A DNA stretch of 63,411 bases, filler included, from Reticulomyxa filosa (Eukaryota > Protista > Foraminifera), in the NCBI GenBank assembly GCA_000512085.1. It is 19 parts of 19 records of this genome, joined end to end, with 100 filler letters (N's around TTAATTAATTAA, not from the genome) between each part and the next. Parts side by side here need not be neighbours in the genome. Positions count along the whole stretch, not along the records: positions 35,528 to 46,469 come from ASPP01029490.1; 18 more parts are not named here. One strand, given 5' to 3'. The notes below the pieces were generated by a model. The model saw only the letters and a program-made list of their open reading frames with translations, was not told the DNA's origin and did not search any database. Positions 1-63,411 of this stretch are shown piece after piece. The position numbers were made by a program, and so were the translations under genes. The stretch's first letter is position 1, and each line of letters begins with the position of its first letter.

Positions 1-1571
1 CAAAAAATGACTTTTTCCGTACATATCAATGATAACCACACCACCTCCGTTGTGCTGGTAGACAAACAGGCCGATATATCGTTTTTCTGAGCTGTTGTCG
101 CAGTCCACAGTCCACCATTTGCTCTAATAAATCCGTTGTGAACATTACATGAAAAAAAAAGTGAGAATTGACTACCATTGCTGTCGTTTCAGACATTTGC
201 AATACATCCTAAAGATTTGTTTAGAGCGTCTCCTTTCGATTGCAATATTGAACACGTGGATTGAATTGTATCGTCGCTTGAAGGGTTACTGGTTTGAAAT
301 AATGTCTGTTTGCTTCCAAATATGACAACGCTTGGACGAAACGTTCAATTATCAATGATATATTCATTTGATTGAGCGTGACTTTCGTTACATGTTCGAG
401 CTAATGGTAACTTTGGCATTGCTGGCTTGATTAGAATAGATAAAACCAAATCCCTTGCACGCTGTTGTATGATTGGTCACAAATTTGGAGTGAGTCCGGA
501 AGTTTGATCAATAAATATCCATATACTCTCGATGCATTTATGCACAATAGCTAGCGTTGACAAAAAGGTGGAGTGCAGATGGAGCAGCAGTTGAATTAAC
601 GCGTACAGCAAAAATGGTATATTGTGTACTGCATTATAAGCCGTAAATTCCGTGCATTGCGCACTTATTTTCGACAATCCATTTGAAACGTCTTCAATAC
701 CCCGAATCGAATCAATACTAATATTTTACAAGAAGGTGAACCACAACGTGACTCCAAATTAAAATGAGAGACTACATTTTTCGACGATATGTGATTCGAC
801 ACAAGGAAAAATGACAACAAATACTATAATATCCAACCCACTCGCCACACGATATTCGTTTGATGTTGATATCAATTCATTGCATCGTTCCGTATTTGCA
901 ATCAAATAATTGATTGTACATATTTGAGTCCTCCATCCGAGTATGATCATATTAATAATATTTTCACATATTAATCATATGTTATCACATGTTTCGTTGC
1001 GTCCACATGTTGAATTCACTCACTCTGTTGCATCCGATATGAATATGAACGAAAAATACCTACGCTCGAGACCACAATTGACACTGTAAAACGTAATGTA
1101 CCGATTATTGTACAAAGACTTGCACGCGTAATAAGATCTTTTTTCTTCTTCACGTTTGAGAACTTGTTACCGTCTACAGGCACAATTCATCTTCAATACT
1201 CACAACTGTTAATGGATATTCACATTATAATTGTTTTGCAACTCCTTACCTTGAATTTGCAATTGTATCTAGGTACAAATGTACTTCAATTTGGAATGGG
1301 TTTGTCTTTGATACTAGTACCAGTTTGATGTCTTATTTGCCTTGCAGCCCAGAGTTTTTGTTGATGTACCATTGTGTTTAGTGTTTGAAGCCATTTGTGC
1401 GACAGGTTCGATCTTGTTCTTTACCGTCAACACAATTAATCCGCAGGTAACATAATCCTTGTAATCGGAAAACATGTGGACTGGCATACTCCAAGACTAC
1501 TTTTCAAGCCATAATCGTCACGACAAATTGGCATCTCACAACACGCACAGTCTTCAAAACTATAGTATAAA

Positions 1572-1671
1572 NNNNNNNNNNNNNNNNNNNNNNNNNNNNN
1601 NNNNNNNNNNNNNNNTTAATTAATTAANNNNNNNNNNNNNNNNNNNNNNNNNNNNNNNNNNNNNNNNNNNN
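1572..1671. other. Artificial contig linker N44-TTAATTAATTAA-N44 (first of 18)
   Basis: Identical 100-nt linkers with stops in all six frames start at 1572, 2770, 4229, 5597, 6912, 9522, 10817, 12929, 18622, 31884, 34112, 35428, 46470, 49495, 51985, 55663, 58318 and 59499. This is an assembly concatenation artefact. Confidence 0.98.
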
Positions 1672-2904
1672 CAAAAGCATTTGTACATCTCTTCACTTTG
1701 TAAACTAATCACAAGTGCTTCCACATAATGATTTTTACTTTATTCTGTGTTATTGTGCGTCAAATACTTTAATATCAGTCAGTATATTTTTTATAATAGA
1801 TAATATTTCATTTTTTGGCTGATCAAACAAATAACAAGTTTTAAATTTTGATGAATGGAAAGTTACGATTCTGGAAATAAAAATATTTACTTCAATTTTA
1901 CATTATTTTTTAAAAATAGATACTGAAGACAAATTTTTAATAAATTCAATGCAATCAATGTTTCAAAGATTACAATCCAATTGCTTCTTTTCATATTTCT
2001 TAATACTAAATTGTTTATTTTATTTTGAAATTCATTAAACTATGCATAATCTAGCAAACATGATTTTTTTGAATTGTAACACCTTTTTTGAAGATAATGA
2101 AAAAATTCAGATTGGATAAATGATAGATATTTGCATCCTACATTAAATATCATTTTGTATTGTATCACAAGCAAGACAAAGAAATTCAAACAACAGACAA
2201 TCATTAAAATATGACCAAGTTAATGTTATGCACGAATACTGACCTGAATTTTTGATAATGCATCTTCAGGAAGACAAATTCAAAGAATATAATGCATTTA
2301 TTGATTTAAATAAATATAAAATCAAATCTTGATGGATAATTGATAAAAAGGTAATGTTTTAATGATAGATTGAAAATTATTCATTCAAGTGAAAACTCTT
2401 TTTTTGAAAATAATTATCAGTTCTCTTTTTACTTACTTGATATAAATGAATTTAAATAAATTCATTCAAAACAAACTATTGTTAATGTATTCATCCACAA
2501 ACATTAATTAGACCATCATTTGAACCATGACATAAATTCACACAAATATCATCGTTTAATTTTTGTTTAGTGTTATTTACTTTCTTTTTTAATTTCGTAA
2601 ATTTAAGACAGATTACTTGTACATCTACTTTCATCGAATATCCCAAAATCGAATTGTTTTATCACATGATCCAGAACAAATCACATTTGAATTACCATCA
2701 AATTCACTATTCTTTATTACAAATGGTGAATATTCAACAGCATAAACCCAATCTGTATGTCCGTTGAATNNNNNNNNNNNNNNNNNNNNNNNNNNNNNNN
2801 NNNNNNNNNNNNNTTAATTAATTAANNNNNNNNNNNNNNNNNNNNNNNNNNNNNNNNNNNNNNNNNNNNCGATTTATCATATCAAAGCTGTCATTCTTTT
2901 CAAA

Positions 2905-2943
2905 AACCATATACATATGCATATACATATACATATATATATA

Positions 2944-2978
<35 letters not shown>

Positions 2979-2980
2979 AT
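2905..2980. repeat. (ATATGT)n/(TA)n microsatellite inside a probable intron
   Basis: Directly visible alternating purine-pyrimidine tandem repeat downstream of a minus-strand CAG|GT donor at 3006/3005. Confidence 0.85.
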
Positions 2981-3005
2981 GACCGGAAAAAAAAAAAAAA
3001 AAAAC

Positions 3006-4166
3006 CTGTTTGCAATCAAGGCCTCGAAATGAGGAGGCATGTTGTTCAGGAGTAAATTTAGTCGCGACGGAGTCGCACGAGTGCGGGTGCTGGGAGTCGT
3101 AGTCTTGCACGCTGGTTTGGCTGAAGAGCACTTGGCTTTGTCTCCGGAGAGACTGCAGCGTGTGTTTCAAATTGCTTTGCGGCGTGTGATAAGTGGGATA
3201 AGCATATTGATGTTCGTACATGGAAGGATGGAATAATGTCGCGAGTTGTTCTTGTGACGTACGGCCGGCGTGGTTCCTCGTCATGGGCAGCACCAAGAGT
3301 GGAGGGACATTATTGAACCGAGTCGTCCACGTGGTTGACGACGACGACAACGTCGACGATGACGACAACAAGGGTTTTTCCACAGTAGTCACAGCATTTG
3401 TGTTGTGTCGAGAGTGGTCAGGTTCGGACAGTATCAATGGCGGTGGTGGTGGCAGTGTCGTCGTCGTCCCCTCCCCAGCTGCTTTCAAAACAGTGGATGG
3501 GTGTTCGTGATCGGACAGCAATTGGCTATGGGCCTGTCGATACGTATCTTGCCAAGCGGTCAACGACGGACTACCCCCTGGGATAATAAACGGCTCTGAA
3601 CGAATGCCCAAGATAGTCTCAATGGTGTTTCTGTTATGTCGCTCTGAACAGGTGCGGGTGTGATTATTTAGTTTGCCAAAATTGTTTGATATTGTTATAT
3701 GCTTTTCCTTTTCTTCTTCTTCTTCTTCTTCTTTGTCATCATTATCACCAACACTCCCCTTTCTTGCACCTACATTCCACACGTGAAACGTCCCGCGTCG
3801 AATGTGGCTCTCCATGTAACACTCCAACTCATCCAAACTATTGCGCAAAAAATTAATGCAACTCATTACGCGCATTTTCGATAAAAGGTCTTCAATTTCT
3901 CGGTTTTGGCGATACCCCAATCTTTTCTTCGGCTTTTCGTTGGCATGCTTGTCACTCTTGGCTTTATCTTTTTTGGACGACTCGACATCCATTTCCACGT
4001 TACTTTCATTGCCATTGCCACTGCTCGTCTTCACATCTTTCGAATGAAACATGTTGTTCCAAAAGGCCGCAAATTGGCTATGTCCCGACACACTCTTGTG
4101 CTTTCGGCTCTTTCCCGTGTCTTGCTTTGTCTCCACAAGTGGCTTTGCGTCATTGTGGTTAATGTA
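3006..4166 (-). CDS. Large internal exon of a hypothetical low-complexity protein
   Basis: About 390 open codons with higher GC than the flanks, encoding poly-E, poly-T/P/S tracts. Bounded by a TAG acceptor near 4167 and a CAG|GT donor at 3006. No family motif recognised. Confidence 0.6.
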
Positions 4167-5696
4167 CTACTCAGCAGGTCACTTTTTTTTTTTTTTTTTT
4201 TTTGTATTGTTATTATAATCTATTTGTTNNNNNNNNNNNNNNNNNNNNNNNNNNNNNNNNNNNNNNNNNNNNTTAATTAATTAANNNNNNNNNNNNNNNN
4301 NNNNNNNNNNNNNNNNNNNNNNNNNNNNATTACTCGATCAGTGGAACAACGACAATATTTTGCACGGGGAGTATCATAACTTTTTCACACCATTGCAATA
4401 CGACGACAAAATTTGTTACATTTTGATACAACCAAACGCACTTCTCACTAACAACTATCCCAATTACATTACCAACAAATATTGATGGTGATGAAGTCGA
4501 TGAATTGTTCATTGAATTAAGCTAATATCGATCAGTTGTGCATAATATATTTTTTTTTTTAGTGTAATACATTTCTTTATTGTGATCATATACAACACTA
4601 ACATCTGTTAATATCGATAATTTATTGCAAAGGGGGGTAACATAAAAAAAAAATGTTTTAAAAAACCAAAAAATAATGCAATGACTTCCGAATGATGGAA
4701 CAAATGCTGACTCTAATCTCAAGCTACTCGAACAAAAAAAATATTTATATCCACGTGGCACCAAGAAAAGAAATCGGTTTTTAGAACAGGATTTTCTTAA
4801 CGAAAATAAAATTGATTGGGTCCTTATGCGCCACTTGACACAACTGTGAAGTTGGTATGCTTTGACCTTGCTCAAATTAAGCAAAAAGTATTGGCGTGGA
4901 AGATGGCAAAACAAAAACTCAATAAAAACTTGAAACATATTGTCAATCATCATCACTCTGTTTGCTCGGTTTTTTCAAGCTTAGAAAATTTTGAAATCGA
5001 TATGGTGAAATATATCAATCATCATCGCAGCGAACCTGTGAAGGAAATGAAAAAAAGTTGATGACATGTTCCATCAATTATCACAAACGTGGAGGAAAAC
5101 ATGTGCTATCTTATATTAATTATGATATGGACACTCCAAGAACACACCAATATGCTTGCAATCGCAGTACTTGAATTAGAAGTGGTGGGTGACAAAATTT
5201 ATTGTTGAAACTTTTTCTTTCTGGTCTTTTTGTTCCTTCTCTATACATATTCTTGACAGCAAGAAGATACTACTCGGAAATCTTTTTTGCCAGGAATAGT
5301 GGTAAGAATCAATTCCTATTTCGTAAAGTCGACGCTTACACGTTGCTCTTTTAGAGCACTTTTTTTTTGGTACTAACTCTAAACAATATAAGAGTCTATT
5401 GCATATTATCACGTGCAATTAATTCCAGTTGTCAGTCTTTTCAAAGGCACAAGTGAAAACGAAAATATGCAGTAGATTCGATTTGAATTTTTTTTAGATT
5501 TAAAATATTAAAATTAAGAAATTTTTTGCAATGAATATAATTTGATAAAGATATCGGTGAGCTGGAGAAGATTGTTGAAATTGTTGTTAAAAAAAANNNN
5601 NNNNNNNNNNNNNNNNNNNNNNNNNNNNNNNNNNNNNNNNTTAATTAATTAANNNNNNNNNNNNNNNNNNNNNNNNNNNNNNNNNNNNNNNNNNNN

Positions 5697-6266
5697 GAAT
5701 TACAAGTACAATTGACAACATATTGGGATTATATTATAGCAATGAGACTTCATTACATCTGTCCAGATTTACTTGATGATTGGAATTAGAATATGGTGAA
5801 TCGTTTAACACCAATATCATCATCCAATAGTGAATATTTTGAAATGAATTTAGTGATTGGTCATGAAGATCATTCCATGTATTTGAGTTTGTGTAAAACA
5901 TCTATTTATATTTTGATTCGAATTGATAATCGATTGATGAAAACTATTCCATCTGATACTCATTTAAATAAGATTGGATCAATAAAAAATAAGGATTGTA
6001 CATTAATAAAGCCATGTAATGATATAAATGTCAAACATAAAGAATGGTTGAAATATTATATTAAAGATGCATTTATATTGAGAAATAATAAAAGTAGTGA
6101 GGTTATGAAACATTTATATTGCAGTAATATCTTTCCTTGTAAAGAAAAACTGCCATCAATTGTAGAGAATTGGTCATATCGTCCTGCTCAAGGTAATGCA
6201 GAAAATTGTTATTTGCGAAATCATAATATTGGATATCGAATTCGTTTGGGTGATATCATTTCGTAA
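5697..6266 (+). pseudogene. Pseudogene fragment with a His-Asp/Asn-Gln-Cys motif order resembling CE-clan cysteine proteases
   Basis: The frame is open from the contig start (ELQVQLTTYWDYIIAMRLHY...) except for an in-frame TAG just before 5793. Motifs: GHEDHSMYLSL, RIDNR, PAQGNAENCYLRNH. The family assignment is inference. Confidence 0.45.
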
Positions 6267-7035
6267 TCGAGAAGGTGAAAGTTTTGTATAAGTATGAATG
6301 AACGAAAAGAAAGTAATTGAACAAAGGATATCTGAAATTTATTATTTTATGTTATCCTACAATTTCAAACCAAAGATTTATTATTTGAATAAAAAGTATT
6401 AGTTGAACACTTAGTCGTTTTAAAAAAATAAACTAAAATAAATGTTGTACAAGAGTGGATGATAGAAAGAAAATTATTTCAATATTTGCATTGTCTAAAG
6501 CCAGACGATTGATATGTTTAAAATTTCTTTACTTTGTTTTTCCCTTTTTTTTATTTGCGTTCCTTTGTCTGTCAAAGTTCTTGTGTTATTATTGTTGCAA
6601 ACGCATTTCATTTCGCCAAAAGAGGGCATAAATTAAAGTACGCCATTGCATCCATTCACATTTATTTTGAAAAATTGAAGTGAGTGTGATAAGAAAATAA
6701 ATTATCACTTCGAACGTGGTATACCTTTTTTTTTTTTTTAGTTGCATTATTTACGCCTTCTTAAGATATTGATTCAATTCCAATTTTAAAATTTATTTCC
6801 ACAATTTCATTGTAAGAGTAGCAAGAGTGAGTGCGATTGAAGTGTAATACGAATGAAATTTTTTTTTGTGCAAATCTTTGTATCAATACACATCTTGTCT
6901 CCTAACATGGCNNNNNNNNNNNNNNNNNNNNNNNNNNNNNNNNNNNNNNNNNNNNTTAATTAATTAANNNNNNNNNNNNNNNNNNNNNNNNNNNNNNNNN
7001 NNNNNNNNNNNTTTTTTTTTATGTTCTTTAACCAA

Positions 7036-7066
<31 letters not shown>

Positions 7067-7072
7067 AAAAAC

Positions 7073-7943
7073 TTGTTGGGTGATTTGTTGGAGGTTGAGT
7101 GGGTGCCTTTGTTGGATATTGCGATGGAGCGCGGGTGGGATATTTGGAAGGATATCGGGTGGGTGCTTGTGTTGGCTGACGCGTGGGCGAATACGTGGGA
7201 TATTGCGTCGGATATGTGGTTGGTGCGTTTGTTGGGAAGTTCGATGGCGAACGGGTTGGGTGCTGTGTTGGGTCTCTGGTCGGTGAGTTGGTCGGGAAGT
7301 TCGATGGCGAACGGGTCGGGTGCTGTGTCGGGTCTCTTGTCGGTGAGTTGGTCGGGACATTGGACGGCGAACGCGTCGGGGACAATGACGGAGCTTGCGT
7401 TGGTGCAACTGTCGGGTAACGAGATGGCCAATGCGTCGGCGATTGTGTCGGACTACTCGACGGTGACACTGTGGGTGCCATCGAAGGTGACCGTGTCGGC
7501 GATTGGCTTGGCGTCCGTGTTGGAGCCATTGTTGGTGCTCTTGTTGGACTTTTCGTTGGATTCCATGTCGGCTGGCTCACCGGCGAATACGTCGGATATT
7601 GTGTCGGCAATGATGTTGGTCTCAATGTTGGCATCATTGTTGGTAATGTTGGATTACCTGTCGGCTTTCGTGTTGGTATTCGTGTTGTTGGGCTATGCGA
7701 TGGTCTTACTGATGGTTTTCTTGGCTGCGGCTGGAAGTTCACCAATCTTCTGTGCTCAATGTAGCTGGATGTACACGGATTCCCGTTGTCATTTCCCTCT
7801 GGTGACACGTAAAGACATGTCGTTGTTTTGCACACGCTTATGTCAAAATACTCATCTTGACTTTTCACAAATAAATTTGCAATACAGGATAATACAATCA
7901 AACACCACCAAATTCTCACCGAAAATGCACACCTGCTTTGCAT
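7073..7943 (-). CDS. Secreted PT-repeat (xPTx) mucin/cell-surface protein, first exon
   Basis: ATG at 7943 and a hydrophobic signal-like segment (IWWCLIVLSCIANLFV). Followed by the YVSPEGND motif, HRRL, and about 50 P-[TS]-x-x tetrapeptides, with a GT donor at 7072. The gene is truncated by the contig end. Confidence 0.8.
7076..7720 (-). repeat. 12-nt coding tandem repeat with a nested 60-nt duplication
   Basis: P(T/S)xx repeats. 7231-7290 and 7291-7350 are near-identical 60-nt units (PTNSPTRDPTQHPTRSPSN). Confidence 0.9.
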
Positions 7944-9359
7944 TTTTCTCAGGGTTGACACTTTTCCTTTTCCCAGGAGGAAAAAAAAAAAGACCCTTCT
8001 TCCTTAAAAAAACAAAATATATTATGTTCGCAAGTTTTACAAATAAGTCTCACTTTCAAGACTTTTTTTCATGTGTCGACTTTTCAAATTTTTTTTCAAA
8101 AATTGTAATTACGACAGAATTTTCTCGAAGAATCAAATTTTCATATTTTTCTCCTCTATAGACGGAAATTTTATTTCAAAGTATCAATATCAATACCGAT
8201 ATTAACCCTCCGCACTAGTTAATATGTACTGATTTGAGTGCGAAAAGCGTCAGGTTTGTAGTAAAGAATGTACTGCATACCACAACGTTGAAAACTATCT
8301 TTCGATTTGTTTATCAAATTTTTTGTCTTAATTTAAGCTATTCTATCATTTCTGTTGCCCTTGCTTCAAATGTTCTTATTTTCAAAAGTTAATTTGTGTA
8401 AGAAGTATTGTCCATAAAGCAAACATCAAGTCAATTTGATCTCCATTTAATATTGAAAGGTACGATTAACGACAACGTTGCATGTACTTCTTTTGTCGTA
8501 ACTTAAAAAAGAACATTACCAGAAGCTGATTATATTCTATCATTCACCAGCGATTATGACGATATAATAATTATTAAACGTAAACACGTTTTTTACTGAA
8601 CTTGCTATTGTAGATCAAGGCCCTAGGAAATGTAAAAGCAAGTTCACTGAACTTAGAAACCTTTTTCTCGACGTGCATCTTTGACACTCGAGCAAATCCA
8701 TATACTCTGTATGATTAAGATTCACAGATAAATAATTAAAAATACAAGAAAAACCTTTTATTCACTGACACGTTTTTTTTGTGTGCAAGAGACTGAATAA
8801 AATCCTTTTCATTATGAAGAATATAGTGGCGATCAAAAACACAACAAAAACCTTTAAACAATTATGAAAAAAATGAAATTACAAGATCAATATTGCATGG
8901 CCAATAGTATTGACATCGAAAAATGTACGAGCTGCTTAAAAAGAATAAGCAGTTTGATTATATGACGATATGGAAAGCAACTAAAAAACAACGACTATAA
9001 TACTTCTGTAGAACATTACAAATAATTATATTCACACCAGTTTATGTAAAGTCATTATGATCCAAGACATCAGTATTTAGATTATTCGGTGATTACAAGA
9101 ATGCGATAGCCACAAAAGTGAAAGTATATACATTATCGCAGATATTGTGAAAACTGTATATGCACTTCATTTGTACGAAAACTCATTTTAGTACATTTAC
9201 TAGAGATTCGATCATATACATCCTCAACATGAAGTAGAAAACAATGAAAAAGAAGAATAAAATATTCAAGATAAAAGAAAGAAAACAATAAAATGCTTTG
9301 TATAAAACCCGAATTAAGCAAGCTAACATAATGAAAAAAGAATACATGAAACGAATATA

Positions 9360-9521
9360 CAGTAGAATGCAAAGTAAAGTTGACACCTAAAACGGCACCT
9401 TATAGAAATGATTGATTTTCTTCATGAAAAAACAACATTCAGACCTAATTTTTTTTTAAAAAAATATCTACAAATCGTGTACTTTTTAAATATCATTTTG
9501 GTTTTTTATTACATCTTTCCT
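9360..9521 (+). mobile_element. Tc1-family MITE, left terminal inverted repeat (truncated by contig end)
   Basis: TA|CAGTAGAATGCAAAGTAAAGTTGACACCTAAAACGGCACCTTAT...GATTTTCTTCATGAAAAAACAAC matches 36857-37000 and the reverse complement of 37240-37367. Confidence 0.75.
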
Positions 9522-9835
9522 NNNNNNNNNNNNNNNNNNNNNNNNNNNNNNNNNNNNNNNNNNNNTTAATTAATTAANNNNNNNNNNNNNNNNNNNNNNN
9601 NNNNNNNNNNNNNNNNNNNNNTTTTTTTTTTAACACGGATTGAGTGATATCCAGAGTGCAAAGAAAAAATGGAACTTTGGCCAAATCAATTGGAATTCGA
9701 GCGTCGTTGCAAAGTAACCTTCTTTTGAAGTAGTCTCTTTATGAGTCGGAGTTGGAAAGTTCGACTCACGACAAAACAAAATCAAAACAACAGGAAATGA
9801 GAACGAATGTAACACTACTGTTTAAGTATGGCAAC

Positions 9836-10786
9836 ATGTCCCAGCCAAAGAGAACTAAAATAAAGATAATACAATGGCTGAAATCAAATGCGAAAATTCA
9901 TCCGGAGCTTGAGTTTTTAGCAAAAGACGACGAAGCCAAGAATAAGATGTTGATGCAAATTATAGAGCATACAGCGGACTGGTACCTTCAGCAAGATGGA
10001 GTCTTCGTTCAAATAAGGTGTGTTTGATATGTACACACATATAAAAGGACACTCGAAACAACAATTTTTTTTTTTTTTTTTTTTAAAGCAGCAATGTGGG
10101 GGGACTGGACCTAGCGCAAGTATTGATGACATTAGAGATTGAAAGCCTTCCACAACGTGGCTATCAAAGAGAAATATTGGAGCGAGCCAAAGAAAAGAAT
10201 GTGATTTGTTATATGCCCACCGGTTGCGGTAAAACCAGAGTGGCCATTGGCTTAATTTTGCTTGTTTTGCAGCGGACCAGTGCATGGATCAATGATCCAC
10301 AACAGAAGAGAACGTGGGTGATTTTTTTGGTTCCAACGACAAATTTGGCCACTCAACAATTGAACAAAATAAAAGTTAAAAAAAGGGGTTACACTTTTTT
10401 TAGTGAGTTCTCTGACACGTATAAAAAAAAAAAACTTTTCGATAATGTTGTTGTTGTACAAACTACAAAGTTGCATACAAGTATAAACACAACATTTCAA
10501 CGAAAAAATTTAGGAGGCATTTAACGGTTGCGTTCGCGCGCAGAGGATAATTGGAGAGGATGGGCCGGACGATTGGGACGTGAACACGTGGAACATGATG
10601 TTCGAGCCTAACGACGTGTTTGTAATGACCCCCCAATGCTTGGTCAACATCCTTTCCAGGGGTATCAAGCAAATTCAAGACTTTAGTTTGTTGATTTTTG
10701 ATGAATGCCACCATGTGAAAGGCAAAGAGAAAAAGAACGGACACCCTTATTTCCAAATTATGCAACAATACCATCTCACGAAAAAG
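9836..10786 (+). CDS. Dicer-like DExD/H-box helicase (Hel1 domain), 5' part, 3 exons
   Basis: After splicing (introns ~10018-10088 and 10375-10513): PQRGYQREIL, MPTGCGKT (Walker A), IFLVPTTNLATQQ, DWDVNTW, VFVMTPQCLVNIL, LLIFDECHH, HPYFQIMQQY. This motif set is characteristic of Dicer/RIG-I-like helicases and closest to Dicer. RNase III domains are not in this contig. Confidence 0.8.
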
Positions 10787-10916
10787 TTAACCATTTTTTT
10801 TTTTTTTTTTTTTTTTNNNNNNNNNNNNNNNNNNNNNNNNNNNNNNNNNNNNNNNNNNNNTTAATTAATTAANNNNNNNNNNNNNNNNNNNNNNNNNNNN
10901 NNNNNNNNNNNNNNNN

Positions 10917-10950
<34 letters not shown>

Positions 10951-11110
10951 TAATAACAATGAATTTCTTTTTCGTGTGGACTCAACAAAACAACGTACAT
11001 ATGAATTTTATATTTATCAATTGACACCTTGTTTATTGGAACTCACTTGCTTTACACAACAATGTTTGTTCTATTATCCCTTCTTTCATCACTGCACTTT
11101 TTTTTTGCAG

Positions 11111-11226
11111 AATATCTTTTCTTGCTTGGATTTTTTCGAAGCGCGCCAACAATGGCTGCATTGTGTCCATGCTTTGGATCGTTTCAATGATGTGTTGGCT
11201 CTGCTTTTACGTCCTCCTTCTTTGCA

Positions 11227-11261
<35 letters not shown>

Positions 11262-11442
11262 ATCGTCAAATACTATCTTGCATTGACCTCCATTTATTTT
11301 TGAAACACTTTCTATGGCTCTGCATGCGAGTTGCTTGTATTCACGGATTCGCCCCGGTCCCACAATATGGATGTCTCGATACTGTTGCGGGTACTGTAGA
11401 GGCTCGTTCGTCTGCATCTTCACTTTCTTCTTCGTCTTCATT

Positions 11443-11488
<46 letters not shown>

Positions 11489-12427
11489 CCATCATCATTA
11501 TCTTCTTCTTCTTCTTCTTCTTCTCCCTCTTCCTCCTCGTCATTCGCGTGTTTGCAGTCTTCGATGAATGGCATTTCAAAATGTGATCTGCACATTGCAC
11601 ACAGCGTGTTGATAAACATATTGCTAGTGAATCGTCAATGGCTCCCTTCATTACTCATCACCAAACTGCGATCGCACGTCCGCGATCTGTTTGTGTTCAT
11701 TCGTTTGCTGAAAATACTCGGCCAAGACCTGAAGCATTTGTTTCAAATGAAGCTGTTGCAATGCGACAATCTGACTTTGTTTTATCAGATGATCTACGAG
11801 ATCAAACGAAACGTCCTGTCTTCTCATCCGTCTCAAGACCACGTCGACGTAGTCGCGCCTTTCCGTACTCCAAATCAGTTTGTCAAACCAACCCAACTCG
11901 ATATCTCATCTTCGACTTCCGATCAAACTGTCGTACAGTCTGAGGAAGACGCTTTGTCTTCGCTAACCCATTTTCGAAGAGACCAACTCCAAGAGCTATT
12001 CCAAGACACAATGTCTACTAAGCCAACGCCTACTATTGATGAATCGATTTCGCCACTTGTTCTTACCGATGTGCTGCAACAAGTGAACTTTTCTTGTCTT
12101 CTTGCCCCTTTTTCATCATCATTGCCATCACAGCAAACACCATCATTATCACAACAAATATCGTCATTACCACAGCAAACACCATCGCAACTGCAGTCAC
12201 AATCATCACAACCACTTCCGACTGGAGAAGATTTGCGTTGCTTGTTAAGTGTGTTAGGTGACATACCCGAATTGAATCAGAGCAATGACAATAACAATGG
12301 CAATGCAACACAAGAGAAAAAAGCAAATAAAAAACCAAAGTTGCCCAATTTTAATGATCTCAGAGCTGATGAAGACATCGACAGAGGGAAAAATTGGACT
12401 AATGTTGTCAATTTGAATATGTTTTGA
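11111..12427 (+). CDS. 3' exon of a hypothetical protein with His-Arg, poly-Ser and SQQTP repeats
   Basis: Long open frame after a TTTTTTGCAG acceptor at 11110, with (CATCGT)n, (TCA)n and (TCT)n coding microsatellites. No family recognised. Confidence 0.55.
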
Positions 12428-13097
12428 AACTTTTCATTTTCACAAGCTTGAACTTGTTTCCCTCTTGTTAACAAACACGAGCAAACCGCTTTTATTGTTT
12501 TTTATTTTCGAACAAAATTAATTTAAAAAGAATCACATAGTATTTTCTACAAACTATGCAATCTTTCTACGAGCGATCCACTCCTATTTAGCCAAACGTA
12601 AAGGGACTGAACTTCTAAAAACTGAGTTAATGAATGTCAAAGCTTCTATGTAAATGTTAAAAAATGAGATTCTGCGTGTTTTTAAATTTTTTGTTGAAAG
12701 AATTGTAAACCCATGAAAGGTCAAACTGGACTGTTGGAGGGAGTAGAGCTGCAAGAAAGAGAAAAAAGGACTTACAAAGTAAGTGGAGAAAGTTAAACAC
12801 GTAACCCAAATAATTTTTTTGTTTTATCCCCTTTATTAATTATTTATTTCTTTAATGTATAATTTTGTGTGATCAATAAATAGAAGGTATTGGCAATGTA
12901 CATGCAGCGATTTCCCGTAAACGTAAACNNNNNNNNNNNNNNNNNNNNNNNNNNNNNNNNNNNNNNNNNNNNTTAATTAATTAANNNNNNNNNNNNNNNN
13001 NNNNNNNNNNNNNNNNNNNNNNNNNNNNTTTTTTTTTTGCAATGCTATTGTACTAGAAGACTACGACAGCATCCATTCGCAGCATAGCGTAGACGAA

Positions 13098-15256
13098 ATG
13101 GAGCACGATCTGGCGAAACTGCAACCATCTCTAGAAACAGAAGGAGGAGTGTATTCAAGACGCGGTAGAGGTATGGTATCAGATGGCTATGACACTCTGC
13201 TCTCTCCAGAGCAACAGCAACAGCAACAGCAGTTCGCACATGCGCATTCCAAACAATCTCGACCATTGCCGACCATGCGTTCCTCTTTGCATCCTCGAAT
13301 GCCTTATCATCCAACTGCAGCGATGCGAGTGGCACCGGGATATGACAAGTCCAACAAAGCATATCAGCCATACAAGTGACTTTATATGTATTGTATGTGC
13401 ATTTGTGCAATTTTGTGTATTGTTTAAAAAAAAAAAAAAGAATTTGTGAATGAATATGTGGGAAAAAACAAAGTGACGAAGAAGAAAGCAACTTGGTCTT
13501 GCGCTATCAAGCCGCGATGACGCAGACGCAGTACGACTATTGGAAAGCGCAGAACCGCCAGTTGGGTGCGTTTGCGTTTGGCGCGGGACAGGCTCCGTTT
13601 CATGGGACAGTAGTGCCTGCACACCATTATTCGCCGTATGTGGATATAATGTCTCCGAGTGGGACTATCTCAACAACAACAACAACAACAACAACAGCAG
13701 CAATGCCATTTCATGGATTCAGTCAATCTCCGACAGACACAACAATGACGCCGATAATGCCGCAAAGCGGAGCGCGCTCAATGTCCCGCAACTTTGGGTC
13801 GCCCAAGCCTGAGGACATCGATCCCGAGTTTACGAATCGCCCCGAGTTTGTGCGCTTCCAACGCTGGGAGTTGCTGGAGTCGGCCAAGCGCTGGCTCCCA
13901 GGAGAAAGCACCATCATCATGTGGAAAGGCTTTTGCTATGTCATCGGCGCGCCCATTCATATGGGCATGAATGGACATATTCACTTTTGCTATCGCTACA
14001 AGCTGCCCGAGTCTGCCACTGACGACGAAGATACAGCTGCAACTGCAAATCAAAGTCAGGCTGAATTCGAAACAACAACAGCGACAACAACACGTGAAGA
14101 AAGTCACTCTTCGATCAATTTCGGTCGTCTCGCCGCTTCCAAATTCACTAAAAAAGACGTCGTCACGCTTGCAGCCAAGATTGTGCCCAACACGTCAGCC
14201 TTTGCCCGAGAAATCGTGATATTACGAGACTTACAAGTTATTTTGTGCAATTTTTGGAAACTATTTGTATTTATTTGAACATAAATATATAATACATATA
14301 CGTATGCGTATATGTATTATATATTTATGTATTTTGTGTATTTATGTGTGTGTACATATACATACATATACGTATATACACATATATATATATGTATAAC
14401 GTATACGTATACGTATATATATATATATATTACGTATACGTAGGATTGTGAGAATATAACCACATTATATGACGTGCTCGAGTCGAAACGTACGTTGATA
14501 TCAATCCTGGAACTTGCCAAGTCGGACGTGCACCACTTCTTTGTCGGACGCGAAGCGAGTAGACATGGATGGTCATTGGAGAAGCCAGCAGTGCGCGAGG
14601 CGTTTGCACGCATGGTAGTGACGAACGCCGTGCAGGGCCTGAAGCAGATGCACGACAAAGAGTACTTGCATTGCGACCTGAAGTCGCTGAATGTGCTGCT
14701 ATACATTTACAAGAGTCAGTACTCGAGACGTCAAGGAGGGGTGTACATGAAGGCCAAGTTGACTGACTTTGGACACTCGTCCAAAGGCAAAATACGCACA
14801 GCCGAGGCCACGTTTCGAAATGGAATGGCTCGTGTTGGAACTGCTGGCCACGTGGCGCCGGAGTTGTTCAAGGAGGGCACGCCGTGTGATTTCAAGATTG
14901 ACATTTGGTCTTTGGGGATTGTCATGTTCAGCATGTTGGTGCCTGCGAAACTACCCTTTGGGGAGTACACGAGCTTTGACGGCTTGAAGAAAGCCTACGA
15001 CGCTTTAAACAAAATGAACCCTTGGAGTAATCAACACAGACCCAAGTGGTGGACCGATTTTGAGCGCCTGTCTCCTGAGGCACGCGATTTGATCCTGTGG
15101 ATGACGCGCTTCAATCCCAATGAAAGGCCCACTGGAGAACAGATCCTCAAGCATCCCTGGTTCCAAATCTCCATGGGCAAGTTGAAACCTGGACAATATC
15201 GTCCCAAATTAAAATATGTCGATATGCTATGTTCCTCGTCCATTGCCCAAGAGTAA
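13098..15256 (+). CDS. Ser/Thr protein kinase (CAMK-like fold) with Q/T-rich N-terminus, 3 exons
   Basis: Introns at ~13376-13473 and ~14237-14443. Motifs: LAAK, REI, HCDLKSLNVL, LTDFG, GTAGHVAPE, DIWSLG, LSPEARDLI, RPTGEQILKHPWF. Confidence 0.9.
14280..14443. repeat. Intronic (TA)n/(TATACG)n purine-pyrimidine repeat
   Basis: Nearly the whole 3' half of kinase intron 2 is TATACG/TATATA/TGTA repeats, running up to the TAG acceptor. Confidence 0.85.
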
Positions 15257-15782
15257 GTAAAGCCTTTTTTTTATTGTGGCCTTGTCGCTTTTTTTTTTTT
15301 TTTTTTAATAATCGCATGTCTCATTATTTTGTCTTCTTTTTTTAAAAAAAAAAAATCGAGTTTTTTGTTGAACATAACAGCTTCTCTACTCTTATGTTTT
15401 TGTGTCGGCCAAAATTACTCTTTTATTATTTTTTGCTCGGTTGATTTGTTATGTTTGTTGTTTTTTTCGTTTGTTAACAAGAAAGCTTTTTTGTTATTCA
15501 CACCTTTGGTGTTTTGTAGTTTTTAGAATGTGAATTTTTTCTAATCTGCCTTTTTGTTTTTTATTACAAAAACACTTCGCATACTGTCTTTTCAACAATT
15601 TTTCATATACATTGGTAATAACAGTAAAACCTCATTTGAGAAAAATTTTTATTGTGTTTGCTCTTTCATGCACAAAACATATCAATAATGCAAAAAATAT
15701 CATCTCGTCAATTGATAACGTACAATAAAGTTCTGTTTTCTTAAAAAAAAAAAAAAAATCTCTCCTTTCATCTCTTGTAACA

Positions 15783-16499
15783 ATGTCCCAAGCGTCAGAC
15801 AAGGATAATATAAGCAATGAAGAAGAAAAGGTGGATTTGAAAAAAAAAACTGAAGACTTGCAAATGATCAGGACTTGGAAAACACGACAGTGGGCTCACA
15901 ATATTAAGTCCGACCGCTTGCGGGACTTACTTTTGGACAAGGACAAATCGAAAGATGTGGTAATTGTCGATTGTCGTGTCAAAAACAAAGATTTTGAAGG
16001 AGGCAATATAAAGAATGCAGTGCACGTGGACTTTAACGAATTTGACGTAAAAGTGGTGGATATAATCAAAGCTTATCACCACAAGCCATTTATTGTATTT
16101 CATTGTATGTACAGTCAAGTTCGTGGTCCATTATGCTGTCAAAAGTATTCTCTTTTGTGCCGAATATTATGCACCCACGCGCAAGACAAGGACAAGAGCA
16201 AAAGTATTACAGAGAAATTGAAAACGAGCGTGAATGAAGTCCATACTTGGAAGCAAAATGAAAACAACAACAAAATGATCGAAAACTTTGTCAAGGAAAT
16301 GACTCCTCTTATTACAAATGAAACATTGATCAACAATTTGTGGGAACAAAATGTCTATGTATTGGAAAGGGGATTTCAAAATTGGGTGACATTGCATCAT
16401 GCTGAAGAAAATTTGGTTGAAAATTTTGATCATAAGTATTGGGATAAAGTACATGATGAAGCACTTGGACCACTTTTCTGGCACAAAGATGATTGGTAA
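15783..16499 (+). CDS. Cdc25-like rhodanese-domain phosphatase / arsenate reductase (Acr2/Ych1/Ibp1 type)
   Basis: Intronless 238-aa ORF with VVIVDCR, DFEGGNIKNAVH, catalytic FHCMYSQVRGP (HCx5R) and VYVLERGFQNW. Confidence 0.85.
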   Translation: MSQASDKDNISNEEEKVDLKKKTEDLQMIRTWKTRQWAHNIKSDRLRDLLLDKDKSKDVVIVDCRVKNKDFEGGNIKNAVHVDFNEFDVKVVDIIKAYHHKPFIVFHCMYSQVRGPLCCQKYSLLCRILCTHAQDKDKSKSITEKLKTSVNEVHTWKQNENNNKMIENFVKEMTPLITNETLINNLWEQNVYVLERGFQNWVTLHHAEENLVENFDHKYWDKVHDEALGPLFWHKDDW

Positions 16500-17100
16500 T
16501 AAACTTTGTTGTTTGGCAGCTGTTTTTGCTTTCTTGTTTTTTTGAAAATGGTAAATACTGAATTTTTTTTGGATTTTCTACAATGTCTTCTTCAAAGTAA
16601 CGATCTCTATCATCAATCAAGGAAGAAATTATGCCAATGGAGAATACTTTATTTTTTTATTGGCAATTGTAATATTCACATTCAAATGTCAATTACAAAG
16701 ATTGTAATAAAAGATCAGCTCATTGTAAACAAATAATTTTATTTACTTTTTGATATCATCGAAAAAATCAAATGAAAGTTATTTAATAAAACAACATTGA
16801 ATGGCGAAAATAAATATTACCAAGTTTATAGATATAAAAGAGCAGCTACAGTATCTTTAAAATTTCATTAGAAAGCAATTCACTGCTCCACAAATGTTAT
16901 TGTACTAAAAATATAAACACATTTAATGTTTTATATTCATTCGTTTGTTTCTTCGTTGAAATTTTAATCAAAAAGGTATTCACTTTTCGTATTAATTGAA
17001 ATTAAAAACGATTAAAAAGGAAAGAAAACAAAAGCAAGAGTTTTGTTTTGTAACACCAGTCCTTGTGTTGAAACTACTTGAAAAAAATTGTCACTCAAAC

Positions 17101-18518
17101 ATGTGGTATTTGATCTCATTTGTATTGTTTCATTTGTTCACCATTCATGAAGCTGCCATTCTTGCAGATGAGGTGACAACTTTGCCAGGATGGGATGGCC
17201 CATTGCCTTCTCGTCAGTTTAGCGGGTTGTTGAACATTCCTGGATCTAATCCTCCACGATATATCACTATTGGCTTGTGTAAGTTTTATTTTTGAAACTG
17301 TGGGCGCAAAAAAAAAAAAAAAACAGTACTAAAATTGAAATTGTTCAAAAAACTTTAGAGAATCGGAAAATAATCCAACCACTGATCCTGTTGTCTGTTA
17401 ATTTCTTCGTGTGTATTTCTGTTGTTTGCTTCACTTGCAAAAAAAACTTTGGTTGACTGGACAAAAAAGTTTGGTTTAACGGAGGTCCGGGAGCAAGTTC
17501 TTTGTTGGGATATTTTACAGAGCAAGGACCATTTAATGTGAACGATCAATCAGTGCTTATAAACACCACAGAAGTTCCAGTGTTGTTTTACAACAACTAT
17601 ACCTGGTAATATAATTGTGTTTTCTTTTTTCTCAGCTGTTATTTAATAGCAACATTTAAAAGAAAGGGGGGGGAGGGACAGACCACAAGTTAAACAACTG
17701 AACGCACTAGTTTTTTTTAATGTGAAAAGGTGCAAAGTAGCAAATGTGATATTTTTGGAATCACCAGCTGGTGTTGGATTTTCTTATTGCAACGGACAAG
17801 AAGGTCCAATTGACAGTTGCCCAGATTGGAACGACACGAATGTTGCTCAAGATAATCATGTAGTGCTTCAACAGTTTTTTAAATACTATCCAGAATACAC
17901 GGAAAATGATTTCTATATTGCTGGAGGTAATTGTTTGTGCACTATTGTGTGTCTCTATTCTGTAAACTGTACACATGGAGAAAATTGAATAAATCCGAAA
18001 CGATCAAACAAAAAAGAGTCTTATGCTGGCATTTATGTTCCCACGTTGGTCATGCAAATTGAAGCTGACTCAAGTGGCATCCCACCATTGAAAGGAATTG
18101 CAGTTGGTGATGGGTGTATGGGCATTGGTGGACAAGTTTAGTTGTTGTTTTTTTTTTTTTAAATGTGTGTTTCACCCCTTATTTTTTTTCGTTCTTTCCT
18201 TCTCTCTCCAAAAAAAAAAAAAAAAAAGAGGTAGCGTTTTGGCTATTACTACGTTGAAAAATGAAGGGGGTAACTGAGAGTTAATAAAAGAAATGAGAAA
18301 TCAAAACAAAATACAAAATAAAAAAAGGGAGGATGCAACTTGGATGACGCAGCCAATTTCTGGCAATTTATGTGGGGACATGCACAATTGTCCAACGATT
18401 TGTATAACAGTATCTTATCGTCTTGTGGCTCGTGTTTAGAGTGGGGAAACTGTTCGTCGTTGTCAACGTGCATTAACTATCAAAACCAAGGCTACATGGC
18501 CCTGGGTGGATATAACAG
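17101..18518 (+). CDS. Serine carboxypeptidase (peptidase S10), 5' part, multi-exon
   Basis: Signal peptide, [57 protein letters not shown], catalytic [11 protein letters not shown] (spanning an intron) and LKGIAVGDG. One 1-nt frameshift near 17265; truncated by the contig end. Confidence 0.9.
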
Positions 18519-18807
18519 TGCAGTCAAAAAAAAAAAATAAATATATATATGTATATGTATATATTTTTTAATATTCCTTTTATTTGTTGTTTCACAAACA
18601 TTTGTGTACAATTCATTTGAANNNNNNNNNNNNNNNNNNNNNNNNNNNNNNNNNNNNNNNNNNNNTTAATTAATTAANNNNNNNNNNNNNNNNNNNNNNN
18701 NNNNNNNNNNNNNNNNNNNNNGTTCTATACCTCCTCCCAAAAAAAAAAAAAAAAATCAAATCAAATGATAAATACATAAATAAATAAATAAATATTGCTT
18801 TTGTCAT

Positions 18808-19265
18808 CTAAACGCTATTCAGTCTCGTTTTCTTTGCAGGAATTGCCAACATGTCAACGTCGATCGGGTGTTCGTGACGCTTGCGATTGCCCATTTGTCC
18901 ATCTTCTTTTTGTTCTTCTGATGATGCATTTAACACATTCCAATTGTTGACTAGGTCTATCAGTGCGTCCACTGACTCCACCAGTGACTAATGTCATTTC
19001 GTGTCACACATAATTTTTTTTTTATTTGTTTGTTTTGCTTGGCTTTTCATCTTTTTTTTTTTTTTTTTGTTGTGTTTCTTCTTTATTTGCATATGCACTC
19101 GGTTTTTGTTCACATCAATGGTGCAACAGTACAAAAAAAATTGTTTTCGCATCGTCGCGCAACAACAATCTTCAGTTTGGGTAAAATGCTCACTTTGTGC
19201 AAAGAGCTCAGATTTTATGTGGGACTTTCTTTCAGTGCCCTGTCTCGAAGAGGAAGTAGACTCAT
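18808..19265 (-). CDS. Possible small two-exon protein with C-terminal basic NLS-like motifs
   Basis: The last exon reads SLVESVDALIDLVNNW...NRKRHEH...PAKKTRLNSV*. The upstream exon needs a 1-nt correction in an A-run. Weak call. Confidence 0.3.
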
Positions 19266-19764
19266 TTAAAAAACAATCAAATTAAATAGTAACATCTTAC
19301 CTTATTTGGGAACAAAGACATCACCAACGTAATCTGACTTTGAAATTATTAATATTTAAAATTTCCGAAGAAATTTCTGTTGACTTAATTTAAAATTTCC
19401 GGGAGCAAACAACTCTTTTTACAAAACAAACTGGTAGCATCACTTGTTTCTTTAATGTTTTTAATTAATGTTAAAAAAAATATGTTTGTACTTGTCAATG
19501 ATTGCCTATTCTTCAAAACGTAACAATCGTTAGCGCGTTACTGAGGAAAACACACGTCAACTATATAGTTGATTGTTCAAAAAAGTCTGCAGCTCAGCTG
19601 AATATTGCAACTTAATCATTCACTTAAAAGCCACATGTACCAGTTTTTAAAGTAGTTCCCTTCAAACACCACCGAAAAAAGTTATTTCAAATTTGTTTTT
19701 TATTCAATACCGAATCTCAAACATTCATGATATATATAAATCAACACATCTTTAGGGTTTAGTC

Positions 19765-20405
19765 ATGACGCAAGAACCAGAAAAGAAGGCGGAAGAAAAA
19801 GAGATTGTCACTATTGCCGTGAAAAGGCGTGGAAGTGTGAGCAAGGAAAAAGTAAAACCAGCGACTTGGGAAGAAATCTTGGGGTGTCGTAATCCCAAGA
19901 CATACAAAAGTCTGCCAAGAGAAGACAACGTTGCACTTGAATATCAAGTGCTTATGTCACACTTGCATGAGACATATCATTCAGTAAAAGATTTCATTTT
20001 GATCAAAAAATTGGGTTCCCAAGCAAAACTGATGCAACTTCTCAGAAACTTTGTATCATATCGGATGAAACAATAGACAAGTCTATTCCTTTGGAACTCT
20101 TCATGCCAAATGATTTTCCGTACTATATCGACCCAGAAATTTTTCATTACGTACTCTGGAATCGTAAAACAGAGTGCGTTACCAACGATAAAGACGAATT
20201 GACTAAATCTGTTGAAAAGTATATCATTCGTGAAATCAAAACTAAAGAAATTTTGGATTGGAAATATAAAACAGACAAAGATAAAGAAAAAATATGTGCA
20301 GAAAATGATTTTGAGTTTTTTTGGTTCGAAAATCCTCAAAGTCATAAAAGTGTACCTGCCCTTTGGCACATTCAAGTCTTTTGGCGGCTTAAAAACATTG
20401 ACTGA
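19765..20405 (+). CDS. DUF3605 / GlcNAc-induced protein 1-like (HIT-like fold)
   Basis: Motifs TWEEI, NDFPYYIDPEIFHYVLW and FFWFENPQSHKSVPALWHIQVF. Two ORFs (19765-20076 and 20091-20405) join if one A is added at GCAAAACTG (~20025). Confidence 0.75.
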
Positions 20406-20876
20406 GCGAGATTTGATGTACACGTAAGTTTTGTTGATAGAGTTTTTATAAACAGCTTATTTCGTACATGCTTCGATTGCAGCGGGGTTGTAGAACCTTT
20501 TTTTGTTTAATATGAAGGAGAGGCATATGCATTGTCTGGTCATTGAAATTTTTTGTAATATACTTTCATTATTATCATTGCTTGCAAAAAAGAGTTGGAA
20601 CTTACGTATTGCTTTCACATGTCGCGATGAAATTAAATATATTTTTTCAATTAAAAACGTTTCAAAGTTGTTTCATGCAATTGGAAAGTAGTGAAAGCAA
20701 AAAAAATATTTGGAGTAGTTTAAGTCTTTGGGAAGGTATGATTTTACTTTAAGTGAAGAAGGCGTTTTACAAAAAAACTTTGAAACAAGAACAAAATCGG
20801 GGTGATTACAAACTCACTTTTGTGAAGATGGAAAAACACAATTTTTTATTGATTTTAACTTGTTTCATGTTCTGCC

Positions 20877-23800
20877 ATGAAGTCAAAAAAGGACCAGAAA
20901 ACTAAAAATACTCCAATTCTTAGAACAAATAGTGTTCCCAGCTGCGGTCTGTCGAAAAAGCTTTGTCCTGGAACAAACGCGGGAGGTTTCAAAATCCCTC
21001 GTTTTGTAAACTCCACATCCACTCTGCCACTCCAGTCATCCAAAGCATCGACCACGGGTATCCAGCGCAAGCCGCCCACAGCTCCAGAAAGAGAGGAAAA
21101 GCACACACATAGCACGAAGAATAGCAACACAACAATAATTAATAGTGACAGCACCAAAAAGCAGAAGAATAGTAAAATAAGAACTGTTCCAGAACCAAAA
21201 GGTTTAAAAAAATCAATGTCATCTGGGAGTGTTTCCTTTGGAGGATCGACGGCATCTTCCGGACATCATCGACAACGCATTCGGCAATAATGAAACCGAA
21301 AACCGTGGCGAAGTGTAGTCCAAGTACCATTCCAAACAAAAAAGTGTCTGAAAGCAATGTGAGCACTCGTCCGTCAGAACCGACATTGAGTGCAAAAAAA
21401 AGCAAAGAGAAAAGTATATGTGCGGCAAAGTTGAAATGTAGTGAAAGTCCGAAGACAACGACAAGCATGGAGTTGACGAAGGAGTCAGTACACATTGTCG
21501 ACTCCTCTTGCATCGCTACAAGTAATGTGACGAGTGAGTCGATTGGATCGAACACCAATCACGTTGTTGTAAAGTGTGCGAGTGACGCATCCATGGAAAC
21601 ACATGCAGTGGCCCCATTGCATGCAAAAAGAGATGCTCACACGAACTCGGCACAAGTGCCGACTGGTCAATGTGCCAAAGACCGAGTCGACCTTGGTGTC
21701 GATGATGAGGTTCAATTGCTTACTGATAATGTTGCAGTACATAACCGATATTCTTTTGAAATTTCACAGCAAAAGTGGTCATCAAGGTCTTTTTTTTGTT
21801 CGTTTGCTTGTTTGATTCCCTCGACTTCTTCTCTCACTTTTCGATACAAAAAAATAATTTAATAAATTGTTGTTTCATATGAATGTATGTACTGAATTGT
21901 ATCTGCTCCCCCCCTCCCCCTCCTTGAAAACTAAAAAAAGTCCAAAAGATGAACCTTTGGCAGAAACGTTACGAGAGAAACGGTGGATCGAAAGTGAAGA
22001 GGTCAATACCAAAAAATCGAAGCGGTTGCAATATTGGGGGCTGCCTAACTCTTTGGCGGAAGGCTATGCGAAAGAGGGCGTGATGGAATTGTATGATTGG
22101 CAGGTTGAGTGCTTGAGTCTGAGGAGTGTGCTAAATGGGGGCAATTTGGTGTACAGCGCCCCTACTGGAGGAGGCAAAACCTTGGTCGCGGAAATTGTGA
22201 TGCTGCGAAATGTTTTGAAATGGAACAAGAAAGCGTTGTTTGTCCTGCCTTTTGTTAGTATCGTTTGCGAAAAGAAAAGTACTTCAAACGCATTTATTCA
22301 AAACACAATATCAGAGTCAAAGCTTTTCATAGTGAAAAGTCCAATTTTCTTGGCAAAGACTGTAATGTAGCGGTTTGCACTATTGAAAAAGTTGATACAA
22401 TTATACTTGTTTGTTGTTCCAGGAACATTCCTTTCGAGCGTCTCTTACTCTTGCACGCACAGAGAGCAAGAGGGACTTATACACATACATATACGTATAT
22501 ATGTATGTATACAAGTGAAAAGGCTTTTATCAACAAAAAAAAAAAGGGTGTGGAATGTTTTGTAGGCAAATGGGATCATTAACAAATTGATAAGTGAAAA
22601 TCGGTTGTTGGAAACAGTAGGTGTGATTGTATTAGATGAAATGCACATGATTGGCAATTCAAGTCGAGGGTACATTTTGGAGCTGTTGTTAACCAAGATT
22701 CGATTTGTCCAAAACAAACACTATTTAAAAATGATTTCATCGAATATTAGTTCGAGTCTAATTCCAAGTCATATATGCCTCTTTTTTTTTTTTATGTTGT
22801 TGGTGAGGGAAGGACACACCACAGCTGTAAGTTGGTGATTTGTAGGTAGTGGAACAAGTCGAAGCGAATTAAATGTGTGTAGTCTAAAATGTTTCAATGA
22901 ACCAAAAAACGAACAAGACGAAAATCGTAACAAAGTGCAAGTTGAGTTTGTTTTTTTTTTTTTACGTATAGAAATGCATTGTTTCTTCTCCTTTTTCTTT
23001 TCTCATATTTTTTTTTTTTTTTAAAAAAAAAAAGGTGGTGGGATTGAGTGCCACATTGCCAAATTTGGATGTGATCTGCAAGTGGTTGGAAGCGACGAAA
23101 TTTGTGACGCAGTTTCGTCCGATTCCGTTGACCGAATATATAAAAATTGGAAATAAAGTTCAAGACAAGACCGGGCAAGTGGTGAGGACTCTGGACAAAG
23201 GCAACACTGAAATTGCGAAGCAAGACCCGGATCACGTATCGTTGTTGGTCGGCGAAGTAATGGAGCAAAAGAGATCGTGTTTAGTGTTTTGCAGCAGCAA
23301 AAACTTGTGTGAGAGCAGTGCTTTGAGTTTGGCTCATTTGTTGCCGAAGCTGTTGGCGTCTTTGGAGTCGGACGATCACTATCAGCAGTCGCTGCAACAA
23401 AAAAGAGCGTACTTGCAAGAGAAATTGAGTGAGACCCCATTTGGTCTCGACGCCACTCTGAAGCGAACCATTCCTCAAGGAGTGGCCTTCCATCATGCAG
23501 GACTGACCATTGAAGAGAGAACATTGATTGAAAATGCATTTCGTGCTGGGGTATTGTCTGTCTTGACAGCTACTTCAACTTTGGCCGCAGGTCCTTTTTT
23601 TTTTTAAAAAAAAAAACAATCTAATTTTTTTATACTTACATTAAAAAAAAAAAAAAGGTGTCAATTTACCCGCTTGTCGAGTGGTCTTTCGCAACGCATT
23701 CATTGGCATTCACAAACTTGATATCGCCAGCTACAGGCAAATGGCAGGGCGTGCAGGTAGGCCTGGCCAGGATGCCCTTGGCGAGTCCTATTTGCTTGTA

Positions 23801-25151
23801 CCACCTGCAGATAGAAACTTTGCTCTGCGCTTGTTGAATGATCCTCTGCCTTGCTTGCAATCGTGTCTGTCTGCAGTTGAGTTTGAAGCATGCGTAGTAT
23901 ATAGCATCCCTCTGGCTACATATTGTATGTTCACTCGATAGGACACGATCGGACTCACGAGGATCTTAATCGAGGCTATTGCAAGCAAGATCGTGCAAAC
24001 GACGCATGACATCGAAACTTTTATCGGTGCACCTTGCTTTGCGCTCAAACTATGCCCTTTTTTTTGACTTGGACACGTTCAAAGGAGGGGAGGATCTTCC
24101 AAAAAAAAAAAAAAAAAACAAACCATGGGTTGTTGATGATGGCTTGTTCAAACGTTGCATAGGACTACAGGACTGTACATGAAGCAGGGTTGCAAGCAAT
24201 CCGCTTTTTGGCGTGCAACAACTTTATTTCATGGGAAAACACAACCCAATTATGGCATGTCTGTTTTCATTTAATTTTTGTTGTTGTTGTTGATGCAATA
24301 ACAATATTGACATTGATATTAATATTGAAATAGGCAACGAGATTAGGTCTTGCTTCATTTCACAGCTCTTTGGACCCTTTGATCGCATTACAAGTGTACA
24401 GAGATTTGTCTCTGGCTAATCACAAAATCGTCATTGGAGATGATTTGCCAATGATATTTCAAGTTTTTGCACACTCTATGTTTTGTTCGAACATACGTAG
24501 GATTCAATAATTACAATGAAAAAAAAAAAAAAAGATAAGTGATTTGGTTGAACAGATTACTCCAATCCCAACTGGTGTTTGGCCGAATTGGTCCGTTTTC
24601 TTGCAGAAAATGAATACTGTCAATGACATGCGACGCAACGTGATTGAGATGTTGGGATTAAATGAGGGCTTTTGGATGAGCATTGAACGAAATAAACCCG
24701 ATTTGCAGACGATTACGAAAAAAATCTGGCAAAGACATACCAACAAAGCGAAGGAGTGGCACACTGCCAACAAAAGCAATCAAAGTACTTTGTCGGTGTC
24801 CAGCAAAGACAAAGCGCATCAATTGTTGAAGTGCGATGGTCTAATGAACGTGGAAAAAGACACACTCACATTCGAAGATCGTGTGCAAATTGCGGAAAGA
24901 TTGTACGCCTCACTCATTTTATATGACCTGGCAATTGAAAAACCCATCTCTGCAATTGCATACGATTTTAATGTTGAACGAGGTGTCGTGCAAAATCTGC
25001 AAAAAAACGTTCACCTTTGGCGGAATGGTGTCTGTGTTTTGCGAAAAACTGGGTTGGTATCCGTTGCATCTGCTTATTTCGGAGTGCGTTGACAGGTGTT
25101 CAAAAAAGATTGTTTCATAACTATATTTTTTTTTAAAGGTGGTTATTATAA

Positions 25152-25189
<38 letters not shown>

Positions 25190-28100
25190 AAAGAATGAAA
25201 TTTGGAGTCAATAAGAAAGAGCGCAAATTAAAGCCATTGTTTGCAATTGGTAATGTCATGACACGAATGATTGCTTCGGTCCTGGTTGAAAATGGAATTA
25301 AAAATGTAGTAACTTTGGCCCAAAAAAGTCCTGATCACATTCAAAAAATCTTGATGGATAGCAAACCTTTTCAAACAAAAGATGTTTTGTAAAAAAAAAA
25401 TAAAAATAAAAATGTGTAATGTTTTTAATTCTTCCTCCTTTTCGAAATTTTTTTTGCTAGAAATAGAGTGACTCGTTTTGGGACTTGAAAGTGAGATTGA
25501 CGTGACTATATGTAAAAAATAGGAGCAAAAATATGACCGCCACAAGATTAACCCAAGACTAGGCATAACTTTAGTGGAGCTAGCAAAGCAAAAAGCCGAA
25601 ATTGAGCTGAAAAAATTGGAACAAAAAAAGGAAAAGAAGGAGGCAAATAAAAAGGAAGTGATATCGGTGTTGAGTGGGAGTTTGAACCCTATCGTGCGCA
25701 GTCGATTTTCATCTACGACTGATGGCTCCCTTTTTTCACCCAGCCCAAGTAAAGAGGCTAGTCGACAAAAACCTACTGCCCAGCAATTGGAGGGGTTTCA
25801 TTATCCTAAATCCCAACAGGCTGCCTTGTCTTGTCTTGTTACTGATTGGTCTTTGTCTGCAGTTCAATCGCGACACGAAAGTCTTGTAGGACCCCATCCT
25901 GTTTCACACTCTGGAAATGCCAATTTTGTGCAAATCACACCTTCGCAATTGTTTTCTCCGAAAGTAGCAAAGAAAGAACGCAAGAGAATGGACAACAAAG
26001 TCATTGCAGTAACATGCAGTCAAATCCAATTGTGATTAAAGATGATGACGCCAACAAGGACCGTTCAAAACTCGCCCGAATCGGTCACTGTGAGGAAGAT
26101 GCAAACGGTAATGAAAAGTCAAATGATTTTGATATTGTTTGTGATGTTTTAAGAAAAGAAAAGGAGGCGCAACAGACGTTAAAAGCGTTGACTGATTCGA
26201 TTCGACTTTCATGCTCTGGTACGCTGTTACGTGACAAAAGAACACCTGCATTCGATAATGTTACTATTTCTAATGATATGAGAAGTGATAATGAGAGTTA
26301 ATTAAACAAACAAACAAAAAAATGGCAGATTATCTTTTATATATGTATATGTATATAAATGACATTACATAAAAAGGGAAAAGAATGGCATACGATTGCA
26401 CAAAAGAGCAAGCACAAAGTGGTTCTATCTCAACATCAATGAGTTCATCAAAAACAACTTTGACAAAAGAAATGGATACAACATTGGTACGATTTTTTGT
26501 TTTGTTTTGTTACGACAAAAAAAAAAAAAAACATATACAAGCATATAGTTGTTTGTGTTTCTGATTTGCACAGAACTTGTGCATTGGCAAAGACAAAACA
26601 GAGTTGAAAAGTACTTATCAGACCCCAAACTCACCACTGCTTCGAAATGACAATGCAAGCGAAGAGTATGTGACGATACCCCCATTCAAAAAAAGAAAGG
26701 TGATGTGTCCAATCGAAAGCAACAGCGTCAAACGCCCTGCTCTTCCTGATCTTGATCTCCCACCCCTTAACAATTCTTTGAGCTACTGCCAAGCCAGTCC
26801 AAAAGAGTGTGATCTTGAAACCCTTCCATATACTCACAACTGGAGTGCTCACAAGTGCAATCACGAAACAAAACATAACCAATTGGTAAAGTGTATACTC
26901 TTTTTGGAGAAAACAGCATCCTCTATCCAAAACAGACAGGAAGTAACTTCTTGATTGCCTTTTTCCAAACATTAAAGGTAACACCTCAAAAGAGTGAAAT
27001 AGCCAGTGAACATGCTGAAAACAAAGAAGATGAACAGAAAACAGGTGATAAGAGATGCACGATAAAACAACAAGTCATTGACGATATGCAAACCTTGGAT
27101 TGGATGGATAGCAATATAGAATCGCTTTTGTGGGAACAAAAAGTTCCAAAATCGGTTGTCCAAATGGAAAAGCCAGTGTGGATACTGCCAATTGTAATCG
27201 ACGTTTTTGTGAACGAACAAACATATCAAGACTTTGTTCAACTTTGGCATAAGCAAAAGGTTTGTCACCAACAAAAAGTTATTTGTTACAGTTATTATCA
27301 GTTCTCGTTATTGCTTTTGCAATATGCCACTTACAATTATGTAGGCATTTGCGTTTTCATTTTGGGGAAAGCGTAGTCATCTACGTATAAACAATCCTGA
27401 ATTGGAGAGTGCATTTGGGCCTGTTTTTTCAGTTTGCAATCTTTTTTTTTTTTTTTTTTTTAATTGGTTTTGCGTGTGTGTGTGTGCGTGTGTGCATGCA
27501 CGCAATTCAAAGTCAAGCATAAATATCTGAGTTTGAATGCTTGTGCAAAGATAAGTGGCTTGAGTCGAAGTGACATTGGAGGAGTGAGTGTATGTTGGTC
27601 TGGACAACGTTGTTTTGTGATTCCCATAAACCATGTTTCGAGAAAAGCACCCGCTTTTGTTCAAAAAGCAATTATTTGGAGAGATATTGTTACAGGTTGG
27701 TAGATTTTATTTGTTTGTTGGTTTGTTTTTTTCTTTCCAAAATAAATAAATAAATGCAATAGCCTTTGAAGATGCCAGCATTGTTAAAATGGGATATAAT
27801 TGCAAACTCCAATTGCAGATATTAAAAAAAATCGGCATTAGTGTGAAAGGCCAAATTTGGGATTTGCGAATCGCACATTGGGCTTTGGACCCCGATTATT
27901 CACGTGACTTCCTGCCTTGTGTGAATACGATATTTACATTGTGGTATTCCGATATTACGCAAGCGCAAGAGGCGAGCAAAAGAATCGATTGCAATCGACC
28001 ACTCGAAGATCAACTACCGACCATACCGTTCGAAACAAATTCACTCAGCCATATGGCAAGGTCTCACGGCTTGGAGAGTTGGCAAATTTTTTTGTCAATG

Positions 28101-31053
28101 GGCCGCATTTTGACTGCACTTCGTCGTCGTGGATTGCTACGGTGTGTTTTGATTTGTATTAGCCATTGCAAATATTTTAAATTGCAATTGCATTTTATTG
28201 TTATTATATTTTTATTTTGTTAAATCGACCTTTTAAAAACAAAACAAAAAAAGAGCATTTTTGTACGTGGAGTCACCCCTTTCGCAAGTGTTGGCAGATA
28301 TGGAATGGTATGGCATTGGATTTTGTTCGAAGACAGCTCGGCAGTACCAAAGTGAATTAGAAATCAAAATCGAGTGTCTTGTGAAAAGGGCACACCAATT
28401 GGCGGGAAAAGAGTTCAATTTGTCGTTCCCAGCAGAGTGCAGTCAAATTTTGTTTGATGTGTTAAAGTTGCCCGTTCCTGATAGTGCCAAACGTCTGTTC
28501 CAACAAAAAAAACAGCTGTTTCAAAATTCAAAATATTCCTCATCAAAAAGTCGTGTTCAGATGGATCATTGGCCATGTCCCAAAGAGGTTTTGGAAGATT
28601 TGATGCCACATCATCCTATTGTCTCTTGCATTTTGGTTTGTTTGTGAAAATCAAACCAATGCCATCAAATTTCTTAAAGTGTCTGGTGTATACGTTTTCT
28701 TTAAATAATACATATATATATTTTTGTGTGTATGTATTTTCATTTTGTTTTGGATGCCATAGGAACACAGAATATTGACCAAATTTATTGGGAGTTATAT
28801 TAAACCTTTAGTCGAGCAGACAAAATTGGACAAATGGTCTGTTCACGTCTGTGCTTTGTTTGAGGAGTTGAAGTGTGTGTTGAGTATCTTGCTGTTTTTT
28901 TTTTTTGTATTGATTAGTTATCATATTGAGAGATTGCATCCGTCAGTGCAACACGTTAAGGTGGGAACAGGACGGTTATTTATGGTTTGGCCAAACTTGC
29001 AGTGTGTCAACAAAAGAATCAATTTTGATCCAGTTACACTGCATCTGGCATTGTTTGAATGGGCAATGATAATGATATTATGTTTTTTTGTTGTTATTGG
29101 GATCGCAAAAGAAGCAATAAGAATCTTGTATACGTACACGTGTTTAAAAAAAAAAAAGATAAAACGCTATTCGGTTTTGGAAGAGGAAATGTGCGGTGGG
29201 GATGTTTGCAATCTTGTTTCACGATTACGTACAAATGAAAGTGCCGAACAATTGCACGTAATTGTGGCCCATTCGGCAGAAGCAACAAAATTTGAAACTA
29301 GTGATGACGTTATGATGTGTGACCGAGTAGTTGACGCGGATCATTTCGGAACACACAGCTTTGGAACGCTTGTTGCTGTACATTCAGTTGATATTTTTGA
29401 TGTTTATGTTTTCAAAGTTCAAACCAAACCTCTTTAGCACTAAGAAAAAACAAAAATAAAATGCATGACAGTCGAATGATAAAAAGACGATCCAATGTGA
29501 GATTCGAATTGGAAACACTTATGCATGTCAATTGAGTGATATCTCCAAGAAGAGGAAGAAACGTTGTCATTCAAACAACGCAGAGAAAAGTAGAAAGCTG
29601 CAGTCTACCTGTTCATCAACTCAAAAAGAGTCAAATAACGGGGAGCATCGTGTCCACGTGTTTCCAGGAGATCAGGTATGGAGACTGTGCGCATTTGAAA
29701 AAATGGTTAAGGTTGACGAGAAGCTTGTCCCAAACCCACCGGTTGATGATTCACAAAAATGTTATCCCTTTCGTCCTGTCACTTTCGCTCCTCGGTCGGT
29801 ATTGAGTTGTTTTTTTTTGTCTGTGGAAGTTCTGTACAAATGCAATGATATAATTCACTCATAGAGATGCGTTTATTACTCCACCAGGCTATCTCTTTTT
29901 ATCGGCGGATTACGCACAAATTGAGTTGAGAATGGTACTGTTGGAGAATAGAATTGTTCATACATTTATTTACTTATTTTCTCATTTCTGTGCTGTTATT
30001 TGGCACGTGCATGCATCTGTTTTCAATTGTATTTTCATGTAACAACAAATGGATAGTTAGCTCATTTTGCTCAAGATCAAAATTTAATAAAAGCAATGAA
30101 AGCTGACATCGATGTTTTGAAAGACGTGGCTTCACAAATCTTCAATAAGCAGTACAGCCAAGTTATTGTTGATGTGCACTAAGTAGATTCTCTCAATTGT
30201 CTTTTGTCATCTTTTCAAAAAAAGACAAATAAATTGAGTCAAATCTATTATCTTTTTTGCGTGTTGTGATTAGGTGAGCTCAGAAGAGAGACAACGTGCC
30301 AAGTCTGTATTGTACGGAATGCTATATGGTCAATCAATACAATCAATGGCACAAGATCTAAAAATAAAATCGGACGAGGCTTTAAGTATTATGTCCAAGT
30401 TTAAATTGAAATATCCCAAATCTGCATCGTGCTTGGAAGACGTTATCTTGAAGTGTCGCGCAAATGGTTTTGTTAGGAGTTTATTAAATCGTCAGAGGTT
30501 TTTCAAACACATTATGTCTGATAATAATATGCTACGTTTACAAGCCGAGCGTAGCGCAGTTAATACACTCTGCCAATCTTCAGCTGCTGATGTGATTAAG
30601 TGTGCAATGGTCAAAATTCATTCCGATTTGATCGCAATGGAGTCAATGCTCGACCTTCGGCAGGGAGATAGGAACTGTCATTACAATACATCATTTAGAA
30701 CCACATCGTTTCAGCGCTATCCCAATCGAATTGCTAGATTGGTGTTACAAATTCACGATGAATTATTATTTGAAGTCAAATCTGAGTATTTACCAAAAGT
30801 AGCAGTTACATCAATACTATGCTTTTCATCAATTTTTTTCTCGTAGTTCAGATCCTCAAAATACTATAGTTTTTTTCGAATGTATTTGCAGGAAATAATT
30901 AAGAATAACATGGAAAATTGTTTGAAGTTGCACGTACCATTAAAAGCTCGTCTTCAAATAGGCAAATCTTGGGGAGATTTGAAAATGTACAAACCTTCCA
31001 TGAAAGATATGAAAAATGATGAAATGCAATTTAAAGCAGCATCAACTGAGTGA
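20877..31053 (+). CDS. POLQ: DNA polymerase theta (HEL308-type helicase + family A polymerase), about 25 exons
   Basis: Helicase motifs: LYDWQVECL, APTGGGKT, LPFVS, TIEKAN, DEMH, RGYILELLLTK, GLSATLPN, VAFHHAGL, TSTLAAGVNLPA, QMAGRAGRPG. Polymerase motifs: TGRL..PNLQ, ADYAQIELR (motif A), RQRAKSVLYGMLYG (motif B), AERSAVNTLCQSSAAD, LQIHDELLFEV (motif C), GKSWG. Stop at 31051-31053. A few homopolymer frameshifts are present. Confidence 0.95.
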
Positions 31054-31704
31054 AACATAATTAAAAATATTGAGAGACCAAATTATTTGATAATACGCTT
31101 CCATTGCACTGAAAAAAAATAATACCGGTCATCTGCAAAGAAAAGTTTGTGCAATTTTTCATAGTTGCAGTGACAGAGAAAGTATTGTCTTCTGTTTAAC
31201 AAGTACTCTTCTGACAATGTGATTGGACTAAAATTGTATTCAATAACATAAATTTTTAGCGACTAAATTGATAATATGGGATTTAAATCAAGCATTTGAA
31301 TTTTTGTTCTCCGTTTGAAGACATTTCGGTATTTCCTTAACATAATTATTACAAAGTTCAATGAATGCATTCTATAAAATGGTAAAACTGACATTGTTGT
31401 CCATCGTGATTTCCAGCTTTTAAAAATTCTGTCACAAAGAAATTAATTTGCTCTTCCAAATATTCTTGCTATATCTTTATTGTTCACAATACCGAATAAG
31501 TGATATTTTTTTATTTGAAGTTTAATATAATTATAAATTATGCATTTTAAAAGAGAAAATTGGAAAGTAATATATTTAAATTAACTTGCCAAACTGTTTA
31601 TATTCTTTTTCATCTTTTATCATCATTTAGTTAATTCTATCTTTCAAATTTTGAAACTTGTCTGTACTTGGCTTTGGAATTTAAAAATTACAAATTTATA
31701 TGTA

Positions 31705-31883
31705 CATTGGGTTGCAAAAAAAACTGAACACCGAAAATGCCACCTTATGAAGATGATAGATTTTTTTTAAAAAAATTAGCTTTAAATGTTTATTTTTCAT
31801 TAAGAAAATCTATCTACAAGTCTTGTAGTTTTTAAATATGATATTGATTTTTGAATAACTTTTTTTTAGGTTGGAGAAAAATA
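31705..31883 (+). mobile_element. Diverged Tc1-family MITE left end
   Basis: TA|CATTGGGTTGCAAAAAAAACTGAACACCGAAAATGCCACCTTATGAAGATGATAGATTTT and the downstream TATCTACAAGTCTTGTAGTTTTTAAATAT align with the other TIR copies. Confidence 0.65.
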
Positions 31884-31983
31884 NNNNNNNNNNNNNNNNN
31901 NNNNNNNNNNNNNNNNNNNNNNNNNNNTTAATTAATTAANNNNNNNNNNNNNNNNNNNNNNNNNNNNNNNNNNNNNNNNNNNN

Positions 31984-32646
31984 TGGACTCGGAAGTAAAG
32001 AAAGACGGCGTGAGCAAAAGCAAAGTGGCGATGGCGATGATGAATCTCCAAGAGACGGAGAACGAAACGAACAGCAATACCACCAAAGTGTTGCAATCGA
32101 AATTCGTGCTGAAAAAACTGCCTGTGGATATCGAATACCAATCGTCGAGCGAAATCAAACTCAAGGAAAACCCAAAGTTTGGAGTGGAAAAGCTGGAATG
32201 GAGTCCAAACAGTCGCTTTCTTGCTTTTGTGAATGACAACATGGCCAAATACGTTTGGATTTGGGACATGAAGTGTTTGTGCTTGCACTCGGTGCTGAAA
32301 CATCTCTCACCTGTTTTGCAACTCCTGTGGACCGGTAACGAACACTCTTCTAATCAACTCGCGAGTTGTTGCAATCAACGCGACCAATTGTACTTGTGGA
32401 ATAAAAAAGGAGCTGTTGTCATTCGAGTCCTTGCATGTTATTATTTGCTTATTATATACCTATTCATATACATTTATATACATACATGTATATACGTATA
32501 TGTGTATGTACATACACATTGTTGTATTTGAACTCTTCATAGCACGCTTTGTCGTTCGTCAAATGTATGCTCAACCTAATAATGAGTGTATTTGCTTGGT
32601 TGATAATGGACATTTTTGTTGCTGTTATGATTTCAACTTTGAGTGA
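31984..32646 (+). CDS. WRAP73: WD40 protein WRAP73/WDR8 homolog, 3' end
   Basis: NPKFGVEKLEWSPNSRFLAFVNDNMAKYVWIWDM...LHSVLKHLSPV..LLW...LYLW matches the remembered WRAP73 C-terminal block (NPKIGIG.LAFSPDS.FLAT.NDN.PNAVWVWD...AVLEQLSPV). Confidence 0.75.
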
Positions 32647-32833
32647 ATCGTGTGTTTTTTTTCTCTGCTTGTTTATGTATTTGGTTTCATTTATTTAAGA
32701 TAACATTTCAAAGATATTTTTAAAGTTAGAATTTCTTGCAACATAAAAATTTTTTGTCTAATGTTGAAGCTTTCCTGCCTCATTATCTTGCCATCATGGT
32801 ATTAGTACAACATAGGATCTATTTTTTAGCAAG

Positions 32834-34111
32834 ATGCCGCACCTTTTTACTTGGGGATTTTGCTTAACATGGACGATATAAACATACTATTCTCGTGATT
32901 GAAAACGTTCCTCGAGCGTGCGAGTAAAAAGATACGCTTGCACTCAAAACGAAGACTGCATCTGCACAATCGTCGAGCAAACAAGACTACTCATTTCTTT
33001 GACAATCGGCGTTGAAGTTTTTTTAAATTTTTTTTTGGTTTTTTTTATTAAAAGTTCAATGTGTCACATGATAAAATGCGACAATCTTTAAAACTCTTTC
33101 TGGTTGTAAGGACAATCTTTTGCATTTATCTGTTATCTCTTCAATGTTTTGCACAACAGGGCGTTATTTGCAGTTGCGCACTTTTTTTGTTTCCTCGTTT
33201 TTTTTGCCGCCTTTGAAAACTTCTAGGAAAAAAACTTGGAAGTGTACCTTGGACGAAAAAAAGGGGGGGGAGAGGAGGAATATCAAACAAAAAACAGAAC
33301 ACTATATAAAAAAATTGTACCTCAGAAAATGAACGTGACAGTAATTGCCATGGGCAAACATTAAAGAGTTTTGGTGATTATTTATTGTGTTCGGGAGCAG
33401 AATCATATAGCATTAGTAATATAATATGTTAGACAAATCAATGCATTAACTGTGATTGTAGCAAATTGTTATGTTTTTTTTTTGTCACTATTGTAGTTTT
33501 TTTTTTTTTGATTGTACAGAAGAGAGGTGAGCTGAACAAAAAAAGAAATTGTATAATGCAAAGAAAACAGATGTGAAGGCAGCACTTTTCATGTAAAGTC
33601 GAAGGGAGCTGAATGTGCGATAGCTTGTTCATCCAACCAATCGTGATTTATTCCAGCAGTGCCAACATTATTTGCTCTGGAAAAGATACATGCGATGGAA
33701 TGAAGGTCATTGTTGCCCATCCTTCAGGTTTGCTTTAGCACTTACTTTACATACCCAACTATACGTTTGTTACTAGAGGGGGAGTGCTTATGTATACTTG
33801 TTTTTTTTAAAAAAATGTTTCTGCATGATTTTTTTTTCTTTTTAATTTTTTTATTTTATATTAGTTTATTGTCATACAAAAAAAAGGGACTGTAAAATAT
33901 TGGAATTGCTTGGGTGAAAGTAGCTGTTCAAACATTGAGTGGGATTGCAATGGCATGTGTACGCTGCATTGCAAAAATTGGATGGGATTGGCAGGTGATA
34001 GTTGTGAACATATGCAATTGACTTGTCGCGGCAAGAGTGTCTGTCGTTTTCCACTGTTACGCATGTGCTCAGAAGATGATAGTACCGTCGCTGACGACAG
34101 CAATGTGTTTG
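32834..34111 (+). pseudogene. Degenerate Cys-rich (C-x-G-x-x-S/T-C repeat) secreted protein
   Basis: Fragments LCSGAESY, ICSGKDTCDGM, NCLGESSCSNI, GDSCEHM and TCRGKSVC, with in-frame stops and a frameshift (e.g. TGA at ~33643). Confidence 0.5.
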
Positions 34112-34211
34112 NNNNNNNNNNNNNNNNNNNNNNNNNNNNNNNNNNNNNNNNNNNNTTAATTAATTAANNNNNNNNNNNNNNNNNNNNNNNNNNNNNNNNN
34201 NNNNNNNNNNN

Positions 34212-35191
34212 ACAACAACAAATACCTCAAGGTAATATAAATGTGCAGGCAGTCAATCCAATGTTACTGCCTCCACATTTGATCAAATCAAAGAGATAGT
34301 TGCTGGTAATTGATCTAGACGAAACGATGGTGTTCACGAGTTTTGACGTTTAGCTTGGATTTTTGGATCTGTTAATTTATTTGTCGATATTCACGTATTG
34401 TATGTTTTATGGACAGAATATGCATTAAAAAAAATGTACACGCACAAATAATAATAATAAATAGAAATTGGACAAACCAGACATGGTGATAAATGGAATG
34501 GACGATTCTGGAAGAAAAGGAAAAGTGTATGTTAAAAAGCACCCATTTCTGGACCGCTTTTTATTGGAATGTAATAAAAAATACGATATAATCGTATTCA
34601 CTGCCTCTGGAATGCCGTATGCCAATGCTGCATTAGACCAGGTTGACGAGCATTGCGTCATCTTGCATCGATTGTTTGGCGACAGCACAACAAAACTTGG
34701 TAACGGCAGATAAATCAAAATTTCATCCATTTCTTTTTTTTTAAATATAATTTTGCACGTACTTTTGCATACATTAGAAAATGATAATGTTTGTTTGTGT
34801 GATTGTGGATTGAACATATCGAAGGATCTAAGTCGACTTGGCAAGCCGTTGGATGCAATATTTTTAGTTGACTACACCCCAAGCGCATATGCGGGGCAGA
34901 CGAACGCAGTCCACATTGGCAAGTTTACTGGATGAACGCGACGAACAGGTTTCTATTGCAAACATATTCACACATTCAAATATATTTTTTAAAAAAAAAG
35001 AAATAATTTGTATTTGCACAATTTGATCTAACGTATTGTGTACTTGTATGTAATAGCTCAATAGATTGCTACCAGTGCTTTTAACGACACTGGACAAAGC
35101 TACTGGCGTGATAGAAGTATTGGACGCAAGGCAATCATTTGAGTGGCTGTATGACAATGCAGCACTAGATGGAAAACCTGTCAGGTATTAA
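34212..35191 (+). pseudogene. FCP1/SCP (NIF-domain) HAD phosphatase pseudogene
   Basis: LLPP, LVIDLDETMV (DxDxT), YVKKHPFLDRFL, VFTASGMPYANAALD, LHRLF, KDLSRLGKPL and FLVD. In-frame TAG at ~34297 and further disruptions near 34930. Confidence 0.8.
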
Positions 35192-35218
35192 TTCTATTTT
35201 AGTACATATATACAAATA

Positions 35219-35567
35219 CAGTATATTGCAAAAAAGACTGACATAACCAAACGGCAATAAAATGTTTCAATATTTTAAATATCAAAATTTTAAAATGCTA
35301 ATTAAAAATATCAACAATAAAGAAAATTATAAAAAAAAATTTAATATTTAAAAAATACAATATTAGTATATATTTTTTAAAAAATTAGTTTTAAATTTTT
35401 ATTTTTCATGGAGAAAATCGATTTTATNNNNNNNNNNNNNNNNNNNNNNNNNNNNNNNNNNNNNNNNNNNNTTAATTAATTAANNNNNNNNNNNNNNNNN
35501 NNNNNNNNNNNNNNNNNNNNNNNNNNNAGTGCCATTTAGGTATGGCAGTTTTTTTTGCAATCTACTG
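35219..35567. mobile_element. Tc1-family MITE with TA target-site duplication, interrupted by a linker
   Basis: Left end TA|CAGTATATTGCAAAAAAGACTG; right end CAGTTTTTTTTGCAATCTACTG|TA. The interior matches the 37200-37320 region. Confidence 0.7.
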
Positions 35568-35694
35568 TACTCTTTGCTTTGTCTACATACATTATTAGTT
35601 TTTTGCCTTTTTTGTCTAAAGCCAAACAAGTCAAGTTAATTCAAAAGCATAAGAACTGAAAATTTTTTTGTAGTAATATTTTTTTTAGTGAAAA

Positions 35695-36315
35695 TTACCA
35701 TTTGTTAAATCACCTTTTGCCTTTGTACTGCTTGTATTTGCTCTAGCATTAATTAAATTAATTTTGTGCAAGTTTTTTTTGTCAATTTTTTCACATTCTA
35801 ATTCAAATTGTTTCCGAAGTTTTTCTTTTGATCATTTATATATTTTTTTGTTTTCACTATCTACTACAGATTTTCGATTGTGTTCAGGTCTGGAAAATTT
35901 GGATGGAAATCCAATAATTTGATAGCATTTTTCAAACAATTTTTTTACTGTAATTGCTTTGTGTCTTGTGGCATTATCTTGATGAAATGTTCAATCTTCA
36001 TTATCTTCTAAACGCCAATCAATGCTTTTGAGCATTTCGTCACATAGAATTTCTTTGTAAATATCAGCATTGACACCTAAATCAATTTTACACGTATAAC
36101 TAGATCCTAACATTCTAAAGCAAGGATACACAAATTCGTTATTGTACTTTTAACGAACGCAATTTTCTTGGTTTCTTCTCGATAAGTTTTTTAGTCTTGA
36201 CGTCAGCTTCTATTTAATCACATATTCATGACTTACACGAAATTTTTTTGCAACGTTGCGCAAACTCCAACACTGACTCAAGTCATTTGTTAAAATCCTC
36301 AATTAATTTGGCCAT
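35695..36315 (-). mobile_element. Decayed Tc1-like (DD34E) transposase
   Basis: The reverse strand reads WSLRNVAKKFRVS (HTH), VNADIYKEIL, FHQDNATRHKA, LDFHPNFPDLNTIENL and a C-terminal AKGDLT (Tc1 AKGGPTKY-like). It has stops, frameshifts and an internal deletion. Confidence 0.85.
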
Positions 36316-36856
36316 TTTAAAAAAAAAATGATTAATAAACTAAAATATCGAATTATACTGAGCTAAAAAAAAAGAAAAATAAAGTACAAGATATTAAATA
36401 ATTATGAAAGATGTAGCAAAAAACCAAAGTTTGCACTAGCAAGAGGACAAGAATATGCAGAATATTGCAATGAAGAGAATAAAACCGTTTGATGATATGT
36501 TAATGCAAGCGCTTCTGTAAGTACTACATGGACTAGCAAGACACATAGTATTGAGCAAAGAGCCGAAGACATTACTAGAAACGGAAAGGGCACTCCAAGA
36601 AAGCCAAAGCAGATTCAAATATGAAATAAGAGCAAAATGTTAGTCTTGAACGAATTAGTTAATTAATAAAAATTTAGACAAAGTATTCAAATATGGTGAT
36701 ATACACGAAGACAGCGTGAGACAGAATGTGAAAGGCATTTCAAACAAAATATCATAATAATAGTAATATAACATATAAAAATAAAACAAAACATTAAACA
36801 ATACAAATTCAAATACAAACTGAAGAATTATGAGCCGTACAGTACGATTCGAAATA

Positions 36857-37367
36857 AAGTATAATGCAAAATAAAGTTAACACATAAAACAGCATCTTAG
36901 ATATTATTGATTTTCTTCATGAAAAAACAACAATATTCAGACTTAATTTTTAAAAAATATCTACAAATCGTGTAGTTTTTAATTCTCATTTTGGTTTTTT
37001 GTTAAATATGTACTAATTACTTCAACATTTCGTCCTTTATTTTTTTTAGCTCAGTATATTTTGCCAACTTCTTTTTTAAGCATTTTCATAAAGTGCCAAA
37101 TACGTAGATATGTAAAAAAAAATAAGAATGATTAAAAACAAGTATCGAATTTCATGGTTACGACACATTCAAGATTGTCAACTTTTTCTCAAAAAAATTA
37201 ATTAAATATTCAAATTTTAAACAATTTTGAAAGATGTAATAATGATATTTAAAAACTATAACATTTATGTATATTTTAAAAAAATTTGATTAAATATTGT
37301 TTTTTCATGGAGAAAATCAATCATCTTCATAAAGTGCCATTTTATGTGTCAACTTTTTATTCTACTG
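36857..37367. mobile_element. Complete ~510-bp Tc1-derived MITE with ~130-bp imperfect TIRs
   Basis: 36857-36990 and 37240-37367 are inverted repeats; ends are TA|AAGTATAATGCA and ATTCTACTG|TA. Interior 37036-37058 (TTTTTTTTAGCTCAGTATA) matches the sequence upstream of the transposase ATG at 36315. Confidence 0.8.
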
Positions 37368-37872
37368 TATTTTCTTGAATTTTATTCCTACGTACACATA
37401 TAACAAAAAGCTTGTCTTATAAACTTTTTTTAAACAATATTAAAAGAATACCAAATAAAAATGTCGTTCATACAACATACGAGACTGTTGGAGGTTAAAA
37501 CATGTATGCAGTAGCATTGTTGATATTCTCATTTTTATTTGATAGTTTGTGCAAGGTTTCACTCTGCGTCTTCCTATTTTCCGTACCAAAGGTTTTTTTT
37601 TCATTAGTTGGTGAAAATGATGCATTGAACATAGAAGTACTCTAAAAAGGTTAGATCCAAGTGAATGCAAGCTGCTATTTAAATTTTCGCTTTGATCCGC
37701 ATGTATTGTTCAAGTTTGCTCAACGCGTTTTTAGTTTTTTTTGTTATTAATTTCAAATAATGCATGTTAAGAAGGATAAATATTCACCTTTGTTGTGCTA
37801 ATGAAGATGCTTAGGGCATTCATTTATGTTGAATTCTTCTTAACAAAAAAAAACTCGCCTCCCCCTGAAGAC

Positions 37873-39030
37873 ATGGATAAAGTGCAAGATACCGCTGCAC
37901 GCTTGTTGGATTTTTCAGATGGATATAATTTTACGCAGGCGCAATACGCGTTGCAGAAGAAGGATCCTTTGGACTTGGGAGACTTGTCTTTGTGTTATTC
38001 AAACAAGCGTTTGAGTGTGCATTGGACAAAGTTTGTCGGACAAAATGGTGTGATCGACTTGGACGTCGGTGATCTGCTGCACACAATAAAGGAGAGTATT
38101 GCATCACGCTCGCCGTTTCGTACCGACGTGGTGGAATTGGTACAAGGTATTGCCAATCAATTTATGCCAGGCTTGGCAGGCACATTGCCACCTTTTGAAA
38201 CGAATGTATTTTTTCGACCACATTTTGAAGGTTTGTTTGTTTATTTTGAAAAGCATTAACAAAATCATTAAACATTGTTACTCCGAACAAATAAAAAAAA
38301 AAAAAAAAAAGGAATCACAGTTCGGATTTGCGTTAGTGTTTTTCAAAAATTGGAATAGCGTGGAGTTGTTGAATAAAACGTTGCATTTGCCATCTGAAGT
38401 GTTCCAAAACCTTGGCGCGAAATACCCGTTTTCTGCGTTTATAACTCGTTGCGTCCATGACAATATCAGTATTGGCTCGATTCGATGTGGCTTGTTTATT
38501 TCCCAAAATTTGAATGGCAGTCTTTATAGGCAAATAAAAAAAAAAATAAAAAAATGTACGTCCATATATAATATATGTATATGTATATTTTGTTTGTTTG
38601 ATATCACAGCGAATTCAGCATTCGATTTCTGTTTGATAACCGTTTGCATCATCATGCGGTGCAGATTATAAACCAATTGCAGAATGATAAGGCCGCACAT
38701 CCACACCAAGTGAAAAGTACCAAAGGCACTAAGAGTGACGATGCTGAAACGTATAATGACAATACTATGGATAGTCATGAAGGCACAAATGGTCTTCAGG
38801 GACAAAACAAATCCAATCACCCCACCAATACCAACACCAATACTAATGCCAATACTAGTACTCATAAACATTCGGAGAAAACTGTATATGTCCCCTCTGT
38901 TTGTTGTACTCACAAACATTGTTCTCAATGGTACACATTGCCGGCCAAATTGATCATGCCTGCCGCTTGCTTGGGTGTGTTTCATAACATTTTTTATAAG
39001 GCTTCAGGTCTCACAAAAATTAAACTTTGA
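37873..39030 (+). CDS. Hypothetical protein, 3 exons
   Basis: Spliceable frame MDKVQDTAARLLDF...FRPHFE|ESQFGFALVFF...LY|SEFSIRFLFDNRL..., using introns ~38231-38311 and 38530-38609 (GC-AG). No family recognised. Confidence 0.55.
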
Positions 39031-39286
39031 ATTTTTTTAAAAAAGCAAATCCAAACATTCTTATGTCTTGTCTGTATTTCTCTCTTTCTCTTGTTCCATC
39101 CTAACGTCGTTTATCTTCGTCATTAAAATATGCCATCTTTTCATTTTTGATCGTACAGTTGAACTTTTGCAAGAAAAAAAATCTATCGTCTCAAAATGTT
39201 AACGCTTTTTGATTCATTTGAAATAGTGTACAACTGTCCACAACTTCAACTATTGAACATCAGAGCCAGAAATTTTTTTTTTTTAA

Positions 39287-42200
39287 ATGGAAAAACCTCC
39301 CCTTTGGGCAAGTTTCGTTATTAAAATGACAGAAAGAATAAAAGAGAATGATGAAGAAGAAGAACACATATTTTTACATATTTGAAGAACAAAACCAAAA
39401 TAGATAATGAAGAAGCCGCAAAGCTCACATCTTACTTGCGTCGAGAGGAAAAAATAACACAAGGAGAAGATATTGCAATATTGGAGTCACAACAATGGAA
39501 AAAAGTATTTATACACGTAAAATTGGCTCTTATTTCAAAGAAAAAGCTATTGAAAACAGTGAATCAAATGCGTGAAAGTGAAAACGAGAAACTATTGAAT
39601 ATTGACGAAATAATAAACAGCAGATCATCCATACGGTAAATATATATATATGCCAATATATGTTTGTGTTGACAACAATGAGAAAAGGGAACTGGTTGTG
39701 TTTAATAAATACAGACGACAAGAGTACACACAAATTTTGTGCATCAATGACAATATGGCGAATATTATTTTGGGAGTATGTGTTAAAAAAAAGTATCCTT
39801 CATTCGAACGTATGAATGAACAACAAATACAATTAAAACAACAACAAAAAAAAAAGGATAAATTGGTGAGATTCAACTTAAATGATGAAAGATGGAAACA
39901 TTTTGATTTAAAGAGTGGAGATGAGATATTTTGCGAATATTCACTTGAGTCAAACCCAAATGCATCAGATAGTGGGTTGAATGTGAACAGTATTGAATTT
40001 CCTGTGCTTTATCAAGGTGAAGTAAATGAAGATGATGACTCTCAATTTGTATCTGTTCCAGTGCATTGCATAAAACAGGTACTATTACAACACAACACTC
40101 ATACAACAAATGTTTGTAATATCTATTTTGTTAGTTATAGTGTATACCCATGTATATATGTATACATTTGTATGTATATTCGTTTGTTCATTTGCAAAGC
40201 AAGAAACTAAAGCAAAGACTGTGAATGATAGCCAAAAGAAAGAAAAATGGAGGGTTGGAGATAAAGTGGAGTTTCGTTGCAAATATCACAATGACAGTGG
40301 ACTGCTATTGATATTAAAGTCCTGCAGCGAGCTCCTTTGTTTAGCTTTTTTTTCTTTTGCTCAACAAAAAAAAAAAAAGGACTTTTGTTCACGACATGTA
40401 CGTATATTCACACATTGAACCATTTTGCATTTGTATGTTAGACGAAGAATAGGAGATATCAAACCAACTGCGATAGTGACAAAAAAACAAGAAAAGGTCT
40501 CCCACATTTTGAATTGGTTAGAAAATCCTTTCGAAGGTACTATCAAATTTATTTATTTATTTTTTTTTTTGGTCTAAAAATCTGGAGTCTCAAAGAAATT
40601 TGTGTGTATTACAGAAAAAGTTGATCAGACCGAGTATGAAGACATGAATTTGTCGGACCTCATCGGCCTATACAAAGACCAATATAGTTGTTCTTCTTAT
40701 GGAAATAAGAATGACGACAAATTGAAATGGCTGAAAACGCAGATAACATTGGAAGCGATGAAATACGTGGCGAAAGAATGCATAATTGAAGTGCGCAGTA
40801 TCCCAAACGAATTAATAGAACAGGTAATTCGAAATCTTAAGTATTGCAGTGAGCCATTGTCCATGACTGACTCAGACAATTCCAACATATCAAATGCAAT
40901 CGTGTTGTTGAAGAGATTCATTGAAAAGTATCATAATGCAAAAGAAGAAGAAGATTTGGCCAAATTGCAAAAAGAACTGGAGCAAATAGAAGTCCTTCCA
41001 ATATTGACTGAACAACAAACTTCAGATAATATGTACTGGATTGTTCCGAAACACGTGACAAGTTCACGAAGACTACGAATCTATTTGTATTGTCCAGAAT
41101 GCATCAAACCCAAAACTGATCGTGCTCGGAGTGTCTTTTTCCTTAATATACCTAGAGGTACGTCTTCTTCTTTTTCTATTATTTATAACGGATAGCCTTC
41201 TTATTTATTTTAAATAAATGACAACAGCCGATAAGCGATATCCATTACAATTGGCAAAAGAGGGCATTCTTTGGTTATATTGGAGTGACTTCCGAGTTAC
41301 TTCCAATTCTCAATTATTGTGCAGTATATTCAATCAAGAAAGAAAGATTGCAACTGCCACCATTTCTGCCTCTTCTCAAGTCGTTGTTGTGGAAGAACAG
41401 TCGCTGCAGTCCAAATCGAAACGAAAAAGTGCGGCCATATTAAGCTACGTGATGGGCACATTAACGTCCAACACCAAAAATATAGAGGTTTTCGAACATT
41501 TGATTCGCGAAATCAAGGACGAGCCATCTTTTTGCTTTGCTGTAGCTATTGTCAAAGATTTGAAAATGCAACTTGCTCCCTCCGAATCTGACATTAGTGA
41601 CGCATCGGCTGATATCACTCCAAACTTGGATCAACTCGATGCGGACTCTAAAACAAGTATTAATACGCATTCTTTTTTTTTTTTTATGTCTTTTTGTTTT
41701 TTTTTGTTAATGTAAAAAAAAAAGGACAAAAATAAAGAAAAAAAAAAAATGAACAATCATAAATTCAGGTGTATCAAGCACTATTTGTATGCATACTCTG
41801 GAAAGAGTGGGATATGAAACAACACCTATCTGCAAAACGATTTTTTGTTGTGATAAACACTCTTTTCAAAGAAAAGCCAGCAGAACAACTGCACCTTTCT
41901 ATCCAAGAGATCTTAATGCATAATCTCTCTGCTTTTGATAATGATGATGGAATTGCATTGTATGATAATATGGAAAAAGCTTGTTCTGCATTTGATAAAT
42001 TTATGCTAATTCCATGTTTCAATTACTTGGCCTTATCAAAGGTCGCTCAACAAAATGAATTTAAATATTTCAGTAAAATGCTGCAAAACATTGACTTTGA
42101 AACCGATGAACCACAGACGATCGACGAAAAGGTTTTGAAAGAAGTTATTACCTTAGACTTGCGCTTGAGCAACAACACTAAATCCTCTCCTTGCATATCT

Positions 42201-45200
42201 ATTGGAAGCTATTTGATCACTTTATTGCAATGCTATCAACACACTGAATTTATTGTACAATTATTACTCGACAATATCAACGAGAGAATTGAAAATCAGA
42301 TGCTGACTCGGGTATTGCAGTTGATATGGAAAGTTTTGTTTTCGTTGTTTGTTTGTGCATGTACACATTTATCCATTGATTTATCCTCAACAACTCTGTA
42401 TTATCTTGTCCACATTCGACAATAAATACACGATATATAACAAAGAAAAGTGAAGGGAACAAAAAAACGAGTGAAAAGGATAGTTTAACAAACTATATAT
42501 TGCAATTACTCTTAAAAGATAAAAAAAAGCGTGCCTATTGGATTGAGTTATTGGCAAATTCGAGTAGGATAAGTGATGACAAACTCTTCTCGAAATTACT
42601 CCGTGATTCACTCAAAAATTGGCTAGGTGGAGAGGAGGACGAGGAGAACGTTTCTGAAAATGTGTCATTGCACTCCAAAGTAATTGAATTGATGTCCTCT
42701 GATGCATTTGCAAAGGCCAAGCCGTTTCATTCATATCTGATTGAAAGCGTGAATGACAAGTATAAAGAATTGCGGTTGAACAATAAAAAATGGACCTCGG
42801 AGGAAATCAACATATGTGCAAAAGTCAATTGGGAGCTGTGGCCACAAGTAATTAAAAACATCAACAATATTCCAGATATTGAAGACTTGCACGAAAAGAA
42901 TGTGAGTGACAGACTTCGTTTAAGTTTAGGCTACTGCTTTGAATGTCAATTGTGGTTCGAACAAGAAAACATAATGCAAACAAAATTGACCACTTTTTTC
43001 GGCAAAGTATTAACAAAGTTGGTCACAAATCACAAACTTCTTTCTATTCATGTTTACAAGTATTTAGTGGAGCATCGAAAAAAAATTGAAGATATTTCCT
43101 CTCATTGTTCAAAAGACTTAAAGTCATCGTTACAAAGATTGGATGAAATCACGAATGATTATACACAATCCTCTGAATTGGTCCATATGTTCAGACGGAT
43201 TCAAGATTATTTGTTTGAACACGATTTGTCGGATCGATTGAAGGAGCTTGGACAACAGAGTGATGATTGGGAAGCTCAAATATTTGTAAATATGAAAGAG
43301 AGTTATAAAAATGAACTCCAACTATTGAAATTGTATCAACAAAAAATGAAAAATATATTGCAACGGGAAGAAAGTTTGATGTTTCAAAAAATGTGGAAAC
43401 ACTTCAATTTACAATATAAATTGTGTCAATATCAAAAACCTTTTTCTATTTTCGACAAAGTATTCAATAACGTGAAAGACACATGGAAAGATTTCAAGCA
43501 GGTTCATATCACTCCTTTTTTTTTATTTTGGTAAACATATTTTGCCCTGAATTCAACTTGTGGGTGTATAGAGCCTTCAAAATGGGTCACTCAAGTACCA
43601 AGATTTGAAGTGGATATCCATCAGTTATTCACACGACCCGGACGGAATTAAAAAATATTTAATAAACGAAATGGAGCATTTATTTCCAGCGTATAAAGAT
43701 GAACAGCGACAAGAGATTGTAATTAGCATTGGAGAGAAGTTGAAAGAGGAGATTCATTTGAAAGAGCAGCTCCAGTTTTGGATCAAGTTGAAAAAAGTAA
43801 CAGAACAAATGAAAGAGTATCATCCTTGCAAAGATAAAATTAAAGAGGATGAAAAATGGCAAAAATATGTGAAAGCATTAGCGCAAATGACAAACACAAA
43901 TGAAGATATTTTACTTGAGCAGGCATATCAATGTCGCAGTGTTTGTATTGAATATCTGAATGAAGATACCAAATTCTATATGGTCATTGATCTCTTTGAT
44001 GTCTTGAATCGTTGTAAAGATCAATTAAAAATATTGGCAGAAAATCAAAATTTCAATGATGCCGTGCACTTTGACAACACATTGAATGTATTGAGCAAAA
44101 GTAAACATCAAAAGACTCAGGATTTGGCCACTTACTTGAGAGATGTGAATCCCACGATGCAAAACACATTGTGGAAATGTACATTGGAAGATATGACTAG
44201 CTTAGCCAAAGCAATATTGAAATTGCACTCCAAAGGTCAAGAATTTACCAAAATGATAAGCAAATGTTGTGACATAAACTTGAATACAATTTCTACTTTG
44301 GTCAACGAGGCAGACAAAATTCGAACTGAAACAAGTTTGAAACAATTGAAAGATGCAATGGACACTGGAGAATGGCAATTTGCAAGTTACCAGGAAGTGT
44401 TGAAAGGAAAGAAAGAAGAATTGGTTTTGAAAACAAACAATGCGACTTGGCATTGTGAAGAAATTGGAGAAAATATTGATCGTGTATTGCTCGGAGCAGG
44501 AAAAAACGAGTTGAGAGAAATTAAAACTGTCATTCAACAATTTGAAGAATGCAAGGATATTAGTTTATACCGAATTGAATTTTGGAAAAAGGGAGGAAGA
44601 ATTGATATTGAAAATGATGAAAAAGGAGGAATTCAGAATGATGATAAACCATTGAAATTACCTGTGCATTTGCAAATAGATGAGTTTGAAAAATGCAAGG
44701 AACTTTGGAAACAAAGATTAATGGAATGGAAAAAACAATGTTTCGAATTACGAGAAAAATTTCCAGCACTCAATTATTTCTGTTTCAATCAAGTGCATTT
44801 TTTAATCAAAAAAATCAATCAATTGAATATATCCAACTGTCCTGGTCGTGCCATTAAAGCATCCAAATATATCAAACCCTTTCTTCAAAAAATTCATTGT
44901 GATGTCACTGATCATGATGTCGATAATGTATTGAAAGATTGGATAAATTTTAATCTCAGAGATCTTGATCAACATAATATTAATGATAACAATAATAATT
45001 TTAGACAATGCAGAGATTCAATTGCAAAGTTTGGACAAATCCTTCATCGTGTATGGATTTCATCTCAACATAATTGTGTGGACGAAAAACCATTTTCCAT
45101 TGGATTGTATGCAGGCAAACCCAATTTGATAATTGGATCTAAAGAATTACAGTCTAAAGAATTACGGTCTAAAGAATTGCTGTTTGGATTACTTGGTTTA

Positions 45201-46469
45201 TTTGAATCCCAAAGATTCATCCCACGAGCAGAACATATTTTGATTTGCAACGAAACAACAACTGAAGAAGATATTGCCTGTTTGATATTCCGGGCCATCA
45301 CCAATCACAAAAGAATGCCATTAACAACAAAAATAGCAAAGACAACTGATTTAATAACAATAACCGAAACAAATCACAAATCAGCGAAACCATTGTATTG
45401 TTTGGTGTATCCTGAAAAGTTAACACCCATGACATTGAATCAAATTTGTCAGGATATCTATGAATTATTGTTGAGTGATATTCGATTGGAACAATTAAAG
45501 AATAATTTTTATACGTTTGTAGTTCTGTCCTCTAACCAAGAAAACCCTTTGTGCAAAATTCTTGCCCCATTCAAAGTTATTCCTCACAGTTTCTTATTCG
45601 AAACGCTTCCCAATCAAATATTGTCTGGACTTTATCATAATCAATGGACTAACAGCCGGGTACATGATATTAGTACAGAGCCACCATGGATACAGTTGTA
45701 TACATCGGAAAAAGTTGCAATGGGAAAAAGTACACTTATTCAAAGAGACATTCAAAGAATTCGAGAAATACACAAAACCAAGACAATCCATGAAATTTGT
45801 ATTGCATTTAACAGTAAAGATATCGATTGGATAAAAATAATGGATAGATTTTGGAGCTACCACCCTTGTTCCAATGATGTGAAAGATGCAGACATTGACG
45901 AAGAAAATACATTGATCATTTATCATTTGAACATTTCATCTTGTGTTTCAAAACGTATCAATGATTTTCTATTTGAATTGTTGTTTCTGCAACATATCAA
46001 TTCCAATTCCCAAATGTCCCAATGTTTCCATGTCAATCCCAATATGATCTTTTTAATTGAGATTCCTTCCACTTTGAATCGTCCAGATTTCACTGTATCA
46101 CCTAAAAAATGTTTTTATTTATTCTTTTCCACTGTCAAATTTCCAACTGTTGAAGTATCTCCTCAGAATAACAAATTTGAATTTGGAAAAGAGGCACAAT
46201 ATGTTATCAAATGGATGCAAGAATTTTTCAATGGAAATTTTAAGTTCTTTCACACTATTTTTGTTTTTCCCACCAAAAAAACAAAAGATGTTTGTATATG
46301 TATTTTCAAGGCGCTCTGAAAAAAGACTACAAGATATTGATCCTGATACCATGCTCGACCTTGAAAAGGGTAAAATGAGAAGATTTATGGAAAAACATTT
46401 CAATGAAATAGCGAATTCAAGTCCCGCACATCAGCGTTCTTTTTTCAAATATTTGTATCAACAATTTCT
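39287..46469 (+). CDS. RNF213/mysterin-like giant AAA+ protein, 5' part (SAM-like + 2 cold-shock/OB-like domains + helical stalk + first AAA module)
   Basis: Multi-exon gene with a 904-aa exon containing LREKFPALNYFCFNQV, IPRAEHILICNETTTEEDIACLIFRA, LYCLVYPEKL, LYTSEKVAMGKS and IYHLNISSCVSKRINDFLFELLFLQHI...FLIEIP. These are colinear with remembered RNF213 blocks (YLNFYTAEQL; LPTYDEVLLCTPATTFEEVALLLRR; VASERAGVGKS; LFHLDVTSSV...FLFKLLILQYL...YIVE). Truncated by the contig end. Confidence 0.8.
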
Positions 46470-46964
46470 NNNNNNNNNNNNNNNNNNNNNNNNNNNNNNN
46501 NNNNNNNNNNNNNTTAATTAATTAANNNNNNNNNNNNNNNNNNNNNNNNNNNNNNNNNNNNNNNNNNNNGGGGGGGGACAAATAAATAAAAAATAAAAAG
46601 TACATATATTTTTTTTTATTTGAAGGGGGAATCCTATTAAATCAAGCAAACACACAACATTACATAACAAAAAAATATCTATGTATAAATAAATATAAAC
46701 AGAACAAACCATTTTTCCTCATTGAGGATACGGGGGTAGATTTCGACCCCAATTTTCTTTTTTTGTGTGTGTGCAGGGGATGGGGCATAGAATTGTAACG
46801 GGCATTGCGGACGAGGGAACCTATGTTACGTAACACAAAGCAAAAAACTTAAACATATTTTTTTAAAAAAAGATAAATAGAACAAGCCTTTGTTTCTCCT
46901 TTCGGAGACGGGGTGGTTTCTACCCCGTATTCTTTTTTTTTTTTCATCACAGCTGGTGGTCCTA

Positions 46965-48534
46965 TGTAAGCCACACAACACGATATATTTACAAGATAGA
47001 CATAAATAACAAACACAAGGTATTACCTTTATTGTTTGCAAGTGCAATTGCCAACCTCGCACTTCGTCATACAGCAACTCCAATCATTTGCACCATTGTT
47101 GCTATATTTATTCAATCTATACAACAACAAAAACGTATATTATTATTATTGCAACGACAAAAATAAATAAAAAATAACTTTACAAGACCACATGGGTCAC
47201 GATGTTGATGGCGATGTGAATTTGTTTGGAGTGAATGCGTAGTGTGGGCTGTGATAGCATAAGTGCTGCTGGATAGACCATGCCTTGTGGAAAGTAACTC
47301 TGTAGCACAAAAAAGGTTTGGCATCACCACTGACTTACAATTTGATTGTTCGTCAGTTGTGTTGTTGCACAAATCCTTCTTTGCGCTAACAGCATTTCTA
47401 CCACATAAGGCAGGTGCTGATCCATGACGACTATTGACTTTCCACCAAGATGTGTGCCAGCAATTGTAGATAATTTGGCAGTGCGTCAAAGTCGTCATTG
47501 TGGCCAATGTCGTCCATGTTTCTTTTTTGCGCCACATCGTATGACCTGTCCAATTTTTTTTGTTGTTATTGTTTTTAAAAAAGTGTAAAAAAAAAAAAAA
47601 CATAACATTGAAGTACCGAAAATTATTTGAAAATTGCTGCTTGCCAATTGACTTGTGACTTGGAGAATAGCGAATTGTGGTACATGACAAAGTTGCGCAT
47701 GTTGATGACGATAGCTTGGACGGAGACATTGGACTTTGAATAAATTTGGAATCGCAATTTATTTTGTCTGGAGCGCGGTACGTTGGAAATGCAGAATTGC
47801 TGCCATTGTCTATTGTTGATAGCCAAATTCGGCGTTCGCGCCATCGTGGTGCTGGAACAATCTATCACAAACCATGCATCAAATGTTATATACGTTCCTT
47901 GCTGTCCAAACCATTTGCACACTCCATTCGGTTTTGGTACGCTTATAATCACTATTGCGCCCACATCTACTTCAATACTCGCACATACACTATGTTTTTG
48001 TTTTTTTAAAAAATCCATTTTAAATCAAATACATCATACGTACAATACATCATCACCCCCTTACTTTTTCTTGCTATACGTAAACCTCCTTTTTTTTTTT
48101 CATGAACATTTTTTTTTTTCATTAGATCTTTCTGTCCCTGTTGTTTACCTGTATTTTGCTTTGAAGTATGCCGATGAGTTGCTTGAAGTTGTGAAAATAT
48201 ACATGATATTCTTCTTGTAATGCTTTGTGATCATTTTGATAACACGTATACTTGTGTGTTTCAATTGCACCAACATTTCTGTCACGTTGTCAAAGCATTG
48301 TGGATATTTCACGCATTTCAACGTTTTTGATTCCCAGATTTGGCTGACAGAGTGGTTGGCCAACTTATTCAATGATAGCATTAATGTACCCATATGGTCT
48401 TGATTATTTGAATATGTTGGGTCGTTTGAGTTTGAGTTTTCTTTGGCCACGTTGCTTGCACTTGACATTGCCAGAACTGCAGTTAAGACTTGCAGTATAA
48501 TCAATACAATTTCATATACCAACGAAAGCTTCAT
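46965..48534 (-). CDS. Hypothetical secreted protein (partial, multi-exon, possibly degenerate)
   Basis: MKLSLVYEIVLIILQVLTAVLA signal-like start at 48534, followed by several open segments on the minus strand. The exon structure is unresolved. Confidence 0.4.
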
Positions 48535-50576
48535 TTTGCAGTCGAAGTAGCCAGCTTTGCTCTCAATCTTTTCTCCTCCGTTTGCCCCCTTTCTTACCAG
48601 GTACACTGAAATGGAAAGACATCAAATGAGCGATAAAGCCACTTTAAGAGAAAACAAAAGTTTGTGGCAAACGAGTACATTTATAAAATGTTAAATGGAT
48701 GTGTAGAAATGCCGAGTTTATTGAGAAAGGACATACGTACAAAAAATCTTAGTTATAGTTGAAATAAGTGCAAATACGTATCTACCAAATGAAAAGTGCC
48801 AGAAAAATGAATGTATCATCAACAGCAATCCTTTTGGAAATGGGACCCCTATGAAGATGGTTTATCACTTAGTAGGCAGTTCATTAGTCTAAATTCTTCT
48901 TTCGCCAACAAATTTGAGATGACAAAAGCCACATTGTGTAAGAGTCTGTCCATGTGATGTTATTTATCCACGATTTTATAATTAATCATCTCTACTTTTA
49001 TTGTCAATTCCCCAATTTTATTCAAATAGAATGTTATCCCTCTGAAAAGAAACCTGTTCCAATAGATAACTACTTTATCATTTGAAATGTAAAAGATGGA
49101 GCCAGTGTGTCACACTCCCCCAGAAGGTCAAGTAATGATTATAGGTTGCAAAAACTTAATTTTTAAATGTGATGTTGATCAAGTGTGTGCGCACTCCCTA
49201 CAAAATATTTTTAAAAAGGTGGTATTGAAAAATACCACTATGTGCACATCAGTGATTGACGATTACAATATCTACATGTTTGCCAAAATTAATCAAATCA
49301 GAAGTAGAAAGCCTTGCACAATGAATGGATCATGAAATGTGTTGTCTGGCATTGAAAAAACCTAAACACAAGATTTTTGCATTTATCTAATTGAAGCAAT
49401 TGAAGTTGCACACTTAAACTGGATTCTTATATGTTGTCAATTGTTGGATGCTTTAACGATCGTTGCCAATATTTAGTATACCAGCGAGCTTTAGNNNNNN
49501 NNNNNNNNNNNNNNNNNNNNNNNNNNNNNNNNNNNNNNTTAATTAATTAANNNNNNNNNNNNNNNNNNNNNNNNNNNNNNNNNNNNNNNNNNNNTTTTTT
49601 TTTTTTGAGGGTAACCTGCACAATTTTGAACAATATGTAGGTATTTTTAGACAATAGGTAATGTTATGAAGAGCACTGTCATCTCGTCTGTATGCAAATA
49701 TAATACGCAACAGATTTAAAAAAACAAAACTATAAATACGTTGTCATATTTCGCACTTTTAATGCGATCACAAAAAAATTAAAGATCAGTTTGAAAGATC
49801 AAACAGTGAGTTAATTTTTCGAATAACAGTATAGTAGTATTTGGCGCATCAACGCTAGAAAATGCTAAATCAGTGACAAACAACCAGATGTTTATTTTTG
49901 ATGCATTTATTATTGAAACAATTCTTTGAAGTCTGTCATATTCTATTGCTGTTAACATAAGACAGAATTAATTTGTTTCGAGTCTTTATTTTGGTGTGTA
50001 TAATCCTAAGCACAAGAGGTTCAAATATAAGAAGAATCTAAATAAGATTGTTAAGGTTTTGAAATTATAGATGAAATTTAAGCTGATGATTTGTAGATTG
50101 TTAGGTACATGAAACCGCTATCAGAAGTGGAGCGCTGCAAACTTTTCTGTACAATAATGATTATATCACAGCATAATAGTTTGAAACTTTGAGTTATTGC
50201 AAGGATTTACACTTCAAGCTGCAAGGAAAGTACAAATCAAATTATAGCAAAAATAATGATAAATGGAAGGCATGAATGATCAACTTCAGAATTACGAAAA
50301 TATAAAAAATTTTGATTAAATAAAGATGGTTAAATCTAAATGAATAAATCAAACAAAGAGGAAAAAAATATTGATACTATCTAATTCCATTCATGTTTTA
50401 ATGAAAAATAGAGACGCGATTGTACAGAGCACACCATTCAATCACATTATATCAAATTTTATACAATATATTTTCGTTTGTTAGTTGTGGTCTAAAATTC
50501 ACACAGAATTGGCAGTTTTTGAATAAGACCTGACCAAAGTTGAGTTAAAAAAGCTTTTCTTTAAAACTGCCTTGCA

Positions 50577-51984
50577 ATGATGGCAGCAGAAAGTGGTTTT
50601 GCAGATTGGTTGAAACAAAATGGTTTTGAAGAATATATCGAAGCAATTATTGAAGAAGGAGGGATTAAAGACAAAGAAGGTTTAAAAGCGGATTTTGATG
50701 AAATTTGCGAAATGCTGCTTCTGTCCAATGAAAAAAAAGAAATATTCAAAGCAGTTGTTTTCACAACTAATGTAGTTGCAGTTGATGACATGCAGGTCTA
50801 GTATTTGTGTATTGTACTTTATCCTTTTAATGTACGCCATTTTTTTTTTTAATGGCTCGATTTTTTTGTTATACGTGGTCTTCTGGATATGTCAATGTAA
50901 AAGAAATTCTGTGAAGACTGTGATATCGTTCAGTTCAAAAATGCGCTGATCAAAGCAAGTTATACTCACCCAAAACTGCTCTTAGAGAAAACACAAAGCG
51001 AATTGGACGACATTGGTAAATCAGTCGGGATGAGGTTAGAGTATTTATGCAAATTTAAAGCTGTGGTTTTGGAGCGACAACAGAAAATTGAATTTGAGGT
51101 TTTGATAGCACACAATTGTAACTATTTTTGACTTTCTTTGGAAAAATTCAAATCACATTGTTATATACATATATATATTCTTTTCCTGTTCTGTGTTTTA
51201 TAGCAATGGTGTCAAAATAATGGCTTTGGAAAATTTAGTCAAGTGCTAATGAAACATGGTATAAAAAGTAAGCACGAACTCGTGCCAAAAAGTGACTCCG
51301 AATTGGACGAATTGTGCAAACAATGTTTGATAAGGCTCGGTTTTGCTCGTTCATTTCGAACTGCAGTGCAAGAGTTGAAAGAGAAAAGTGAAGACAAAAA
51401 AGAACAAACAGAAAAAGAAAGTGAGACCAATGTAACAATGGAGGTCGAAAGTATCTCTACGAATAAAGACGAAGAAGAAGAGTTGCAAAGAGAAAAATTG
51501 GAACTGAAAGTACAAAATACCTTAAAAGATATTGGTATTCGTCTATCCAAAATGCAAGAAAAGAATCGAGTGCATTACCGTTCAAGATTTGAAAACACAC
51601 TGGAAAGTTTGAGCAGTGGCAAATGTAAGGAGCACTTTCAGAAATTAAAAGATATCTTGGGAGACATGAAAACACAAAGGTCTATGCCGAACGCGACTTC
51701 ATCTGTCTCTCTATCTCTCTATATCTATCTCTCTATATCTATCTCGATCTCTATCTTTTCAATTCTCAAATATGAATTACGTGATATACTCTGGAGCTGA
51801 AGTTTCGACTTTGACATGTGTATACATACACATATATATGTGAAATCACAGTCCAGAAGAATTTGAGATCGAGCGCATCTTCCTTGGTTTGTGCGGATTT
51901 GAAGTGACAGAGGTGGCTGGAAATGACACAGAAATAAAGGAGGAAACATTTGAAATTTATGGGAGTGTGGACGATGCTATATTG
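50577..51984 (+). CDS. Protein with three tandem SAM-like domains followed by a coiled coil (partial)
   Basis: Repeats FADWLKQNGFEEYIEAIIEEGGI..., MQKFCEDCDIVQFKNALIKASY... and FEQWCQNNGFGKFSQVLMKHGI...ELDELC..LGFARSFRTAV fit the SAM pattern. Phase-0 introns at 50796-50903 and 51099-51203. Confidence 0.7.
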
Positions 51985-52139
51985 NNNNNNNNNNNNNNNN
52001 NNNNNNNNNNNNNNNNNNNNNNNNNNNNTTAATTAATTAANNNNNNNNNNNNNNNNNNNNNNNNNNNNNNNNNNNNNNNNNNNNCATTTGTGATTACATT
52101 TATTTATTTATTTATCTATTCGAAACATATATATTAACA

Positions 52140-55100
52140 GAAATCCATGCCCATAATCGTTGCGACATGCTCATCTCTTCTTTCCAACAAAGTAGGACAA
52201 ACTTTGCCTCTTTTAAAAACTCACGCTCTTTATCATTCACGTTATTTTCATTGGAAATCATCAATGAGATGGATCCTTTTTCACATCATATATTTTTCAA
52301 TTTTTTTTTTTTAAAAAAAACATTAACATATTAGATATGTTTTTTTTTTTTTTGTTGCAATTCTAGTTACCATCTTGGTTAATCAAAAAGAATTTGGAAG
52401 ATTGCCATTTTTGACACAAGCAAAATTGCGTATCTTTCTCCTTGACATTCACATCCATAAAAAATAGCTCTTTGGCAATTTCGATTGCATTGTTGGTTGT
52501 TTCGTGCTTGTATTGAATGGGATGATTATAAACAAGTCTATTCGCGAGCGATTTGGAATCGACCAAAATTTTAAATTGTGTGAATAAAAACTTGAAGAAT
52601 ATGGTATATTGTAAAGGGTTTTGTTGTATCAATCGCGTCGACCAATTGAAGGGCCATCGAGAAAAAAGAGATTTAATGCAATTATCGCAATCTGCGGCAG
52701 ACAGATCAAACATTATGTCTGGATCAATATCGGGAGTCTCAGAGGTGGAATAAGTCGACCATATCCAACCCGACTTTTTAAGTCTGTACAGAGGGGGAAA
52801 AAAAAGGCAATAAAGTATTTAACACAAAAAAGATCTCAACAAAATTCTCCACACCTTAGGTTGCCTGCTTGAAACTCTTTAATCCATTTAATACAATATT
52901 GCGCTTCTTCTCCAAATTCAAATGGGTTATTGATCTCGTTTACATTGATTGTCGGAAACTCTGATTTGGGAAACAGAGTGTACAAAATGTCTGCTGCAGT
53001 TCCTGGAAATGAATCAAATTTGGACGGAATTTCAATGAAGAATGCCATATTTGGATTCACATGGAAACTGCAACCATCGGTATCAATGTGTTGCAAATAC
53101 AACAATTGGAATAAGAAATCATTCATTTCTTTGCTCACACAAGATGATATATCCAAATGATATACCACCAACTCGTCTTTGGTCCTCTTCTTCTTTATCG
53201 CAATTTTTTCATTAAATTGACATGGATGATATTGCCAAAATGTGCTGACAGTGGAGTCCCAGTCAATTGTACTACTGTTAAATCTCACATAAATCCTTTT
53301 TAATTTTTGTTCTTTCTCAATATCATGTTTAATTCTCCATGTCTTTCCCATTCCAACATTCTCTGATTTATACAATTGGACAAACGATTTTCGATCGGCT
53401 CTTTTATCCAAAAATGAACTCCATTCTTTTGTGTACAAATTATCTTCCATATTCAATGACGTTTCGTTTGTATTAAATGTACATTTAAATTGTTGCAAAG
53501 TGATTGCTATCTCATTTTCTAGATTGGAGGAGATCACCACAAATAAATATGGATTCATTTGTCGCAATTCGGCTTGCTTTAATAACATGTGTTGCAAAAG
53601 CTTAGCCACTTGGGCCGAAGTTCTCTTTGTCATTTTTTCTGGCCAAACCAGACAATGCAATGGTGTTTGTGCATTTTGTTTGTTGTCTTCTTTGGTACAC
53701 AACAATGTCCGCAGTAGCAAACATTCGACATCCTCTTCTGTCGTTGTTTCTTTGCAGATTAATACATGTTCTGCTCGTGGGATCATTTAAGGCATTTATA
53801 CAAATTCAAGACTTTGGCAAATCCTTTCTCACGTTCAATTATCAAATTTGGCTTGCCTCGGCACAATTGATTTATTTGTGTAAGGCAATTAGGTGTAGTT
53901 TTATTGTTCTCTGAATTGCTCCAAATTTTCGAAGAGAGTTTACCCAATGATTGCAATGGCTCTTTATCTTCTTTCGATAGTATTTTCCATTCATCAACAA
54001 TTGAGGCTATATTCTGTAACCTAGAATCTAGTCTTTGAAAATAAGGCAAAATATATTTGGAAGCTAAGCCATCCCAGCATCCACAATCAAAGGATGAAAT
54101 TCGATGCATTTTTTTAATTAAATGTTGTGCTTCATTTAACGTGAAATAGGTTAGACCAGGATAAGCATTCCTCAATGAAAGACACTCCTTTTTCCATTTA
54201 TCCAATCTATTATCCCATTCTTTATTTTCTTTTTTAAATATATCAATAGGATCTCTAGCATGTAATATCAACTTTTCCTTTTTGTCACGTCCGCCTCTTT
54301 CCCAATAGTCAATTCGAATCGCATAAATATCTTTGCAAATTTCATATTGAAAGATTATTTTTTCAATTTTTTTTTTTGCTTCGCTTGTCAAACCGAGTTT
54401 CAGTTGATCAAGTGTATTCTCGATGCGGTCACAATTCAAAGCGGTCTTTCCGAATTGCAATGTCAATCCTTCATGTTTATCCATTTTTGATTTGATCTTT
54501 GCGGAAAAATTTGGAACGGCATTCAATTGATGGAGACCAAACATTGTTTCATAATCATCCAATACCCATTTACCTGTTTGGCCTGCTTGTTCAAATTGCG
54601 CGAACCCTTTTATCACCGACAACTGATCGCCTTCCTTGACCAAACGGAAAATCTCGGCAAAATCTATGCGCAAACACTTTACCAACTTGCTGCCAAAATT
54701 GTTATCGCTTTGTTCAAGCAGTGTAAGTATAACCTTTGCCAAATCATAGATCGATTGAAAGTCCATGTCCCAGATTTTTGCTTTCATATTTTGATTGACT
54801 TCGCGTAATGTAGCCGCCAAATGGCGAAACTTTTCATTTTGGGAATCATCCATTCTTTGCATTGCAAATTCAAATTGTGATTGATCCGCAAAAATTTCAT
54901 TGGTTGCCAAATCTTGGATTTTTTGTTGATTTTTGCAAATGGATTCCAACACATCTTTTTTATGTGAAATATTGTCAAGATAATGTTGGCATTCTAAATA
55001 CCATTCAGATACCTCTGTAATGGTTGCTTCTTTTTTGGTTTTTTCCGATTGATCAACAATTTTTATAAAATCTTGCCATTTCTCGTCTACATTTTGCTGC

Positions 55101-55662
55101 TTTTCGTCGTTTGCGGCATTTGCAATTGCTCTATTTTTATGGGCAGTTTGAATTATCCTGGTTGCTTTTTTTAAGAGGTGCCAATGCGCTTCTGTTTGTA
55201 AAAAGCAAAAGGCATTTTTGATGTTTTGCAAATACGGTATTATATTTTCCTCCTGGAGTTTGGGGTCGGAAAATAAAATGTCTATCTCTGCTTTCGATTT
55301 GATATTCGTGAACATCTTTAAATCGGCATATCGCAATGTATTATCCTTAGTTTTGGTAATCAAATAATCCCATTCAAAATTTGCCTGTTTAAATACACCT
55401 ATGATATCAGCAATGGTGGAAATTGGATTGAGCATGTGTCTTTTCCATATGTTATGAAACAAGCTATTTTTGACTTGATCCACCAACCATTGAAATTCCT
55501 TACTAAAATCATTCAACACATTTTTTTCTTTTTCGAATTTGGTTTCCATATCCGAAATGTACTGATCATCCAACTTTCTACAAAACTCATAAAATGCATT
55601 TAATCCAGTAGGAATTGCCGATAGATATCTCTGTAAAACTATTATGAAATTATCTGCCAATT
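52140..55662 (-). CDS. Second RNF213/mysterin-like AAA+ protein (internal fragment), paralog of 39287-46469
   Basis: LRNAYPGLTYFTLNEA, GKPNLII, IPRAEHVLICKETTTEEDVECLLLR, LYKSENVGMGKT and VYHLDISSCVSKEMNDFLFQLLYLQHI...FHVNPNMAFFIEIPS. ORFs 53783-55660 and 52836-53786 join by adding one A at CTTAAATGATC. Confidence 0.8.
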
Positions 55663-57739
55663 NNNNNNNNNNNNNNNNNNNNNNNNNNNNNNNNNNNNNN
55701 NNNNNNTTAATTAATTAANNNNNNNNNNNNNNNNNNNNNNNNNNNNNNNNNNNNNNNNNNNNACCAAAAAGAAATATTATTCGCGATTGAACTGGGACAA
55801 TTTTTTTCAAATATTCCAATGCCATCTTATGGTTGGATAATTTCTAAATACGACATCCACTCTGTCGCCCTTGTGTGATGGACAGGCCTTGGCGTCGGAT
55901 AATGGTCGCGATTAAAAATTTCTGCATCCATCACCATGCGCTCATTCGACAATATTTGGATTGGCGATTCAATTACAGAAGATACCATTTGTATTTTCTT
56001 TTTCATTATTGGACGATTCGTTCTTGAGTGCAATTGTTCAACGATCTTGAGTACGCCAAAGTCACTACGCGATTCACAATTTAAAACAATGTCGATTCGA
56101 ACCCAACTAAACTTGACGACTTGCACTTTATTGTTCTCCAAGTACTGTGAGAGCGCAACAAATACAAACAGTTTTTTTCTCTTTCTTTTCACTATCATTA
56201 ATGCTTATCTCACTCGCGATCTCAATATTTCTTCCATCAGCAGCACACGGACGACTAAAAAGCCATGTTGCGAATGTGCGTACGCTCACGACCAGTCGAC
56301 ACGAGTAGTTAGCGCTGTTTTTATAACAATCGCGTTTCCCTTATTCGTTGGAACATGTAAATCGCAACTTGACGACTTAATTGTTGGCGTAACAAAGCGC
56401 CAGAGACTTGTGTGCACATATGTTAATGGTCAAGTCCGTTCCAATTGTTTGCACTACCACTGTAAGGCATTTCCACACACTTATTCATTATCTTTGACCG
56501 GCGCGTTCTATTAGAAGGTATTGCATGGTCTGGAAGCACAAAGTCTTCACTAGCGGGCGTGAAGGGCTATACATAACTACACTTAAAAAATCTGGAGACA
56601 ATTTTTTTTAAACGATCCAACGCGAGATTCTTTCTTCATCCACATCATTTCTTCATCTTCATCATATTTATCTTTTTACCTATCGATATCCAACGGAGTT
56701 TCGCACAAATAATTCACCAAGTTGAACCACTTTATATGGAATATTCTCCCAATTATCGATTTTCTCGCTTGCGATGAGTAAGTTTTTCCTAACGACTTCC
56801 ACATTCTTTGCTTCATCGACTTCCACTTTTTTCTCTGCAGCGGTTGCGATACAATCTTTTCTACTTTACGCATATCCCAACATATTTCTTTTTTCTTCTT
56901 GGTGAGCTTTCTTTCGTCGTCTAGCTGCACCAAGGCCCAACTTTCCGGGATTGGCATGTGAAAATTTTGTCCAGCTGTTCCGTGATATGGACTTTGTACT
57001 TGAAAAAAATATCACTTTGATGATAGACACATTTTGCGCGATCATTTCTAGTACAGCCAAGTTTGGATTTGCACTTTAATGATGGAACCAATTTTTTTGT
57101 TCATTCTTGAGCGTATTCGTTGCGAACGATTTTTCCAATTAGTTTACACAAGGTTCAAACACAAAGTTTCGAATGTACGTAGGCACACGACGTTTCGCTT
57201 GTTCTGGATTTATAAAGTTAGCGTAATTTCTGTGACGACTGATTTTTACTGTTTGTTGACGCATGTAGTAGCAGTTCAATCGTCTTCAAATAATTGTTGG
57301 AGTAACACATCATCAAAGAGATTTGTTCGCCTAAGTTGATGGCAAATAAGTTTTTCAATGTTTCGGTTTGCCACTGATTGAACTTCCATTGGAGGGCGAT
57401 ATGTGAAGTTAGTCCACGCCCGCGAGTGTCGACTTTGCGCATTTCCAGAAATAAAGCGCAATTCACATAACCAAACCCGGAAAGCCTGACGCCTTCTTCT
57501 TCTTCATTATTCTTTTTCATCCCACCCTTTTCCCTTTTACTTTTCTTCTTTTTTTCTATCTTTTATCTTTTTTTTCTTTTTTCATTTTATCTCTTTTTAA
57601 TATTTTTTTACTTTTTTCCAACTGCCATTTTTTTATTATTTTATTTTTCAACATTTTTAATTTTTTTATTTCTCATTCTTTTCCTTTTCTTAAATAAAAT
57701 TTTTATATATTTTTTCCAATTTATTTTTAAATTTTTTTT

Positions 57740-57805
57740 TCCATATTTTTTCCAATCTTTCCCAACCTTTTCCCCATCTTTTCCCAACCCTTTTCCAATC
57801 TCTTT
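57740..57805. repeat. ~11-nt pyrimidine minisatellite (TTTTCCCAACC-like)
   Basis: About five imperfect units (ttttccaatct, ttcccaacct, ttccccatct...) within a long T/C-rich tract. Confidence 0.55.
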
Positions 57806-58745
57806 TCTTCATCTCAAATATAAATAAAAAACAAAAACAGAAAAAAAAACTTTCCAATTTGATTTGATCTTGACCCCTATTTGACACTAATAAAGTAAAG
57901 TTTTTTCATTTTTTTAAAAAAAATCAACATACTTTTGCATTGGAGCTCAAAGCTCTCATTCTAATTTTCATATTTTTTTTCTTTGCAAGAAGAGTGGAGG
58001 AGGATAAACACTTTTTTTTGGGGGGGCATGCCTGTTCAAACACAAACATACGTCTTATTAAAAAAAAAAATAAAAAAATAAAAAATAACTTTTTCATTAT
58101 TTTTTGAACACGGGGATTGCTTCAACCCCTAAGTTTTTCTTTGGAGGGAATGGACGTATACATTTTTTATTTTTTTTTTGGACAGAGGGCTGCAGCTGTA
58201 ATGCAAAAAACACATAATGTCATTATGCAAAAAAATAAAAAAAAAAATAGATTTAACAAACCATGATTTCTCATTGTGGAGACGGGGGACCTTGCCCATT
58301 TTCTTTTTTCTTTTGTTNNNNNNNNNNNNNNNNNNNNNNNNNNNNNNNNNNNNNNNNNNNNTTAATTAATTAANNNNNNNNNNNNNNNNNNNNNNNNNNN
58401 NNNNNNNNNNNNNNNNNGTTCGAATTAAATTGAACAATACATAAACTATTGCTTAATTGTTGTAGACCCTCTTGAGATATACATTTTCCCTTTTTTGTAA
58501 TCGTGAACCTGAAGTTGAAAGTCAAGATTCATACAAATTATGTTAGTTTATACAGATTGCAATGAAAGTGTGTTTTGCTGGAATAATTTTTTTTTCCTGG
58601 CGAAAGTGCACAAGTTTGGCAGGTGTCTTTATTTTGGAACCGTTGAAAGTCAAACAACAAACCCTTTGATTTTTTCCTTCCCCTTCATCTCATTTGGAAG
58701 TGTTATTAATATTTTACTCTTTCCTTTACGTTGAGTAATTATACA

Positions 58746-59393
58746 ATGTCCACAAAAGAACAGCTACCTCCTTCAACAACTGCTGCTCTTTATAATTCTT
58801 TAGTCAAATTAGGGCTTGAGAAAGCAGCCGCAGGCTTACTTGCAGACACAAAGAAAAACAAAAACGAGCTGACCAAAAGCCCAGACGTAGGTTTATTGGA
58901 ATGGATCAAAAAGTACCCAGGCGACAAGTTAAATCATTTGTAATAGGAAGAGAAGAAAGACTACCAAGCAACTAAAATTTTTTAAAAGCCCGCCAAGGTG
59001 GAAAAGAAGGAAGATAAAAAAAAAAAAAAAAAAAAATGGACCACGAACTTCAAAAACAAAGAAGTAAACACACTCGAGCAGAGAGAAGAGTGATAGAGAG
59101 AGATAGAGTGGTTGTAATACAAATAAATAATGAATGACACGAACGGACGACTGACCGATAACTGATAACAAATGAAACACAGGATAAGCGGGAAAAAGCG
59201 CAACTTGGAAACTGCGGAAGACGACACTCATGCCAACAAAAAGCGAAAAGTCAATGTTGAAGTGGAGGATGAAGGAGACGGCCCCGAGTCAGCAAATGAA
59301 GGACCACAATCAGCCGACGAGGAAAGCCCTGAAGAGAGCGAAAATGAACAAGTCGCAGAAAGCGATGGTGATAGCAACGATGAAAGACAGTAT
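58746..59393 (+). CDS. Nuclear/nucleolar protein with an N-terminal LisH-like motif (Nopp140/SRP40-like?), partial
   Basis: ALYNSLVKLGLEKAAAGLLADT fits the LisH pattern. The later exon has a KKRKV NLS and an acidic/Ser-rich tract. Confidence 0.45.
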
Positions 59394-59672
59394 GTATCTA
59401 TTTATGCTTTGGTCCCTCCTCTCTCTTTCTACAGCTGATTGTTGCAATGAGCAGACAGAAGAATCGCAACTTTTCCCCTCTTTTTTTTTTTTTTTTTTNN
59501 NNNNNNNNNNNNNNNNNNNNNNNNNNNNNNNNNNNNNNNNNNTTAATTAATTAANNNNNNNNNNNNNNNNNNNNNNNNNNNNNNNNNNNNNNNNNNNNAG
59601 AATTGAATTGGCAAATGAAAGCAAAATATATACATATACATACATATACATATATATATATATATAAAAGAA

Positions 59673-60349
59673 TTGAATAAAGTGAAGAAGGCATTGGAAA
59701 ATGAGAAGCTTGAATGTGAAGCAAACAAGATAAAGGCAGAGTTATGGGAGCAAACGGTGACAGGTAGGAGAGAATTGAAGAAGAGTGAGCGACGAAGTGC
59801 ATCTGTAGCACGAATTGAGCAAAGCATCCAAAGCGAGACATTGGAAGAGATGCAACAGTTATTGGAAGATCGAGACTATGAAAGCGATAAATTGCAAAAG
59901 CAATTACAAACGAATGCAAATATGAAAGAAAGATTGGAAAGAGCGACCGAGCATACGCGTGAGACGATATCGCGTGGAATATTGTACGCACGCCCAGACA
60001 CATGCGAGTGGACCACGAGGTGTGGCAACGATCGTACGAGCTGAAGTCGTTGACGGTGAACAAAGCTCATATCGAGCCGGCCTTCCAAGCAGTCGATCCA
60101 AGACAAGGGCATCTTTGTCGACCCGCAGACCGTCGAGTCCAACGCTCTTTGAAAGCGTCGTATTTCAATTGAATCTATTACGTCGTCGTGTGTTCAGTAC
60201 TTAACAACAACAACAACAACAAACATTCAATTCTATCGCATCTTTATTTTCAAAACAAGTCATTCAATTTGGCTCTTTTTCATTCGATGAACACTCGAAC
60301 AATAGTTAAATTGATGCTCTTTTCACTTCCAATTACGATCATTACATAC

Positions 60350-60380
<31 letters not shown>

Positions 60381-60946
60381 GCAGACCAAAATAAAAATAA
60401 AAATGAAACTGCAGCAACGACCAACGGCCCAGGAAATGCGCAGCCGATGCATCTTGTTCGGCCACCCCCCAACTTATTGCACGTGCGATAAAATGTGCCA
60501 TAAATGAAATCCGAAGATTGCAACAAATAATAGCGGACACGAGTATGATAAAGAATTACTTAGAGAATGAAAACAATGCTCTTCGCGATAGTCTGAGAAA
60601 TACGCAACTCCATAAGGACGAAGAGTATCGAATGCGATTGCAACTGTACTCGGTTGTGCAGGAACATTCGTTGAAGGAAATAACGCAAGGGATTGAACAT
60701 GAAAGTGTTCGAGATTCCAATAAACAATTCGTCAATGAGATCACGGTATTTTATCAAAAACTCATGGACTGTCGTCATATCTCTTCCCCATTGACTTGGC
60801 CGATTCGCTTTCGCCATTCGTTCGCCAATCAAGTCCAGTCAATGCAAGAACACTTGCATTCTTCGTTACTGGGCAATGTCGCCAATTCATCCAACAGAAA
60901 TATCTTCACGTTCTTTGCGGAAGTCTCCGAAATATTATATTTGTGA
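59673..60946 (+). CDS. Coiled-coil hypothetical protein, 3' exons
   Basis: E/K/Q/L-rich heptad-like open frames at 59673-60044 and 60518-60946, separated by a microsatellite-containing intron. Confidence 0.5.
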
Positions 60947-63411
60947 TAATGATTTTTCGCTAGTGTCCAAATGTTCACAATTCAGTAAATATTGCGAATA
61001 TTAGTTACCATAGTCTGTACTATTACTAGATTATAAATTTGTGTTATGTTTAGTGTTATTTAGTGATTGAAAGGCTTCATTGATGATAAAATGTATTTCC
61101 ATTTAGTAAGTCTTTCAATCATTAGTATCCAGGTCCTCTTACAAAACAGCGACATAGTCTAGATTACGGTGCTGACATGTAAGTGAATTGCGACCAAACT
61201 GTCGTATTTCTTTTTTTTATTTATAAAAAAGTATTAAGAAAAACATTTTCGATTTATGAAATTACAGAATAATGATAAAATTTTCATTTTCTCATACCTT
61301 CAACATTGCAAAGGGTAAAAAAAAGAAGATAAATTCACATGCGCAAATAAATTAAAAATTTTAATTTGAGGTAATTTCTAGAAACACTAACAATTGTCAA
61401 AAATTCATGACACAACGACAACTTTCCCAGCAGTCGAATATTTGTCTGTTATGTTGTTCTTTTCATACATCATTCGAAAAGCCATTTGACACATGGAGAC
61501 AACATTTGTAAATATGTTTTAGACTTTTTTGGTATCAAGCCATAAAAAAAGAAAAATTTATTTAATGTTGAATCATTTCTGCCTCTAAATAGAAAAAAAT
61601 CTACAGATTAGAACTTGTGCAACAATCAAAACGTTGCCAAGATATGCTTTCATAATTCATTTTTCAATACTTTATTTCTTTTGGTATCAGTTGTTGTAGT
61701 TTTTACAAATTGGTTTATTCAATTCTGTTATAAGTTGAGAATAATTATTTGATTAACTGTCCATTTTTCGCAAATGAATACAAAATAAAATAAATTACAA
61801 TGGGGAATATAAATATTTATTATCATTGAATATACTCATGCGTTTGAATTGTGCCCATTTCTATTCTTATGTTCACAAGTTGGATTTCATTTATGAACGT
61901 TGTAATGCTCTCGATTTCTTTCCTTCTCTATACTTATGTGCAACAAAACGATTGTCCACTTTATGAATAAACAAAGATTTGTTGTAGTAATTGATATTTT
62001 GGTTCTGCAACTGGTGCTAGATATCGGCGTTATCTTTTTACATTTTATTCAAACTTTTTCTTATTTGCTTTTGTCTTATCTCGAAAAAGTAGCAGCAAAA
62101 GCGCATTGCTATATTTTTTGACAAAATTGTATGTTTTTTATATTTTGGTGCTATTCTGTTGAGTGTACACTTATTAACTCTTTTAGATTGTTGTCATATT
62201 TTTTGATTCACATGGACTTCAAGGATTTGAAGCACGAGCTTTGTGTATCAGAGACAAAGCAAAAAATTATTGATATGACACAAACGACTCAAAATAAAGA
62301 CTTGAATGGATTGAAAAGAAAAAGATTTTCATGCTGCTGGAGATAATGTGATTACTCTGAGCGATCAACATAAAGAAATCTAAAACTAATCAATCAAAGG
62401 AAATACAAAATGAAAAAATTGTATGTATTTAAAGAGTAAATTCAATCTGAAAAATCATTTGCACTTCTATATTCTATACTTTGCACAGCATTTGTATTTT
62501 TCTAATTTTCATTTATTACTTGTTTCCAGTTGAAAAAAAAAGTAGCAAAATGTTTATCACGATGGAAGTCTCTTTAGTAATTGTCATCACATGTTAATAT
62601 CTTTTATTGAGAAATATGAACACAAATAATTTTGGCTGCAAGAGTAGTCAAAAGATTAAAAATTATTGTTTAATGAAAAAAAAATTATCATAATTGCATA
62701 TTTGAATAATTTCAACTACACTTATGTATGAAGTTTTGTCTGCAATACAGTAATGAAAATATTACCTTTCTAAGCTTTGAAAATATGTAATGAACCGAAT
62801 GATGACAAATAAAAAAATAAAAAATCTGGAACTAGACCCTTTTGAAGAAACTCTTCAATTTGTCGTAATTTTGTTTCAATTAAAAAATATATTTATATTT
62901 TATTTTGAGATTATGCCTTATTGAGTTATTTTATTATTAAATCAATCAAGTCAATTAAAATAATGGATTACAAAAGGGAGCGGAGTTCAGTTTTTTGAAA
63001 AATGTAGAACGTTTGTCTCTTGAAAACAAACTACAAACTTTTTGCTGCCTGCTCGTAGATACATGTAAAGTTTGTTAGTACTTAAAACTTGACGTCGTTA
63101 GCGTCACAGTAACACGAGTTACAAGAATTGCTGTTGTCTGCAGGCAAAAACCGCTCCATAAACAGTACTGAGCGTAAGAGATTTGTAAACATGCATTTTT
63201 GTAATCGTCTTTATACAAGGAAGCACACTTCAACAAGTGTTAATGTTAAAGGGAGCAATCAACACAAAGCTTTTTTTTTAAGCGAAAAATAATAACACTT
63301 TTTTTAAGTCATTGTTTTCAAAACAAATTAACATTATAATCATAAGCAAACACTGCAGTTATGCAAGAATGTGCATTTTTTTCAGTTTTTTCTTATTGTC
63401 GACTACGAAAC

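Follow-up and report, generated by a model that had tools for sequence, protein, structure and literature searches.

The focal locus and its exon model

The DNA analysed here (the window, 63,411 nucleotides of joined genome parts from Reticulomyxa filosa) carries on its + strand a gene copy of 11 exons that begins at 39326 and is cut off by the contig edge (46469), so that the last exon is incomplete. To build the exon model, up to eight paralogous loci were aligned, and all splicing is predicted from sequence. The ten introns are 70-121 nt long and all have GT..AG borders; apart from the intron-1 donor, donor GT and acceptor AG are kept in every copy covering each site, and the intron phases are compatible along the gene in the aligned paralog loci. 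At intron 1, the donor position conserved in the other copies reads AT in the focal copy, and the GT at 39636, 6 nt upstream of it, appears to serve as donor with the frame kept. The peptide segments quoted in the first-pass annotation were all found in place, and its exon joins agree with our model. The features are as follows.

39326..39385, + strand: start ATG and 19-codon stub, ending at TGA 39383-39385; ATG conserved
39355..39635, + strand: body of exon 1, predicted SAM-fold five-helix domain; open in the frame of 39355
39636-39714, + strand: intron 1; acceptor AG conserved in 8 copies
39715..39775, + strand: exon 2, predicted OB1 strands 1-2 (strands E113-131 of the P0013 model); position-3 variability
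39776-39856, + strand: intron 2, 81 nt, in frame and stop-free in the focal copy
39857..40078, + strand: exon 3, predicted OB1 strands 3-5 and OB2 strands 1-2; donor GGTA conserved in all copies
40079-40199, + strand: intron 3
40200..40338, + strand: exon 4, predicted OB2 strands 3-5; frame broken at 40296 by a deletion (-1) that only the focal copy has
40339-40441, + strand: intron 4; GT and AG conserved in all copies, length and sequence between them variable
40442..40536, + strand: exon 5, short linker after OB2; splice sites conserved
40615-41130, 41228-41656, 41769-42332 and 42446-43501, + strand: exons 6-9, helical region, collinear with P0006, P0007, P0010 and P0031
43572..46289, + strand: exon 10, 906 codons without a stop; helical linker-like part, then AAA1 and the AAA2-assigned unit
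45084-45308, + strand: AAA1 start motif, inside exon 10
45138..45178, + strand: tandem repeat of a 15-nt unit (SKEL; 2.7 copies) that keeps the reading frame, seen in the focal copy alone, just after the AAA1 start motif
45717-45734, + strand: AAA2-assigned Walker A AMGKST, inside exon 10
45912-45938, + strand: Walker-B-like LIIYHLNIS, inside exon 10
46290-46368, + strand: intron 10
46369..46469, + strand: exon 11, cut by the contig edge; 94% identical to P0002 residues 861-892

In the paralog alignment, codon position 3 was the most variable in exons 2-6, a pattern that was weak in exon 1, and codon-type periodicity was absent from the introns. The dN/dS of the focal copy versus the paralog L001 was 0.40 for the head exons (SAM and OB) and 0.34 for the body, and the locus is thus conserved coding sequence instead of a chance ORF. 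Pfam and NCBIfam scans of every focal exon gave nothing above noise. In these analyses the focal exons were searched singly, and paralogous proteins from NCBI were used as stand-ins for fold modelling.

Predicted folds of the N-terminal head

The gene had previously been read as starting with a SAM-like segment, followed by two cold-shock/S1-like repeats. The SAM fold was tested on the paralog P0013, which shares 62% identity with focal exon 1 and whose AlphaFold2 model is a five-helix SAM fold with pLDDT of ~97 over residues 10-100. Its structural neighbours (VIA) are led by Sla1 SHD2 (Z 8.4) and ASK3 SAM (Z 7.6), and no fewer than 12 other SAM domains follow (Z 7.0 and lower). In all, at least 14 SAM or SAM-like entries superpose with full-domain coverage, Z 5.5-8.4 and rmsd 2.1-3 Å. 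The model thereby confirms, at fold level, a SAM-type five-helix bundle as the predicted structure of exon 1, much like the bundles of about 70 residues in ASK3, SARM1, tankyrase, Ste50, Sla1 SHD2 and the LEAFY N-terminal domain. Exon 1 differs from these in sequence: no Pfam SAM match (PF00536 or PF07647) was obtained at E ≤ 10 for focal exon 1, L001 exon 1, P0013 or P0014, so that the earlier reading held for the fold and not for a Pfam-recognisable domain. The SAM domain is common to about 25 paralog clusters.

The two repeats form five-stranded OB barrels in AlphaFold2 models of paralogs (pLDDT 71-87 and 80), and their closest structural neighbours are CSD/S1 domains with Z 6-7.3; for the OB2 model (pLDDT 80) these are the RNase R CSD (Z 7.3), the Unr CSD (7.2) and CRHSP-24 (7.1). 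An ESM Atlas model and Foldseek lent the head folds weak independent support, and a shape search of the ESM Atlas with the SAM+OB1 model found no two-domain look-alike. The Z-scores of the head folds, 6-8.4, lie in the range that the tool terms middling, and the proteins modelled for the fold calls are paralogs with 60-75% identity to the focal copy. Within these bounds the modelling confirms, again at the level of fold, that both repeats would form OB barrels nearest to cold-shock/S1 domains. Five-stranded OB barrels are likewise found in RNase R, RNase II, CRHSP-24, Lin28, the Rho N-terminal domain and the CSDs of Unr/CSDE1, which are arranged in tandem, as is the R. filosa pair. The R. filosa pair differs from these CSD/S1 proteins in having no Pfam CSD (PF00313) or S1 (PF00575) match at E ≤ 10 and no match, by eye in the paralog alignments, to the cold-shock RNA-binding motifs RNP1 and RNP2. 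Instead, the OB repeats share the conserved signature W-x(5-7)-G-D-[EK]-[IV]-x-[CF]. Accordingly, the segments and the fold of the cold-shock/S1-like repeats stood and the family match did not; nor did the second repeat as a continuous peptide, since 'WRVGDKVEFRC' and 'WTAIDIK' are placed in different frames of the focal copy by the deletion at 40296.

AAA core, gene structure and frame of the focal copy

The long helical region followed by an RNF213-type AAA1, as previously suggested, was found and extended to AAA2 when the PDB was searched with profile A9 (focal exon-10 residues 441-904 and five paralogs). RNF213 was the only protein returned (E 1.9e-12): all nine PDB matches at E ≤ 10 were RNF213, in two collinear stretches that also lie outside the P-loops. 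The profile aligns the start of AAA1 and then, about 240 residues later, a Walker A, such that AMGKST is matched with mouse GVGKSL and LIIYHLNIS with VIFHIDIS; in the Walker-B-like strand the focal copy has Asn where mouse RNF213 has Asp. The assignment to AAA2 is based on a residue offset estimated from the AAA3 Walker A lysine of mouse RNF213, which we take to be K2387, and by that offset the first matched stretch is the start of AAA1 and the later Walker A fits AAA2. In the focal copy AAA1 has no Walker motifs and is degenerate, and the AAA2-assigned unit carries Walker A; RNF213 AAA2 binds ATP yet is inactive. No RNF213 match in the PDB was obtained with a single-sequence query, the 904-aa ORF inside exon 10, or with the 12-paralog profile A1, the latter because its conserved columns were diluted. 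Exon 10 is 81% identical to P0002 (E 3e-16 versus RNF213), which continues into the AAA3 Walker A GETGCGKT about 200 residues after residues 861-892, and in the 52%-identical paralog P0043 about 730 RNF213 residues were aligned from the AAA3 Walker A, along with the AAA1-2 region (E 4e-83); AAA5 and AAA6 units were not recognised. Upstream, helical exons 6-9 occupy the position of the RNF213 N-arm. RNF213/mysterin (mouse 6TAX, human 7OIK and 8S24) is likewise a giant single chain in which a helical arm and linker precede a dynein-like AAA ring. Counted from the start, AAA1 is reached after about 1,700 residues in R. filosa and after 1,774 in mouse RNF213, whose AAA1 starts at residue 1775 (PMC7311170).

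These alignments confirm the AAA region, as judged by sequence comparison, to be RNF213-like. That it belongs to another family with six AAA units in one chain, such as dynein or midasin, and resembles RNF213 only superficially at the P-loops might be argued from Pfam, which gives the paralogs only weak generic AAA, AAA_5 and AAA_7 matches; with a profile search yielding RNF213 chains only, collinear matches extending beyond the P-loops and the alignment of P0043, we give this reading next to no credence, in line with the initial assignment to RNF213. Hardly more credible is a Tudor/SH3-like barrel for the beta repeats. The W-x-V-G-D-K-V pattern resembles a Tudor motif by eye, but the strand order is that of an OB fold in both models, and the top 50 structural neighbours are nearly all OB folds (CSD, S1, ribosomal S17 and the OB of RsgA-type GTPases) and include no Tudor/SH3; for repeat 2, the fold searches ruled such an identity out. 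The proposal that the SAM/OB exons make up a small gene of their own, upstream of the RNF213-like one, has somewhat more behind it and is still very improbable. At three paralog loci (L001, L003, L006) the NCBI annotation assigns head and body to two gene models, and the P0007 model begins at an ATG within exon 4. However, a split into two genes would cut the OB2 barrel, strands 1-2 of which are built from exon 3 and strands 3-5 from exon 4; the 'small gene' models terminate by reading into intron 3, 69 nt separate the two L001 models, and other NCBI models (P0016, P0017, P0018, P0022, P0023, P0031) join head to body. The SAM exon is, moreover, linked directly to the body in L009 and L010, and in the latter, a 15-kb paralog locus, it lies at 5303-5596 and is followed by the body and the AAA core, uninterrupted and on one strand, to 20561. 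The OB2 exons, the conserved splice sites and L010 thus support, at the level of the family, the original reading of head and body as one predicted gene.

The focal copy itself carries three private frame-breaking indels (+2, -1 and +1), each absent from every other aligned copy. The +2 insertion lies in a GAA run at ~39353-39364 and is lacking in L001, L002, L003, L005 and L006; because of it, ATG 39326 runs into the stop codon of the stub and the SAM-like ORF (frame of 39355) is left without a start codon. In L001, L002, L003 and L006, exon 1 is read in frame from the corresponding ATG. The deletion at 40296 interrupts exon 4, which L001, L003, L004, L006 and L007 read in one frame, and the +1 insertion is an extra G close to the exon-7 donor (at ~41643, 13 nt upstream of it) that L001, L003 and L010 do not have. 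Due to these indels, the focal copy as assembled cannot encode the SAM-OB-AAA fusion, and we consider it to be either a young, recently inactivated pseudogene or a mis-assembled paralog. The chance that the gene is intact and functional, with all three indels being assembly or sequencing errors, is appreciable, although we place it below even: the 2014 draft may collapse reads of near-identical paralogs. Exon 10 is an unbroken ORF in DNA of 33% GC, the remaining exonic indels versus L001 are all multiples of 3, dN/dS is far under 1, and the moved intron-1 donor preserves the reading frame. Two of the three indels fall in short repeats (GCGG against GCG, and the GAA run), and isolated frame problems also occur in L001, L003 and L004, as a noisy assembly would give; such private frameshifts in several other copies could mean that the assembly is unreliable for this gene family. 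On the other hand, no homopolymer surrounds the deletion at 40296, none of the three indels recurs in another aligned copy, and they sum to +2 and therefore do not compensate one another.

The gene family and a proposed architecture

Within R. filosa, the AAA1-2 region has matches in at least 23 distinct proteins and the head in at least 24 clusters. Beyond R. filosa the head was searched with P0013 as the sole query, because the occupancy of columns in the exon-fragment alignment was too low, and two low-complexity matches were the only ones returned; a word search with the AAA1-2 region outside R. filosa gave none. In these searches the head was thus seen only in R. filosa. Our literature search found no paper linking RNF213 and Reticulomyxa, or on protist RNF213. 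Taken together, the focal locus is quite probably a member of a large, R. filosa-specific family of giant RNF213-like AAA+ proteins with an ancestral SAM-OB-OB head, of which this copy was inactivated or mis-assembled.

The C-terminal output module of the focal copy cannot be read here, since the contig stops short of AAA3. At L010 (5300-20700), which holds the full-length paralog, neither a C3HC4 pattern nor a Cys/His-rich stretch indicative of a RING was found, and its last exons had no Pfam or PDB match; hence, E3 activity is only putative. A weak lead is provided by L010 18152-19198, for which a language model gives ZnF_RZ clusters as the only neighbours (score 0.90, 191 of 256 features) and in which a C..H...C..C stretch is visible, with no match to the RZ-type Pfam family PF20173 at E ≤ 10.

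Work on RNF213 has treated it as an immune E3 ligase encoded by a single gene in mammals and as a factor in Moyamoya disease, and its rapidly evolving N-terminus is suspected of pathogen recognition. By comparison, the R. filosa gene is present in 20 or more copies, and its full-length paralog shows at most the RZ candidate in place of a RING. The mammalian N-terminus consists of a disordered stretch and a CBM20 domain (PMC11549300, PMC7311170), whereas the R. filosa head would consist of SAM and two OB folds, a combination not described for animal RNF213, and the head fold searches gave no CBM20-like match. From this, an architecture may be proposed: the ancestral N-terminus of the subfamily would comprise a SAM fold (exon 1) and two OB barrels of cold-shock/S1 topology (exons 2-4), followed by a helical arm and linker of about 1,400 residues (about 900 in exons 5-9 and the first ~500 of exon 10) and then by an RNF213-type AAA ring, with a degenerate AAA1 and a Walker A in AAA2, which in paralogs would continue through the canonical GETGCGKT of AAA3 into about 730 residues alignable with RNF213. 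By analogy with mammalian RNF213, the AAA core may act as an ATP-regulated switch, and the head, which would sit where mammalian RNF213 carries its rapidly evolving CBM20 domain, may use SAM for self-association and the OB pair for ligand binding. Such a head could conceivably bind nucleic acid, polymerise through SAM and have a role in immunity. More speculatively, and in our estimation unlikely as a whole, R. filosa could keep 20 or more RNF213-like AAA+ machines as a repertoire evolving by birth and death, with exchangeable heads (SAM alone or SAM with two OB) that serve as ligand-recognition and clustering modules in a protist cell-autonomous defence that dispenses with a RING and possibly acts via an RZ-type finger.

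A foraminifer would thus present a contrast to the mammalian protein, with an RNF213-type AAA core expanded to a large family, SAM-only and SAM-OB-OB heads and apparently no RING. If confirmed, this would make the AAA chassis far older than animals, suggest that the RNF213-type N-terminus is a swappable module, and provide natural variants for testing which RNF213 parts are indispensable. In domain make-up, the head may also be compared with SAMD9/SAMD9L, a large NTPase of innate immunity with an N-terminal SAM and an OB fold, which differs in having a STAND P-loop versus the six-AAA ring and in carrying its OB fold at the C-terminus.

RNF213 kinship of the AAA region

The piece at 35528-46469 is a contig of the Reticulomyxa filosa draft genome GCA_000512085.1; it is AT-rich (GC 0.22-0.41), and protein matches to its 904-codon ORF at 43605-46319 come exclusively from R. 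filosa, at 50-81% identity. Queried alone, the 904-aa product, which lies inside exon 10, gave no significant PDB or Pfam match. The stored NCBI paralog P0002, 81% identical to it and reaching further, matches mouse and human RNF213 (E 3e-16) over three collinear stretches, the last of which is a GETGCGKT Walker A. When a focused profile of window residues 441-904 and five paralogs was searched against PDB sequences, nine were found at E<=10, all nine RNF213 (best 1.9e-12), and the aligned parts were the motif around GKPNLII, the Walker A AMGKST and the strand LIIYHLNIS. Moreover, the paralog P0043, 52% identical to the window in the AAA1-2 region, aligned to RNF213 over ~730 residues from the AAA3 Walker A (E 4e-83). 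Dynein and midasin, the alternatives against which the first-pass annotation had set its RNF213 label, appeared nowhere among the matches of the AAA region, and the label therefore stands. Taken together, the sequence matches show that the AAA core is homologous to RNF213.

The offset to mouse RNF213 numbering is an estimate, anchored on the AAA3 Walker A lysine, which we take to be K2387. Under this offset the first matched stretch falls at the AAA1 start (1775), and the Walker A ~240 residues further on. In RNF213, AAA1 is devoid of Walker motifs, and AAA2 binds ATP yet is inactive (PMC7311170); the position estimated for AMGKST would fit AAA2. The AAA1 start motif is directly followed by a 15-nt tandem repeat (45138-45178, 2.7 copies) that stays in frame and adds ~10 residues as SKEL units; it was found in none of the paralogs aligned across it.

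AAA3 itself would begin ~200 residues past the gene's end at the contig edge. For the output module, L010, a full-length paralogous locus, showed neither a RING pattern nor a Cys/His-rich segment, and Pfam and PDB gave no match to its last exons. In a language-model search, all neighbours of L010 18152-19198 were ZnF_RZ clusters (0.90, 191/256 features); a C..H...C..C stretch is visible in its translation, ~700 residues from the paralog's end, and Pfam gave no confirming RZ match. We regard this segment, on the strength of its language-model neighbours, purely as a lead to a possibly degenerate RZ-type zinc finger.

Gene model and frame breaks

The paralogous locus L001 (ASPP01009103) is collinear with the window over 39313-45229 at 75% nucleotide identity, the collinearity beginning 13 nt 5' of an ATG. 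Six further head-bearing loci were retrieved, and up to eight copies were aligned. In introns 1-5, GT and AG are kept in all copies covering each site except at the intron-1 donor, where the conserved GT is AT in the window copy and the frame would be preserved by using a GT located 6 nt upstream. Between the splice sites, the intervals differ in length and sequence among the copies. Codon position 3 is the most variable and position 2 usually the least in exons 2-6; exon 1 shows this only weakly, and no codon-type periodicity was seen in the introns of the same alignment. The predicted model, drawn solely from comparative evidence, has 11 exons, each open in its phase, and ten GT..AG introns of 70-121 nt. 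The dN/dS values between the window and L001 (0.40 for the head exons, 0.34 for the body) show purifying selection on both.

Intron 2 of the window copy (39776-39856, 81 nt) is in frame and stop-free, so that its retention would merely insert a Lys/Gln-rich loop into OB1, the first beta repeat of the head; the matching interval in L001 contains stops. Upstream of the gene, in the sole GC-richer stretch there (0.36-0.41), lies a 154-codon ORF (37795-38259, + strand), which had no Pfam or NCBIfam match and may be an exon of a neighbouring gene.

The first-pass reading overlooked three indels private to the window copy:

Exon 1, + strand: GAA run following codon 9-13 lengthened by two bases
40296, + strand, exon 4: one base lost
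~41643, + strand, exon 7: one extra G, absent from L001, L003 and L010

Owing to the first, the ATG at 39326 meets a stop at 39383 and the SAM-like ORF is left without a start codon; in L001, L002, L003 and L006 the corresponding ATG is in frame, and these and L005 lack the two extra bases. Exon 4 is read in a single frame by L001, L003, L004, L006 and L007. The three indels total +2 and thus do not compensate for one another. Every other exonic indel relative to L001 has a length divisible by three, and exon 10 forms a continuous ORF of 906 codons. Private frame-breaking indels also affect the beginning of exon 3 in L001 (~4114) and L004, as well as exons 1 and 7 (~3624) of L003. The breaks in the window copy may stem either from recent pseudogene formation in a family evolving by birth and death or from consensus errors where paralogs were collapsed; those in the other paralogs would mean either that many copies are decaying or that the draft assembly is error-prone for the RNF213-like family.

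Fold and possible role of the head

When the head protein P0013, which shares 60% identity with the window, was searched with HMMER against 1.84 billion representatives, 27 matches were obtained. Apart from two low-complexity matches, all those looked up were from R. filosa, and every remaining match aligns to P0013 by BLASTP. The spliced window head was represented in the fold work by P0013 and P0023, both stored paralog proteins. The AlphaFold2 model of P0013, built with a 29-row alignment, comprises five helices (residues 4-96, pLDDT ~97) followed by a five-stranded barrel (pLDDT 71-87). In an exhaustive structural comparison, the helical part was closest to Sla1 SHD2 (Z 8.4), ASK3 SAM (7.6) and the LEAFY N-terminal domain (7.0); further SAM-fold neighbours, each matched over the whole domain, were CASKIN2, SAMD5, SHIP2, p73, SARM1, Ste50, tankyrase, BICC1 and PHC3. 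The OB1 barrel was placed with OB folds (NigD-like, Rho, Unr CSDs, exosome S1 and Lin28), in weak agreement with Foldseek. The second repeat, OB2, was modelled from P0023 residues 172-258, exons 3 and 4 being joined in that protein, and yielded five strands (pLDDT 80) with the neighbours RNase R CSD (Z 7.3), Unr CSDs (7.2 and 6.9) and CRHSP-24 (7.1), as well as RNase II CSD, CspB and Lin28. A Tudor barrel, the initial guess for this repeat, was ruled out by these CSD neighbours. The Z-scores are middling on the comparison tool's own calibration; the neighbour lists are homogeneous.

The models thus bear out the folds of the proposed SAM plus tandem cold-shock/S1 head, namely one SAM fold and two OB folds, and not its family membership: at the sequence level the domains lie outside Pfam SAM, CSD and S1, and are therefore named SAM-fold and OB-fold only.

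RNF213-like proteins may act in an ATP-switched manner, with the SAM-fold domain mediating clustering and the OB pair binding a ligand, and the family could have an immune role. The N-terminus of mammalian RNF213 carries a CBM20 domain that is under strong positive selection and whose deletion abolishes recruitment to pathogens (PMC11549300). The parallel with the foraminiferal head is a suggestive analogy; CBM20 stands there in place of the SAM and OB folds.

Continuity of head and body

The NCBI annotation presents head and body as separate models at L001, L003 and L006. We argue that this split is an annotation artefact, because it cuts OB2 (strands 1-2 in exon 3, strands 3-5 in exon 4), because the small head models terminate by read-through into intron 3, and because other models join the parts: exon 3 to exon 4 in P0016, P0017, P0018 and P0023, and the SAM exon to the body in P0022 and P0031. 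In addition, on the 30-kb contig of L010, arm, linker and AAA core lie downstream of a SAM exon (5303-5596), all on one strand, and extend up to 20561; NCBI divides this full-length paralog into four models (5444-20561) of 324, 914, 1,461 and 1,756 residues. The placement of SAM/OB exons and RNF213-like body in one gene, as originally proposed, is upheld at the family level.

In a subfamily comprising L009 (2717-6343) and L010 (5303-5809), the helical body comes straight after the SAM exon, with no OB exons between them; head composition therefore differs among subfamilies while the SAM-body link is constant. The head is modular across the RNF213-like family, the size of which was established as well. 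Within L010 219-22080, the full-length paralog is flanked by a TPR-repeat gene upstream (2553-4607) and a WD40 gene downstream on the - strand. At L007, a 587-residue gene (1045-3339) with a weak Schlafen AlbA_2 match lies immediately upstream of another head copy (P0023).
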